Below the pieces are notes generated by a model, which worked only from the letters and a program-made list of their open reading frames with translations, ran no database searches and had not been told where the DNA came from. A stretch of 57,115 nt of DNA, filler included, from Dugesia japonica (lineage: Eukaryota), in the NCBI GenBank assembly GCA_001938525.1. It is 6 parts of 6 records of this genome, joined end to end, with 100 filler letters (N's around TTAATTAATTAA, not from the genome) between each part and the next. Parts side by side here need not be neighbours in the genome. Positions count along the whole stretch, not along the records: positions 38,534 to 47,680 come from MQRL01640604.1; positions 47,781 to 57,115 come from MQRL01488630.1; 4 more parts are not named here. The stretch is one strand, 5' to 3'. Position numbers and translations under genes: made by a program. Position 1 is the stretch's first letter, and each line of letters opens with the position of its first letter. Shown here in pieces: positions 1-57,115 of the stretch.

Positions 1-401
1 TTTTTTACTATTTTTAATAATTTATTTTTATACAGCAAATTATAAATATTTGAAAATAATAGTAATAATAAAATAAATTAATAATATTGGATAATATGTT
101 AAAATGGAATGCTCGTCCATTAAAACAATAGGAAACCTCACACTTTTGTATCAAAATGTACAAAATTATAAATACTGATAACTTGATTGGACCACAAATG
201 CTCAACAAACACAACANNNNNNNNNNNNNNNNNNNNNNNNAATTAAAAACTCAACGTGTCTATTAAATTCATTGATTTAAAAACAAATTACAATTGTGCT
301 GCATCATTGAATATTGAAGTTATCATTTTCAAACGAAAATTTGTTTTAAAAGCTTTCGTTTTGTTACAAATCGGTATTTCTCCCTTTTAATTAAATTCCA
401 A

Positions 402-1529
402 ATGGTAAATGAAAAAACTACAGAATATCTGGTAATTTCTCTATTATCAATGCTAATCAGCATGGCATTTACATTCATTATTGTCGGAACAGTGATTTTA
501 GTTTGGATATTGATTAAAAAACAAAAAAATAACATTGTTGAAATGGATTTAGATTTTCAATTGAAAAACAAAATTTCAAAAAAATTCCGAGGACTATTTA
601 CAAAATGTAGATTAAGTTACGATACATTTGTGTTTTACGATGAGCAAAATTGTGTAATCAAATATAAAATAGTTCATTTTCCAGCTGTAACCAATGAGAA
701 ATTATCAATCAAACTGGAATGGATAAAAATAGGCGGATCAAATGATTTAATTAAAACACAATTATATGATTTCCATCAAATTTATTTTCGAATTCTACTG
801 AACAATAAATTAACAAATAGTATAATCGTGTCGGATAAATATCTTTTCAAAAACCATATTAATATTGATGAAACTTTTATTTTTCAAATACAGAAACAAC
901 TTTTAGAAAACACNNNNNNNNTTATAGAAGCTTTTGCTAATTTTAAAAATCGAAATGACGAATTTTTTATTGGTTGGATAGAAGTAGAATTCTTAGAATG
1001 TCCTCCGTTCTTGTTTATAGAAAGAGAGGAAAATTTAATTATTCCAGATCGAATAACTGATTTGTATTTCAAATCAATTGGTTATTTATGCGTATCTCTA
1101 TCTTATTCTACAAATGAAATAAAACTTGGTTTATTAGCTACAACATATTTGGATCCAGGAATAAATGCATTGAATTTGGAAAATTTTAAATTGTATTTTA
1201 TTGTTAAATCAGAAAACCAAAATCAAAATTATCAAAAAGAACGAAAATACTCCATATATAAATGGTTCAANTCTACGATAATTTGGAATGAGATTTTTAC
1301 TTTCAATTTTATTCCTGATTTAAAGTCTGACCATAGAATTACAATTGATTTATGGAAAATCAATTCACTAGGATCGATTGCAACAAATAGTCCAAAGAAA
1401 ATCGGATCAATAAAATTCGGGTCTGGATCATCATTCAATAAAAAGGCAGAAGATCACTGGGAAAGTATTTTTCTCAATGAAAATAAAGAAATTNTAAAAT
1501 GGCATTCAATCAACATTGATAGCAAATGA
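402..1529 (+). CDS. Divergent synaptotagmin-like protein (N-terminal TM, C-terminal C2B-like domain), intronless
   Basis: 375-aa ORF. N-terminal hydrophobic helix followed by a basic stretch (…FIIVGTVILVWILIKKQK). The C-terminus follows the synaptotagmin C2B pattern: GYLCVSLSY…IIWNEIFTF…ITIDLW…KIGSIKFG…HWESIF…KWHSI. Confidence 0.75.
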   Translation: MVNEKTTEYLVISLLSMLISMAFTFIIVGTVILVWILIKKQKNNIVEMDLDFQLKNKISKKFRGLFTKCRLSYDTFVFYDEQNCVIKYKIVHFPAVTNEKLSIKLEWIKIGGSNDLIKTQLYDFHQIYFRILLNNKLTNSIIVSDKYLFKNHINIDETFIFQIQKQLLENXXXXIEAFANFKNRNDEFFIGWIEVEFLECPPFLFIEREENLIIPDRITDLYFKSIGYLCVSLSYSTNEIKLGLLATTYLDPGINALNLENFKLYFIVKSENQNQNYQKERKYSIYKWFXSTIIWNEIFTFNFIPDLKSDHRITIDLWKINSLGSIATNSPKKIGSIKFGSGSSFNKKAEDHWESIFLNENKEIXKWHSINIDSK

Positions 1530-1615
1530 TTTCAAAATAATTTTTATTGTTAGTTTTTGAATGAAAATATAGATGATTTTACATTATTAAGTTGAAACAC
1601 AAAATAAATTGCATA

Positions 1616-2061
1616 CAATGTTCCCTCTAATTTTTTATGGTAACGCCTGGAAAAAATGTTACTTGGGCAGCTTTTTTAAAGTTTGGGAAAATTTGGACGC
1701 TCATAATTTTCTTTTTATTAACATTAGATATAGACGAGACAATAGAACAATTTTATTCAAACCAAAGAACTTTAAAATAAAGCATACAATATCATCATTG
1801 CGTTTTTGATTATTGTAATTGTGAATAATTACACAGGTGTTATGGCTAGTAAATTATTAATTTTGATATTTATAATTTAAAAGACTAATTTTAATTGATA
1901 AATGTTGTTTTTAGAAAAAATAAAATTTAAATAATGTTTTTAAATGAGTTCAAATTACATTTTTATCATACTATATTCTATGTGTGGAAAATATTTTTTT
2001 TGAGCTGAAGTTTTNCGAAATTTGCGCGACCGTGTATGCGCGCAGCTTAGAGGGAAAATTG
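1616..2061. mobile_element. hAT-superfamily non-autonomous element (MITE)
   Basis: TIRs CAATGTTCCCTCTAA / TTAGAGGGAAAATTG. 8-bp flanks ATTGCATA (1608-1615) and TTTGCATA (2062-2069) match 7/8, consistent with a hAT TSD. Confidence 0.8.
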
Positions 2062-2279
2062 TTTGCATATTTATTAATATTACAATATAAAAACTGAATT
2101 GGTCTAATATAGAATAGGTTAAATTATGATATAATAATTTGAATTTCGATTATTACATAAAGAACAATTATCTTCTGAAGTGATTAAATGTAGGAGCTAC
2201 CTGACACAAATATAAATACATATATATATATTACTTAAATGATAAATTAAATAATATTGATCTGTTAATAAACAAACTA

Positions 2280-3580
2280 TACTATTTTATTTTCAATATG
2301 AGAACAGTAATTTTTAAAATTAACATATTAAAATAAGAAAAGTAAGCCTTGTGTTTTCAATAAATCGTTTAAAATTTATTTAAATTTATTGTAAATTTAA
2401 TAGTACAATTGAAAGGTCACAAAAATGTATAAGAAAAATTTTAAAAAGTTGATAAAGAATCTAAGAAAAACAAATACTTGCCGTGTCAAGCATGGATGGA
2501 GACCGGAGAGGACTTACACGCACGCTTAACAGTACGTCGTTGGATATCAGAGGGAGAAACATTAAACAAGCGAGGAAGGAAAAGACTTCAAAAAATTACA
2601 GAAATTCATTTAGGTTATTTTGTCGAAAAAATCGAAAGAAACAGCCGAATTCCATTAACTGATTTCATTGTTGTATTTTAAGAAAAATTTAACGTTTCTA
2701 TTTCATAAACAGTAATATCAAAACATCTAGATTCTCTCTGTTATTTGCTGAAATACGCAAAGTTTGAACCTGAAAAGCGAAACTCCATGAGAACAAACAA
2801 AAGCAAAAAGAGTTCGTTGAATGTCATTTGGAATTTCAAGCTCAAAATAAACCTATTTTGTACATGGATGAAACGAACTTAAATTTTCATATTTCAAGAA
2901 CACGGTGCAGAAAATTGAATGGAACAAGATGCACTATTTTAGCAGCTGTCTCAGAAGATGATAATATTGATATAATAGACTGCATAAGCACGATCGGAAT
3001 TATTCATTATGAAATAAGAAGAGGTTCGTTACACAAAGAAAATGCAAATGCATAGATGGAAACCTGCCTTCATCAAGCAATGGTTAAACATGGTGAGCCA
3101 GTTGTTATGGTAATTGATAATACACCTTATCACAGTAAAATTGAAGAAATTTTTGCAGGAACAGGAATTTCGTGAAAACAGGATAATCAGACTTGAACCC
3201 TATAGTCCAATGTTTAACCCCATTGAAAATGTTTGGCCTGTTGTAAGGAGTTATATTAAAAGAGAACTCTCAAAAAAGTTGTCAAGTATTCTTAATAGCA
3301 GAAGCGAATTAACAATCAGAAAACAGAGAGTAAGAGCCTTAGAAAGCTTTATTGAAGAAGATCTGCAGACAATTACACCAACCATATGAGCCAATCTCAT
3401 CGCAAGTATTCAAAGAAAATTCACTGTGGTTCTTAACTTAGAAAACAAACAATATTAATGAATTTATGTAAAATATTTAATATTAAATTCATTGTTTTAA
3501 ATCGAAATAAAAATTCACATTTTAAAATTTCTTATTCTTATATTAAAGTTTACTATTCTCATTTTGAAAATAAAATGGTA
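2280..3580 (+). mobile_element. Full-length but decayed IS630-Tc1-mariner DNA transposon (DDxE, spacing about 35)
   Basis: TIRs TACTATTTTATTTTCAATATGAGAACAGTAA / TTACTATTCTCATTTTGAAAATAAAATGGTA with TA on both sides. Fragmented transposase at about 2478-3450: ILYMDETN, VMVIDNTPYH, LEPYSPMFNPIENVW, with frameshifts and stops. Confidence 0.9.
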
Positions 3581-6500
3581 TACAATCCATACAATATGAT
3601 TTACATGTAATGTTTTTATTTGTTAATTTAAATTAATTAATTTATTATTATATAGTTCACTCAAAAATTCCAATCAGAAAACACAGATTTATTTGAAATA
3701 AATATTACTTTGACATTGTTTTACTATTTATTTAATATTGGTCGTTAAAATTGCCCAGAGATATCAGATATGCCTGGAGAGTAATTAATACACACTAGCG
3801 CTTTCTTTTATTCCTTAACTGCGTACACATTTTAACTATGTTTGTACAGTATGCGTAGACATTTTGTACATACTTGTTTGATTTAAAAAAATATTTTTTC
3901 ATTTCATTTCAACAGGATTAGGTTTCGTGATTTTTAACCATCATATTCTTGATCAGTATAAAATACTCTATCGAACTGATGGGTTAATGATGAAATTTGA
4001 GAAGAAAATATTTTTTTCGTAAAAACAAAATTTTTTCACAAATGATCTCGAGGAAATTTTCAGCGTACTGGTATAAAATTTTCATGTTTGGAAAACAAAA
4101 ATCATTTATTATACACACATATAAATTACATAATTTACTGTATACGTTTATAGGCCACTGTATAACTTTATAGGCTACTTTATATTATTACGTCAGTGGG
4201 GGTTGGTGGCCCATTGCGTAAGTACTCCTCTCCTATGGTGCGACGATTAAATTTGTCTTCAGTAAAGTTATTGTTAACCATCGATTTCACAGCATCTCGG
4301 TAATATGTATTCACCACCGATTTTGTTTTTCTCTTTCATTTGTCCAGAGAAGACATTATATTAAATCGATACAGCAAAAAATATTTTTTATAAACTTTTT
4401 TATAAAATGTTAAAGGTTTATTATTATTAAGAATAAAGCTAAGGTAATAATTACAACTACAACAAATTATTCACATGCATAATAACTTAGTGAGACAGCA
4501 GATTCGCAGGTTGTTCAACCTATAGAAATGAAATTTTCATCGCCAAATCTGTCTGGTTGAGAGGTTCGATCTACGTAGGACTGAATAAATGCTTGATTAG
4601 TTGGATTGCGTTGAGCAGATGCTCTATTATTACCTATTAAATAGCGCATTTTCAAAGCCTCGCGTACATGAGTTTCCGGAATCTATACCTGAAACAGTTG
4701 AATTATAATGCAATATTAGATCTTTATGTAGGATAATTTTTTATTCATATAATAAGTGAAGGGCCTTCTTCATTGTTTGATAACCGATCTCAGACTTAGC
4801 CTGGTCTCCATCAAAAGCCGGTCTGAAAATATTAATTCACTTGGATATTAGAAATGTGCTTGCAGCTTAATAACATTTAGTGCAATTTCTCCTATTACTA
4901 GTTTTACCGCTAAAGTAAACTTTTAGAACTCAATATAAAGGCAAAATCGAAAGATCACGGCTTCAAGCTTCCATCTAAAAGAATGGGAAATTTAACAGTT
5001 TTATTTTATTATCACACTATTGTGCTTCATTTCCATATTATGGCAACCTATATTATAATGAACAAGACTTCGTAATTTTAGTTCAATCTTATCCAATCTC
5101 ATGATATAGTACATTTATTTCCATTTCAGACAACATTAAATTGAAATTTCTCTATGAATCAAAGTTTTGAGATTATACAACAATAGATAAAGAATAAAAT
5201 TCCGAGATTTGAGAAGATAATATGAAATTTTAAGCTGTTTGTAACCGAATTCAGATTTTTTATTCTAGTTATAGCCGAAAAAAAAATCATAAAAGCATTG
5301 TTAGATATTGTGGCAGATTTTCCAACTAGAGGCGATTGATTTATTAATTAAAAAAATGCTCTATTCTGAATTTATTCTCATTAATTTATTAAATCCAGTT
5401 ATTTAAAAATACTCAAAAGTTATTGTGAAAATTCATTGATACAGATTTTCTTCAATCTGATATACAGTTGACTTTTCCTCAACTTTTTAAATTTGAGTCG
5501 GCAAGGAGAATTCTTCAATTCTAGATCACATTTGTTGATAATGGATATTACAATGAATTTTTAAATTTAGAAATCCAAAAACTTTTAAAAGTGTTATTTT
5601 AAAAGTTTACAGATTAATATATAACTTTTTCAATTCTTCATTTGCATACTTATCTGCAAAATTTCCTCTTATTTTTAAAAATATTTTCTTCTATTAGTAA
5701 TCTATTTTTGCCTTTTTTTTATCGATTTCATTATCAACAAATTAATTATCATTTTTAAAAATTTATTTTCATTTGATTCTATTGATTTTTCAATAATTTT
5801 GATTATCTTATAAATTTTCTTGATTTCCAGTCTACTATTTTCATGTTTATTTTGTCTTTGAATAATTTCCCCATTAAATCGTCAAAGAGATACTCAAAAT
5901 CAGCTAAAATTAGAAATTATAAATTCGATTGTTGGTTAGTTCGAGCTGTGAAATACCTTCACGTATTGACCATATTAAAGTTCTGGTAGCTGATTTCCCT
6001 GCGACATCCGATCAGAGGTGCCAAGAAATGAGGTCTTCAGTCTGAAAATGGCTATGTTAATCTCGACGTGTTAAATATGTATAGTTCCCTTGATTAAGGT
6101 CGACTTTTGTTTAATTAAAACAATTCTTCATTTCTTACTATTATATCGTTACTGAATTATAAGATTCAAATTCCTCTCTCCGGTATTTTAACTCATCATT
6201 CATAACATGCTATTAAACATGCTATTTTCTATAAAACATGGAAATTTTCAATGTCATCATGGTAAGAATTTTGTTTTTTAGTCTAGCTAATGATAGCGTA
6301 TATTTAACATATGTACAATTGTATATAGAGTTCTAAAGTGTTAATTTAATTACGTGTATAAATGTATTACAGTTTACAATTTAATCAACTGATCCTACAT
6401 ATAATAATGAGGAATCCATGAATCTTTACAAAATAGGAGTTCGTAATGAATAAAGAGGCATTTACTACTTGAAATCGATGACAAATATAATTTAAAGTAT

Positions 6501-6792
6501 CTGTATTATATTATCCACATTGAAAATACNTTCATAAAATCTATATGAAAAAAGGAAATTTCGTCGAAGTAATACTCAGCATTTTCTTAAAAGTCAACAT
6601 TAACATAACTGTCGGTAATATGAGAAGTATGGGAAGTTTTTTTATCGTTTCTCAAAGGCCTAATTAAAGGAACGATTATTTCGATTTATCAGTTTTCTTC
6701 ATTTTAAAATTAAATTTCAGTATATAAAAAAAAGATTGTCAAAACTAAAAAAATCTGATAAGAAATACTGAAAAGAAGAAAATTTTTCACAG

Positions 6793-6829
6793 TTTGCCCC
6801 GGGCGCCGAAAACTCTAGTTACGCCACTG
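6793..6829. mobile_element. Orphan terminus of a hAT-like MITE
   Basis: GC-rich TTTGCCCCGGGCGCC…CTAGTTACGCCACTG, a common hAT MITE end (reverse complement CAGTGGCGTAACTAG). No partner end found. Confidence 0.5.
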
Positions 6830-6951
6830 TCATTAATTTACCGTTACAATTTATTTGATAAGAAAATTTAATGCGAATGTATATGCTGAATATTAAAGAT
6901 TTATTTTTGGTATTATAAATTTTTATTTCCATAAGTCACAAAGGAATGATG

Positions 6952-6968
6952 ATAATAATAATAATAAC

Positions 6969-7018
<50 letters not shown>
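6952..7018. repeat. (AAT)n microsatellite
   Basis: AAT array running into an N gap. Confidence 0.95.
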
Positions 7019-7223
7019 NNNNNNNNNNNNNNNNNNNNNNNNNNNNNNNNNNNNNNNNNNNNNNNNNNNNNNNNNNNNNNNNNNNNNNNNNNNNNNNNNN
7101 NNNNNNNNNNNNNNNNNNNNNNNNNNNNNNNNNNNNNNNNNNNNNATTATGTAATCCACATATAAAATAACTTTATAAAGTAAAAAGGAAATTACGTCGA
7201 AGTAATACTCAGAATTTTCGTAA

Positions 7224-7442
7224 GACAATTGCAATTATTGCGAGAATAATTGTTGGTCGTAACCATTGATCGTTTTTCAGAAATGATTAAAATAAAAGCT
7301 TCGATCAAAAATTGTTTTTTTTTTTGGTTTTTTGATAATAATTCTATATTTCAACTTTGTCTTCGTCAGGAATTTAAAAGTCGAAATATAGAATTATTAT
7401 TAAAATACCAAAAAAACAAATTTTTATCGAAGCTTTTATTTC
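7224..7442 (-). mobile_element. Palindromic Penelope-like/retrozyme-like element, copy 1
   Basis: 11-bp TSD AATTTTCGTAA (7213-7223 and 7443-7453). Inverted arms. Homologous to copies at 27.8-28.0, 30.8, 31.9 and 32.8 kb. Contains a hammerhead motif. Confidence 0.75.
7340..7374 (-). ncRNA. Minimal type I hammerhead ribozyme
   Basis: Minus strand AATTC-CTGACGA-A-GAC-AAA-GTT-GAAA-T-ATA-GAATT: stem I, conserved core, stem II with a G-U pair, palindromic AUAU stem III, AUA triplet. Confidence 0.75.
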
Positions 7443-7825
7443 AATTTTCGTAAAAGTCAATATTAAAATAAAGGTAATTTGAGAAGCATAGAAAATTTTT
7501 TTTTATTGATTGTTACAATTTATTAATTTTCTTCAAAAAATGTTTTTCCTTAAATAAGTCTGTTAAGAATATAATAAAAAACATTTAAATAAAAATGATA
7601 AAATAAATAAAATCAATTTTTTAATTTTACCAATAATTATCGGAAATAAAACTGTATTAAAAAGTGTAAAAATGAAATTTGTATTTGATTATTTTAAAAT
7701 TTAAATATTTGCCTATCAAAAATTTGTTTAAATTTTAAATTTATAAAAAGATTTAAAAAAGATTTAAATTAAAATTCTTTAAGTGTTAATTGTTTTCATT
7801 AAATTAGTAAATATAGAAATAAATT

Positions 7826-8455
7826 ATGGATTACGAAGAGAATCTACCGGTAAATAAATTTAAACATCCGGAAATTTGTTCAAAATCTTCAGCAAAAAAA
7901 GATTTCCTACGACCAAGAGATGAAAGAATTGATTTTGAAAAAAAAGTTAATACTTCACAGATCATTCCAAGAATTAATGGAAAAGCACGAGTTGGAGAAT
8001 ATTGTGAGATCTGTGAATATGCTGCTACTGATTCTGCAAATTATCTTGATCATATTAACGGTAAACAACATCAAAAAAATATGAATATGTCAATGAGAAT
8101 CCAACGGTCTACTGTAGAAGAAGTTCAAATCAGGTTTGACGCGAATCTATTAAAAAAATCAGGCAAATATCGAAATCTAACAGTTCAAGAAGTGGTAGAT
8201 ATTTTAAAGAAAAAGAATCTAAAGAAAGATCCTAAACACAATTGTAATAGTGATGAAGAGAAAGGCAATACTGACGTTCCGAATTGCGATATTGAAGAAG
8301 AGGAAGAAAAGATTAAGGATAAAAGACGAGAAGAAAGAAAAGCAGGGAAAAAGAGACGATTTGAACCAATTGAAAATAATGATTTAGACGATGATGATGG
8401 AATGACAGCAATTATGGGTATTCAAGGATTTGGTGGAAGTAAAAAAGGTCATTGA
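7826..8455 (+). CDS. ZMAT2: Zinc finger matrin-type protein 2 (Snu23 homologue, spliceosomal B complex)
   Basis: Hallmark segments LRPRDERIDFE, YCEICEYAATDSANYLDHINGKQHQKNMNMSMRIQRSTVEEVQIRF and C-terminal MTAIMGIQGFGGSKK. Confidence 0.93.
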   Translation: MDYEENLPVNKFKHPEICSKSSAKKDFLRPRDERIDFEKKVNTSQIIPRINGKARVGEYCEICEYAATDSANYLDHINGKQHQKNMNMSMRIQRSTVEEVQIRFDANLLKKSGKYRNLTVQEVVDILKKKNLKKDPKHNCNSDEEKGNTDVPNCDIEEEEEKIKDKRREERKAGKKRRFEPIENNDLDDDDGMTAIMGIQGFGGSKKGH

Positions 8456-8949
8456 ATTTGGTAATAAATGTTTCGTTTTGTCTTTAAGTATGTTTAAAAT
8501 GTACCCCTTTGAGTGCGATTTTATTTATTGTTTTTTTTTATGAAAATAAATAACTTCAAACAGGCCTCGAGAGAGGGGTTCAGGAGGTCTTTTGGACAGG
8601 GTTTCACTATGACCGAGGCCTCCAAAATGTATAGTTTAAGTAAACAAAAACTTAATTGTTTTAGTACATAGGTTCCTCGCATATGACGTGACCTGGGCTC
8701 CTCTAGAGCTCTTACAGGCCTTGACTTCAAGTATTACATTAATGAATTGTATTGATTGATTAAAAACACTTAATTAATTAATGCAAGAATTAAACTTGTT
8801 CAAAATCTGGACAAATTTGTAATGAAGTTTTCAATTTATAAATTGAACATATTGTTCGAAAGCATTCATTTCTAGTCTAAATAAGATAAATAAAATGTCC
8901 AATTATTATTTGATCTCAAAATGTTCATAAATTACTTTTTGATACCCTT

Positions 8950-9281
8950 TTTTAAAAAATTTCTGATTTTGTTAAGCAAAAAATGATTCCATGTACGTTT
9001 GTTTTCAAATTTTCGAGATTTTTTACATTTCTCATTAATTGCAACTCGTTTCTTCTTGTACAACATAGCATTTGTGGTGAATTTTCTCAAGGATCTTCGA
9101 ATCTACTTTGTCTTCTATTTCTTGTTTCTAACATCACAAAGACGTTCTCTCCTATTTTGAATTATCGAACCGTTCTAAACTGTCTTTCAAATTTACCATT
9201 TGTACTGTGATAGGGTTCGAAAAGCAAAATTTAATGTTTAGTTTTTCTTCTTTTCCACAATTTTATCATTGTGCTATCATT
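8950..9281 (-). mobile_element. Degenerate Ty3/Gypsy integrase C-terminal fragment
   Basis: Minus strand gives EPYHSTNGKFERQFRTVR* then FKIGENVFV…SRFEDP (core end plus GPY/F-like motif), internally deleted. Confidence 0.55.
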
Positions 9282-9381
9282 NNNNNNNNNNNNNNNNNNN
9301 NNNNNNNNNNNNNNNNNNNNNNNNNTTAATTAATTAANNNNNNNNNNNNNNNNNNNNNNNNNNNNNNNNNNNNNNNNNNNN
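9282..9381. other. Assembly linker N44-TTAATTAATTAA-N44 (also 20035-20134, 28934-29033, 38434-38533, 47681-47780)
   Basis: Identical 100-bp spacer with six-frame stops, five times in the window. Confidence 0.97.
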
Positions 9382-9573
9382 TTCAATTTCAAAGTATAAC
9401 ATTGAATTACAAATGTCAAGTGGATTTGTTGATTGTAAAGATTGAAATACTATTTTCCCCGAAGAATTTAATTTATTTAATGATGATGCTGATGGAGAAA
9501 TTATAAGTAAATCATTTTTAATTTATGTATGTAAAAATTGAATATTATCATCTAAATCTAACTTTACTTCCAT
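9382..9573 (-). pseudogene. Polinton/Maverick major capsid protein N-terminus (fragment, one in-frame stop)
   Basis: MEVKLDLDDNIQFLHT*IKNDLLIISPSASSLNKLNSSGKIVFQSLQSTNPLDICNSMLYFEIE resembles the Polinton MCP start (P…LN.SG.I.F……LDLSNS.LY.E). Cut by the linker. Confidence 0.55.
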
Positions 9574-10654
9574 CTTTTTCTTATAGTGTTTTTTTATGNN
9601 NNNNNNNNNNNNNNNNNNNNNNNNNNNNNNNNNNNNNNNNNNNNNNNNNNNNNNNNNNNNNNNNNNNNNNNNNNNNNNNNNNNNNNNNNNNNNNNNNNNN
9701 NNNNNNNNNNNNNNNNNNNNNNTAATTTATCATAATCAGTGACTTTTTTAGTTGTTGGAATAACATTGAGTTTTTTATTTTCAATTTTAACATTAGGACC
9801 TTCAAATCTTTCAATTAATGAAATAAATCTACCATTTGGTTTTCTATGATTATTTCTAGACGTATTAAATGTTAAAGTATTATATTCTATGTTCCACATT
9901 TTTAAATATTTCTTTACACTTTTCTCATTAACATTATTAATTTTTGAAAAGTTTTTTACTGAGTTATCTTTAAAATCATATTCTTTCATCATTTTATATA
10001 AAACTGTATCCATTTATTTAGATTTTAATTTAGCATGTGCTCTATCTACTCCAGTTTTATCTTTAAGAGCTGGAATACGAGTATATTTATCAAATAAAGT
10101 TTTTCTGTATTTATATTTTCAACATAAGCGCTATAACGTTTAGCACTCATTTTTAATTTTTTATTTTTANNNNNNNNNNNNNNNNNNNNNNNNNNNNNNN
10201 NNNNNNNNNNNNNNNNNNNNNNNNNNNNNNNNNNNNNNNNNNNNNNNNNNNNNNNNNNNNNNNNNNNNNNNNNNNNNNNNNNNNNNNNNNNNNNNNNNNN
10301 NNNNNNNATTAATAATTTTATCAATTAATATAAGTCGACTTTCACTTTCTACACATTTAGAAACAATAAAAGTTAATGTTGTTTTAAATAAATTTTTATT
10401 ATCTTCATTTAAATTAAAAACATCTAATCCTTTAAATGTTTCATTAAGAATATCTAAATGAGTTTTAGCAGTATTNCGTGATAGTTCATTATTTAAATAT
10501 TCTTTTATTTCATCTAAATTCGACTCATCAAATGTATCAAATTTCTTTATTGAATTTACTAATGTAAGTAAACCTAACGCACATAAAACTTTATTCTTAT
10601 CCCCCATTTTATATAGAATAAATTTAACGTTCACATAAAATATTTCCTCTTAAA

Positions 10655-11100
10655 TATTTCACCCAACTTTGAAAGAGTTACGCTCAACATTATTCATCAA
10701 ACATTTTTCACTTGACATCTTTCACTCTACATTTTTCACCCAACTTTGAAGGGTTAAATTTACCCTGAGTGAATGNNNNNNNNNNNNNNNNNNNNNNNNN
10801 NNNNNNNNNNNNNNNNNNNNNNNNNNNNNNNNNNNNNNNNNNNNNNNNNNNNNNNNNNNNNNNNNNNNNNNNNNNNNNNNNNNNNNNNNNNNNNNNNNNN
10901 NNNNNNNNNNNNNNNNNNNNNNNNNNNNNNNNNNNNNNNNNNNNNNNNNNNNNNNNNNNNNNNNNNNNNNNNNNNNNNNNNNNNNNNNNNNNNNNNNNNN
11001 NNNNNNNGGGTTACGCTCAACATTATTCACCCAACTTTGAAGGGTTACGCTCTACATTTTTCACCCAACTTTGAAGGGTTAAGTTTACCCTGAGTGAATG
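10655..11100. repeat. 34-bp tandem repeat CACCCAACTTTGAAGGGTTACGCTC(A/T)ACATT(A/T)TT
   Basis: Units visible on both sides of the N gap; period 11028 to 11062. Confidence 0.85.
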
Positions 11101-14100
11101 TGGGGTGTTATTCATCTACTAATGTAATACTCAGATTGATGACATCGCGTCTGTCTGCAACACAGGTTTTGAAATCCCACTTATTCCGGCCCTGCTTTTC
11201 ATATTAGTGAAGGGTTGCCCAAAGCGGGACATGTGGCCAGTTTTATTTTTATGTACGGCCATAAATGTGATTAACAATGTTATTAAAATCAAAACAATAC
11301 ATATTTCGTAATACTATTTTGAGAAAATTGTTGAGATGTCTTTGGGATTTCGCAAAGGCAAATCAACAAGATCGTGAGTTTTGTAAAATTTAAATATGAA
11401 ATCCAAATATTATTTTATATACGTCTTTCCTTAGTGTGATTAATATAAATAGAATAATATCGTATAAATACACTATATAGTGTTNCTTATGTAATTGAAA
11501 TAAAGATTTACTTTTAAATTTTTATTAAGATACAATAAACGATTTACAAAATTTCTTATTTTAATTCAAGTTAATATTTTTATCTTCTGGTCTGCAACTC
11601 TAGAAGTTTTTGACCTTTTAAAAGATTTAAAATAAAGTGAAGAAAATGAAATTAAGCTCTCTATTTATACTAAGAGGTACGCATGCAAATCATCAGAAAT
11701 CATAAATATTTACAAAAATAATACAATAATTCATTAAAAATTATAAATATTTATAAAATTTTCTATTTTTATAAAATTGTTTATTATTTTATAAAGAGAA
11801 ATTATTTTAATTTCTATTTTATTTTAATGAAAAAAATGATAATTTAACATAACGCTAACATGATTGTTAATAAATCAACATCCGTTTAAAGTGAAAAATG
11901 GACATCGAATTCAAATTTACAAATTTACAAAATTAGATCCGAATAAAATAAATACATAGAATATAAAAATAAAAATGACATAAAATAATTTGAAAGTCAA
12001 TAAAAAATTAAAATATATACAATACAAAAGGTCAGATTGTGAAAATCAATAATATATATAAAGTCTGATTAATTTTAATTTCTGATCAATTCGAATTATC
12101 AAATCCATTAATTTGATTGGAGCAGCTGGGTTGTTGAATTGTTATTGAGTTGAATGAGCTTATGATTTTGTTTGTATATATGTGTGTATATGTATTGGTT
12201 TGTTGTTTGTATTTATTTATTATTTATGAGCTTTCCTGAACAAAATAAAATCGATTTTCAATTTCCAAAAATCCGTGTTTTATTATTGACGTTAAATGTA
12301 AAACATTACTCCTTGTTATTCATTTTTTAAGAATCTACAATACCCGAATCGAATGTAATTTAAAAGAATTAACTTATAAAAATAATTAATTTGAATAAAA
12401 AATTGAATTACAAATTGTGTTTGGTTTTGTAGCAATAATTTTTGTTATCAGTCAAATTTCGCGATTCTTTGAGCACCCATGTATTAGTAATTCCTAAAAT
12501 TCAAAATAGTCTGTTCATATTCCGAATACGCATCCTTTGACTACTTATTCAACAACATGTAGGGCTTATGGATGACTACTTGCTCGCTTTGGTTTGCGTT
12601 CTTTATTCTATTTGTCATGAACATTATTATTATTATTATTATTATTATTCAAAAAATCAATAATTTATAATTCCATTTAATTCAATAAAATACAACAAAT
12701 CACAATTAGCAGACCTGTATCTTCAGAAAAAATCCAGAATTTGAAAGTTTCAATGGAATCAATCATGGATATCAATAAAAGATTTTGCAGCTGAACATGG
12801 AATTACCCTCAATGTTAGGAAGCGTCATTGTCACAACATAATGATAAGAAAATCAACCTATCATAAAAGAAGAAAATTCAGAATAAATGATTAGTGAGGA
12901 AGAAAGTATGGGCATATAAAGCGAAGAAAATTACAGTCATAATTTTTATGAGTGAGATTTTCTTATTGTTAGCAAGTGGCTAACATAAACCTAGAAGCAA
13001 TCAATCAACTGGTACAAAATTATCAATTTTAAAATACAAAAATAGAAAGATTAGTTAACCGAAGCGTGCTGCCCATGTGTAAGTAGGTAGATGCGAGCGC
13101 ACGAGACCTCCTCCCCTTCTAGCGATAAGACCCTGCCATGGTCTAAAATTTTGGTATGAGTTATCATGGATTTATTGATTTTTGATTGGATCAAATACGA
13201 ATTTTTTTTGGTTTAATTAATCGTTGAATTTTGCCGGAATTTTAAATTTTGTTTTATTTTTTTGAATTGTTTAAAAAATTTTTTTTGTGGTATTGTGGTT
13301 GGGTGGTGTGAATATGTTTTGAAAAGCAAGTTGAAATTTTTGTGTGTGCTTGAAAATCATTTTCTTAAAATCTTTTTTTAAAAATTAAAAGTTAAATAAG
13401 AAAGTAAAGTAAATTAAATTAAATTTTTTTGTACAAAAATTATGAATAGTTTAAGTATTAGCTTAAATATTTTTATACGCAATTTATTGTCGATTTTTGG
13501 AAATTACTATTTTATTTAAAGTTTCTGAAATATTCAAATTGGAAATAAGTAATTATAAATAAATAAATATCTATTTTGTTTCAAATTCCAGAAATATTTT
13601 AATTGAAATTTTAATAATAAAGTAAAAATGTTATCTAAAATTTTAATAAATTGAAAAATGATTTCCAATTAATTTGTTTGAATAAACAAATAGTGATGGT
13701 TATAGTTTTGTTTTGTGAATAAATATTTTATGGAAACGAGTTTTGACATCAATTATCCGATGAGTACTTAAAATTCAATTAACTAGTGGTATTGTGTGTA
13801 GAAAGTGCAGCTGCACATTTGTGATATTGGGGTGTGTGTGTGTAAGAATAAATTGAAAAACGAAGCTTGAGTCAAAAGTGTTGTGTGTGTTGGCTTTATT
13901 GATTTTTACAGTTTTAGTTTTGATGGATTCTTGCTAGTCCAAAAGTTTGACCTATACATTGTTTAAAGTACTTAAGCTGTAAAATTTGCCTGGGACTGAC
14001 AGAGTTGTAAGTGTATGAGACCTTGGCAATGAGTTACCGTGCATTTTTCTTAAAACCGGTCTGATGTTGTGGGTAGTTGATGGATTTGCATAAATTTGGT

Positions 14101-15100
14101 TTTATTGAAGAAATGATGTATGTAATTTATATGGTATATGTGATTTATAACTTTTTTGGGGTGGTTTTATGAATTATTGATTTATTTTTTGACGGATAAA
14201 TTTTTTAAGTAGCATATGTATGCAAAATTGGTTTTTTTAGAGTTGAAATTATTTTTAGTGGACGTGTTGATGAAAAGATGGTGGTTGTATATTTTTCTGG
14301 GGTGTGTGTTTGTGTTTATGAGTTTTTAAAAACCACCTTTAGAATGGGTTTGGGTTTTTAAATGTGTTGGTGTTCCATCTATGCTGGATGTGTTTTTTTA
14401 TGACCGGGGGTGTGGTCACCTAGTAGAACCCCACTAAGAACTTAATCTTGAATAGGACAGATGACTAACAATCCGTTGTTTGAGGGCATGTCTGCACTAC
14501 TTTGGTTCGGGTTCTTCCTCTCCTCCTGATGCATAACTAAATAGTTGTTAACCTATTGTTGGTCCAGGTTTGTCCAATCATTTGCATCCAATAACTACTC
14601 GTTATAGTAAAACTATGATTCCTCTTATCGTTATATTCATTATGACGCTGTACACTTAGTTATTTTTATCCTTATGAATACAGTTTTTACTTATCTTAGT
14701 CACCCTCAGTGTATATGTTACCTCAGTTATCTGCTTATTGCTATGACTGTTACTTATGATCTCCAATGTTATAACACTCATAATTGATATTGCTTTCTTC
14801 GATTATTATGAATACATTCAACTGGTCTGCCCTACATGCCAGGTCTCAAAGAATAGCGAACTTACAACTAANTATATCTACGCTATTTACTACTTTATTA
14901 ACCAGTGACTAGGATATCCATTTATTATATGCATTATAATTTTTTAAGGGGTGGCTGTTATTGTTCATATGGTTATTTAGGGCTGGAATCCCTGTTATCA
15001 CAATCACCAACATAGTTATTACAAAAGCTGCCAATATCATTATTATAATTATTTTTATCGCCATCATTTTTATTATTATTACTATCATCACTATTATTAT

Positions 15101-16365
15101 TGTTGGGGTGAAACACCCTAGTATCGAAGATAAAACGGANNNAGAACCCAAATCAAAGAAAAAGAACCAGCCCAAACAAAATCAAAAAAAGAAATTAATA
15201 AAGGGAAGACCGCCCCAGCAAGCGGTCAATTAATAATTAAATATTAATTTGTAACAAAATTAAAACGAAGATAATCACAAATAATTAAGAATATTCCGAA
15301 AGAAAGTAAATATGCGAAATTAAAAGGGAAAGAGTTAAAAGTCGTGAGACGAGCTAGGCGGAATCATCCCTAATTAAAAAATACTTCAAATTAAATTAAA
15401 ATTAATCAAATTTCAGTTAATTAAAATTTGGAAATAATAACGAAAAAAAAGTTATTAATACGAAAAAGAAAGTTAATTAAGACGAAAATCTGTAAAAAAG
15501 GAATAACTTCTCTCCGAATGCTCAGAAATCAACAGCAAAAAAATCAGAAAGCCTCTAACAAGAGGAATTCAANNNNNNNNNNNNNNNNNNNNNNNNNNNN
15601 NNNNNNNNNNNNNNNNNNNNNNAAATTAATAAAGGGAAGACCGCCCCAGCAAGCGATCAATTAATAATTAAATATTAATTTGTAACAAAATTAAAAGATA
15701 ATCACAAATAATTAAGAATATTCCGAAAGAAAGTAAATATGCGAAATTAAAAGGGAAAAAGTCGTGAGACGAGCTAAGCGGAATCATCCCTAATTAAAAA
15801 ATACTTCAAATTAAATTAAAACTAATCAAATTTCAGTTAATTAAAATTTGGAAATAATAAAGAAAAAGTAGTTAAGTAATACGAAAAAGAAAGTTAATTA
15901 AGACGAAAATCTGTAAAAGAGGAATAACTTCTCTCCGAATGCTCAGAAATCAACAGCAAAAAAATCAGAAAGCCTCTAACAAGAGGAATTCAATTCTGCT
16001 AAGATGAAACTGTTAACATTTTCAGAAAGGTCAGGAAGAGGCTAAGAAGATAAGGCCAATGAGAAGGCATTAAATAAGTGTGAAACAAAGAATAAAAAAT
16101 CATATAACATCTATAATTATACATCAATAAGAAACAAAGAGTCTGAAAAAGTCTGAAAATCAGACAATAGACCAATAAAAGCATGAAAAGCAAAGTTAAA
16201 AATAAAGACCCAAGAAGAAGAAGGTTAGGGTGTATGAAGAATACTATAAAACCCTCTCGAAATATGTAGAAAGTCGTCTTAATTTTATTTAAATATTAGA
16301 CTTGCTTTTGCGCAGTAATTTTAACTTTAAAACTTGGATTCCATTCAATAGATGGAGCAGTTACA
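15101..16365 (+). mobile_element. Possible long LTR
   Basis: Starts TGTTGGGGTGAAACAC (same 16-mer at 18943), purine-skewed, TATAAAA near 16244, ends …GTTACA followed by GTGG. No TSD identified. Confidence 0.35.
15192..15992. repeat. Near-identical direct duplication of about 375 bp across an N gap
   Basis: 15192-15572 matches 15623-15992 with a few indels and substitutions. Confidence 0.9.
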
Positions 16366-17689
16366 GTGGAAATTTAAATTATCTCGGCGCAAATCAATTT
16401 TAGAACAAGAAATTGTTATTTATTATTTTTTTTCTGTTTAAATATATTTTATGATATAATGGAGGATTTAGTGTTATTAATTATGAATAAAGTAATAAAA
16501 TTCCTACTCACGTTTTTTGTGACATGCGATATTAATAACATTTTTTATTTCCAATTTTCAAACGCATAAGCCTTCATTCAACTAACTGTATTAAGGATAA
16601 ACAATTCATTTGCTGCTTTACCGTGGAAATTAAGCTCCGAAGTAATTCCTGATGCCTTTGGCTCAGTAATACTCATTAACGTCTTCTCCTTCAATATATA
16701 CACACTAGACAGCTAGATTTCCAACACAACGTTGTATTTTACAGACACTTGAATCACCTGACGATAGCATACAAATCTTCTTTTCTAATTACCATCACGA
16801 AGTAGAAACAAGATTTATAATGAGGATGTGTGTACAATACTGAGATCAATTTATTGTGTTAACATGCAGGGTAGAGATTTTCGATTCCTTATGAACCTCT
16901 GATAACTTAGAAAAACAAGATTAATGATTCTTTAAGCAATCACGGCCAGCATATTTTACATTTTTGTCATGTTAACTGGTGGTAGTAGGTTTCAATAAAA
17001 TTAGGGCAATCTGTTGTGACTACTACCCAAGTTTAATGTCGTTCGAGTTGTATCTTTTCCATCAATATTAACGATGACTTATTGAGATTAATGTTTCATC
17101 TTTCATCATAAATATTCTGCCCCGTTTTAGTTGATATCGACATGCTCATTTTAGTAACGAGATGAAAATTATTGTCTCATCTATCAAATGAACTCTATTA
17201 ATGACCGAGAAGGCTACAAATAAGATGTATAAACAGAAATGTAAATATTACCGCATCGAGGCCGAAATTTCTTTCGCGCAAGAAAGAGCTTGGAAAGTCC
17301 AATTGAAGTCATTCGCAAATACTATTCGGGCCTACATGACCACGAAAACAAGTTAGTGCAAGACATTCTGACCTTGCAACAACGAGTGCCGGTGGAATTC
17401 CTACTTATCGATAAATCCACCCAGACACCACGGAATTAAATGTTCTTGTACATCCTTTGATATCTTTCTTTAAATATAATTCTTTTATGGTTGCCTTAAA
17501 CTTCGTTGATCTCAATTAAATTACTTACTTGTCTCAATAGTCAAATCAGTAATATATTGTGTAAAATAATTACTCATTGTTTATCTTGTAATGTATTGTT
17601 TCAGTGCCTAGAATACTTTTACCAAACAGCCTTTGGCACTACCATAAGTTAATGCAGAAGTTTATAATTGAGAAGCACTATGCTAAGTG

Positions 17690-18910
17690 AGTAGGGGGAT
17701 AGTAGCGCACTGGCACAATTTTTAAAGCAGTTATCGCGCACCCCCCTTTCCTCCCGGGTGGGGGCTCGGAAACACATTACTATTGTGCTAGAATTTTTGT
17801 GCCAGTATTTTTTTCCTAAGATTTTTGGGATCAAAAAAGTTTTGATCGGATCAATTTTTGTTGATCGGATCAAATTTTTTTGATCGGATCAATTTTTTGA
17901 TGCTGGGGATGTGTGTATTTTTAAATTTTAAAATTTGTGTGTATTTGGGTTGAATGTGTGAGAATTTCGGATTTTAAGGGCTTTAATTTAATTGGTTGAT
18001 ATTTGTAAGTAGTATAAGTGTGTTAAAAATTATTTTCGGGGGGAGGAGAGTGGTATGGGTAGAAAGAGAATTAATTATCAGATTTTTTAAGATTTATTTG
18101 AAATTTTTCTGCGGGATGGTTATGACGTCATAATCTTTTGAAATCTTTATTTGGACTAAAAATGCTGTATTTTGCTTCAATTGATGAATTATTAGAAAGT
18201 AATGGTATTTTTGAGTAGTTTTTGAGTATTTTTGAGTGGGAAGGGTTGTTTTTAATATTTTTGAACCGGAAAGAGGAATGTCTTGATATTTGTGAAAAAG
18301 GTTTTGACGGGAAATTCAAAAATTTATTTTTGCATGCGAAATTAAATTTTTTTTGAGCGGTCTAGATATCTATGCATGATACGTGCAGTCTTGATATTTC
18401 GTAAGATACTATTACAAGATATCGGGCAGTCTCTATATTATTACAAGATATCGAGCAGTCTTGATAATTTACAAGGTATGGAGAGTCTTGATATTTTGCA
18501 TGGGATGGGCCAGACTTGATATTTTGCAAGGGATGGGGTAATCAAAATTCCTAGTCATGTGATTTTCTGTGTATTTGTGTTGCATCTGAGTTGCATCTGA
18601 GTTGCATGCTTATTGCATTTATTAAAATTCCTATGCAGTGTTGCTGTATTGCATTCATATTGCATCCATATTGCAATAATTATTAAAACATTGAGACAGT
18701 CTTGATACTTTTTGATATTATTACAAGATATTGGGCAGTCTAAAATTAACATGATAAAATATTCAAAGAGGGGAGTCTTTGTGATATTTACATGATAAAA
18801 TATTCAAATAAAAATCTTCAAAGAGTGAAGTCTTTGTGATATTAACATGTTAAAATATATCAATTAAAAATAACCAGAGGGGAGTCTTTGTGATATTTAC
18901 ATGATAAAAA
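17690..18910. repeat. GC-rich AGTAG-starting terminus followed by minisatellites (probable Polinton TIR region)
   Basis: AGTAGGGGGATAG… start; TTTTGATCGGATCAA repeats at 17835-17900; about 29-bp TTACAAGATATCGGGCAGTCTTGATA repeats at 18360-18745; GTCTTTGTGATATT(T/A)ACATG three times at 18775-18905. Confidence 0.55.
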
Positions 18911-19847
18911 CCTTTCTTTACAAGATGATGATAACATAAAACTGTTGGGGTGAAACACTTGAGAATAGAAAATAAACCAGCAAATACACTTGAAATTAGA
19001 AAAAATGTCACAAGAAAGAAAACGAAGAACACAGACAAAAGAAGGAGTTAGACCAGTTAACGAAAGGAATAATTGTAGAAAAAACCGAAATAAAGGATCT
19101 AAATATGGGAAATGATCCATAAGTTACAAAGGAAGAAAAGAAATGTTGGAAGACAAAATAACGGACTGAGAGAACAAAGAAAGGAAAATTAATAACGGAA
19201 GAAAATAATTCATTAAATAAAAGAAAGGAAGTCAAAGGAAATAATCAACTTACAGAAAATAAATTAAATGAATTAATTAGTAAAAGAAAACAGCAGAATT
19301 AAATTAATTTCGAATCAGAAAACAATGAAATGAACATTGAATTAATATTTTAGAACAAAATAAAATAAATAATTTATTTATTTAAATAAAATAAATCGAA
19401 CAAATTAAAACAATTTAATTCATTAATAAATAATTTAATTCAAGTAAATCATCTATAACATATTGTGAGAATGATTGCAATATTCTCATTCTAAAATATT
19501 TTGATGATTTAATCAAAGCAGTAAAAAACGGAATGCTTCTTTGTAATTTCATCTTTATTTATTAAAATAATACATACCATTTATTTGTTTATGATAATAT
19601 TGTTTTCATGCTCATCATTCTCAGCTTTTTTCCACTTCTTTTTGCAAGTTTTAAAAACATTCATTTGTTTTCTTTTATTTACTCGTTGCTTCTTATTTAC
19701 ATGATGTTTCTTATGCGATTGTTTCTTCTTTTTTCATACTTTTTCTTCTCAAAAGATATTTTTTGACGTTTAACAGCATCATCAGTTACTTGATCAACTA
19801 CAAATTTCTTTAATTTTATCATTTATTTTTTGAAATATTATGAAAAA

Positions 19848-20034
19848 TTACCTATTTTGTTTAAATATTGTAATACCATTTAAATTGAATATATCTGTTC
19901 TCACTCTATAGTCATCTGGACATGGTTGAGTAAAGTTAAGAAATAGATATCCATCTGGTTTTTCCATGAAAATGATTTGTTTTCCCAAACTCGGTAGATA
20001 TTGTATCTTTATTATTTTCCGTTAAATATATAAC
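19848..20034 (-). pseudogene. Polinton/Maverick packaging ATPase C-terminus (internally deleted fragment)
   Basis: …SLGKQIIFMEKPDGYLFLNFTQPCPDDYRVRTDIFNLNGITIFKQNR* matches the Polinton ATPase tail L.RQ…KPYGYL..D..Q..PD..R.RT.IF. Confidence 0.75.
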
Positions 20035-20134
20035 NNNNNNNNNNNNNNNNNNNNNNNNNNNNNNNNNNNNNNNNNNNNTTAATTAATTAANNNNNNNNNN
20101 NNNNNNNNNNNNNNNNNNNNNNNNNNNNNNNNNN

Positions 20135-20706
20135 GGAGACATGAAGCATAATGGACAAAAATGGTGAACGATTAAAATTTACCACATCCTCGTAAAAATT
20201 AAAAATGAGGTGAAAATTTATTTTTAGTAAATCCTCAGAATTCGACTAGAAAATCCTCGTCTTCCCTCTTGAGAAAACCCTTTAAGTCTTCAAAGTTTGA
20301 TCTTTAAAAATTGGGGACTTAGTGTCAGAAAATGTTTGGAATAAATACTTGCCAGAAAGATGAATGAGTCGTGGTACTCTCAGTCTTTCTCGTCCACCAA
20401 GATCACCTGAATTCACCCACTGTTATTTCTTTCACTGTTATGGTATACCTCACAAAGCCATTGTTAAGTTGAAGGAAAGAATAAGAAAAATTCTTCTCAG
20501 AATTTACCAATCGGATGTTGCACAATGTTGTAGAAAATTACAAAAACAATTGGCTCGTCTAATTGACACATGCGGTTCCATATTGATGTTGAACTACTCG
20601 ATTAAATTTTAAAAATAAATGTTTTATCTTAATAAAAATTTGTTTTCATTTAAAATTTTATATATTTTTTGCAAAATTAGTAATTTTTAGGTGTTTCACC
20701 CAGTAT
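20135..20706 (+). mobile_element. Degenerate Tc1/mariner-superfamily (DDxD) 3' fragment
   Basis: RPPRSPEFTHCYFF resembles WPPRSPDLTPCDFF; followed by LKERIR… and a TIR-like end TTTCACCCAGTA. Confidence 0.55.
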
Positions 20707-23189
20707 GCTTTATAGAATTTATGTGGCATTCATTAATTTTAGAAATTTCATTAATTTCTTCTGGTAAAATAATCTGTTCACAGTTATAATGGATTGATAT
20801 AAATTTATCTATTTTGTAATTACATACAAATTTTATCAACTTTTGACTTTTTAAAAAGTTCTTATTATCATACGTGATATAATTTTTTGCTTCTTATTGA
20901 TAAGATTGGTTGCATGTGAAGCATTTGTGATTTTATTTTGAAAATTACTTTTTAGCTTCATTTTATATGAATGATTTTGATTTATCTTAAATCATCGATT
21001 AAATGAGTAAACAAAATTTTAATTCATTTAAATTAATTATCTTGATGCATTGTTGTAATAGTTGTTAAATCCATAACTATAAATATAAGGGGAAATTTTG
21101 AAACTGTAGTTTTATAAGAATTTTTAATTAATGTTGAATAAAATATTTTGTTTTTATAATAATCTGTTATTAACAATTTTAGTAATAAGTCGATATAATA
21201 TTTCTAAAAGGGGTTTTTAAAGAATACTAGTATCTTCCGCTTAGCTGGAATATTTATGTAAATTGTATTTGCAGCCTGAATCTTAATTTGTATTTTAGTA
21301 ATCAATTTAATAATTATTATTTCGATTGTAAACAATAGATTTTAGTGATTACATTTTAGTTATAAACAGTAATTTTAATATTTAATATTAATTCTTAGAT
21401 AACTTTGAAATACTCATCGGATCATTAATGTCAAAACTCAATCACATAGAAAATTTATTCACAAAACAAAACTATATCCAACACTATTTGTTTATTCAAA
21501 CAAATTAAAATCTCATGTTTTAATTGGTGATCATTTTCAAATATTAAATTTTACACAAAATTTTTACTTTATTATTAAATAGTCATTTGAAATATTTAAA
21601 CAAATACATATACGTTATTTAAATTTTAAAACAAATACTCATACGTTATTTAAATTTTCCTCTAAAATTTAAACATTTTTAAATAGAAAGATGTTATGAA
21701 AAATGATCACCAACCACATAAAAATTTCATTTCGCTTTTCAAAACATACTCACAATATATTTTAATATTTTTAGTCGTAAACATTAATTGTTTTAAATAA
21801 TTTTATAACATTTTATTTAGTTTAAACGAAATATTTATTCATTATAACTATTTATCAATATAATTGTTAATCTTTAAATTTATTATCTATCATATTCTTG
21901 GCTGCATTTTTAATTAGTATTATTTTATAATAAATATTTCGAAAGAAGAAAATATTTGTTTAATTTACAGATCAATGGAAAAGTTAATTTTTAGATATTG
22001 AAATTTTTGAAATGAAAACTTTAAAAATTTTAATTTCTGAAATGAAATTTAAGAAAATACTATTGAATTATTTTATTAAAATTCAGATTATTTTTTTATC
22101 AAAACTTAATTAAAATGCTTAATTCAGATTCCATTAGACATGTTGTTTCATCCAGATTTATTCATTACAACGACGAAAATGGAAATTATAACTAAACACA
22201 CTTTGCAAAGAGATGATTTTGTGCTGTATTTGTCTAAATCGGAAGAAATCAATATTTATCCTTTTTGGAAAATTGATGTATATAGAAAAAGATTCAATGA
22301 AGTAATCAAAACTTTGGACTACATAAAAGAAAGATTTACATTATTTTGGTCAACGAAAGCGTAAATATTATTTCGATTCTTTAATTATTATAATGAAATT
22401 GATAAAAAAAACTAAATTATTGAAAAAAAAAATTTCTATATAAACTGAAGAAAACTTGGACAAAGTTGTTAATTTCTTTTTTGACAGCATCTTTTCTGAG
22501 AACTGGTGTCAATCCTATCACATATGCAAAAATGAATTTAGATTGATAATTGAATTAACACATGCGAGTGAACAGTTATCCTGAATGCATTTTATAATGT
22601 AACGACCACTTTTTAATAAATTAAAACCATAAACTGAATATAATTATTTCAATGGTAATTATTCAAACAAAATAAATATTCTAATAGAAAGAAAAAACCA
22701 TTGGAGAAATCAATTCCAATTTCAAAAAAATTACTTTACAAAAAAATTTATTTTATCATTTTAAAATTTTCAATATTAAAATCCGAAACTCCAAAATATA
22801 TTTTTATTATAAATTTAAAAAAGCATTACAATAAAATTAGAAAATATTTAAAATTTAATTTTAGTATCTAGATAGTAACGCATCAGAACTTCTTTCCCAT
22901 ACGCCAAGTGTTTTGAAAATTTAGTGTTCTGAAAATTGAAGGATTTTGATTGGTCGATAAAATTAAGTGAAAAATCTTTACGATTTTCGATTGGTTGGAT
23001 TTTTTTTTGGAATTAAATTTTACAGGGAATTTTGATGGTATGATTTTGAATTTGATATGGTTGAGCTCCGAATAAAATTTTAAATAGGAATATAATTTTA
23101 CATTTTTGAAAAAATGCTTGGTTCTCTCTACAAAGGTAGTAGCGCATCAGAACATTTGAAATTTGTAAATATAAAGATTAAAAATATGG

Positions 23190-23843
23190 GAATAACAAAA
23201 TAATAGGATATATGGATTCAGCATGATTTATCAGAAAAGAACATAAGGAATTACATTGTGATATGTTTTTCTCTGCTACAATAGAATCCATTTAATCCAT
23301 TTTTCAAGCGGATAATAACTGGGGATGAGAAATGTGTTATTTANAAAAACATTAAGCGTCAACTGTCATGGTGTGGTCCATGTGTATCGTTTCTATCAGT
23401 TGATAAACCTGATTTGCATCTATAGAAGGTGATGCTATGCAATTGGTGGGATTCTTTATTATGATATGTTTTCAAGGTGTTAGAACATCAATGCGACAAA
23501 GTACTGTGTTTCAAAACACCGGACCTCATAATGTTTTGGTAATCAAGTCTAAACTGAAAGACATCAGTCGGGAAGTAATACAATATCCTCCGTACTCGTC
23601 AAGCATAGTTTGGTTTGAGTACTATCTGTTCAGATCGCTTCAAAATCATCTGGATACACAACAATTTTAGTCCTTGGAGAATTTCAAAAAGTGCTTGGAA
23701 ACCTTTTTTACAGGTAAACTGCAAACGTTTTAAGAGAAGTGCATAATGGCAATATTTGTATAAATAAAATAATATTTGCATGTTCTAACTTTTTCTTTAC
23801 ATTCTGAATAGAAAATATGGCAGACCTTATTCCGCCATCCAAT
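23190..23843 (+). mobile_element. Mariner transposase relic
   Basis: WIQHDL, FFKRIITGDEK, KVMLCNWWD, YPPYSSSIVWFEYYLFRSLQNHL; TIR-like end GGCAGACCTTATTCCGCCATCCAATA. Confidence 0.85.
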
Positions 23844-26800
23844 AATTCTGCTTTGAATACGCCTTTGATATGTATATGGAAGAAAGATTTTCGATTATGT
23901 CTGAATTTCAGACAGTTAACTGTGGAATTACAAGTAAATACGATATGATGATTTCTTTAGTAACAAGGAACTACTTTAAGCCATAGTTGATATGAATAAT
24001 TTTGGAAGCCAGTTTGAGAGTAAATCTGAAGAAATGTCAGTTTTTGCGAAATGCGATTAAAATTGNNNNNNNNNNNNNNNNNNNNNNNNNNNNNNNNCTG
24101 AAGATAGAAGCTTTAATAATATTTGGAAAGTTAAAGTGTGTCAAGACATTGCATAGTTTATTTTAGGGATTTGCAATTACTAAAGCATTTGCAACTATAG
24201 AAAGGAAACTGAAAACTTATGATGTGGTTCAACCAACAAAAAACTGAAATATGGTGGTGAGTTGAATAAGATATTCAAAAGATTAAAGGATCCGTTAATG
24301 ATGATGTTTTCTAGAGTTGAGCAAAGAATTTATACTAGACACTATTACTATTTTTGACATTGCCGAAGCAGTACTGTTGCAGAAGGATAACAGTGAAAAG
24401 GAAAGAACTATTGTATTTAGATTGTATTTGATAATGAGTCATGAGAAAGACTTTTATATCACACAGATATATTCGTAACAGAGGTTTACATTACGAACAG
24501 ACCATAAAAATTAACTTTCGTGATGAGGGCTAATTAGTATCGTCGCCGTTTCAGACATTTATTAATTGCCTTAGCATCGAAAATATGTTTTACATGGTGA
24601 TGCAGATATGTCATATAATTTATAAAAATGTCATAAGAGATTCAAACGAGAATGTTAAACGGGATTAAACCAAGACAATGGTACAATAAGTGGGTATTTT
24701 AAAAAAGAAAATTTAGATTCTGGATGAACAATTGAGAGATTTTAGAATTTTATAAACTATTAAATTCCACAAGAGCGTAAAAATCCTCAGAATATTTGTG
24801 AAAAAAATACATGGGTCGACAGTTGATTCAGGGAATTCAAGAGAGAATACGTAGCTGTAAGGTGTGTCAGAAAACTAAAGTAATGACTATGAGTATCGAT
24901 TCATGAATTTCAAGTATCTGAGATTTTTTAATTTTTATATATAATATTAAAATTGGTTTTTTAAAAATATAAATTAATTGAATAAAGTCTATATATTATA
25001 TATGACAAAATTATAAAATTATAAAAATTATTTTGTAAAACGTATGTTTAAAAATAATCGTAAAATAAAAGTATTTCAAAATTTTAAATTAAAAAATTAT
25101 AAAAATTATTTTGTAAAAATTAGGCTTAAAAAATAATAAAGGTATTTTCAAATTAAAGTCAATATTTATATTATGTTAAATTATAAAATTATAAAAATTA
25201 TTTGGTAAAATTAGGTTTAAAAATAATTAAATATAAAAGTAATTTGGTATTTTAAAAAATCAACATTTTTGAAAAATATTTTAAGATTTCTCAGATTATT
25301 TGTTTGAAATTTGTGAATTGTTATTTCATATTTTCAATTTTAATAAAAGACTTGTAATAATCAATAAACAATTTATGGAGACTTGTGGGACTTTACATTT
25401 AACTAATAATTACAATGGATACTAAGGAAGACACAATAAGTTAAGGGGCATCGAGACGTTTGGAAATTATATATGCAATATATATTGTTGTTGAATCGTC
25501 GACTAATTTATCTTTCTTCATAATAAGCAGCTACTTTGAAACTAAGTTTAAATTGTGAGCTGAATAAATTACTGTTTTAATGCAAAGTTTATTAAATCTT
25601 CATTTATACTCTTGTTTATTTTTAATTCCTGAATGTTAATTTTTTAAAGTTAAAATTTGAGTGAAATATTATTATATGCAACATATTTCATTTCCTTTTT
25701 TACTGAGTGGGATTTATTTATAAGTTTGTTATTTCTGTTTCTTATTTTTTGTTTAAAATTAAATAATTTGTGTTTTAATGGCAATAATATATATTCGACT
25801 TTATTGTTTCTTTTTCTTTAAATTATTTTTGTTTTTCTGAATAGTCCTTACCTTATTTGAGAATTTCTTTTCTTCCTTCATTCTTGAAATTATTCTGTAC
25901 TTGCATATCAATGATTATTATTTTCTTTTATTATTGATTTTGTTCTTTTATTTACTTTTTTTAAAATTAATTATAATATTTGACACGATAAAGTTTTTAT
26001 TACTTGTCAGTAGTGGGTGTTATTGTTTAAAATTAATTGATTTCTCACCAAAGACTCATGAAAATTTTATTTCAGGTTTTGGAACCATTATTTTGTGTAT
26101 ATGTTCAATTAAAAAAGGTACCAGTTCACTTGTGGAAAAGATTTTTTCGGTTTAACTTCATGTAATTAATTTTAAAATATTTTAAAGGTTTATATTTTGT
26201 ATTAAAAGTTCATTTTGAACATTTTATTCTTTATTTTATAATAAGCATATATTGCAATTATTGATGCAATAAATTAATAAAAATAATTAATAATCAAACC
26301 TATTTCTCTTTCGAGTAAAACGACTTGCGACAACCAAAGTATAATAAAAATTATGTTACAGTGTTTTTCTAGATGTTTCATCAACAAGTCAAAATATTTA
26401 ATCATTTTACCAAATTATTTAATCATTGATAATTTATAATTAGTTAAATTAGTTATATTAGTTATATTATATCTAAAAAATCCACATGAATATAACTGAC
26501 AACGATCAAAACAGCATTTAAAATATTGAAATCTCTACAGAAAGTTTATCTACCAAAAACCAGGCCAGAATACCTCAGAGAACCAGGATTTTAGATAATT
26601 CTTAAAGACAACTCATTTGTCAAAAATATGTTATTGTTATTATAATAAATGTGTTATTAATTAGCATATTTGTAGACATATAACCATAATTTTTTCTTAG
26701 TAATAGAAAGTCTTACTTGAGTACAATTTTCTAAAGAAATTATAAAAAATGATTAAATATTTTGACTTGATGAAACATTTTAAACGCATATATATTGATA

Positions 26801-27850
26801 TTTTATTGGTTTCAGCTCTAATGATTGTTTCGTAAAAAATAACGAGATTTTCTGGTTTTAAATTTATTTCTGGTTTGAAGCTCTGATTTATTTAAATTTA
26901 AATTGAATACTGATGAGTAAAATAAACTCATAAGTCTGCTCATAATAAATTTGAAATATTATTGAAATTAAATTATCTTCGAAATTATTTTTTTAAAATT
27001 TACGTTAGAATCTTGAGAATTTTTTCAAGTTAAATTTTGACTACGTTAAATAATGAATATATTTTAAGAACATAGTATTTTAAAAGTTATTTTTAGATTG
27101 TTGCATATAATTCATCTTTTCAATTCTGTATTATTTTAATAGTGTAATTGTCATTCATATAAAGGACAATTATTGATTTCTCTTTAAAACAAGAAGTAAT
27201 CAGTTGAACATTACATACAGATGATAATTTATTAAAACTTTTAAGATAAATGTAGATAATTTTGCACACATGTTATGAATGAATTAATAGTATTCAATAC
27301 GCTATTATTTTTATGTAATCTGATTTTTAAAAAAAATTTTTTTTAGATACGGGNACAATAAGTATAAACAAAAGGCATACTGTTACAGCAATTTGGATCA
27401 TCTGGATGTGATATTTAGTGCAGAATTATTGATAAATATTCGTGATAATTCTCAAACAAATGAAAACTTTGATTGCTTGTTATATTTACGCCGTGATTAA
27501 ATATCAAAAACATTTCATAAAGAAATTTCATCATTTGTAACCATCGAAAATAAGAAGCATTAAATAGAAAAATAAAAGCTAAAGGAAATAGAATTTTTGT
27601 CTTATTATATAAAAGTAGATTATTTTCCATTTGATAAGGATATTTTTATTAAGGGTTGTCAAAACTTATAACGAAATCCAAATTATTTTTTTAAATTAGA
27701 TGAACTTAGAACAGAATTTGATGTAAAATAATTTGAAACGTAATAGTACATACATAAAATAATTAGAGTAGAACATAATTGGAGTTAAAATAAATTAAAA
27801 TTCATTTAAATTAAAAGCTTCGATCAAAATTTTTATTGGTTTTTTGATAA

Positions 27851-27887
27851 TAATTCTAATTTTCGACTTTGTCTTCGTCAGGAATTG
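27851..27887 (-). ncRNA. Minimal type I hammerhead ribozyme
   Basis: Minus strand CAATTC-CTGACGA-A-GAC-AAA-GTC-GAAA-A-TTA-GAATTA. Confidence 0.75.
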
Positions 27888-27900
27888 ACTTTTCAAAAGT

Positions 27901-27937
27901 TAATTCCTGACGAAGACAAAGTCGAAAATTAGAATTA
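27901..27937 (+). ncRNA. Minimal type I hammerhead ribozyme
   Basis: TAATTC-CTGACGA-A-GAC-AAA-GTC-GAAA-A-TTA-GAATTA: 6-bp stem I, intact core, 3-bp stem II, palindromic AAUU stem III. Confidence 0.8.
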
Positions 27938-28149
27938 TTATCAAAAACCAGAAAAACAAATTTTTATCAAAGCTTTTATTTAAAATTAATTCTGAAAAAC
28001 GATCAATGGTTACGTCCAACAATGATTCTCGCAATAATTGCAATTGTAAAATAAAAAGTAAAAAGACTCGACATTAATATTAAAGATTTATTTAAGAATA
28101 ATATATTTTGTATTATTTAAACAAAATTGACTGTTTAAATAATCACTAT

Positions 28150-28933
28150 TTTCTAACTTCCATCTCCATTGAAACTAAACTCGTTTTATTATTCAACTCG
28201 TCTTAACTTTGGCTTATCTAGAAAATTAAGTAAAACTTAAGAACTTAATAATCGTATTCGGACCTTCATATNTGTCTCCACGTTTATGAATATTACGAGG
28301 TTTATTTTTACAAAAACATTTTCACCAACTAAAAATTGCCTTTGAACTCTTGTATCTGATCCATACCTTCTTAATTCCTAATATTTCTACTTTTGCTTCA
28401 TTAACTACTTGTTCATAATTAGCAGGTGTATTCCTCGACAATCCATGTAATAGCACTTTTCTTCCATACAGAACTTCAAATGGAGATCTCTTTATAGCGC
28501 TTTGATATGTCATTAATAGAAAATTCAATCTTTGGAATGTATTTATCCTATGTAAAACTGTTCTTATCAATATTCATTGAAGGGACTAATATATCTCTAA
28601 CTGTTCTAATTACTCGATCAGCTAAACCGTTGGCTTGATGTTGGTAAGGTCATGTAAATTCTTGTGTAATTTTAAATCTTCCACACAACTCGTTCATTTT
28701 GCTGTCTTCAAAAACTCTTCCCCTATCAGATAAGATTGATTTTGGTTTTCCAAATTGGTAAATCTAATTGTTCTTTATAGCACCTGAAAATACTGTTTCA
28801 TCTTGTTTACTAATTGGTATCAGTCGGACTAGTTTTCTAAATCTATCAATAATAACAAGCAAGTACTTTTGTTTAGATTTTTCTCAGAAAAATAGGCCAC
28901 ATCTATTACAATTTGTTCTAATGCCCCAAATTC
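28150..28933 (-). mobile_element. Degenerate Ty3/Gypsy integrase
   Basis: EQIVIDVAYF…KYLLVIIDRF…FGKPKSILSDRG…PYQHQANGLADRVIRT…SPFEVLYGR…YEGP, with stops and frameshifts. Confidence 0.9.
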
Positions 28934-30761
28934 NNNNNNNNNNNNNNNNNNNNNNNNNNNNNNNNNNNNNNNNNNNNTTAATTAATTAANNNNNNNNNNN
29001 NNNNNNNNNNNNNNNNNNNNNNNNNNNNNNNNNATATATATATATATATATACTTATATATTGAATAAAAAATTATATTGTGTTCAGGTTCAAGATAATA
29101 TTTTTTGTGTTAAGGCATTTTTAAAAATATATATATTAAAAATACTTATAAAATACAGAATTAATAAATTCTATTGAATTTAGAATATAAAAAGAAATAT
29201 ACGTTTTGAAGAAGATTTAAACGAAACTTAAATGGTATTAATATATTGAGATTTATAAAAGAAGATAAAAAAATTTATATGAAATTAAAATAGATATTAT
29301 ATATTACCCGAATTAAGATATGTTTATACAAAAGAAAGTTAAAATTCAAATATATTGAAAGAAGGTGTTAATGTCAAAATAAAAATGAGTATCTTTAATA
29401 TTCTATGTTAAAAATTAATGCAATTACAGGTTTTTTTTAGTTTAAAGTATTTCAAAAGTAATTAATATTTACACAAAACACTCTCTCGTAGCTTGATAGA
29501 CCGTTTGTAATTAATTTTGGCTTTTTTAATTTACTATAATGGATATTGTTGCTGTGTTTTTAAATCGATTTAAATATTCTATTTTTTCATCTAATTCAGG
29601 TTCGACTCCGGAGTTTTCAGTGAACCGCTCCGAGTTCGAACCGGGTTCAACCCTGCAAATACATCATTAAATAATCAATATAAATATTAATGTCAGAGAA
29701 AGTAGCGGCAAAGAATTTTTTTTTAAAAAAATTGATACTACTGATTATCTACTTTATCATCTCTGGTTATACATTTCTTCAAANATATTTTTTAAATGAA
29801 ATCAATAAACTAAATTTACTAATTACCGAACCAAGTCATTTTATTCATGTCAGGATTAATGTGTAAATAGTAATGAAGAATATTTTTTTGTAATTAAATG
29901 AAATAATTTTTAAATAAGATAAAAATGAGTTTGTTTTATTATTCAGAATATTTTGGAAATTTTGAAAGTGAGCAGTAAGATTATTAAACTGTAAACATAT
30001 TGTTATTGATTAAATTTTGTAAATTTTTATTGTAACATCGTTGATTTTCATAATTTAAAATCCTCGAGAGTGATCAGATTATACAAGTTATACTGTGTAT
30101 ATTATTTATTTATTGATAATAAAATTGAATTTGATAATACAGTTGTTATGAATTTTGTTGTATGAGTTTTGCGAAGTACTAGTATTTAGGGTTGGAATTT
30201 AATTGTGAGAAGTGAAGGAGAACTCAATTTTTGTATTATAAATAAATCATTGGATATGAATTTTTCGTCTTTCGATGTTGAAGAATACCTTTTTATAGCT
30301 TACAGAAATATAAATGTGACAAACTTTTACAATTTACAAAATAGTTTTAAAAAAATAAGTAGAGAACTCGAAAAGGTACACATTTGATCAATATTTATTT
30401 GTAAGCAATTCGTGATCAATGGTTGCACATTGCTTTTATCAATTGCTTTCCCAATAATCGTATCGAATGGTTTTGGTTCAAAATAGTCATGTGAGATCAA
30501 TTTACTGGTTAGAAAATAACGGAGTTTGTCCAATCTTTGTAAATTTTAAAAATTTCAATTCTATTTCGTATATTTATGAAATTTTAGTTATATTTTTTAA
30601 ATAAACGCAAAAAATGCTATTTTATATATTTATTCTAAATAATATACACTGTATAATTTGGTCACTCTTGAAGGCTTTACACTATGAAAATTGACAAATA
30701 AATAGTAAAATAAATTGTAAAATGCTACTAATAAAATTCAAAAATAATATAAATCATTTTA

Positions 30762-30933
30762 AAATTGCAATTATTGCGAGAATAATTGCTGAACATAACC
30801 CATTGATCGTTTTAAAGAATTCATTTAAAAAAAAAGTTTCGATCAAAATTTTTTTTTTGGTTTTTAAAAATAATTTTAAAAAAAGTCAATTCCTGACGAA
30901 GACAAAGTCGAAATTTAGAATTATTTTCAAAAA
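30762..30933. mobile_element. Palindromic element, copy 3, with one hammerhead (30888-30922, +)
   Basis: Starts AATTGCAATTATTGCGAGAATAATTG; contains AATTC-CTGACGA-AGACAAAGTC-GAAA-T-TTA-GAATT; cut by a gap. Confidence 0.75.
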
Positions 30934-31872
30934 NNNNNNNNNNNNNNNNNNNNNNNNNNNNNNNNNNNNNNNNNNNNNNNNNNNNNNNNNNNNNNNNNNN
31001 NNNNNNNNNNNNNNNNNNNNNNNNNNNNNNNNNNNNNNNNNNNNNNNNNNNNNNNNNNNNNNNNNNNNNNNNNNNNNNNNNNNNNNNNNNNNNNNNNNNN
31101 NNNNNNNNNNNNNNNNNNNNNNNNNNNNNNNNNNNNNNNNNNNNNNNNNNNNNNTTCCACAATTTCTAGTCAACCACTTTATTTTAGTTATTAATTAACA
31201 GACAAAATGAACCCATATGAACTGGAAATTTTTGTTACATTCATATTTCTGTAAACTATAAAAAAAGTCAATTTCTATCCTCTAATCGATAACATAAAAT
31301 ATTTTTGAAAGAAAAATAACAGAACACGAATTAATAATTTCATTTATATAATTGAAAATATATTAAATACATATTTCGATTTGAAAGAATTAGTAAAATT
31401 CATCGAAATATCTAAAACGAATTTGAATGTCTACATAATTCCTTTTTATTACAAAAAAAACAATTTTCTTTCTCCGACAGAGTCGATTAACATTAATTTC
31501 ATTTTAATTACATTATTCTTCTAAACAAAAGTAAAAGTAATCATTAAAACGTTTCAATACCATTTTTGAAGAACATATTTTTATATTATACAGGGTTTGA
31601 ATTGAAGTTCGTCAACAAATAAATTAGTTTAAAAAATTTATTTACTAATAACAATCAAAATTAATATCCGTTTTAGAATATTCATTATTTTATTTATTTA
31701 AAAATCTAAACCCATCGGAGAGGCATAATTCCATTGAAAGCTAAATCAATGAGAAAAACAGCAATTTATTTTTCTAAAATTTATCAACTAATATAATATC
31801 ATAAATGAATAATTATTTCATAAAACTAAAAGCACCGATTAAAAGGTTTTTTTGCCCGAATAAGAATTGCGT

Positions 31873-31963
31873 AAAGTCGAATTACCAATAAGAATACCAA
31901 TATAATGAAATCTCAAATACGATCAATGGCTAAGTCCAACAATTCTTGCAATAATTGTAATTG
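31873..31963 (+). repeat. Degenerate arm of the palindromic element family (copy 4)
   Basis: ACGATCAATGGCTAAGTCCAACAATTCTTGCAATAATTGTAATTGT matches the family end. Confidence 0.6.
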
Positions 31964-32791
31964 TAATAACTATTCATTTAATAATATTTATTAAAATATT
32001 CTAATAAATTCTAAAATGATTTTTTTTCTATATAAATATTTGAAAGTTTTATTGCCAAATTTTAGAAATTAGATATGTACATAAAAATAGCGTGAGGTTG
32101 CTTGAAAATATTCTTTGAGATATATTTCTTTAATCAGAGAAAGCAAAATACGAATTTTTTAAATATTCAGCTAATTAATCAAATTTTAAATAAATTGTAA
32201 ACTTTTCCAATCAATAAAAACAAATAAAATTAATTATTTACAATGCAGTAAAAAATATAAATAAAAAAAGAAAAATTATCTATTAAAACAAGAATATATT
32301 AAGGAATTGGTTATAAAATTGAAATTTTCCAAAATTAGACACCTCTATAAAAGTAGCATATCCAAAGGACGAGTAATAATTCCATTGAAATATTTTGTGA
32401 CACCATATTATAAACTAGATAATTTTTGTATAATATCGCAATAATAATAAGTTATAATTAACCTATAAACTAAACATTTACTTAATAATAGACCAATACT
32501 TTGATTTTTAGCATCATGGTAAAAGTTTGATATACTAGGAATACCGCTAACCAAAAAAATTTGGTAACCACTGCACTAATGGTAGATGAAACAATTCTAC
32601 GTGAAAATATAATTGATGAATATATGACTAATTTTAAACAATTAGAATATACATAATTTATTTGTTTAACTAAAAATATATAAATAAATGTTTTTAATAT
32701 TTACTTAAAGTTATTTTTAAATGAAATGAAATTATTCAAACCATAAATTTTATTATTGTTATTTATTTATTACTTATTATTAGTATTTATA

Positions 32792-32906
32792 ATTATTTTA
32801 TCAAAATATAAAAAACAACATTTTGATCGAAGCTTTTAATTTAATCAAATCTCAGATACGATCAGTGGTTAAGTCCAACAATTATTCTCGCAATAATTGT
32901 TATTGT
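32792..32906 (+). repeat. Arm of the palindromic element family (copy 5), no ribozyme core
   Basis: TTTTGATCGAAGCTTTTA…ACGATCAGTGGTTAAGTCCAACAATTATTCTCGCAATAATTG. Confidence 0.7.
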
Positions 32907-35900
32907 ATAAAAATTGAGTTTTATAGTAAATGATGCCCACTGAATTATATTTGAANNNNNNNNNNNNNNNNAAAGAAAATTTAATAAAATTAATTAGACA
33001 TAGTTTATTTGGTATTCTGAAAAATCAACAGAAGAAATACACAAAACAAGTGATATCTTTTTCGTCAATTCAATATGACATTAAAATCGAAATAAATCAT
33101 TTTAATAAATCATTTGCAGTCAAAGAAAAATCTATTAATTCAAAAGATTACATTTCAAACTAGAAATTAGAAAATCAACTACAAAAGAAACTACAAAAAT
33201 GCCAGAAATTAACATTGAAAGAATTAATGTATTCTGTTGAATTCTGTCACTAATAAAATGCAAACTCAAAAAAAGAAATATCACCACTCATATAAATAAC
33301 ATAACATTTCAAGTTCAATTAGTTAATATATTAACAAAAATTTCCATAACAAAAAACCAAATTGACAAAAAACTGTTTCCATCAAGTAGAGATTGAAGTT
33401 AAAAGTACGTGATATTTTCCGTTTATGATTACACTGGTAGCAGTGATGATTCATTGATTTATCGTACTAGGTCAACTGAATTTATACATATTTCGATTTT
33501 TTAGAAATTTCTGATTTACTGAGATAAATTTGTGAATTGATAACTTTCTAATCTGACACATTAGATGCATTATCACTGACCAATTCAAATTGATTTCGAA
33601 TGTTAAATTAATTTTTAATCATAGATAACTGATAGTTGCAACAGGAAAAATAGAAAATATTTATTTTAATATCATAAAATCATGAGACGCTTCGAATTCC
33701 AGAGATGGAAAATAAATGATTTTCTGTCAAAATATATTTTCTTTTTTAATAATGCTAATTATTTTGAAATTTTTGTTTAAATTAATATTAATTGCTTAAT
33801 AATGTTAAGAATATTAAAATATATTGACAAAACTTACGTAAACAAAATTATTTACCAATAAATATCCGTAAAATTATAAATAAATTTCTGATTCTTAAAT
33901 TTGTGAGAAATAATATTAATAATTGCAACTTTTTCAAATTAAAAAAAAGGATCTTATAATGTATAATGAATACTGTAATATTATTTTTAATGTATGGAAC
34001 AACGACACCAATCAAAATGGTGTTGTAAAAAAATCGATTGAAGAAGACTTTGTACTGATTACTTATTCTCAAATTGATATTTATTTCAAATACAAGAATA
34101 GAAAACTTCATAAAACCATATTTGCTATGTCAACAATCAAATAAGAGTTGACAAAAATATTTTTCTATAATTATTTCTCAGTTTTTTCTTACATGNNNNN
34201 NNNNNNNNNNNNNNNNNNNNNNNNNNNNNNNNNNNNNNNNNNNNNNNNNNNNNNNNNNNNNNNNNNNNNNNNNNNNNNNNNNNNNNNNNNNNNNNNNNNN
34301 NNNNNNNNNNNNNNNNNNNNNNNNNNNNNNNNNNNNNNNNNNNNNNNNNNNNNNNNNNNNNNNNNNNNNNNNNNNNNNNNNNNNNNNNNNNNNNNNNNNN
34401 NNNNNNNNNNNNNNNNNNNNNNNNNNNNNNNNNNNNNNNNNNNNNNNNNNNTTATTATAATTATGAGCAGTTAATTAGAAATGTCATAATAAAATACACA
34501 AGGAATACAAAATAAATAAATCAACAACTTCATCATGCATCACAATTAACTACACAAATTAAATTATGAGATGAAAGAATTTTTCTACGAATAACCTTGT
34601 CGTAAGATATTTTATTTATGTCAATGCATTAAAAGCTGTATATAAAACACATTATCAACAAGTGTACCAAATATTTTCCCTGTATGATTTGTGTCATAAT
34701 TATAGATTTAATTTCGCTACATTAATCAAAGTAACATTGAATTAGATAAATTACAATCGAAATGGCATTTTAATGTTTTTAATATACAGTTAATGAGGAA
34801 GTTTCATGTTTATTTTAATCAATCCAGTTTTTGATAATAAAATTCATAAAATTCCAATGACATTCCATTAGTTAAATAAAAATTCCACAAAATTAAATAA
34901 ATAAAAACAATAAAAACAACACCGAAATATTAATAATTAAAAAAAATTATCATAATAAATCAATAAAATCTCACCTAATAAGGACATTCCTGGAATTAGA
35001 AAAAAAACAAAGTTAATAATTCTATTAGTAGAAGATTGTTACAAGTATAAATATATAAAATGAATCAATGTGAAACAATGAACTTTATGGTAATGATTTG
35101 TTTGTATTTGTACTGCTCAATAATTAGTCAATAATGAATACAGACGTATCGTTTATAAGTAATTTTAAGTGCTACAATAAGTTACAACAAATTAACAAAT
35201 AAATAACAGTTACTTTTCTACTTATATGACGTCAAATAAATATTGGATATAAAAATTTTCATAATGGAATTTATTTTTTTTAAAATTTCAATTAAATCAT
35301 GCAGTCCATATTCAATTTTTTTGTTGAAATCATTCTGATTTNAGTAAAGTTTCTTTATAAGAAAATTACATGGGAATGAAAGGAAAAATGGATTTGAAAA
35401 AACCAAAGTAAAATTAACAAGAAAATTTTTAAATCATTTAATTCAGTCATATTCAAACGTTTTGGCAACTAAAAGCTATTAAAAACATGCAGAAATACGT
35501 TATGGTTGCAGGCCGCACAATTTTATAAACTTTAAACAAGATTTAAACATGCAGAATTTCTAAATATTAGATTGATCAAAAAGTTCGCTCGGTTTTGAGA
35601 TTAAAATTTAAAACTTATTTTTCTGAAGTGATTATTAACAATCAATTATTTTTTTCTTTATTTCATAATTTTATTTAAACAAGTAATAGCTGATTTTAAT
35701 ATTTAGTAAATAAACAGCTACAAAACTTTCGAAGATAAGGAGCATATTTACCATATTATTCTTTTTTACTTTTGTAAAACGAAAAAATGCAGAATGCAGA
35801 AAAATATTGACAATAGTAAACATTAATGAGCGCATTTCTGCTTGTAATTTGCTCATGAATGTACGGAACGAGGAAGATCCATTTTAANNNNNNNNNNNNN

Positions 35901-36041
35901 NNNNNNNNNNNNNNNNNNNNNNNNNNNNNNNNNNNNNNNNNNNNNNNNNNNNNNNNNNNNNNNNNNNNNNNNNNNNNNNNNNNNNNNNNNNNNNNNNNNN
36001 NNNNNNNNNNNNNNNNNNNNNNNNNNNNNNNNNNNNNNNNN

Positions 36042-36102
<61 letters not shown>
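36042..36102. repeat. (AAT)n microsatellite
   Basis: Pure AAT array after an N gap. Confidence 0.95.
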
Positions 36103-36103
<1 letters not shown>

Positions 36104-37536
36104 TACTATTTTCAAGAAAATTTCCTAGCATTACATTATAAATAAATTAATATTTATTTATATATTATAATATATGTATTATATATATTTATTTATATAT
36201 GTGACTGTTATTTGTGTGACGTAACTTACATCGGCGAAACTTTCTGCCATCTCTGTAAGAGAATTCAGAAACAACGTCGACTGAATTGTCCATGTATTCT
36301 TGTTGAACAAAATATTAATGGCAGATCAAATACAACTATCAATAGCTAAAATTTTGTGTAGAAACTTAAAAATTTATTGTAAAAGTGTTATGTGTGAAAC
36401 ATTGATGATTAGATTTCAAGATGCAAAAATTAATCTTTTTATGTTTTTATATTTTATTGGAATAATTACGAAATTAATTACACAATATAAACTTTAAAAA
36501 TCTTTCCAATTTATTCGGGCCCGTGCTGACACATATACGGATTTATCATTCCATTTTATGTTGTAAACAACACGTTTTTTTGTTAATTTATAATATATAA
36601 ATATAAATAAATATATTATAAAATAGCGTTCTTATTTATATTTAAAACAATATTCTATTGTATTTTTCGCTTCTTAAATAAAATTTGTATGTTTGTTTTA
36701 CACTTTAATAAAAGAACTATTTCTATGCAAGTTCTTTTAACGTCGAAAGTTTTTTTTTTAATATAACAAAGTTTTAACAAAACTTTCAGTATATTATTGC
36801 AGCTTAATCTACTTCAGATATGACATTGTGACGTTACTTGCTTACATTATCAGTAGCTAAATACTATTTATTTTGGTTGATAAAATTAGATACGTTAAAA
36901 CTAACTTAAATATTTTNATTAAATATTAAAATTTATTTTAGTTTTACTAATAAGTTTAATTAACAATTACCATTATTGTCAGATTAATTACTGGACTAAA
37001 TCATTGACGGCATTTTTAAAATTTCAATAAATTAAACAAATAAATTTTACTTTAATGAATTTTAATTGGATAATTAGAAAACACAGGCACTGTGTTAAAA
37101 AATAATCTGTTTATGTTTTGTGTTAGATAATCATCAGTAAATAGTTTTATATACGTTTCTGTAAATAAATTTATTTTAATTTTAACTTTTAACTATAACT
37201 GTATATATAAATACAAAAAAAAATAATTAATGTAATTTATAATTTAATTAAATTAATAATAATTAAAATAAATTATCCAATTGAAATTCAATAAAATAAA
37301 ATAAATTCTAAAATTATTTCTATTTCTCTAATAACTAATAAGTAAATCTCTATNNNNNNNNNNNNNNNNNNNNNNNNNNNNNNNNNNNNNNNNNNNNNNN
37401 NNNNNNNNNNNTTAATTTATTAAAAGTTTTTTTAAATTTATATTTCCATAAAAATTAAAATACAAAATTTTAAATAATTTAAAATAAAATTTGAAGAATT
37501 AAAATTAAAAATATACTAAGATAATTAAACAATATA

Positions 37537-37662
37537 CTTACTCCTTCCCATAAAAAGTGGATTTTTAAAAAAATTAAAAAACCAAGAAAATGTAAGAAAA
37601 ACGAAAGAAAATGTTGTCTAAATTAAAATTATTATATCCACTTTTTTATGGGTTGGAGTAAG
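37537..37662. mobile_element. 126-bp MITE with TA TSD (Tc1/mariner-type)
   Basis: TIRs CTTACTCCTTCCCATAAAAAGTGGAT / ATCCACTTTTTTATGGGTTGGAGTAAG, with TA on both sides. Confidence 0.75.
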
Positions 37663-39004
37663 TATTATAATATTTCAACTAATTATTTCAAAGATAAAAA
37701 CAAATTATTAATCTTTTGCATTGTAAACCCGTTCGCTCCGGCTATTCTTTTTGATAGAAATGCAGAGATATATTAAAAAATAAAGTTTTTCTTTTACAAT
37801 TCTAGAGAACCATTAATGAGAAGTTCTATCTGATACAACATCATCACTATAAACTTCATAATTATTTTAGCAGCCTCTGCTGTATACTTTCTTTGTTTGA
37901 AAGAGAATTACAATTTCATTTTTATTTTCACCCATTTTAATCATGAAATAACTTTTCACTGAATAAACAAATATCAGAATTTTTTCCCCTATATTATTCC
38001 ATTTCAAATTTAAAATAAAATTTAGTAAATGATAAATGATAACTTTCGTAAAAAAGAAATACAACTTTACATTAACCTCTTATCAGAAACGGTGAAAAGT
38101 ATTTAGACTACATATTATTAGCTTTATTAAAATTCTAAATTATATGTAACCAAATTCAATAAAGAATAATTTTCATTTTTCTTTATGTATTCAATTTTAT
38201 AATCATGGAAAATTTAAATTAATTTTTAATAAGCATTATTTTTGTATTCTAATTCACGAAATACATACATATATATGTGTACAATATTAATTTTAATATA
38301 TCACCAGATAAATTTTGAGAATAAAACTTTAATGTTTAACTTTTAATGTTGCTGAAACGTTTTAAGAATAGATTCAGGAAAAATATATTAGTAATACAAA
38401 AACCTTATCAGTAATATTTTTCATAGGAATTGTNNNNNNNNNNNNNNNNNNNNNNNNNNNNNNNNNNNNNNNNNNNNTTAATTAATTAANNNNNNNNNNN
38501 NNNNNNNNNNNNNNNNNNNNNNNNNNNNNNNNNCACCAAATGATGTTATTACAAAGTCGTGAACTTATGTTATAAACTTTTTAAGGCAACTCTGCTCATA
38601 AGAAAGTCGCAATTTTAGCTTATTAAGCGTTTACTTCCTTAAATTATTGTTTAATAGATAATTTACGGCTTCGTCTTAAAGTGTTAACCATAATGAAGAA
38701 ACGATGTTCTTCCAATTTCGAGTTGAAATGGTAATTTTTCTCGGTTTAGTNNNNNNNNNNNGAATGCAGCTCACGTAAAGGACTAAAATGACAAAAAATA
38801 AAATCAACTTCAGTTTCAAAAATAATGAGAAATTTTAAAGAAAATCGCGATTTGTATTTCAACTTTATCTTTTAATTTTTTGTGACTATAATTATCTTTA
38901 TGACAATTATGTTTTATTTCAACCATTGATTAAATTCAAAATCTAAACTAAACGTTAAAAGCGTAAATCAAAGAAATTTTTTTTGATACATCCAAATTTT
39001 CGAC

Positions 39005-41300
39005 AGTAGGTAGACAGTAAGACAATTCAGCACTACCTCCCCCCGGGGAAAGAAAATTTTAGTGGTGTAAGATTTAGTGGGACGATTAAAATAGACAATG
39101 TGTGCATGTGATTATGTAACAGTGATGTAAGAATTATACTTGTATTTAGTGGGGCGATTAACATTCGTAATAGATGTGCATATAATTACATAATTGTGAC
39201 AGTATTCCTACAATTTAATAGGTCGATATGTGTGTTGGTTATGTAATGATTACATAATTCTAACGTAATTGTAGTTTTTGTTTTAATTGATAGATTTTTA
39301 TGATTTTTTGTTTAAATAAAGTGAAATTATTGATTTTCGTTTAAACTAAGTGAAATGAATTATTTCTTGTTTAAATTAAGTGATTTTCATGATTTATTTA
39401 AATTAAGTAAAATTAATAATTTTTTGTTTAAATTAAATAAAACTAATGGTTTTTGTATAAATTAAAAATGGATTTTGTTTAACTATTACTTATAGATATA
39501 TGTATAACTATAATAAATTACGATCTATTTCATTGAAATTTTATATATTTATAATATTTTATTGAAATTTTGTTATACTTGTATCATACAAGTTGTATGA
39601 AAATTACAGTTTACTCATAAAATTTATCTATAGGGTTTATTGAAATTGCTATATTATTTACAAAATTATGTTTACTTATGAAATTTTTGTGCATGAATGA
39701 TTAAAATTTGTATATTAATGATAAAATTTAAGTAGTTTTGTAAATGATTTAATGAAAATAATACATATGAAAATGAAATTAGACAATATTTTTTATTGAA
39801 ACGAGTGAATAAAATGAGTGCATGAGATGAATTAAATTGATTGAATGTTTTCAGTCAGTTGATTTACTGTAATTGGTGAATGAAGTAATTTGCTAATGAA
39901 GTAGAGTGAATTGACTAAGAAAGTGGATAATGCATATTTAATGAATATAATGTACTAAATACATTAAGTGATCAGAGTTGTATAAACTGATTGAATGAAT
40001 TAAGCAGATTAAATGTATGAATCTATTAATTGTTTATATACTTCTACTAATTTTTAGAAATATTTCCCTGATTTCTTATAATTGTTAAATAATTTCTATA
40101 TACTTCTAGTAAATTTATGTTAAATTTCATTGATATCTAGTAATTGTAGTGATAAATTATAATTTTAACGTGTTGACTTTTAAATTTTATGGGATATATG
40201 TTACCTTTTATATATTGGTTTTGATTTGTTGTATGAGAGAATGTAATTTTAGTGTAATATGTTACATTTTTATGTAATGAAGTGTAATTTTAGTGTGATG
40301 GATTATAATTTTCACATGCTGCATGTTAATGTTTATATGTTGACTATTTATTTTTACATGTTGAGTATTAATCTTTATGTGTTGTCTTAGAATTTTATGT
40401 GATGAAATGTAATTTTAGTGTAATGCATTACAATTTTGTATAATTGCTTGTAATTTTAGTGTGATGGATTATAATTCTTATATGTTGGCTTTGGGTTTTT
40501 ACATGCTAACTATTAATTTTTATGTGATGGCATAGAAATTTTAAATGCTGATGTATATATTGCTTGTGATGAAATGTCATTTTTTCATTTTGAATGATGT
40601 ATTTTCAAAAATGAGTCCTATATTTTTCATGTTGTTGTCTCTATTTTATATGATGAATCCGATATTTCGAAGTTTAATATCAACAATAATAGTTGTCACA
40701 AAATACTAGTGTACGCATCATGCAATAATAGTCATACTGATCAATTGGCTAACAAAGTTGTTTGTTGAACCAGAGCGAGTATTATTGAAGTTTGAATCCG
40801 AACAAAAGGAATGCAAGCATGCACTCGAACTAAGGGTCACGAGTCATCAACTTAGACTTTTTATGTGTTGGCTTAGAAGTTTTATGTGTAGACTTAGAAT
40901 TTTGTGTGATGAAATGCAATTTTAGTGCTATGGATTATAATTTCTGTGTTGGTTAGAATGTTTATATGTTGGCTTTAAATTTTTACTTAAGACATTTTAA
41001 GTACTAAATTTTATGTGTGGATTTATAATTTTGTGTGCTTGAATACAATTTTAGCGTGATGGGCAATAATATTAACGTACTGACTTCGAATTTTGACATA
41101 TTGTCTATTAATTTTTGCATGTTAGTATATCAATTTTATGCGTTGGCTTAGACATTTGTATATGATGTTACAATTTAGTGTAATGGATTAAAATTTTAAT
41201 ATGTTTAATTGAAATTGTATTGTGATGATTTTTTATTTTCATATAGCAACTTACAATTTTATGTCCATGACTTATAGAAATTTGATCATATTTGCATGAT
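39005..41300. repeat. AGTAGGTAGA-starting terminus plus TG-skewed degenerate satellite
   Basis: Start resembles 13082. Recurrent AATTTTAGTGTGATGGATTATAATT units at 40.1-41.2 kb. Confidence 0.55.
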
Positions 41301-41940
41301 AGTATGGAATTTGTATGAAAATTTNNNNNNNNNNNNNATATTTATAACATCTGTCTATATTTGTATAAATTCTAAATATTGTTTAGTGTATATCTATTAA
41401 AATTTGTATGTATTGATCATAAAATCTCACAAAATCTTATAAAAATGCTTTAAAATCCATTATAAAACCACATTAAACACCAAAAAACTCAGATAAGATC
41501 AAATAAAACCAAATAGAATCATGTAAGATCCTATAAAAACCCTATAAAACTATGTAAAAAAATTATAACATCCTATAAAACTTCTATAAAATTATTATAT
41601 AGGACTCTATAGAACACTACAAAACCATGGAAAAACTTAAAAATCCTGAAACAGCACTATAAAATTCCAATTTGATTCAATAAAAACATTTGAAACCTTA
41701 GACAACTTTAAAATGTTTTAGTAAACTCTATTAAACACTGTAAACCATTAAAGCCTATACAACATACACAACCTAACAGTCATTAAATCATGTACATGCC
41801 ATCAAACCAATGACTTCTTAATAAGAGTTTATCACCAATACACACGTGTCTTACTTAGCATTTGACTCATAATCAATTTCATAAAATATGATCTGATAAG
41901 TAATAAAATACAGAAAATTAAGAAGTTGATAAATCGTATA

Positions 41941-43727
41941 CATTGGGTTGGTGCATAATGTTTTGCCGAATTTTAAAGAAAAATTACAATCATAATTTTT
42001 ATTTTATATTCAAACAATTATTAATTATATGTTCACAATTGTTTTTAATAATCATTTGCCATCTCTGAGGTAGTTTCAAAAATCCATAATCGTAGAATTT
42101 TTTGGATATGAATAAGAAAAACTAAGGAATTGTTGTTTTACAAGCTTCAAAAGACTCCAGCTGTTTTTCATTAAGATAGCTCTGCATCGATCGAAACAAA
42201 TGATAATCGAAAGGTGCTATATCTAGAAAATATGGAAGGTTTATAAGCAAATCCAATCCGAAGTCATTCAATTATGAAGAGCCCGAAAAGACTTATGTGG
42301 TACTTATGAACTATCATCTTATTTCTATTGTTTAAACCTGAACGTTTTTCTTCAAGAATTACTTTTAGAACATCTAATTGTGCACAGTAGNNNNNNNNNN
42401 NNNNNNNNNNNNNNNNNNNNNNNNNNNNNNNNNNNNNNNNNNNNNNNNNNNNNNNNNAAACACAACATTATCTACTTTTGGTCTAATTCTGCTTTTGGAG
42501 ATGTTACTGATGTTTCAACTTCTTTTCTCCAATGCCGTTTTTGTTGTACATTATTATACATAGTCCATTTTCATGTACTTTTTTAATTCGTTTCAAAACG
42601 GACTCATTTTTGCTGCAATTCAAAAAGAAATGCAAGCAAAAAAAAAANTGCNNNCAATTACCGTATATACTCGCATATAAACCGATCCCACAAATTTGGT
42701 TAAAAACATGTCCAAAATAGATGACCCGCGTATAAGCCGACCTATCTTTTTTAAGTTCGGAAAATTTGGCCACTCCAGTAATGCAAGCGTTTTTTGCTCT
42801 AGGCATTTCTTCTAAATAATTTTTACTTTTCTTCCATTCCATTAATTGCTTTTCATTGTCATCAAATTCACGAACTGCTGCGCAATTGTTGTTAGCTATT
42901 GCAAAATTAACAACTTTTGGTTTAAAAGCAACATCATATGATGACTGCTTCTGTTTAATGGCACCAAAAAGCATTNNNNNNNNNNNNNNNNNNNNNNNNN
43001 NNNNNNNNNNNNNNNNNNNNNNNNNNNNNNNNNNNNNNNNNNNNNNNATATTAATTTACAAAATATCAATTAGTAAATGACACATTACATTTATTATCAA
43101 TTAATTATTGAATCATAGTTATTTTAATTAAAAGTAGGTTCGCATATAAACCGACCCATCAACTTTGAAAAAAAAATTATTGAAAAGTTCTCGGCCTATA
43201 CGCGAGTATATACAGTATGTTTTTTTATTGATAATCTTTCTAACTGTGGTATGGTCTAGACATAAGATAACTCAAATTTCCAATATGATAAGATAAATAG
43301 TGTTTATTTATCAATCAGTGCCTTAATTTTGTCATTATGAACCCTAGATGACATCCAAAAGAAATTCGTTTTAAGAGGCTAATATCTCCATCAAGAAATT
43401 TTGTAAACCATATTCGAATATTCCGTTCTTTAACTGCATCCTTTCTGCGAAGATAGCGTATTTATCTAATCGTTTACGCAGAATTGTTTCCTCTTTTAAA
43501 GCAATGAAGCATAATAGATCGAAAAATCAAATCTTAATCCACCATTTCTAAAATTCATAAAAATTGTAACTTAAAACAAATTTAATATTTTATTAAAGTA
43601 ATATTAATTTTGGATGTATTTTCTATTAGTTTAAATATAGATTTTTGTTGCATGATAAATTACATTCTTTTCATAGTCATGAAATATAATGCTAAAAACC
43701 GACAAAACATTATGCACCAACCCAATA
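41941..43727 (-). mobile_element. Mariner element with both TIRs, decayed, interrupted by a pogo-like element
   Basis: TIRs ATTGGGTTGGTGCATAATGTTTTGCCGA / CCGACAAAACATTATGCACCAACCCAAT; transposase remnants KWTMYNNVQQKRHW and PYFLDIAPFDYHLFRSMQSYL. Confidence 0.9.
42661..43215 (-). mobile_element. Internally deleted pogo/Tc2-like element retaining a Brinker-type DNA-binding domain
   Basis: TIRs CCGTATATACTCGCATATAAACCGA / TCGGCCTATACGCGAGTATATACAG with TA TSD. ORF SYDVAFKPKVVNFAIANNNCAAVREFDDNEKQLMEWKK resembles the POGK-like BrkDBD. Confidence 0.85.
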
Positions 43728-44289
43728 TTTCCAATTTTTATTAAAAAAATTTTAAATAAAAAAATTAGGTCTAAAACCAATTTAAAGCAAGCTTTTATTC
43801 AAATTCTTCAAAATTTTCATCAAATTCTTTCATTCATTTCAATTAATTTTTCAGGAATATCTTCATCAGTAGATTATTCCGTTGGATTTAGTGCATTGCA
43901 TTCTGGGGAGAAATTATAAATTCCTGCTTTTGGAATTCATTTTTAATGAAATTAATAGATATTTCATCCCAATTTCATCTGAACCAATTATAGCTTTTAC
44001 TGTAGTTCGATCTTCTCTGGGTTCCATTTTTAGTAAAAGTATTCATTAGCGTCATACAAGCGTCATACATTAGCGTTATCTATTAAATTGATTTCCATTT
44101 TTTAAAAGGGTTTTTTGAAGGGAATAGTGTTATAGATGTGATTTTAGGGTACTTTGAACACCCCGTAATTCCGTGATTGTAAGTTCAGCTGCCCACAATC
44201 ACGCCAAATGTATGTAAATATTAAGAATATAATCGTAATATGCAATCAAATTGCTAATTTCAGCAAAGAAATTTGTAAATAAAACTCAG

Positions 44290-44640
44290 TAAATAAATAA
44301 CGTAAATAAATAAAAAAAATTAATAAAATAAATAAAATTAATTAAATAAATAAAATAAATAAAAAAATAAAATTAATTAAATAAATAAAATAAATAAAAT
44401 AAATAAAATAAATAAAATAAATNNNNNNNNNNNNNNNNNNNNNNNNNNNNNNNNNNNNNNNNNNNNNNNNNNNNNNNNNNNNNNNNNNNNNNNNNNNNNN
44501 NNNNNNNNNNNNNNNNNNNNNNNNNNNNNNNNNNNNNNNNNNNNNNNNNNNNNNNNNNNNNNNNNNNNNNNNNNNNNNNNNNNNNNNNNNNNNNNNNAAA
44601 TAAATAAAATAAATTAAATAAATAAAATAAATTAAATAAA
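44290..44640. repeat. (AAAT/AAAAT)n simple repeat, intronic
   Basis: Low-complexity array spanning an N gap. Confidence 0.9.
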
Positions 44641-44652
44641 TTTAATAAATAC

Positions 44653-45078
44653 TTTCAAAGACGTATGACATAACCATATGAAGCGCATTTCTCAATTGAA
44701 CTTTACGAACATACATGGCCTCTGTTTGTCTGTTTGTGACATAATATTGCCAGAGCTTACTGGAAACAATATCATGATAACTATTAGCATTGAGTGTTAA
44801 ATTATCGTGATGGAAAACGTTACATTTTGAGTTTGGATTGGTCAATACAGATGAATGATTTCCACCTAAAGTAGCAGCTATATATGCGGCAGCAATCATG
44901 TTGTTTCCAGGATTTGATAATAACGGACAGTTCATAGCAAAGTTTTGCGGAATTTGAGAAGAAAAGGCGGACATGTTTGGAAGAGGTATACTTGATAACA
45001 CACCATTGTTAGTAAAATGAGAATTATTTGGTGAAAAAGAAGTAGACATCGGTTGCTGGTGATGAGAATTAAAATTTC
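44653..45078 (-). CDS. GLD2: Exon of a probable GLD-2/TENT2 cytoplasmic poly(A) polymerase (start of the catalytic region)
   Basis: AG acceptor at 45080-45079, GT donor at 44652-44651. Ends HDIVSSKLWQYYVTNRQTEAMYVRKVQLRNALHMVMSYVFE, the helices that precede the GSS motif in GLD-2. The GSS/DxD exons are not seen. Confidence 0.7.
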
Positions 45079-45122
45079 CTATTAAATATTTATTTATTCA
45101 AACAAAAACTAAAATATATAAC

Positions 45123-46633
45123 CTTCCGAATTAATAAATGCAATATTTGAGCAAGAAATTGGCTGACAAGAACCAGTGGAACCAGATAAATGATTAATTT
45201 CAGAATTTCCTAATTCAGAATGCGAAATAGTTTGACTGACGTTCTTATTGATCAACTTTTTCTTTTTGTTACTATCGCAATCCGTATTATCTATAGTTAC
45301 TGTATTTTTTTCTTCAGATTCAACGACTAGTTTCTCCTTAAAATCCACAGGCTTATTACAGGGTTGAGAAAATTTACTTTCATTGATTAATGACAAATCG
45401 CGATCATTATTTCCCAGTTGGCATTTGGTAATTTCAATAGTATCCTCATTACAATACACAAATTCCTCTTCCTCGACATTCACTATAAATTTTGCAGAAT
45501 CCTTTTTCTGATTTTCAAAAGAATCAATAACAATTTTCTTAAAATTTTGATTTTTCTTTGACTTAGAAATCTCAGAAACACTGCTATTACATTCCGAAAT
45601 TGTCGGTTGATAATTGTTTATTTCCGTAACAGAATGATTTGAATTCAATTTCACACAGCTGTCAGTTCTTTCTATATTCTCTCCGCCATTTGACAATAAA
45701 AGACAATCTTTGGATTTATTGTGAACAGCCGAATCATGATTCTGCAAAATAGCATTCGACGGTTTTGATACTATTCCATTGAATTGAATATAGTTTGAGT
45801 GAACACCTTCATTGTCTAATTTTATATTTTCCATTCCTTTAACATGATGACTTTTACTTGCAGTTTTTGAATTATATTGCAAATCTGATCCTGATAAAGA
45901 CACAGCATTCGCCTCATTATTCGAAGATTTCTTCCATTCGTTATATTTAGAGTTTGAATTGAAGTTGTTATTATTTGGTGATTTAGAGTCTTTATTTTGA
46001 TAGAATGATTGATTTGACGATAACGAACCTGCTGAATTGTCATGAAACAGATGGAAATCATTGTTTACTGATTTATTATTAGCAATAGAGCCAGGAAATG
46101 TTAATAACGGTCCATTTGAATTCAATCCTGATTGATATCTTCGAGAATGATTTGTTTCAGAATTGAAATTGGTATTTGCTCGCGACGAACGATTTGAGTG
46201 CATTGACCGAGAATAATTTGATGAATTCTGATAATGATGATTATTTTGACCTGCAATAAATCGATTATTAGATCCAGAACCAGAATAGGAAGTGTTCATT
46301 GGAAAAATTGAAGAATATTGCTGTGAACTGAAATTTTGATGATTCCCATGATAGTGAGATGAGAATGCATTGCCACTGATAATTGGTGACTGAGAAGAAT
46401 TAGAATGTGTTTGATTATTACTAAGCTGATTAGGAATGAAATGATGTGGAGAATTTAATAAATTTGTTATATGGTTATTAATATTGGATCCATTCAAGAA
46501 TGTATTATTACAATTAGCACTCGAATTATTGCCGGGAGAGCAAAATAAATTATTGACTATATTTGGTGACATAAACCACGAATTTTGATGAGTGTGATGG
46601 TGCTGCTGTTGTGAAAATGCATTGTGATAAGAT
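45123..46633 (-). CDS. GLD2: Large Asn/Ser/His-rich exon of the same gene
   Basis: Open 1.5-kb frame from an AG acceptor (46635-46634). A 44-nt GT-AG intron (45122-45079) joins it in frame to the next exon (…NSE-G-NFNSHHQQPMSTS). The first exon was not located. Confidence 0.7.
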
Positions 46634-47254
46634 CTAAGTTTGAATAGAAAGTTTAAACATTGTACTATTACACTTTTACGAAATTTTATTGAAAATACAC
46701 TTCAAAATAACTTCGTTAATATGAAAAAAACAATATATTCCGAGAATTTTAATTGATAAGAACGAATTTATGTTATTTAAGATAATAGATTAATCTTAAC
46801 TGATTTAATAATTAGGGCAGAAAAGTGACTTAGAAAGACCTATCTAAACATTAATTTTTGGATCCACGGATCTGATTGGCAACGCCTCATGCAACCTACT
46901 TCCAATAATCGCTTAAGTTTCTGCACAAAAATTTTAAAATATTTATAACTGATCTTCAACTAATGTTATGTTTAGCAATATTACTTTGATTACCAATTCA
47001 ACGATGCTCCTTAATTCTTGAATAGAGATGACAGGAAGTCTCTTGAATGTAGGTAACATCACATCAATTACATTTATATTGATAAACAATATTGAAACAC
47101 AATCTAAATGGTATCTTAGAATTATTACTAGACATTTGTATTATTTTTAAGGTTGTGAAAATATTTTATAATTTCAAGAATTACTTTTATAATTTAACAA
47201 CTCACTTTTAAGTTATTTAAACTTTTAAGAATTGTTCAAAAATGGTTTAAGCTT

Positions 47255-47452
47255 ATGGCTTGTTCAATAACTAAACTCTTTGAAAAACAACCAGCAGACA
47301 GAAATCGAAAAGATGAAAATGAATTATTCAAAGTTTTAGAAGTTGTATGGAAAAATTTACAAACAGATTTCTTCATTAACATTGTTGAAAGTATGCCATG
47401 CAGATGCCAACCTTTCGCTGACAATGATGGATTACCAACAAAAAAAATATGA
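47255..47452 (+). mobile_element. Tc1 transposase C-terminal relic
   Basis: ELFKVLEVVWKNL…IVESMPCRCQPFADNDGLPTK resembles Tc1 LVESMPRRCQAVI.A.G.PTKY. Confidence 0.75.
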
Positions 47453-48299
47453 ATTTTTAATAAATTGTTTCAAGTATTTTGTCTTATTTGTGTAGGGATA
47501 GGATTTTTTTGTGCGTTTTGTATATATATATATATATATATTTAAATAACCAAAGAACAATGGCAATCTTTTAATAAAAACTTTTAAACGCCATTTCAAT
47601 ATATACTTCTGCACTACATGTTTCGACAGCATAACTGTCATCTTCGGATACAATAATAATTCTTTTTTTGAAAATTCTTTNNNNNNNNNNNNNNNNNNNN
47701 NNNNNNNNNNNNNNNNNNNNNNNNTTAATTAATTAANNNNNNNNNNNNNNNNNNNNNNNNNNNNNNNNNNNNNNNNNNNNTATTTATTTATTCTCTCTCA
47801 TATTTATAGTTTCCTTTTCCTCTATTTAACCATTGCTTCAAATTTCAATTTTTTTTACATTTCCTTTTGAGTTACAGCTATTCTATACTCGTTCTAGCCC
47901 AAAAAATTACTGGGGTCTCCGAAAATAATTCTGACCCGGAATTTCCTCAATAAAATTCCGTACTTCACTCATTTAATCGTCTGAGTCTCCATATCTATCA
48001 AATTTCTTTAAAATTCAACTTTACTGGTGATCATCGGTCCTGAAAGGGCCCTCAAGTAAGTTATCTATAAATATCCAAAACAGAAAAGAGAGAAGATATA
48101 AGCAAATTGTTAGCATACATAAACACACCATACCATGTTAGCATTAAAGACTCATTTAATAAAATAATTGTCAAATCATAGTTCCTACATTCCAAATCAC
48201 TGTTTACTGTTAGATATCATAATATATTCTATTTGATCACAAAGAATTCCTGGATCGAACAAGAGAATTGTTGTCGAAGTATTTCTCTGCCGGGATACT

Positions 48300-49348
48300 C
48301 AAAATTGATAAACTACTCTGCCGGAGTATACATAATTGATAAATCGCGCTGCCGGGATTGTTGATTGGTAAACTGCTCAGCTGGTTTTGGTGCGTGTGAA
48401 TCATTTGATGAACACTCTGTCGGGGTTGGTTGGACTCGTATAATACTGTTTGGTTGGGCTTGATTGTTTGCTTGCAGGTGGTAATATAGGTTATTTACAC
48501 AGGGATGCAGTGTAGAGCTGCCACAAAAATAGTGTCATTCGAGGAGATTTATCGACCGCAGAATAGATTTTCGTCAGATTCTGAAAAAGGCCATCTGTTT
48601 GTAGGTTCGGGGGTTGGAATTTCTGGAATTCAAAGACTCGTGTTTCACCGTTGTTGAGCTCGTTGTGCTAAATAATTAATTTCCATCGCTATGGGTCTCT
48701 CTGATCGAAACTGATTAAGTCGGATTGGTTCGCCGGGCGGCTTCTTGGCGGCAACATTACTGGAATGGGTGTACTTTAGAGTTTTTCGTATTTACTCCTC
48801 AATTTTCCATACTCATTAGTCAGCTCNACATTCTCGATAATTAGGTTCTCATTTTCTTCTTTCATCTCTTGTTTCTTTTGGTTTAATCGTTCATTTTCCT
48901 GAATCAGATATTTGTTGCTATTTTCCAAGTTTTGGTTTATGATCATTATATCCTCGTGTGCTTCTTTCCATCGTTTACTCTCATGCTTCCAGCTTTCTTT
49001 ATCCCTTATCTCTTTTTGAATACGGTTGAAATGAATTTCTTGAGCATGCAGTCGAGAATTGTTATTTTACTCGATGGTTTTCTCTAACATCTTTGCCTTC
49101 TTTCGATTCTAGTTTAGTTCGGATTGTAATTCGTCAATTGTACTGCTCATTCGCTTTCTCTCTAATGACGTCTCTTTTTTAATCTCTTCTCGGTATTGTA
49201 ATTTAAAATATTTAATTCGGCCCTCTGCTTCATTGATTCGGTCCTTCTGACCCTCAATTATTTTTTCCAACGTTCGTTGCCTTTCTTGGGACTTTGTTAA
49301 TCTCTCTTTTAGTCGGTAAATTTGGTTTTCATAGAATTTTGCTGCCAT
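48300..49348 (-). pseudogene. Coiled-coil accessory ORF of the Gypsy element (decayed)
   Basis: MAAKFYENQIYRLKERL… stays in frame through isolated stops for about 190 aa of E/K/Q/N-rich heptads, then turns Pro-rich (STPIPVMLPPRSRP). Confidence 0.6.
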
Positions 49349-49816
49349 TTCCTGATAATTATAATAAGGTTTTCAAATTGATATTTTAGTGCTCGAAAGT
49401 TAATTCACGTATTTTACTTTTATAAGCTGAGCTAGTTTTAGTTTATTTGTTCATTTATTTTGTTTTATTATGCTTATAATTGTTGTGGTCATATATAATT
49501 TAATCAGCCGGGATGCTCTCTTGGTTCTTTTAGATTAACAATCAATTGGGTTTCGCTAGGGTTTATTACTTGGATAATAACATTTGACTTCGACTTTTTC
49601 TTCAGATCTGCATTCAAAATTACTTCTTGTTTACTTCGTGTTACTGCACTCTTCCTCATAACATACTTCAACGTTACTCAAAATTTATTCTACTCGGCTT
49701 CATCAATCGTGTTCGGCTCCTGTGATCCATAATTTTGGTCATACTATTATTATTACTAGATACTCTAATATTACATTTCGAGTGTTTCAAGCTATTTACA
49801 CAATTTTCACTTCTCT

Positions 49817-51790
49817 CTACCACACTTGTTTGCCGGCCCTTTTCCCTGGGTTACTGGTCCTCATCATCGCCTTTGGCGGATGTATATATTTATCGCTTAA
49901 TTCCAACAACTCATGTCGGACCTTTGGTCTCGAATATTGTCCTTTCTTTGCCTTTATACACAAAATTATCGTAATTATTAGTACCATCGTAGCTATTCCA
50001 CTGACTCCGCCAATAAGTCTGATTGGCCATCCTTCATTCGTTTCTGCTAATATAGTTGCTGTCGTCACTTCTTCTAATTGTTTCGCTTCTTCTGGTTTGA
50101 TTTTAAGTTCGTTGAACCTTGCTATCGTTTCAACTATTTGTCGAACATCTCATTTTTCTCTTGACTTAACGTTTTTGGATGAATGTCCGATTCTTCATTT
50201 CGGTTTATAACGGTTTTATGCTGAATTACCGCATTCAATTCCACTTTGTCAGTGGTACTAGTATTGGTACTGCTACTCATATTTCTCGTTGCTAGTGTCT
50301 TGAATGTCCTTACTTTTTTATCTCGTGTCGTCTTTGCTTTGCTTGTTGACTTGATTGTCACTGTTGATTCACTTTTTATTTTTATTGTCANTTCTAACGT
50401 ACTCAATGTTTGCTTTGTCATAATTCNTGACTTTGTAACTCTTTTTGTCGTTCTACCTGGTGGTAACTCCCACACTATCATATATTCCACTTAGAACCAT
50501 ATTCCATATCTCAGTTGTATCTCACGTTTTAATTCTCGTTGATTGTCATCCCATTTATATTTTGATAATAAATCGCCGTTTGCCCAATCTTTGAGTGATG
50601 AATAATGTCCGATTCTCATATTTTCTTTTCCTTCTCGTAACACTGATAAGTCTACAAACTTTCCTGCCCAATTTATTTGAATTCCGAGCGCATTTCCTCT
50701 GCTGTAAGGTATATTGCCTCGTTTTACATCGAATCATCTTCCTCGTTTTGTCCAAAGTACTTCATGCGCCCCTTCTGGTGTAAATCTCCATAAGTGTGAT
50801 ATATATGATAGATGTTTCTTTGCACAATATTTCTCATTTCTACCCCATGTTGGATTATTCTTTCTCGTATTGAGTATAAAATATGGAAATAATTTCTGTA
50901 GTAGATACTAAATATTCTACTGACTTCAAAAATTCCTGAATCTTTGTAGTAACTTGACGTCCACGATTCCTCTTGGTATGGATTTCCATATTCTCCTTCA
51001 TATTGTATTATGCGCATTTCTTGTGGTTTTTCTCCTGTTATCTCAAGATTCACTTGCCAAGATTCTCTAAATATCTTTACAGTCATTGAGTGTCCTTTAG
51101 CGTGTATACCGGGTTGTACCCATGTAAATGGAGGTCCATATTCTATTTCCGTATAATGACCTCCTTTTGTCATGACACGTCTCAATCCTTTTCTCGTTAT
51201 CGTCTGTATCTTTACCTCGAATCTCGTTATATATACTCGATGCTCCATCTAAACATCTTCATAATCATAGCATTCTTCTCCATTGCTTACACGTATCATT
51301 ATCACAATTATTATCATTTATATCCACAGATTTCCTGGTAATAATATTTGACTCTCTCCTCTGGGGTTTTCCATTTCAAATTCTCTTCTTTTATCTGCTT
51401 TTTCTCCTTTGAACGTGATCGTTATCAAAATCAATGACACTGTTATTGACGTTATTATAGTCGCTGATAGTATTAATGTCCAACATTTGTTATTCTCACT
51501 TTTACGTTGATTTGGTATTATTGCCGGACCCGTTGTTCACACACTCTCGCTCCAAATCACCTTTATCATTATTAACGCTATTAATAAATATAACCATTTA
51601 TCCATCATTTGACCGTTTTATTTGATCCACTTGTCGCTGTCATGGTCTCATTAAGTTCATATAATTTCGTTGACCGAATTCCAATTCTTGTGGGCCTCAC
51701 CATTACCACTATCGTTATTATACACATTGTAAATATTATTATTGGTATCGATGCGATACATGTCCACGCAATTTTCTCCCATCGTCTTCC
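49817..51790 (-). pseudogene. Env-position membrane protein region (several TM/signal segments, ectodomain, Thr-rich stalk, TM anchor)
   Basis: Hydrophobic segments near 51780, 51595, 51485 and 51330; ORFs 51248-50724, 50490-50134 (Thr/Ser/Lys-rich) and 50068-49817 (LIGGVSGIATMVLIITIILCIKAKK). Confidence 0.6.
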
Positions 51791-53253
51791 AAGTGACGGG
51801 TTTTTATCTAATATTACTGCCTTCTTTCTGTTCTTGTAGATTGATTCGTTTATAGCTGTTGTTATTTCTTCGTACTGTCATCTTTTATTACTGGTATCTC
51901 TGGTAGAGAGACCTTTTGTCCCCTTTCTTCTTCTTCTGCTTCCATTTTCTCAAGCTCTTTGCATTCTTTTTCCATTTCCTTTTGTTTCCATATTAGATAC
52001 CTTCCATCATGTTGCCATTTTTGTTGAATTTTTATCCATCTCGGTATCATATCTTCTGGATCCTCTTCGCACCCTTTTGTGATGTCCCACATATCATATT
52101 CGAACTCTTTGCACCATCTCGTTAGATACCACTGATCCATAATTTTGTCTGCTTCTTCCATTTCTTTTCTTTTTTAGATTCGACATTTCTCCGTATTTCG
52201 TAATTCTTCATATATTCTCCACCATTAAAGTATTAATGTCCAACATTTGTTATTCTCACTTTTACGTTGATTTGGTATTATTGCCGGACCCNTTGTTCAC
52301 ACACCCTCGCTCCAAATCACCTTTATCATTATTAANGCTTCCGGGTCCTCTTCGCAACTCTTGATAATATCTCTCTCATTTTCCGTATGTTAATCAGTTT
52401 CTCTGTCGCTCCATGTCGTCTCAAACCAATTTGATCTGTCGTTCAATGTTTTAATTACATATTCGTTATCCTTTTGAATCGTTTTGAGCTCGTCTGTCGC
52501 TTTTGGTTTTTTTGTTACAAGTTTTTCGTATTCGTTGTCACTGTCGTCGTCTTTCAATTTAATTTCTGTGCCTGTTTTACACCGATTCTGTACTTGTCGT
52601 CTTTTATTTCTGTTTATTCGACTTTTTCTCTTTCGTCTCTTTGCTCTTTGCTCCTGTCTTGAGTCATTGATACCTTCTTTTTGATCGCTTTCCTCTTTAT
52701 TTTGTTCAATTTCCAATTTCTTTATTAATTCTTGACATTATACTTTCAATGTTTGTAAGAAAAGTAGCGATCAATCTCAATTTTCAACTTCTGTAAACGT
52801 CTCGAATTGTTTCCACATTGTCATAATTTTCTGTCCGTCTTCCTCTGACGTGTTCAGCCTCTTAATTTTTGTGTCTGTATCTTCTATGAAATCCATCACA
52901 TCATCTCCTGCAAACGTGTTCTGCTTTATCTCTTGATTCTGGTTTGTTTTGTTCTCCGCTTTTGGTTGAACCGTCTTTTTCAATGCTGTTCTTTGTCTTT
53001 CTAGTGCGTCGAATGCTTTTTTACCTCATATAATCTCCTTAGCTGCTGTTTCTTTGTTCCATAATTGCTTTTCATTGTTTTTCATATAATTGTCCGTAAT
53101 TATTGACAGCAGATCACCTCTTACTTTTGAAAAGTCAACGTCCTCGTCGATTCGCGACTGCTACTTGATACGATAAGGTTGCTCTTCCATTTTGCGTTGT
53201 ACCTTATGTAGTTCTTTAACTGTTTTCTCCAATTGATGCCTCATTATCTCTGC

Positions 53254-54524
53254 ACAGGTTAAACATAGCTTCTGAAACACTGTTTTTGGTATTGGCAACT
53301 CGATTACTTCATCCTCTGCTTCACATCGGAGACATCCTTGACTACCTTACGCCGGATGGTTTCTTAACCAGCATCTTTTTTGTGCTATCATTATTAAGGA
53401 GTCCTTAACCTTGATCTCCGTCTTTTGGAAACATTTATTACATAAATTCTCTAAGTCTCCCGCAACAATTGGACATTTAGTTGGTTTCTTTAATACACAT
53501 CGATTACACTTCTTGGCTTCTGGTTGCTCTTGATTTACATGTATAATATCCCATATTTTCTCTTCAGCTTCTTTCAATTGTAGTTCCATTATTATTACAC
53601 ATTCCAAGCATACGTCTTTTAACTTGTTTTCGGTTGTTACGATCCCGGTTTCTATTCGATTTTTATTACTATATTTGCATTTGACTTCTCCTTGAATTTG
53701 ATTACTTGTTAATTCTCGTTTCTTTTGTCCCACGTTAATCTATGATAACTGAATCTCTGTACGGAGATTAATTTGACAGCTTCTACATAATACTTCGCTG
53801 CTGTCATGTCGATTGGACATTTTGTAGGTCTGAAGGTTTTACAATTTCCTTCCCAGTTCAATGGTGAATGTACTTCTTCATTTTTGTCGATCTCGAATCG
53901 ATTTGACTTATTAAATGTCCATCTTTCTTGTTGCCTCATTGTAATTCTCTGTGAAATTAGTAGACATGGTTTACACAATGATTTCCAGTTGTTCGCCGCT
54001 CCGTGACTTTTTATTCTGTATCGTCCACATCTTGGATTATCGCATTGTCGATCCTCTTGAATTATTCTTTTTTCCACTGAATGATAATATTGATTACGTA
54101 TATCTCGTCTATTTTCAATTATAGTTAAATTTTTTTTAGTTGATATTTTCTCATAATCTCCTCAGTGGTTAGTTGAATATTTATTCTTATGGGTTTAGCT
54201 GCTGATAAGCCTTTTTAATGATTGTATACACATCTAATTTTGCTACGCATTATTTGTCTCGCATTTGTCATACAATTATTACACCATTGTTTTTTATTTC
54301 TTCTTGGTCACGTTTAATTTTATTACTACTTCCATACACTGTATACAAGCTGCTCTTTCGATGTCGGTTTTCTCTCTCCACATTTGTAATGACATTTGAT
54401 TAATCCCTCTATCTACATGTATGATTTTATTCTGTGTTACTCGTAAGGATTGATAACACATTTTTAACAATTGACTCTTGTTCAAAGGTGCCGTTTCCGG
54501 TCTCGTTTCTTTACATATATTACA
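53254..54524 (-). pseudogene. Tandem C4 zinc-finger-like array (Cx2-4C-x17-19-Cx2C)
   Basis: Examples: CNRC-x18-CNKC, CLRC-x19-CLTC, CDNPRC-x17-CKPC, CNIC-x18-CYQS, CKYS-x19-CLEC. Confidence 0.7.
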
Positions 54525-54604
54525 CTGATTACTTTCTTCGCTTGATTCTGGAGCTCCAAACTTCCTTTTATTGGTTTCGCTGTTAACATCATCACAAGAT
54601 GTCT

Positions 54605-57115
54605 TTATCTGATCGAATATCTATCTTCTTTATCCGGATTATCTAATTTAAATCGAACTCGTTTCATTTTACTCGTTTCTGGTTCTGCTTCGACTAAGTT
54701 TTCCTTGTTTACTAATATCTCCTTGACTGCTACTTTACATCTTGACACATGTACAATACTTGGTTTCTTTAAAGGTTTCCCCAATTCTTTTAATTTCAGA
54801 TTTTTTGCGGTTGTCTCGATTACCATATATGGGCCTTTATTTGCTCGCTTTAATTTATCCGTTTTTCTAATATCGATTGTCTGTGTATTTACTAACACTA
54901 GATCTCCCTTTTTAAATGATTGAGCTTCTGATTTACGATCAAAGAATTCTTTGAAACTTTGTTGACTAAATCTTGCATTTGCTTCAGCCAATTTCCACAT
55001 CTCTCTCATTCGCTCTTTCATGCCTGTCACATACTCATCTTCGTCCATATATTGTGAAATTGGTGGTTGATATTCTAAATCGATAGACATGTTACATTCT
55101 CATCCATACATTAAACTAAACAGTGTTGCTCTTGTCGTTGGATATACTCCCATTCTGTACGCAAATAGACATAAATTTAAATGTTTGTCCCATTCTCTTT
55201 GATCTTTTGATGCATAACTCAATAACATTCTTGTTAAAGTTTGATTGAATCTCTCTGTCATTCCGTTCGTCTACAGGTGATATGCGGATGTCCGTAATTT
55301 GTAGATATTGAAGAAACTCGTAACTTCTTTCATCAACTCGCTCAAAAAATTCTTTCCTTGATCCGTTAAGATTTTCTTTGGAGGACCGTAACGCCTAAAT
55401 ACTTTGGCGATGATTGCTGCTTTTTGGTTTCTCAACGCAAAGGCTTCCGGAAATTTTGATAATTAATCAACCACTGTTAAAATGTATATCATTCCACTGT
55501 CCGTTGGTGGTAATGGCCAGATTATATCCATCGCTATTATATCCATTGGTGCTGCTGGCAATGGAATTGGTTGTAATGAAACTTTGAATTTCTTCCCGGT
55601 TCCTCTCCTTGCTGCGCATATCTAGCATTTTTCTACCCATGCTTTCACGCTTGTCGTTATATGTGACCAAAATTATTTCGCTCTCAATTCTGATTCTGTC
55701 TTTTTAGCTGACATGTGACCTCCTAATATTCCATTATGGTATTGTTCCAAAATCTTTGCTCGTCTATTTTTAGGTATAACCAATAACATTTTGTCGCTCT
55801 CTTTCATCCTTAACCATCCGTTTATTATTGCATATCGTCCTCCTCGTTTCTTTAGATGTTCTTTCATACTTTTTTTACACTCGACTTTACTCAAATCGTA
55901 ATGTTTTAGATAATTTAAAATTATCTTAATCTCTTCATCTTCATCTTTATCCTTTTTCAGACCTTTAAAATCTTTATTCTCTGCTAATATCATGCATAAT
56001 GTCCGTATTTCTTGATTCATTAACTGGTGAATATCGATTACCTCATTATCTTGTATTTTAGTTTCCACTTTGTCTTCCGCTCTTGACATGTAATCTGCAT
56101 TCGCATTCGCTTTGCCAGATTTATACTTTACTAAAGGTGCATATTCTTGAGGTTTCATGACCCATCTTGCCATTCGATTTACCTGTAACGGTTTTTGCCC
56201 GATCATTATAAGTGGTTGGTGATCCGTATAAATCACTAATTCATGTCCGAGTATCAATGGTTTCTTAAAATCCGGTTGCACCAATATCGGTGCTGTCATT
56301 AATTTTTCTCGTATGATCTCGAATGCCTTTTGATGTTCGTCAGTCCATATGAATGTCACATCTTGTCGTACTAATGATTGAATTGGTTTGACTATCACCG
56401 CAAATCCTTTAATAAATTTTCTGTAATAGTTCGCCATACCTAGGAATACTATATCATTTACATTCTTTGGTACTGGTAATTTCTTTATCTTTTCAAGATT
56501 TGCTGGATCTGGTTGCTTTCCGTGATCTTAAATTAAATGACCTAAATATGTCACTTGATTTTTCGCACATTCACATTTTGTCGGTTTTACTCTAAAATTC
56601 TTCATTCTTAATCGTACAAATACATTTCTTAAATCTTTTAAGTGCTCTTCAAATATCGTCGAAAATATTAATAAATCATCGATATATACCATACTCTGTG
56701 GTATTCCATGTGCTACAAAATTCATTGTTCGTTAGAATGATGCTGGTGCATTCGTCAATCCGAATGGCATCCTCATAAATTGATATAAGTCTTTTTCTGC
56801 TGAAAATGCGGTTTTCTCTTTGTCTGCTTCTTCTATTTTGATTTGCCAATAACCACTCCTCAAATTTAATGTTGTGAATACCTTTGCATTATATAATAAC
56901 ACTAACATCTAGTTTATGTCTGGTAATGGATACGTATCCTTTTTGGTTTTAGCATTTAGTCTTCGATAATCAATACAAAATCTCGTTGATCCGTCTTTTT
57001 ATTTTAACTAATACAACTGGAAATCGCCATCGTGAACAACTCAGCTCTAACACTTTATTAAAAAGCATATCATCGATTTTCTCGGCGCAAATCTCATTAT
57101 CCGCCACTGCCTGTT
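54605..57115 (-). mobile_element. pol: Ty3/Gypsy pol (RT-RNase H-integrase), decayed
   Basis: RT: RFCIDYRRLN, SGYWQI, MPFGLTNAPASF, VYIDDLLIFS. RH end: YTDHQPL…NANADYMSR. IN: HHCC, MDII, TDQGKNF, TNGMTERFNQT, KGPY. RT-RH-IN order. Multiple stops and frameshifts. Confidence 0.97.

Follow-up and report, generated by a model that had tools for sequence, protein, structure and literature searches.

What kind of mobile unit lies behind a near-palindrome with a hammerhead ribozyme motif on each strand, and how does it come to be inverted? The question is raised by a locus of Dugesia japonica at 27799-27991 of the 57,115-nucleotide stretch of DNA that we analysed as a whole (hereafter the window), an imperfect palindrome that matches itself inverted at 87%. 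In this copy, which we call A, the arms are 92% complementary over 62 nt and stand 1 nt apart. The first-pass annotation had taken the palindrome, with its right end at 28047, for the mobile element itself.

Outward from the hairpin centre at 27894, each arm holds one minimal type I hammerhead motif (Table 1), and in both arms of copy A the order is a 5-bp stem I (AAUUC/GAAUU), CUGACGA, an extra A, stem II (GAC-AAA-GUC), GAAA, AU, UA and stem I again. The core (CUGANGA, GAAA and UH) is present together with helices I and II, and, judged from its sequence, the motif has every feature of the minimal hammerhead (min-HHR) class. A min-HHR descriptor found three matches in the window (two in copy A and one at 7369 on the minus strand) and none in any of 60 order-3 Markov simulations. 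The motif reading and the descriptor matches thus uphold the annotated outward-pointing hammerhead on each strand of copy A, and the reading puts the predicted plus-strand cut after the same nucleotide, 27931. Among four arms of the window, helix I is invariant at all five pairs, the 3-pair helix II has G-C at 10.1-11.1 in three arms and G-U in one, and the extra A at 27914 (copy A numbering) is present in all four. An Rfam search of the whole window at E<=1 returned no hammerhead family, only four miRNA-hairpin matches below gathering score. Minimum free energy folds of the four isolated motifs gave no signal against shuffles (z from -0.64 to 0.07), as expected because the stems are so short, and cofolding of the motifs yielded swapped-stem dimers, which do not model the active dimer. 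When pairs were shuffled on the four arms, 245 of 500 shuffles reached the observed score, so the window alone gives no support.

The hallmarks that the available text of PMC4209133 gives for the min-HHRs of Penelope-like elements (PLEs) comprise an extra base after position 9, a G10.1-C11.1 pair and a palindromic 15.2-16.2. The present motif shares all three, with the extra base between 9 and 10.1 and a loopless 15.2-16.2, as well as the type I core and the 5-bp helix I. It differs in that helix II has only 3 bp and a 3-nt loop, and in that its two motifs lie 15 bp apart; dual min-HHR motifs on opposite strands are described there for Schistosoma mansoni, 100-700 bp apart. A term search of supplementary file 2 of PMC4209133 did not find the stem II string of the present family, and the S. 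mediterranea motif in that supplement, as far as it is given, belongs to a different family.

To see where the unit ends, we mapped on 27600-28270 the DNA contigs of four of the 24 listed runs, three from one species (X1, X3 and X4, which are therefore not independent) and one from a second organism (X9); the window may itself derive from X1 or X3, and a palindromic reference can bias contig placement. In each run the largest listed pile of loose contig ends stands at 27893 (494, 452, 519 and 133 contigs in X1, X3, X4 and X9, from the best 24 of 2000 loose ends), and a second pile at 28051 (219/222/212/65 contigs, likewise from the best 24 of 2000). It follows from these two piles that the unit spans 27895-28051, its 5′ end being fixed 12 nt before C3, and the right end annotated at 28047 has to be moved to about 28051. 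The loose ends at 27893 have no common upstream sequence, their letter agreement being 0.45-0.46 against 0.38-0.40 for random window sequence. Positions 27892/27893 are tied to varied positions of the tail-bearing arm (27939-28025) in 9 of the 15 listed joints (of 311), and 7 of the 12 listed joints with filler bases make such a tie. Two-armed copies other than A exist, since 11 of the 32 contig pieces listed span the centre, with 10-24 letters that differ, and depth in X1 is 37,801 at the palindrome centre against 375,748 at 27928 in the arm. The palindrome is therefore not the repeat unit, as the contig ends at its centre show: it is two one-armed units of about 157 nt joined head-to-head.

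Table 1. Coordinates of the unit, its parts and its copies in the window
Feature	Position	Strand	Basis
Basic unit of about 157 nt: hammerhead at the fixed 5′ end, then A/T linker and tail; in copy A, the tail-bearing arm	27895-28051	+	Loose ends with diverse flanks at 27893/27895 and 28051, four DNA runs
Free arm of copy A, inverted and without tail (positions 1 to about 95 of the unit)	27799-27893	-	
Single spacer base at the head-to-head junction	27894	.	Arm comparison and contig ends
Tail of about 60 nt, on one arm only in A and B, common to all six window copies	27992-28051	+	
Predicted 9-bp stem-loop in the tail, a very tentative candidate for an RT start or recognition site	28019-28041	+	
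Hammerhead motif, tail-bearing arm of copy A (C3 27907, stem III AAUU 27927-27930, predicted cut after 27931)	27902-27936	+	
Hammerhead motif, free arm of copy A (C3 27881, stem III AAUU, predicted cut after 27857)	27852-27886	-	
Copy A: full palindrome with one-sided tail, two complete hammerheads	27799-28051		
Copy B: tail arm extending almost to the 5′ end, with a single hammerhead at 7340-7374 (stem III AUAU, C11.1 to U); 5′ truncation of the free arm lies within stem II	7224-7442	-	
Copy C: tail arm cut short close to the cleavage site; free arm from the fixed 5′ end, at the same base as in A; hammerhead 30888-30922, plus strand (AUUU); runs into assembly gap	30756-30933	-	
Copy D: linker and tail only	32787-32913	+	
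Copy E: tail only	31901-31966	+	
Copy F: degenerate tail fragment, 75% identity, E 1.4e-4	36955-37007	-	
11-bp direct repeat flanking copy B, candidate target-site duplication	7213-7223 and 7443-7453	+	Exact match

BLAST raises the earlier count of five copies or fragments in 57 kb to six, of which the sixth (37.0 kb) is weak. Two complete ribozyme motifs are found in one of the six (A), one each in B and C, and none in D, E and F. In both A and B an inverted copy adjoins the 5′ end and a tail is carried at one end; C has the inverted arm, its outer end lying in the gap. The arms are truncated independently, the free arm being short in B and the tail arm in C. The repeat that flanks copy B is of a length (at least 11 bp) reached by 16 of 1500 random position pairs, and the best flanking repeat of copy A (9 bp, all A/T) by 62 of 1500; a search for target-site duplications (TSDs) of D, E and F gave only 5-7 bp, which is chance level. 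A clear TSD is thus present in one of five testable copies, and no empty site was seen. The tail stem-loop has 12 predicted pairs, one of them with a two-sided change, and its covariation term is unfavourable (+1.05). Over 28006-28051 and the same stretch in B, D and E, differences fall largely on one codon position, with a 3-base deletion in E; an open frame from the ATG at 28006 resembles the pLTR/ORF overlap of PLEs and is possibly a remnant of the start of a parent ORF. When the 42-aa read-through of the tail was compared with longer proteins, neither of two candidates was a relative, which is weak evidence.

Between 28,000 and 31,000 contigs were placed per run in three runs and 5,827 in the fourth, and depth, some 10-50 in the flank on the left, rises to 10^5-10^6 within the element. 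Scaled to the depth of that flank, either with or without a 31-fold correction for overlap among short contigs, this corresponds to about 2,000-70,000 copies of the hammerhead and 5,000-190,000 of the tail, depth not being copy number; extrapolation from the density in the window gives 80,000-100,000. The high abundance suspected at the outset is thus confirmed, at roughly 10^3-10^5 copies from contig depth. Hammerhead depth is 0.33-0.39 of tail depth in the four runs, as expected from 5′ truncation of copies anchored at their 3′ ends.

Stem III differs between copies, as had been noted: arm comparison gives AAUU in both arms of A, AUAU in the 7.3-kb copy B and a non-palindromic AUUU in the 30.9-kb copy C, and four of five window arms are palindromic. 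In the contigs of the four DNA runs, the changes 27928 A>T and 27929 T>A are equally deep (depth ratio 0.996-1.007, share 46-54%, and the same at the mirror sites), and this pair comprises the only variants inside the motif among the 40 listed of 99. AAUU and AUAU are therefore exchanged by a linked double change in about half the depth, which keeps the palindrome needed for dimers, and the swap may be a single ancient subfamily split, that is, one event.

The surroundings of the copies are AT-rich and gapped. Five identical 100-base joins, at 9282, 20035, 28934, 38434 and 47681, consist of 44 N, a 12-base stop-codon palindrome and 44 N; they are scaffolding spacers and not biology, and neighbouring blocks may not be truly adjacent. 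Directly to the right of copy A, 28100-28930 (minus strand) has decayed frames resembling, on visual inspection, the 3′ half of an LTR-retrotransposon integrase; the frame at 28325-28573 had no Pfam match, and depth of up to about 50,000 at 28083-28174 marks a separate repeat family. At 48000-57115 (minus strand) a block of higher GC content and strong strand skew, in which RVT_1, RNase H and integrase matches are fragmented, is a degenerate LTR-type retroelement, with other frames downstream at 49.8-54.6 kb. An uninterrupted ZMAT2/SNU23-like zinc-finger frame at 7823-8455 (plus strand) starts about 380 bp from copy B, its best named matches being animal ZMAT2-like proteins at 33-44% identity. 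A DDE_3 transposase fragment at 3114-3386 (plus strand, E 1.2e-4) and a Brinker-type DNA-binding domain at 42657-42974 (minus strand, E 7e-6) are likely DNA-transposon remnants. Degenerate families of minisatellite-like direct repeats lie at 39277-39465, 40157-41124, 18741-18904 and 10720-11100.

As for how the unit is copied, we think it fairly probable that this non-coding unit of about 157 nt is inserted into AT-rich DNA by a PLE enzyme and that the palindrome represents two separately primed cDNAs joined at their template 5′ ends. Of the two parts of this reading, PLE-type mobilisation is, in our estimate, highly probable, and the chances of a two-cDNA origin of the junction are about even. 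An RNA with its 5′ end just upstream of stem I would be bound uncleaved by a PLE RT/GIY-YIG protein; both target strands would be nicked and primed, one cDNA starting from the tail end (about 28051) and the other some 60 nt further in (about 27984-27991); each cDNA would run toward the RNA 5′ end and may stop early; and the cDNA ends would be joined, often with a few extra bases, which would give full palindromes such as A, lopsided ones such as B and C, and one-armed copies such as D to F. Candidates for what fixes the 5′ end are the start of transcription in a parent pLTR (which would make the unit run-off cDNA), a splice site and a start by polymerase III; in D. virilis an intron end at helix I is described in the available part of PMC4209133.

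The PLE-type minimal hammerhead, the non-coding high-copy family and the PLE-like inverted anatomy proposed at first sight are all supported. PLE insertions are described with a pLTR and an adjacent inverted pLTR, a one-sided tail, an 8-10-bp TSD, a palindromic inverted junction and solo pLTRs (PMC3846280; also PMC8557442 and PMC2377424, as far as their available text goes). The Penelope/Poseidon insertions (Adineta vaga Pen2a/Pen3a, PMC3846280; scheme in PMC8557442) resemble the present copies in their head-to-head inverted repeat, palindromic junction, one-ended tail, similar TSD length and ORF-less solo forms. Unlike Pen2a/Pen3a as portrayed in the accessible part of PMC3846280, the present family has no ORF and no second direct pLTR, its unit is about 97 nt plus a tail of about 60 nt against 193-218 plus 31, and it is abundant with a fixed 5′ end whereas Pen2a/Pen3a are rare and variably truncated at theirs; its tail is also longer than the 30-40 nt reported. 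The one PLE studied in vitro, according to the available text of PMC11167929, is PAc (Anolis Poseidon), whose protein, a predicted dimer, nicks both strands and extends them, uses uncleaved RNA and has two internal RT starts that define the tail. Shared with PAc are a hammerhead roughly 60-120 nt upstream of two inferred RT starts, AT-rich flanks and a stem-loop near the 3′ end, here a predicted one; unlike in PAc (PMC11167929), the start points here are placed from two free arms and contig ends, and no enzyme was found. We also weighed against the PLE model that the loose-end agreement is a little above random and that a clear TSD is seen in so few copies.

The comparison of the arms bears on whether one template was used or two. 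Priming of two separate cDNAs accounts for copies A, B and C, for the joints between a fixed and a variable position and for the filler bases, and it is supported because the arms of A differ as much as arms of different copies do (9 of 72 columns, against 13-15% between arms of different copies), family-polymorphic sites 27965 and 27980 included. Three observations count against it, all of them predicted if a single nucleic-acid template of a PLE-type element folded back or primed itself and the hairpin centre was later deleted to give the lopsided copies (the model of PMC3846280, in its available text): the near-identity of the ribozyme region in A (1 of 53 differences near the centre, against 9 of 42 in the linker; p=0.004, or p=0.03 without the poly-A stretch), the closeness of the arms of B (6 of 69 differences, fewer than to other copies), and the concordance of stem III between arms within A and within B. 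The one-base hairpin tip of A and the other two-armed copies attested by the contigs that bridge the centre also favour fold-back. We nevertheless regard it as unlikely. The arms differ at family-polymorphic sites, and the variant at 27965, which the tail arm carries in A, is in the opposite arrangement in B, where the free arm carries it; of the two breakpoints, the central one is constant and its partner variable; contigs by the hundred stop at the centre, with unrelated DNA beyond it; and a symmetric tip is lacking in B and C.

If the unit were SINE-like and carried an RNA polymerase III promoter of its own, with a PLE mobilising it in trans, the fixed 5′ end would also be explained. A match to the B-box consensus indeed lies about 70 nt into the unit in four of the six covering arms (7298, 27817, 30836 and 32825), and an imperfect A-box-like stretch overlaps the ribozyme core by eye. 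Nevertheless, the B-box motif is common (20 matches in the window against 17.1 expected; about 2% per unit) and was noticed after the fact, a T variant that breaks it makes up about 46% of the depth at 27965 in X1, and runs of 4-5 T, which normally stop polymerase III, precede the tail. We therefore hold this explanation to be improbable.

The same must be said, more strongly, of the non-LTR retrozyme, made of head-to-tail repeats whose ribozyme-cut monomers circularise, a label that the annotation had offered and that we could not sustain. Like the non-LTR retrozymes described in the available parts of PMC7229834 and 10.64898/2026.07.22.740005, the latter of which argues that retrozymes derive from pLTRs, the present family is a short, non-coding, high-copy repeat with a type I hammerhead and is probably PLE-dependent. 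Its copies differ from them in being dispersed and inverted, its ribozyme is of the minimal PLE type and not of the canonical tandem type (PMC7229834), and its ends at 27895 and 28051 are off the cut site at 27931/27932. None of the six window copies is in direct head-to-tail tandem; one low-depth contig joint (28056 to 27803, depth 56 in X1 and 43 in X4) connects a tail, across 32 A/T-rich bases, with the outer end of the free arm that follows, and a few whole units may lie in tandem. On balance a retrozyme is very improbable.

A MITE or foldback DNA transposon with a hammerhead in its inverted repeats by chance would have the long inverted arms and could have the 11-bp flanking repeat, a length within the TSD range of Mutator-like elements, but it is hardly credible and already largely refuted: terminal inverted repeats at both element ends with a fixed-length TSD were not found; the termini are asymmetric, the 60-nt tail being on one side; depth is 3′-anchored; three of the six copies are one-armed; one end of the unit is the very centre of the palindrome; and the covariation in stem III is what RNA function would predict.

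Returning to mobilisation by a PLE enzyme, the element is not itself an autonomous PLE. Not one of 121 window frames of at least 62 aa matches GIY-YIG or a PLE-type RT in Pfam, the sole RVT_1 match among them lies in the LTR-type pol at 56.5 kb, and the unit holds no ORF. Exact patterns of ribozyme and tail gave no match in any of six scans of viral, metagenome and prokaryote contigs, collections that are not expected to hold an animal repeat. By analogy, the element would work like an ORF-less PLE terminal unit, with a tie to an autonomous PLE that we infer from that likeness.

What the ribozyme can do depends on whether the unit is single or part of a palindrome. The read-through transcript of copy A is predicted to form a hairpin of about 90 bp (-100.5 kcal/mol), and forcing the hammerhead fold brings it to -41.4, a cost of about 59 kcal/mol; in a single unit the forced hammerhead costs <3 kcal/mol (-14.4 vs -11.7). 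The annotation had proposed that a transcript of either strand contains a ribozyme; this is not supported, the motif pair being found in one of the six window copies and buried by the predicted hairpin there. In these folding models, ribozyme function on either strand of the full palindrome appears unlikely, and silencing of the ribozyme by the palindrome is more likely than its doubling. Because they lie on opposite strands, the two motifs cannot pair as a dimer within one RNA. In the proposed mechanism the ribozyme would be active only as an intermolecular dimer, through the palindromic stem III of one-armed transcripts.

A bolder idea is that stem III is a template-pairing signal like the retroviral dimer-initiation site, in which two RNAs on a PLE protein dimer would have both nicked strands primed at once and so give the inverted pLTR, with AAUU and AUAU as two orthogonal channels. 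As AAUU and AUAU cannot cross-pair, the arms of one insertion should always share stem III and assort freely at their other sites. This pattern is seen in both informative copies (chance about 0.25), and we consider the idea rather doubtful.

The min-HHR, pairs of min-HHRs on opposite strands, the inverted pLTR and the tail are already in print. In the literature that we covered, we found neither a description of this family nor one of an abundant solo unit whose 5′ end is fixed at the ribozyme and whose arms are truncated independently; repeat libraries and Lunse et al. (2017) may cover it, and prior cataloguing is quite possible. The role of the hammerhead in PLEs and the origin of the inverted pLTRs are stated to be open in the available text of PMC8557442, PMC11167929 and PMC3846280. 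Full palindromes, when read through, would be a dispersed source of hairpin RNA of about 90 bp. Because the family has short copies by the thousand, whose 5′ end is fixed and whose arms are truncated independently, and because stem III provides a natural 50:50 barcode, one genome alignment could separate fold-back from the priming of two templates, and the same family could be used to test whether dimerisation of the ribozyme picks the partner template.

Follow-up and report, generated by a model that had tools for sequence, protein, structure and literature searches.

A decayed multicopy Gypsy element of Dugesia japonica with post-integrase zinc-finger, surface-protein and coiled-coil genes that are likely its own

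The window analysed here is a stretch of 57,115 nucleotides from Dugesia japonica, an AT-rich animal, in which six parts of assembly GCA_001938525.1 are joined end to end. Its last part (MQRL01488630.1) holds a decayed, many-copy retrotransposon, in which a Ty3/Gypsy pol gene is followed on the same, minus strand by approximately 6 kb of open reading frames at a similar level of decay, in the order zinc fingers, Trp-repeat region, membrane ORF and coiled-coil ORF (Table 1). A first-pass annotation had described coding-like blocks in this order and on one strand beyond the integrase, and all of them were found. This copy is badly disrupted: its reading frame changes near 54,610, 54,300, 54,140, 53,815, 51,870, 51,610, 50,730 and 50,145. 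The 5' end of the element lies outside the window and its 3' end runs into an assembly gap; neither LTRs nor a target-site duplication were found, and there was no second copy of the region within the window. A ZMAT2-like host gene shares 63% identity with one unnamed protein and, across most of its length, 32-35% with named proteins.

Table 1. Features of the element, in order of transcription (all coordinates are those of the window)
Feature	Coordinates	Strand	Remarks
Decayed Ty3/Gypsy pol: RT, RNase H, integrase with GPY/F module	54605..57115	-	Pfam, stop count
RYx[LIF]R motif closing the integrase	54608..54622	-	Adjoins frame change into ORF-A
ORF-A, N-terminal part: ~7 predicted C4 treble-clef-type zinc fingers, three partly degenerate	53240..54620	-	CxxC count
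ORF-A, C-terminal part: charged helical region, Arg/Lys-rich patch, two-copy Trp/CEEDPE repeat	51862..53239	-	
111-nt duplicate of 51469-51579 (a piece of ORF-B), 97%	52229..52339	-	Inside ORF-A Trp-repeat region; two single N bases
ORF-B1: 90-codon frame, one hydrophobic segment	51605..51877	-	Stop overlaps double ATG opening ORF-B2
ORF-B2: predicted type I membrane protein(s)	49817..51608	-	Signal-like start, TM, ectodomain, stalk, anchor, basic tail
ORF-C: predicted coiled coil (~190 aa), then Pro-rich stretch	48569..49348	-	
Mostly non-coding 3' region	47781..48568	-	Ends at gap 47681-47780

Within pol, Pfam models were matched for reverse transcriptase (RVT_1, 1e-28) and integrase (Integrase_H2C2, 1e-14; rve, 9e-10) across 836 codons that include 12 stops. 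The RNase H models match at positions 1-33 and 65-105 only, an internal stretch near 56,250 being deleted, and the order RT-RNase H-integrase, with domains of Gypsy type, identifies the element as Ty3/Gypsy (Metaviridae), RNase H being partly deleted in this copy. The GPY/F module is present at the integrase C-terminus (KGPY at residue 760, with a weak SH3_Tf2-1 match), and the chromodomain that follows integrase in chromoviruses gave no Pfam match in pol or in the ORF-A pieces. On the side of the protease and gag, pol runs out of the window.

The N-terminal part of ORF-A contains 10 CxxC pairs in 475 residues, where shuffled sequences average 1.8 and none of 5000 reaches 10; the predicted finger unit follows the pattern Cx2-4C-x17-21-Cx2C and is succeeded by a helix. 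Comparison with PDB sequences returned only weak LIM-domain matches (E 0.2-0.5), an Atlas search with one finger ORF gave a best value of 0.86 with low recognition and serves as a lead only, and the first finger pieces were compared with Pfam and the relatives described below. When a 650-aa piece of ORF-A was searched against 1.84 billion representatives, no convincing relative emerged; the lone match, a bacterial-type repeat protein, was rejected as an artefact whose score had been summed over 14 weak stretches. The zinc-finger protein likely binds nucleic acid, and the Arg/Lys-rich patch (at ~52,600-52,660) is likely a nuclear localization or RNA-binding signal. Further downstream, two repeat units, DIIKSCEEDPE and DITKGCEEDPE, start at 52371 and 52086 and align with a z of 5.45 (0/2000 shuffles), a post hoc figure anchored on a motif that had already been noticed. 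The 111-nt duplicate within this region is either a copy-specific rearrangement or an assembly artefact.

ORF-A overlaps ORF-B1, and four hydrophobic segments were identified in ORF-B (at 51760, 51473, 51350 and 50017; Kyte-Doolittle 19-mer at least 1.9), a fifth match at 48122 falling in non-coding DNA. Within ORF-B2, the signal-like start is followed by a TM segment (51473), an internal signal-like segment (51350), the ectodomain, a stalk, the anchor (50017) and the basic tail. A single chain running from ORF-A through every hydrophobic segment would have an inconsistent topology, and ORF-B2 may be a separate ORF. Its ectodomain is predicted to be beta-rich, with a head of ~270 aa and a two-copy internal repeat of ~135 aa (z ~4, 4-6 of 2000 shuffles, at three of five split points), while the stalk is mucin-like (35% Ser/Thr). 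No homologue of ORF-B was found in Pfam or among PDB sequences, nor did a search confined to longer proteins (530-2000 aa) retain any of 1109 candidates; an AlphaFold model of part of ORF-B reached a pLDDT of 38.8, too low to use.

A non-coding spacer of 470 nt sets ORF-C apart. Its first 190 residues are 45% E/K/Q/R and contain no Pro; it was compared with Pfam, the relatives and PDB, and yielded no Pfam family, no gag family match and weak coiled-coil matches to MafG and CENP-S in PDB. The first-pass annotation had extended the coding-like region to ~48.3 kb, and a Pro/Gln-rich frame beyond ORF-C reaches ~48,300. The purine bias of the sense strand (0.58-0.69) stops at ~48,565, and 47781-48300 is non-coding. 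The 3' region also holds a 31-bp tandem repeat (48285-48358) and, near 47,870, a short purine run before TGTAA that is a candidate polypurine tract and LTR start.

Whether these genes belong to the element was addressed through their decay and their copies. When the cost of lesions was computed per 100 codons, pol gave 1.20 and the cargo blocks 1.47-1.96 (each 0/200 shuffles), while the spacer (4.46, 24/200) and the 3' region (4.95, 119/200) were at chance level, in a test that is not fully specific, as the intended host control (46702-47680) also gave 0/200 shuffles at a cost of 3.37. A search with 52337-57115, which comprises pol and the finger region of ORF-A, matched 2163 and 1721 contigs in two host-labelled sets, mostly less than 95% alike and covering 30 of 30 bins. 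The junction of pol and ORF-A is spanned at ~87% identity by one record in each set (X1 record 4, 54277-54708; X6 record 12, 54311-54708) and at ~83% by a further record (X1 record 5, 54568-55066), these bridging records being among the 16 listed of ~3955 pieces; the two long ones may represent one genomic copy in two runs. Among RNA reads, about a quarter of each of two runs being covered, 84 and 2 matched, none of them at least 95% identical.

These observations bear directly on the possibility that the locus is a composite, in which unrelated repeats or a second element were inserted, or wrongly assembled, downstream of an ordinary pol, and ORF-C might be the beginning of a foreign gag. The draft state of the assembly, with its gaps and single N bases, the internal 111-nt duplicate and the position of ORF-C behind a spacer are all compatible with such an origin, as is a gag-like ORF (recognized by inspection, with no Pfam match) that follows the cargo of one relative, L001. 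The bridging of pol and ORF-A by diverged contigs, the start of ORF-A at the very motif where the relatives' cargo also starts, the overlap of ORF-A with ORF-B1, the single strand and similar decay throughout, and the lack of a gag family match for ORF-C argue against it, and we regard a composite as improbable. That the cargo genes are part of the Gypsy element is instead considered very probable, and the fuller reading, of a decayed copy of a multicopy Gypsy whose finger, surface-protein and coiled-coil genes are likely its own, is favoured with moderate confidence.

Further evidence was provided by eight metagenome elements (L001-L005 and P0005-P0007), whose Pol is 38-41% identical to that of the window; scans of IMG/VR gave no relatives. 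In an integrase tree of 65 rows (a quick tree, built without named reference elements), the window and these eight fall on one side of a branch with an SH-aLRT of 99, the window forming the deepest branch of this cargo clade, as sister to the other eight. The RYx[LIF]R motif, which was defined after the clade had been seen, occurs in 9/9 of its members and in 1/42 other Pols bearing a GPY/F-like motif. In all eight relatives Pol continues in frame for 430-1189 aa past GPY/F, beyond the shared motif, and in seven this extension closes with a strong TM segment and, after it, a short tail, as in a type I membrane protein. The idea that complex elements bearing accessory genes form a Gypsy lineage, put forward in the first-pass annotation, is supported on three counts: the cargo ORFs are decayed like pol, the finger block is multicopy and bridged to it, and the pol groups with cargo-bearing elements.

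The relatives' cargo is diverse. Of five with flanking DNA, four carry ORFs for DEDDh exonucleases (by Pfam or pairwise match) and the fifth a weaker relative; downstream ORFs match RNase_T in L002 (weakly), L003 and L004 and a RING domain in L005. Ankyrins and extra aspartic proteases are found in L003 and L004, a protease stands before RT in L003, and a weak ubiquitin-like match was also recorded. The ectodomain of P0006, the one relative so tested, resembles FN3 (score 0.94, 180 shared features), a fold that adhesion and receptor proteins commonly have; a model of the L004/L003 ectodomain was too poor to use (AlphaFold pLDDT 29.0). The window's cargo gave no tblastn match to that of the relatives, their exonuclease ORFs included, and its ectodomain matched theirs significantly in 0/7 pairwise tests. 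A profile of the FN3 module scored at most 1.9 bits on the window, against 17.4, 7.3 and 6.9 for the held-out L005, L002 and P0006, but it is a weak profile that missed L001, L003, L004 and P0005. The window's cargo having no sequence match to that of its relatives, the parallel is therefore one of layout only. We propose that the clade uses the post-integrase slot as an exchangeable cassette for proteases, ankyrins, FN3-like ectodomains, DEDDh exonucleases and RING proteins; that the closest relatives fill this position with different cargo points to a retrotransposon lineage whose surface proteins likely differ from the known viral envelopes.

The first-pass annotation had further described the lineage as possibly enveloped, and in the classical sense this part of its reading was not borne out. 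To judge from its sequence, ORF-B does not encode an envelope of F or gB type, because the furin site and Cys framework are absent: the decayed ORF has no Rx[KR]R or RxxR site and 0-2 Cys per piece, and its head, with 1-2 Cys, is not the long Cys-bridged ectodomain of gB type. A true fusogen of unrecognised type, which would make the element an infectious retrovirus-like agent, could be read from the env position of ORF-B, its signal-like segments, ectodomain, anchor and basic tail, and from the retention of a type I membrane protein in this slot by seven of eight relatives. Set against these are the missing furin site, the scarcity of Cys, the lack of a Pfam or PDB match, a head of ~270 aa upon a mucin-like stalk and the FN3-like ectodomain of one relative, which together make that explanation unlikely. 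We hold with good confidence that the predicted surface protein is not a classical fusogen; its product likely serves in attachment or tethering.

The manner in which such an element might work can be outlined. It would copy itself by the ordinary Gypsy route. Translation of Pol probably ran on into ORF-A to give a single polyprotein, as it does past GPY/F in each of the eight relatives; an original in-frame fusion of ORF-A to Pol appears somewhat favoured. ORF-A, with its C4 fingers and Arg-rich patch, would regulate the element's RNA in the nucleus or serve as a tether for integration; the Cys-rich CERV, which acts in the export of Cer1 RNA (PMC10309623), is an earlier case of a regulator, not an envelope, at the position of env. 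The membrane portion would enter the ER by way of internal signal segments and be cut free by signal peptidase, which would leave two head domains exposed atop a mucin-like stalk; this surface protein would link capsids with secretory membranes or vesicles, allowing them to attach to other cells. That the cargo serves cell-to-cell passage is advanced tentatively. Still more speculative, and rather doubtful, is the broader scheme of an undescribed invertebrate lineage of Metaviridae that replaced the viral fusogen with exchangeable Pol-fused surface proteins, built from FN3 adhesion modules among the relatives and from a two-repeat domain here, together with multi-finger or exonuclease regulators, its capsids passing between cells in vesicles; if true, retroelements would have a third way to spread, in addition to envelopes of F and gB type. 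Alternatively, the cargo may be the element's own and yet be directed at the host cell, as decoy receptor, anti-silencing factor or ubiquitin-type modulator, with no role in particle movement. The DEDDh exonucleases, RING, ankyrin and weak ubiquitin-like match among the relatives are typical host-conflict domains, and similar ideas are proposed for Burro and for rotifer ORF3s in the accessible portions of PMC6431247 and PMC5408684; in seven of eight relatives the membrane protein is fused in frame to Pol, so that its production is coupled to that of the replication polyprotein. This counts against the alternative, to which we give a low probability.

No published account of this architecture was found in the literature searched, which lay mostly outside subscription journals and excluded Repbase and Dfam. 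The premise of the first pass, that Gypsy elements end at integrase with at most an env or chromodomain, proved too strong, since rotifer elements (PMC5408684) and Cer1 (PMC10309623) possess non-env ORF3s in the portions of those reports available. Burro/GYPSM1, a giant planarian Gypsy, likewise places its pol in a very long cargo-bearing polyprotein, and its zinc-finger, Smc-like coiled-coil and ankyrin modules are also met here (ankyrins in L003 and L004); as described in the available text of PMC6431247, it has an env-like region resembling gypsy Env/F proteins between BCL2 and protease, upstream of RT. In the window the cargo instead follows integrase and gives no BIR, MATH, BCL2, ankyrin or F-type match, in a comparison made by description and covering only RT onward. 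The CERV region of Cer1 from Caenorhabditis is a long in-frame post-pol extension that occupies the place of env without being an envelope, and resembles ORF-A in its Cys-rich possible C4 finger and basic NLS; by description, it differs in its single Cys loop, and a type I membrane protein is not mentioned in the part of PMC10309623 available. The bdelloid rotifer elements Juno and Vesta share a variable slot after pol with exonuclease, TM and coiled-coil ORFs, which in the available part of PMC5408684 are separate and short (210-230 aa for the TM and coiled-coil types) or are DEDDy or GDSL enzymes; the relatives instead carry RNase_T-family (DEDDh-type) exonucleases and Pol-fused membrane proteins, and the window a multi-finger array, with no Pfam match to a DEDDy exonuclease or GDSL esterase in its cargo.

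Errantiviruses also have a membrane glycoprotein ORF downstream of a Gypsy pol, from which ORF-B differs in its lack of a furin site, Cys framework and F or gB match. Env-bearing Gypsy elements are presently sorted into F and gB types, and flatworms and nematodes show only gB-type Env, in gag-env-pol order, in that survey, so far as its available text extends (PMC13524379). The closest likeness is to the eight relatives, with their RYx[LIF]R motif and post-integrase cargo that ends in a type I membrane protein in seven cases, although their cargo sequences are unrelated to the window's and none has a C4 finger array. A clade with a Pol-fused type I membrane protein of neither type, and with a cargo slot that alternates between ankyrins, exonucleases, proteases and zinc fingers, would widen the known coding range of LTR retrotransposons. 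Through it one could examine how elements that lack a classical envelope pass between cells or gain access to stem and germ cells; the unbroken ORFs of the relatives (L001-L005, P0005 and P0006) make that question approachable without this decayed copy.

On the minus strand, a Gypsy pol extends from the end of the window as far as position 54605 in a single frame with 12 stops, and displays Pfam matches to RVT_1, parts of RNase H, Integrase_H2C2 and rve. Approximately 60 RNase H residues are missing from this copy near 56,250; RNA reads from related copies continue past 56256, which is a loose end, into RNase H-like sequence. The purine bias of the sense strand persists downstream of pol as far as approximately 48,565. 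Frame-switch-tolerant scoring of lesions per 100 codons against 200 local shuffles gave values of 1.20 for pol, 1.75 and 1.96 for the finger and charged blocks of ORF-A, 1.47 for ORF-B and 1.92 for ORF-C (0/200 in each case), and chance levels in the spacer, the 3' region and the opposite strands; a host control was likewise depleted in lesions (3.37, 0/200), so that the test is not fully specific. ORF-C is tied to the element only by strand, composition and decay, and an LTR could not be placed in the window, where the element's 5' end lies outside and its 3' end meets an assembly gap.

Features of the window and of the metagenome relatives (relatives in their own coordinates)
Feature	Position	Strand	Remarks
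ORF-A	54620-51862	-	four frames
ORF-B	51877-49817	-	four frames
ORF-C	49348-48569	-	~190 residues that lack Pro, are rich in charge and show heptad bias; a Pro-rich stretch follows
Gypsy integrase fragment, another element	28460-28877	-	tblastn E 1e-11
Gypsy RNase H fragment, another element	24308-24454	+	tblastn E 3e-3
Very AT-rich ORF pieces between gaps	9594-10649	-	one weak integrase SAM-like match, E 0.016
DNA-transposon remnant, DDE_3	2774-3389	+	Pfam E 1e-4
DNA-transposon remnant, Brinker DNA-binding domain	42504-43055	-	Pfam E 2e-5
DNA-transposon remnant, Tc1-like by eye	47180-47460	+	without Pfam support
Short inverted-repeat family, several copies, MITE-like	7225-7447, 27782-28054, 30800-30933, 32789-32913		
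ZMAT2-like zinc finger gene, host	7826-8455	+	single ORF
TM and C2-domain protein gene, host	318-1529	+	single ORF; Pfam
Unbroken 2200-2400 aa polyproteins	L003:3-7106, L004:1-6660		RT-RNase H-integrase, extra aspartic protease domain(s), ankyrin repeats, internal signal, FN3-like modules, anchor
RING-finger ORF	L005:2684-4135		between Pol-membrane polyprotein and exonuclease-like ORF; Pfam zf-RING_UBOX 5e-7

The first-pass annotation had assigned pol and the downstream cargo to one element, and mapping across one N-free stretch (52337-57115; pol and part of the cargo) bears upon that linkage. The host-labelled contig set X1 contributed 2163 contigs (72, 286, 798 and 1007 at 99% or more, 95-99%, 90-95% and under 90% identity), a second set, X6, contributed 1721, and they cover 30/30 bins, cargo and pol alike. 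Because at least three pieces at 83-87% identity span the pol/ORF-A junction (16 of approximately 3955 pieces viewed; two may be the same copy), other, diverged copies share the same joint. Within ORF-A lies a 111-nt copy of ORF-B sequence that holds two N bases and shares a few bases at each joint; it arose either in this copy alone or through mis-assembly. That the locus as a whole is composite or mis-assembled is improbable. Two RNA runs, each sampled to approximately a quarter, yielded 84 and 2 reads on the mapped stretch, none at 95% identity or above.

With pol residues 330-836 as query, three proteins at 39-41% identity scored well above the other 67 matches, and a metagenome scan returned 9 loci, five of them close. 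In a quick IQ-TREE integrase tree (65 rows, being the window and 64/77 candidates with enough coverage; L008 and L009 left out; SH-aLRT only, without named reference elements), the window and these eight relatives (the three proteins and five close loci) occupy one side of a branch with SH-aLRT 99, the window being deepest. The motif RYx[LIF]R, picked post hoc, follows the GPY/F module in all nine versus 1/42 other Pols with that module. The frame runs on for 430-1189 aa past GPY/F in 8/8 relatives, 7/8 of which terminate in a TM segment and short tail. Their cargo is varied: P0007 encodes two extra in-frame aspartic proteases after integrase, with a C2H2-like motif between them; L003 and L004 carry inserted extra proteases and ankyrin repeats; and language-model features (0.94, 180 shared) class the P0006 ectodomain as FN3-like, Pfam hints of FN3 in P0006 and L004 being weak. 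Downstream, separate ORFs of L003, L004 and, weakly, L002 match RNase_T, and these exonuclease ORFs align pairwise with ORFs of L005 and L001, the latter only via L005 and weakly L004. Two exonuclease-family ORFs lie downstream of the L003 and L004 polyproteins, the first without a DxE motif by eye. No sequence similarity was found between the window's cargo and that of the relatives.

In the window, RYx[LIF]R adjoins the frame change into ORF-A, a position that fits, without proving, an original in-frame fusion of ORF-A to Pol. ORF-A contains 10 CxxC motifs within 475 residues (shuffle mean 1.8; 0/5000 shuffles with as many), which pair into approximately seven units of C-x2-4-C, x17-21 and C-x2-C, then a likely helix. 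Treble-clef C4 fingers show this spacing, and weak LIM-domain matches (E 0.2-0.5) agree with C4 fingers as leads only. Beyond the fingers lie a charged stretch, a patch rich in Arg and Lys near 52,650 and two Trp/CEEDPE units, the first directly followed by the 111-nt copy. A search of 1.84 billion representatives with a 650-aa ORF-A piece brought up a single match, rejected as a repeat artefact, and no credible relative.

ORF-B contains four strong hydrophobic segments and, at 51608, a single start that resembles a signal. Judged by hydrophobicity and charge, the simplest topology consistent with its second part, B2, would be a signal, short lumenal peptide, TM, basic loop, internal signal, ectodomain, stalk, anchor and basic tail. 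The ectodomain (approximately 270 aa) bears an internal repeat (score 51, z approximately 4, 4-6/2000 shuffles at 3/5 split points), and the stalk is 35% Ser/Thr. The B1 stop overlaps the B2 double ATG (51605-51611, minus strand), perhaps by chance, in an arrangement that we take to recall termination-reinitiation signals. Since ORF-B has no Rx[KR]R site, 0-2 Cys per piece and no Pfam or PDB match, its sequence argues against Env of the F or gB type, though decay of this copy qualifies the argument; a new fusogen is quite improbable.

The surroundings are AT-rich draft animal sequence with many gaps (15-35% GC outside the element), and planarian genomes exceed 70% A/T in the portion available of one source (PMC11410931). 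The ZMAT2-like gene shares only 32-35% identity with named homologues across most of its length. Fast-evolving proteins in a large, AT-rich genome would be in keeping with a planarian host. The AT-rich ORF pieces, which a 34-bp tandem repeat adjoins at 10.7-11.1 kb, are possibly what is left of a viral element or of one with a tyrosine recombinase. Approximately 1 kb downstream of the element, on the same strand, lies a host gene (44642-46701, minus) with a long Asn/Ser-rich N-terminus and no Pfam match, which we take to resemble the beginning of a poly(A) polymerase of GLD-2 type.

The element would most likely replicate as an ordinary Gypsy, the slot after integrase most likely serving as an exchangeable cassette. 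As to the function that we infer for each cargo block, ORF-B, after processing at the ER, would yield a stalked surface protein that tethers or attaches, and ORF-A would act as a nuclear regulator binding nucleic acid; the env-position ORF of Cer1 (CERV) proved such a factor, in the part available of its description (PMC10309623). That the cargo comprises purely host-directed modulators is unlikely. Neither the window's domain set nor the clade with Pol-fused FN3 was found described in the literature searched; the family may, though more probably not, be catalogued already in Repbase, Dfam or Grohme 2018 with its supplements. Within the excerpts available, a broad survey describes Env of F- and gB-type, with only gB, in gag-env-pol order, in flatworms (PMC13524379). 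The Burro env-like region, as described in part of its source, precedes the protease (PMC6431247), whereas the window's cargo follows integrase; cargo after pol is already known from rotifer elements, and in this the window element resembles both these and Cer1, so far as the available parts of the sources extend (PMC5408684, PMC10309623).

Follow-up and report, generated by a model that had tools for sequence, protein, structure and literature searches.

The minus strand of positions 49817–51790 carries the decayed C-terminal part of the Pol polyprotein of a Ty3/gypsy element, and sequence comparison supports this module as a conserved, predicted type I membrane protein under purifying selection. 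The window is the whole stretch of 57,115 nucleotides of Dugesia japonica DNA that was analysed (assembly GCA_001938525.1), of which positions 47,781–57,115 come from MQRL01488630.1. Judged from alignments of copies, the core of the ectodomain is exchanged between element lineages. The favoured role, given a probability of about one half, is that of a second surface protein for attachment or tropism, which would be cut from Pol by signal peptidase and act beside a gB-type fusogen. Its standing as a type I membrane protein under selection is far better supported than the roles proposed for it. The element class is known; no account of the exchangeable surface module behind integrase was found in the literature searched.

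Organization of the element in the window

The element was mapped to the following features, listed in the order of transcription.

56225..57113, minus strand: reverse transcriptase and RNase H of the decayed Ty3/gypsy element (Pfam RT_RNaseH matches; tblastn map; 80–86% DNA identity to env-bearing sister copies)
54620..55780, minus strand: integrase, with H2C2, core and SH3-like C-terminus (Pfam PF17921, weak PF24626; tblastn map)
53287..54575, minus strand: Cys-rich extension, in a continuous frame with integrase in sister copies (open stretches; dN/dS 0.21)
51874..52776, minus strand: further part of the extension, with a charged coil-like segment and a Trp-rich domain (no Pfam family over the cut-off)
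52229..52339, minus strand: 111-nt duplicate of the H2–TM3 stretch (97% to 51469–51579)
51698..51781, minus strand: TM1, a long hydrophobic segment preceded by basic residues (hydropathy, inspection)
51549..51596, minus strand: H2, a short hydrophobic segment, by eye like H4, which may not span the membrane (hydropathy, inspection)
51411..51482, minus strand: TM3, followed by basic residues (hydropathy, inspection)
51279..51329, minus strand: H4, a predicted internal signal peptide with a small residue at its end, abutting the ectodomain (hydropathy, inspection)
~50458..51278, minus strand: ectodomain of ~275 aa, predicted to be nearly all beta, with two conserved Cys (alignments, models, dN/dS 0.15)
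~50035..50457, minus strand: Thr-rich basic stalk (composition)
~49955..~50032, minus strand: C-terminal membrane anchor with a Gly-rich start (hydropathy, inspection)
49943..49954, minus strand: KAKK stop-transfer (inspection)
49817..49954, minus strand: predicted cytosolic tail, which includes the basic stop-transfer and a conserved Tyr; stop codon at 49817 (open stretches, inspection)
48550..49348, minus strand: separate downstream ORF of coiled-coil character, common to sister copies and family B (no Pfam family)

All parts of the surface protein that had been described in an earlier note on this DNA (four hydrophobic segments, an ectodomain, a stalk, an anchor with KAKK and a tail) were located here. 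The window copy is decayed: its reading frame shifts near 51600, 50860 and 50140 and contains five stops, and the 111-nt duplicate is a rearrangement seen in this copy. That the Cys-rich extension continues the frame of integrase is supported by a natural open stretch of 717 aa in copy L073. Among A-type places (classes defined below) 3 of 5 are stop-free across the junction of the two, and among D-type places 13 of 20; the junction between the coil and the Trp-rich domain is stop-free in no more than 5 of 13. At 49808–49820 (minus strand), a purine-rich run with TG behind it overlaps the stop codon of the tail and resembles a polypurine tract. No LTR pair was found in the compared stretches of this fragmented assembly.

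Copies, families and continuity of the frame

A DNA search of the same genome recovered at least 49 matches (40 of 250 candidates scored). With the natural stop-free ectodomain of copy L025 as query (P0002), at least 140 matching places were found (138 of 811 candidates scored), and the module is not the captured host gene, unique to this locus, that the earlier note had kept in view. The P0002 matches fall into classes near 90%, 50% and 33% identity, termed A, A2 and B. Queries from B and from two alleles of a distant family, D, gave at least 141–144 matches each, from 740–950 candidates; a further ectodomain allele is termed C. Family D retains the module at about 17–20% identity with the two cysteines kept, and its ectodomain is homologous to that of A (hhalign probability 91%, E 1e-6). 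Candidate copies of the element number in the hundreds, every copy examined is broken or partial at some point, and the matches inspected in context all sit in element copies. Downstream of the surface protein, family D also carries ORFs with BIR and RING (IAP-like) domains (L106:39-668, L107:1971-2450). The BIR matches PF00653 at E 2e-12, and no BIR was seen in the family of the window, the 3' end of which is partly mapped.

Continuity was read from natural open stretches at 181 distinct places, with no sequence mended. All eight junctions from the Trp-rich domain to the tail lie within a natural stop-free stretch in most of the places touching each, including those between H4 and the ectodomain (42 of 56 places), stalk and anchor (17 of 20) and anchor and tail (17 of 21). 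Individual open stretches extend from RNase H to H4 (1187 aa, L108), from the extension to the tail (691 aa, L110) and from TM3 to the tail (567 aa, L055). Because such stretches run from the integrase-side extension to the tail, the surface module is read as the C-terminus of Pol and not as a separate ORF.

Several copies (L128:144-2878, L125, L127 and L131) have lost reverse transcriptase, RNase H, integrase and TM1–TM3 and keep the protease, coil, signal, ectodomain and anchor; they may represent a non-autonomous element whose sole contribution is the surface protein. H4 is the only hydrophobic segment before the ectodomain that is retained in deletion derivatives. In those without reverse transcriptase and integrase the coil is fused directly to H4, in frame at 4 places, which suggests that H4 alone can translocate the ectodomain.

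In three RNA runs the window stretch matched 0, 8 and 1 reads, none of them 95% alike and with no host control. A distant copy matched 7, 44, 0 and 1 reads in four runs, with no joints and again no host control. A sequencing run of unstated kind yielded 386 matching contigs.

Anatomy and predicted topology of the surface protein

The ectodomain had been described as aromatic-rich and poor in cysteine, and this is borne out by the A-type stretches, where F+W+Y make up 15% and two Cys are present. The stalk is mucin-like in its Thr content (14–20%) but not otherwise, as Pro accounts for 1–3% and Lys+Arg for 19–24%. N-glycosylation sequons are rare, with none in the A-type ectodomain and one in the D type. 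A furin-type site (R-x-K/R-R) is absent from the A-type stretches scanned.

Topology and predicted signal cleavage derive from hydropathy and inspection; a hydropathy scan over 19 residues at a time did not pick up H2. There are 5–8 Lys/Arg behind the anchor and 5–7 basic residues ahead of TM1. With basic residues at these two segments, the likely arrangement has the tail and the Pol side in the cytosol and the ectodomain in the lumen. The chain, with its four hydrophobic segments, would then have to cross the membrane an odd number of times, as it would if H2 stayed short of spanning it, or if TM1 formed a hairpin and H2 served as a second signal. Hydropathy, charge bias and the Cys pair are all consistent with a type I protein.

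A PPxY motif, familiar from viral budding, occurs in the tails of family D at 33 places. Together with the several membrane segments, this motif would suit a scaffold for assembly or budding, in which TM1–TM3 and the tail bend the membrane or recruit ESCRT while the ectodomain chaperones or shields the gB-type env. However, the tails of A and B are without PPxY, TM1–TM3 are deleted in the amplified derivatives, and an exchangeable core is unexpected in a partner that has to fit a conserved env. A scaffold of this kind is improbable.

Selection

The earlier note had proposed a dN/dS comparison among copies, and this comparison points to purifying selection. The ectodomain region of the window has a dN/dS of 0.15 against L025 (95% bootstrap 0.10–0.22; 329 codons), beside 0.11 for reverse transcriptase and 0.16 for the integrase C-terminus of the same copy and 1.52 for an off-frame control. 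Six other A-type stretches give 0.18–0.35, B pairs 0.21–0.26, A2 pairs 0.28–0.50 and pairs within the D types 0.15–0.39; values between A and B (0.42–0.61) are near saturation and unreliable. The matches, the stop-free junctions and the selection agree with the type I membrane protein from a polyprotein that the earlier note had inferred, and they show in addition that the module is conserved and forms the polyprotein's end. The findings that would have spoken against that note, a lack of a conserved ORF or of purifying selection across copies or a captured host gene confined to this locus, are contradicted by these data.

It could be argued that the module is a captured host exon or an inert passenger amplified with the element, given that all copies examined are broken or partial and that no homologue was found outside this genome. 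This is largely refuted by the selection data, since the dN/dS of the module is near that of reverse transcriptase and integrase in the window copy. The module is moreover retained across families at 17–20% identity, and the matches seen in context are element copies, leaving a passenger a very slight chance.

Exchange of the ectodomain core between lineages

The A2 copies resemble A closely in the region from TM3 through the signal and the first ectodomain residues (89–93% identity, dS 0.14–0.34), with the exception of one copy at 75% and dS 0.55, whereas in the core the identity is 38–63% and dS 0.6–2.4. At the DNA level, the identity of A2 to A is 77–92% upstream, drops to 49–69% within the core and is back at about 80% by the anchor. 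In the tree test, on 23 rows (21 distinct) that have both core and flank, the cores of the four A2 copies group as a single clade (100/100), whereas their flanks fall in at least two A lineages, and a single clade of the four A2 copies is rejected for the flank tree (AU p=0.0004). The A2 cores split into pairs that broadly track the flank groups, a pattern that argues against random assembly chimeras without excluding them. C cores in B flanks dip in the same way, L129 showing 83–92% at the anchor against 45–52% in the core. Because both dN and dS rise in the core, recombination of old alleles is indicated rather than a burst of positive selection. Family D is near saturation (dS 1.3 in integrase, 2.0 in the ectodomain), and exchange is hence seen for A/A2 and B/C only.

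Such allele exchange fits a conflict with the host equally well if the protein acts on the producer cell, as a receptor block against superinfection, as an adhesion molecule for direct cell-to-cell transfer or as an immune decoy. An accessory of this type would be in keeping with the 4 places at which derivatives without reverse transcriptase and integrase keep the module in frame, and with the many host-modulating domains that these elements carry (BIR/RING in family D; described in part for related elements in PMC6431247). Against it, the module shares its translation with Pol and is linked to env, and the family D tails have PPxY at 33 places; a role confined to the producer cell is less likely than the favoured one.

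A separate gB-type env upstream of the protease

In sister copies a Monjiviricetes/gB-type fusion glycoprotein (PF24664) lies upstream of the protease (E 7e-35 in L073, 4e-80 in L088), in frame with it in stretches of 780 aa (L083) and 1752 aa (L088). The sister copies thereby show the GAG-ENV-POL arrangement, with a gB-type env upstream of PR-RT-RH-IN. The env layout is known from these sisters, and the env of the window copy itself would lie beyond the window; because the window ends inside the reverse transcriptase, this env had escaped the earlier reader. Env and ectodomain occur on one contig and strand in C345810 and in C186332, the latter chosen for its presence in both match lists (env, ectodomain). 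Of the family-D contigs selected by env, 8 were of sufficient length for this comparison, and 6 of them also carry the two together; the module is deleted in one of the others and interrupted in the second. No single frame from the protease through reverse transcriptase was observed among the open stretches.

Between env and reverse transcriptase, two aspartic protease domains flank a zinc-knuckle cluster (L083:1498-3837; L085:3393-4205). Further upstream, before the env signal peptide, L082:4702-8446 contains Gag-like sequence with a CCHC knuckle, together with stretches that by eye resemble ubiquitin and BCL2. Pfam gave no match over the cut-off for BCL2-like, ubiquitin-like or MATH domains in the upstream stretches scanned.

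Because sister copies carry a separate gB-type env upstream, the surface module is probably not the fusogen of the element. The surface protein does not match PF24664 itself (L025, L110, L108, L054), and Pfam gave no family at E≤0.5 for L025 and none at E≤0.05 for L110, L108 and L054. The absence of an F-type Env pattern, reported earlier, stands: no Pfam family, no furin-type site in A types and models without long helices.

Fold and homologue searches

AlphaFold2 models were obtained for one ectodomain from each of two families (pLDDT 64.6 and 70.1, moderate); both are nearly all antiparallel beta and compact, with at most one 5-residue helix. Residues ~6–140 of both align weakly to sandwiches of TRAF/MATH, Avr2/ToxA-like and WSSV VP37 type (Z 4.0–6.1, where the threshold of the tool is Z 8; rmsd 3.1–4.4, about 95–110 residues, identity 4–11%). 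The MATH structures score Z 4.4–5.5 with no Pfam match, and on these models the resemblance to TRAF/MATH or ToxA-like proteins may be only a common arrangement. In VIA both models score highest against a designed Ig dimer (Z 6.3 and 8.3), and the ectodomain is assigned to no fold family. Foldseek against the PDB gave none at E≤0.001, and BFVD gave TM values under 0.3, with weak rows for WSSV Wsv338 and Wsv464. The structural comparison that the earlier note had called for therefore delivered two all-beta models but no clear fold match. No known viral fusogen was among the fold-search matches of these moderate models, in which the C-terminal half is barely covered.

The module had earlier been put forward as an env-like protein, potentially a new attachment or fusion protein. 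Its classical env position behind integrase would favour a novel class of fusogen that duplicates the gB-type env, and no fold match names another identity. The protein is, however, small and compact and has two Cys; A types lack a furin site, the models show no more than one short helix, no Pfam family matches, and the element family already has a fusogen. A role as the element's env or as a new fusion protein is not supported here and is very improbable.

No near-length homologue of P0002 was found among 68 candidates, and none among longer proteins with either alignment A1 (2558 candidates) or alignment A2 (1596 candidates). Searches of P0002 against 1.84 billion representatives and against viral and metagenome contigs returned no homologue, nor did two queries of low recognition against the ESM Atlas. 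PDB sequences gave 0 matches with one query and a best E of 0.07 with another. This absence of homologues outside the genome is weak evidence, as eukaryotic repeat proteins are perhaps poorly represented in the collections. The ectodomains constitute an orphan beta-domain family with several natural alleles and are well suited to structure determination.

Proposed role

Under the favoured reading, that of a second surface protein beside the gB-type fusogen, TM1 to H4 would thread the chain through the ER membrane and signal peptidase would cleave after H4. The ectodomain, its two cysteines joined by a disulphide, would then project from the stalk on the lumenal side. Sorting to the budding site would fall to the tail, which in the distant family D has PPxY, and the alternative cores would represent receptor-binding or immune-evasion alleles. 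On the particle, the surface protein would attach to cells and the gB-type env would fuse. Both the release by signal peptidase and the role in attachment are plausible inferences. The attachment reading is weakened because the A-type ectodomain has no sequon and the models give no functional match.

Herpesviruses (gB with gD/gH-gL) and paramyxoviruses (F with H/HN/G) combine a conserved fusogen with a separate, more variable, stalked surface protein. By analogy, the element might, tentatively, encode a two-component entry machine, in which a conserved gB-type fusogen is paired with a receptor-binding spike of so far unknown fold from the end of Pol, swapped as serotype-like cassettes that set cell or host tropism. 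The analogy is functional only, with no sequence or fold relationship found, and differs in that both components here come from one retrotransposon polyprotein region.

The glycoprotein of Atlas virus is reportedly placed behind pol and is said to be a Cys-rich, class II Gn-Gc protein. In contrast, the surface protein described here has two Cys and sits in a Ty3/gypsy element; Atlas virus, of the Belpaoviridae, is described as an invertebrate LTR element with a phlebovirus-like envelope glycoprotein (PMC9094657).

[quoted passage not shown] A selected, exchangeable second surface protein is a concrete candidate for the step by which elements with gB-type fusogens would find their target cells. 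If the proposal is true, the elements would resemble true enveloped viruses in an arms race with the host.

Relation to known elements

The giant gypsy-like elements Burro and GYPSM1 of planarians have a GAG-ENV-POL layout with Env in frame upstream of the protease, and BIR is a listed Burro feature (PMC6431247). Burro1 RNA rises in animals with PIWI knockdown (PMC8532177). The likeness to the present element comprises the single large polyprotein with this position of Env, the upstream CCHC knuckle, and the BIR and coiled-coil ORFs, here in the distant family D. The section on Burro and GYPSM1 in PMC6431247, figure aside, differs in that it mentions no membrane protein behind integrase. Burro elements are also marked by a length of over 30 kb with long LTRs and by BCL2-like, ubiquitin-like and MATH domains upstream of env; the stretches compared here, from a fragmented assembly, gave no LTR pair.

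Flatworm Ty3/gypsy errantiviruses with an HSV/gB-type ENV ahead of pol (PMC13524379, excerpts) share that position of env with the present element. The Platyhelminthes elements differ in that the same excerpts describe one ENV per element and no second surface protein, and the words 'attachment' and 'accessory' are absent from the main text. No post-integrase surface protein or allele exchange was described in the literature covered; the original Burro genome paper and the figures may annotate the region.

Other loci

Elsewhere in the window, long Asn/Ser-rich ORFs at 44642–46701 (minus strand) probably belong to a host gene. Pfam gave no match for them, and their end resembles by eye the N-terminus of a non-canonical poly(A) polymerase. 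Positions 42504–43055 (minus strand) resemble by eye the N-terminal DNA-binding part of a pogo-type transposase. Among the top fn3 matches in the genome, 0 of 39 loci lay close to reverse transcriptase, integrase or env, and the ones inspected resembled host genes. A MITE-like short dispersed repeat with long inverted arms occurs at 7225–7447, 27832–28054, 30800–30933 and 32789–32913, and also in L091. Outside the window, ORFs that by eye encode family-B DNA polymerases of the Polinton/adintovirus type adjoin element copies at L097:4766-8974 and L018:578-1441 (both minus strand).

Follow-up and report, generated by a model that had tools for sequence, protein, structure and literature searches.

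The window, that is, the whole 57,115-nucleotide stretch of Dugesia japonica DNA that was analysed, is AT-rich and eukaryotic, with a GC fraction mostly between 0.19 and 0.30, and contains a GC-richer block (0.34–0.36) that extends from about position 48000 to its end. The minus strand of this block encodes a decayed pol, in which Pfam found the order RT–RNase H–integrase (RVT_1, 1e-28; Integrase_H2C2, 1e-14; rve, 9e-10) that assigns the element to Ty3/Gypsy. Pol runs off the window end, beyond which lies the 5' part of the element, and 12 internal stops are spread over 836 codons. The RNase H of the window copy is without a large internal part, at about 56230–56250, and its Pfam match is split at residues 285–289 of the pol translation (P0003). 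Neither a 3' LTR nor a clear polypurine tract was identified within the window. The element and its ORFs are arranged as follows.

54605..57115, minus strand: decayed Ty3/Gypsy pol with RT, truncated RNase H and integrase (H2C2, rve), from Pfam and translation
54797..54907, minus strand: GPY/F-type SH3-like integrase C-terminal module (KGPY), with a weak PF24626 match (E 0.1) and an alignment to the ENA protein P0025
54605..54620, minus strand: pol stop (54607–54605) together with the overlapping first codons of the finger frame, which is -1 relative to pol
51862..54620, minus strand: putative extra ORF3 of about 900 codons, fingers followed by a charged tail, broken by stops and frame breaks
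51862..53253, minus strand: charged, probably helical ORF3 tail, from translation (P0004 has no Pfam match)
49817..51536, minus strand: decayed type-I-membrane-like ORF with a signal-like segment at about 51479, a Thr/Ser-rich stalk and a TM segment at about 50023, from translation
48500..49372, minus strand: decayed ORF, coiled-coil-like, where the GC-richer block ends away from pol, a putative part of the element

No chromodomain follows the GPY/F-type module: PF00385 is absent from P0003, and Pfam matched neither of the translations P0002 and P0004. Judged from these translations, the element is not a chromovirus in the sense of one carrying an in-frame chromodomain at the integrase C-terminus. 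The membrane-like ORF gave no significant Pfam match and no usable Atlas match; it is env-like by position only, and an env-like protein is possible. A short ORF with a TM-like segment (51605–51877) is located between ORF3 and the membrane ORF. A 111-nt sequence occurs in near-identical duplicate (97%) at 52229–52339 and 51469–51579, so that the signal-like sequence with which the membrane ORF starts is present a second time inside the ORF3 tail; this may reflect an internal rearrangement or an assembly artefact.

Directly after the integrase, the finger frame encodes about eight tandem C4 units.

54446..54524, minus strand: finger A, CNIC-x18-CYQS (CxxC-x18-CxxS), from the motif count and nucleotide spans
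54336..54394, minus strand: finger B, CHYKC..CIQC, spanning a frame break, with a short spacer of about 10–11, from nucleotide spans
54219..54283, minus strand: finger C, CNNC..CIQS, spanning a frame break, with a spacer of about 13–14 and Ser as the last ligand, from nucleotide spans
53964..54044, minus strand: finger D, CDNPRC-x17-CKPC (Cx4C-x17-CxxC), from the motif count
53776..53852, minus strand: finger E, GNC..CRSC, spanning a frame break, with about 18 residues between the Cys pairs, the first ligand missing and a PTKCPI loop
53599..53679, minus strand: finger F, CKYS-x19-CLEC (CxxS-x19-CxxC), from the motif count
53431..53508, minus strand: finger G, CNRC-x18-CNKC, with a PTKCPI loop and, in the model, a helix that starts at the second Cys pair
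53254..53334, minus strand: finger H, CLRC-x19-CLTC, from the motif count

On the minus strand, positions 53230–54640 hold ten CxxC motifs and three complete C4 units. The corresponding means in 2000 dinucleotide shuffles were 0.55 and 0.001, and none of the 2000 reached either observed value; the same count found neither CxxC motifs nor C4 units in the pol, tail and membrane regions on either side. The initial annotation had described five clear units and three broken ones, and both the translation and the motif count against shuffles bear this out. A hydrophobic residue precedes the second half-site in 8/8 units. The units had also been called GATA-spaced, which holds for at most six of the eight because the spacers of B and C are too short: the spacing CxxC-x17/18-CxxC is found in G and, with one ligand lost, in A and E, and is approached by D, F and H. 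The claim that several units share [RK]PT(KCPI) stands in its exact form, PTKCPI, for E and G, while A and B have looser variants only. Recent DNA duplication as the source of the units was ruled out by their best DNA self-match, which is 26 nt long (E 0.085).

GATA fingers are marked by the hallmarks W-R-R and LCNAC. Both are absent from the in-frame loops of the units, and no Pfam GATA or LIM match was obtained with the five unbroken units and P0004 at E values up to 10; beyond the spacing, a GATA identity is unsupported. The Pfam matches of units to DUF7685 (E 0.03) and zf-RING_5 (E 0.27) were rejected. In the PDB, sequence matches to the fingers were confined to PINCH LIM domains, with non-significant E values of 0.2–3.2. 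In a model of unit G (pLDDT 71), a helix runs from the second Cys pair over residues 23–40, and the N-terminal half has no resolved structure. Foldseek returned no match to this model, and VIA-align nothing at Z >= 5, its best alignment being to an unrelated chain (Z 2.9, rmsd 3.9 over 38 residues). A three-unit model reached a pLDDT of only 38. The MAFFT alignment of the units shifts unit H by one Cys pair, weakening profile A1. The best Atlas score was 0.88, for the ORF of finger D, and double-zinc-ribbon clusters scored 0.84; we treat these as leads only. As compared to GATA/LIM-type C4 treble-clef fingers, the units are alike in the CxxC-x17-19-CxxC spacing and in the predicted helix from the second Cys pair, but differ in their variable spacers and their number of about eight, as well as in the missing Pfam match and GATA hallmarks.

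The finger frame opens at 54620, overlaps the pol stop and has no Met before finger 1, all of which the initial annotation had noted. It had missed that the frame extends about 460 codons beyond finger H, to about 51862. In the window copy the finger part is broken near 54410, 54365, 54294, 54250, 54215, 54135 and 53790; three of these seven places are backed by indels in other copies, and the remainder are deduced from translation. The breaks at 53790, 54130–54137 and 54293–54295 can be ascribed to decay, since other copies show indels there. The density of stops in the 3' frame, 11 in 642 codons, is similar to that of pol. The tail contains a cluster of Lys and Arg at about 52597–52647, which may be NLS-like or nucleic-acid-binding.

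From two DNA runs of two studies, one of which may be the source of the window sequence, 2163 and 1913 contigs align to the stretch, most of them 80–95% alike. Their summed depth was in the thousands, against 8–21 for individual long contigs, a depth that does not equal copy number. In three runs the finger depth was 0.56–0.63 of the pol depth. The finger region belongs to an abundant Ty3/Gypsy family as a whole, and the contigs link fingers and integrase, so that the multi-finger module adjoining the integrase, as originally annotated, is a property of the family. Some contigs skip stretches roughly the length of one finger, either 105 letters at 53603–53709 or 53200–53420 with 27 letters in its place, which suggests that finger number is variable among copies. 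Over 52825–53144 the depth of related contigs is about tenfold lower, and this segment of the tail may be hypervariable or frequently lost by deletion.

The uneven depth, together with the contigs that skip whole units, would also fit a captured host sequence or nested insertion that the family carries as passive cargo. A synonymous test did not oppose such an origin. It covered 39 of the 40 listed differences, the best-supported of 913 substitution rows; five were dropped for uncertain frame and two were stop codons. Synonymous changes made up 1/12 in the finger frame as compared to 6/20 in pol, with no sign there of selection on the fingers. The differences tested are probably private changes acquired after insertion, which makes the test uninformative; if anything, it speaks against selection. 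Against passive cargo, contig records 2, 10, 11 and 18 keep the frame across the 3' fingers, their net difference being a multiple of 3, and stops are about as dense in the finger frame as in pol. Moreover, the finger-frame query (P0004) found no credible homolog, host-like or otherwise, among 1.84 billion cluster representatives. We consider a passive origin highly improbable. The single match to P0004, a bacterial-type repeat adhesin along the tail stretch, was rejected as spurious. In the one raw RNA library, 1 read among 10.5 million fell on the stretch, and no RNA splice joints were seen.

The initial annotation had proposed that one restored base at EDR/IFDQ would fuse the fingers to Pol, and that copies might reveal a continuous integrase–finger frame. 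The contigs of apparently two other copies keep the offset instead, and their length differences fit an offset and not one frame. The comparison used the lengths and gap letters of contigs from other copies that bridge the junction (records 4, 5 and 14); these probably represent two copies only, each present in two runs, 13–17% diverged and themselves decayed. Record 4 spans 432 window letters with 428 of its own and 4 gap letters, leaving a remainder of 1, the value of the offset, as against the 0 of a continuous frame. Record 14 spans 418 window letters with 415 and 3 gap letters; its remainder of 0 again corresponds to the offset, where fusion needs 2. Subtracting record 15 from record 5, on the assumption that both are one copy, leaves 0 gap letters over 54568–54657; these two records carry a net frame change inside pol. 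A fusion broken by a lost base requires a letter that is missing from the window copy, and records 4 and 14 both contain none. As a control, record 13, which crosses two internal breaks, gave the value that a continuous frame predicts there. A single open frame from the integrase into the module is therefore present neither in the window copy nor, by these length counts, in the bridging copies.

These counts bear on the possibility that, in active copies, the fingers form an in-frame integrase C-terminus that steers integration, the offset being the lesion of an amplified defective sub-lineage. The array occupies the exact position of the chromodomain at the integrase C-terminus of Ty3/Gypsy chromoviruses, as described in PMC2774666, and finger 1 has no preceding Met. 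The nearest integrase relative points the same way: P0025 (ENA protein, cluster of 6; 44–46% identity over the integrase) reads on in frame past the integrase into a protease and a membrane region. But the offset is shared by the window copy and apparently two diverged others, the 12 indel rows listed of 43 include none at the junction, and a C4 array following the integrase was found in 0/63 integrase relatives (17 and 46 from the pol searches), the only approach being two isolated CxxC in P0025. An integrase tail in active copies is, in our judgement, unlikely.

P0025 is the sister of the window element in a quick tree (SH-aLRT 96%), and with P0028 makes up the two nearest relatives. Its single 1294-aa frame encodes RNase H, integrase, an aspartic protease, a hydrophobic segment, two Cys-bearing repeats and a TM segment; the protease placed after the integrase is an atypical order. 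P0025 thus resembles the window element in the integrase but differs from it in continuing in frame with the protease and membrane region, and neither the finger frame nor the tail frame is similar to it. Its long in-frame extensions indicate that integrase fusions occur in the lineage. The C-terminal pol residues of the window copy, RYSIR, which would be lost in the fusion proposed at EDR/IFDQ, are similar to RYPLR in P0025 and to KYNLR in P0028, where the motif lies two residues from the end; a RYSIR-like motif is present in only 2/63 integrase relatives and was chosen after viewing them.

A second way of joining the two products would be programmed -1 frameshifting at the overlap, yielding a minor integrase–finger fusion while most integrase stays plain. 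The finger frame is indeed -1 to pol and overlaps its stop, and the offset looks conserved. Nevertheless, the pol frame has no slippery heptamer between 54540 and 54700: the sole slippery-type heptamer, at 54652, is out of the pol frame and, in the window copy, is separated from 54620 by three stops in the finger frame. The overlap that is open in both frames measures only about 5 codons. We regard frameshifting as very unlikely. The geometry of the overlap also fits a stop–start pair, although the window copy has no Met there. Since the length counts show the offset from pol in further copies as well, we favour a separate ORF3 over an integrase tail, and consider it likely that the finger frame is an ORF of its own.

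Other searches for the finger array found no counterpart. Among longer proteins (376–2000 aa), 0/435 candidates matched the 3' fingers, which is weak evidence, and scans of metagenome and viral contigs with the finger ORF or the integrase confirmed nothing. Among the open-access papers searched by title and abstract start, none described a post-integrase C4 array.

In its position, ORF3 belongs to a known class. Sense additional ORFs located after pol but before the 3' LTR (aORF-3S) are described as well known and conserved (PMC7264820), and ORF3 shares their position and orientation; those described there are mostly env-like membrane proteins, and the word 'zinc' is absent from the main text of that review. 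Chromoviruses are alike in the RT–RH–IN order, the GPY/F-type module and a putative binding module directly after the integrase, but the window element has a C4 array in another frame in place of a chromodomain. The planarian giant Gypsy elements Burro/GYPSM1 are likewise Gypsy elements with many accessory domains, including a RING-type finger motif (PMC6431247). They differ in that a giant polyprotein contains both these domains and env, the latter placed between gag and pol, and the part of their description available to us contains no post-integrase C4 array; conversely, none of their BIR/MATH/BCL2-like domains was detected in the stretches scanned after pol.

The closest parallel is CERV of the Caenorhabditis element Cer1, which PMC10309623 presents as a spliced post-pol ORF with a proposed C4 loop that is needed for genomic RNA export. 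Both elements are Gypsy elements with a large, non-env post-pol ORF that has a proposed C4 finger and no outside homologs. In that account, each CERV subunit has a single Cys loop, and both its spliced mRNA and its export role are proven, whereas ORF3 has about eight tandem units and its route of expression is conjectural. No CERV-like protein appeared in the searches with window sequences. Extra post-pol ORFs, domain-laden Gypsy elements and chromodomain integrases are all known already; taken as a separate ORF in a decayed copy, the array is a good lead rather than a mechanistic surprise.

From sequence features, we propose that ORF3 is a separate accessory ORF encoding a nuclear nucleic-acid- or chromatin-binding protein, expressed via splicing or stop–start reinitiation, and hold this to be somewhat more probable than its negation. 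In this scheme, each C4 unit would bind one zinc and form a treble-clef-like knuckle followed by a helix. The protein would be translated from an RNA that is spliced or subgenomic, or else by stop–start reinitiation at the pol stop, a process known in viruses and in SART1 (PMC5972666). Aided by its basic tail, it would then act in the nucleus as an accessory regulator on the RNA of the element or on DNA/chromatin. Its possible tasks include genomic RNA export, as for CERV/Rev, transactivation and counter-silencing. Granted a separate ORF, the nuclear nucleic-acid-binding role taken by itself falls slightly short of an even chance.

The fingers of a separate ORF3 might instead bind proteins, as LIM-like modules or ubiquitin-system adaptors, and serve to manipulate host defence or to tether the integration complex in trans. 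The PINCH LIM matches, the lack of GATA DNA-binding hallmarks, and the ubiquitin- and apoptosis-related domains attributed to planarian Burro elements in PMC6431247 are consistent with this. However, the LIM matches are non-significant, the tail has a strong basic cluster and there is no known partner, and we find a protein-binding function rather doubtful.

A bolder extension of the nucleic-acid-binding role is that the eight-unit array is a new repeat domain that reads DNA or chromatin and thereby guides integration, whether it acts in trans as part of ORF3 or, in active copies, as a fusion to the integrase; this seems to us decidedly unlikely. If the array does bind DNA or chromatin, retroelements would have a further, new means of choosing their targets or of resisting silencing, and if the number of units varies among copies, the array could be a targeting code that is modular and evolvable. 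Most accessory genes of invertebrate Gypsy elements await characterisation, and CERV demonstrates that RNA export can depend on one of them; an array of tandem C4 units without a relative among the cluster representatives searched would add a new repeat domain.

Outside the GC-richer block, the window contains host-like genes: on the plus strand, one for a C2-domain membrane protein (318–1529) and one for a matrin-type C2H2 finger protein (7823–8455), and on the minus strand long Asn/Ser-rich ORFs at 44642–46701, of which the one that was scanned had no Pfam match. Two ORF pieces at 2774–3389 (plus strand) resemble, by eye and by their motifs, a DDE transposase of the Tc1/IS630 kind.
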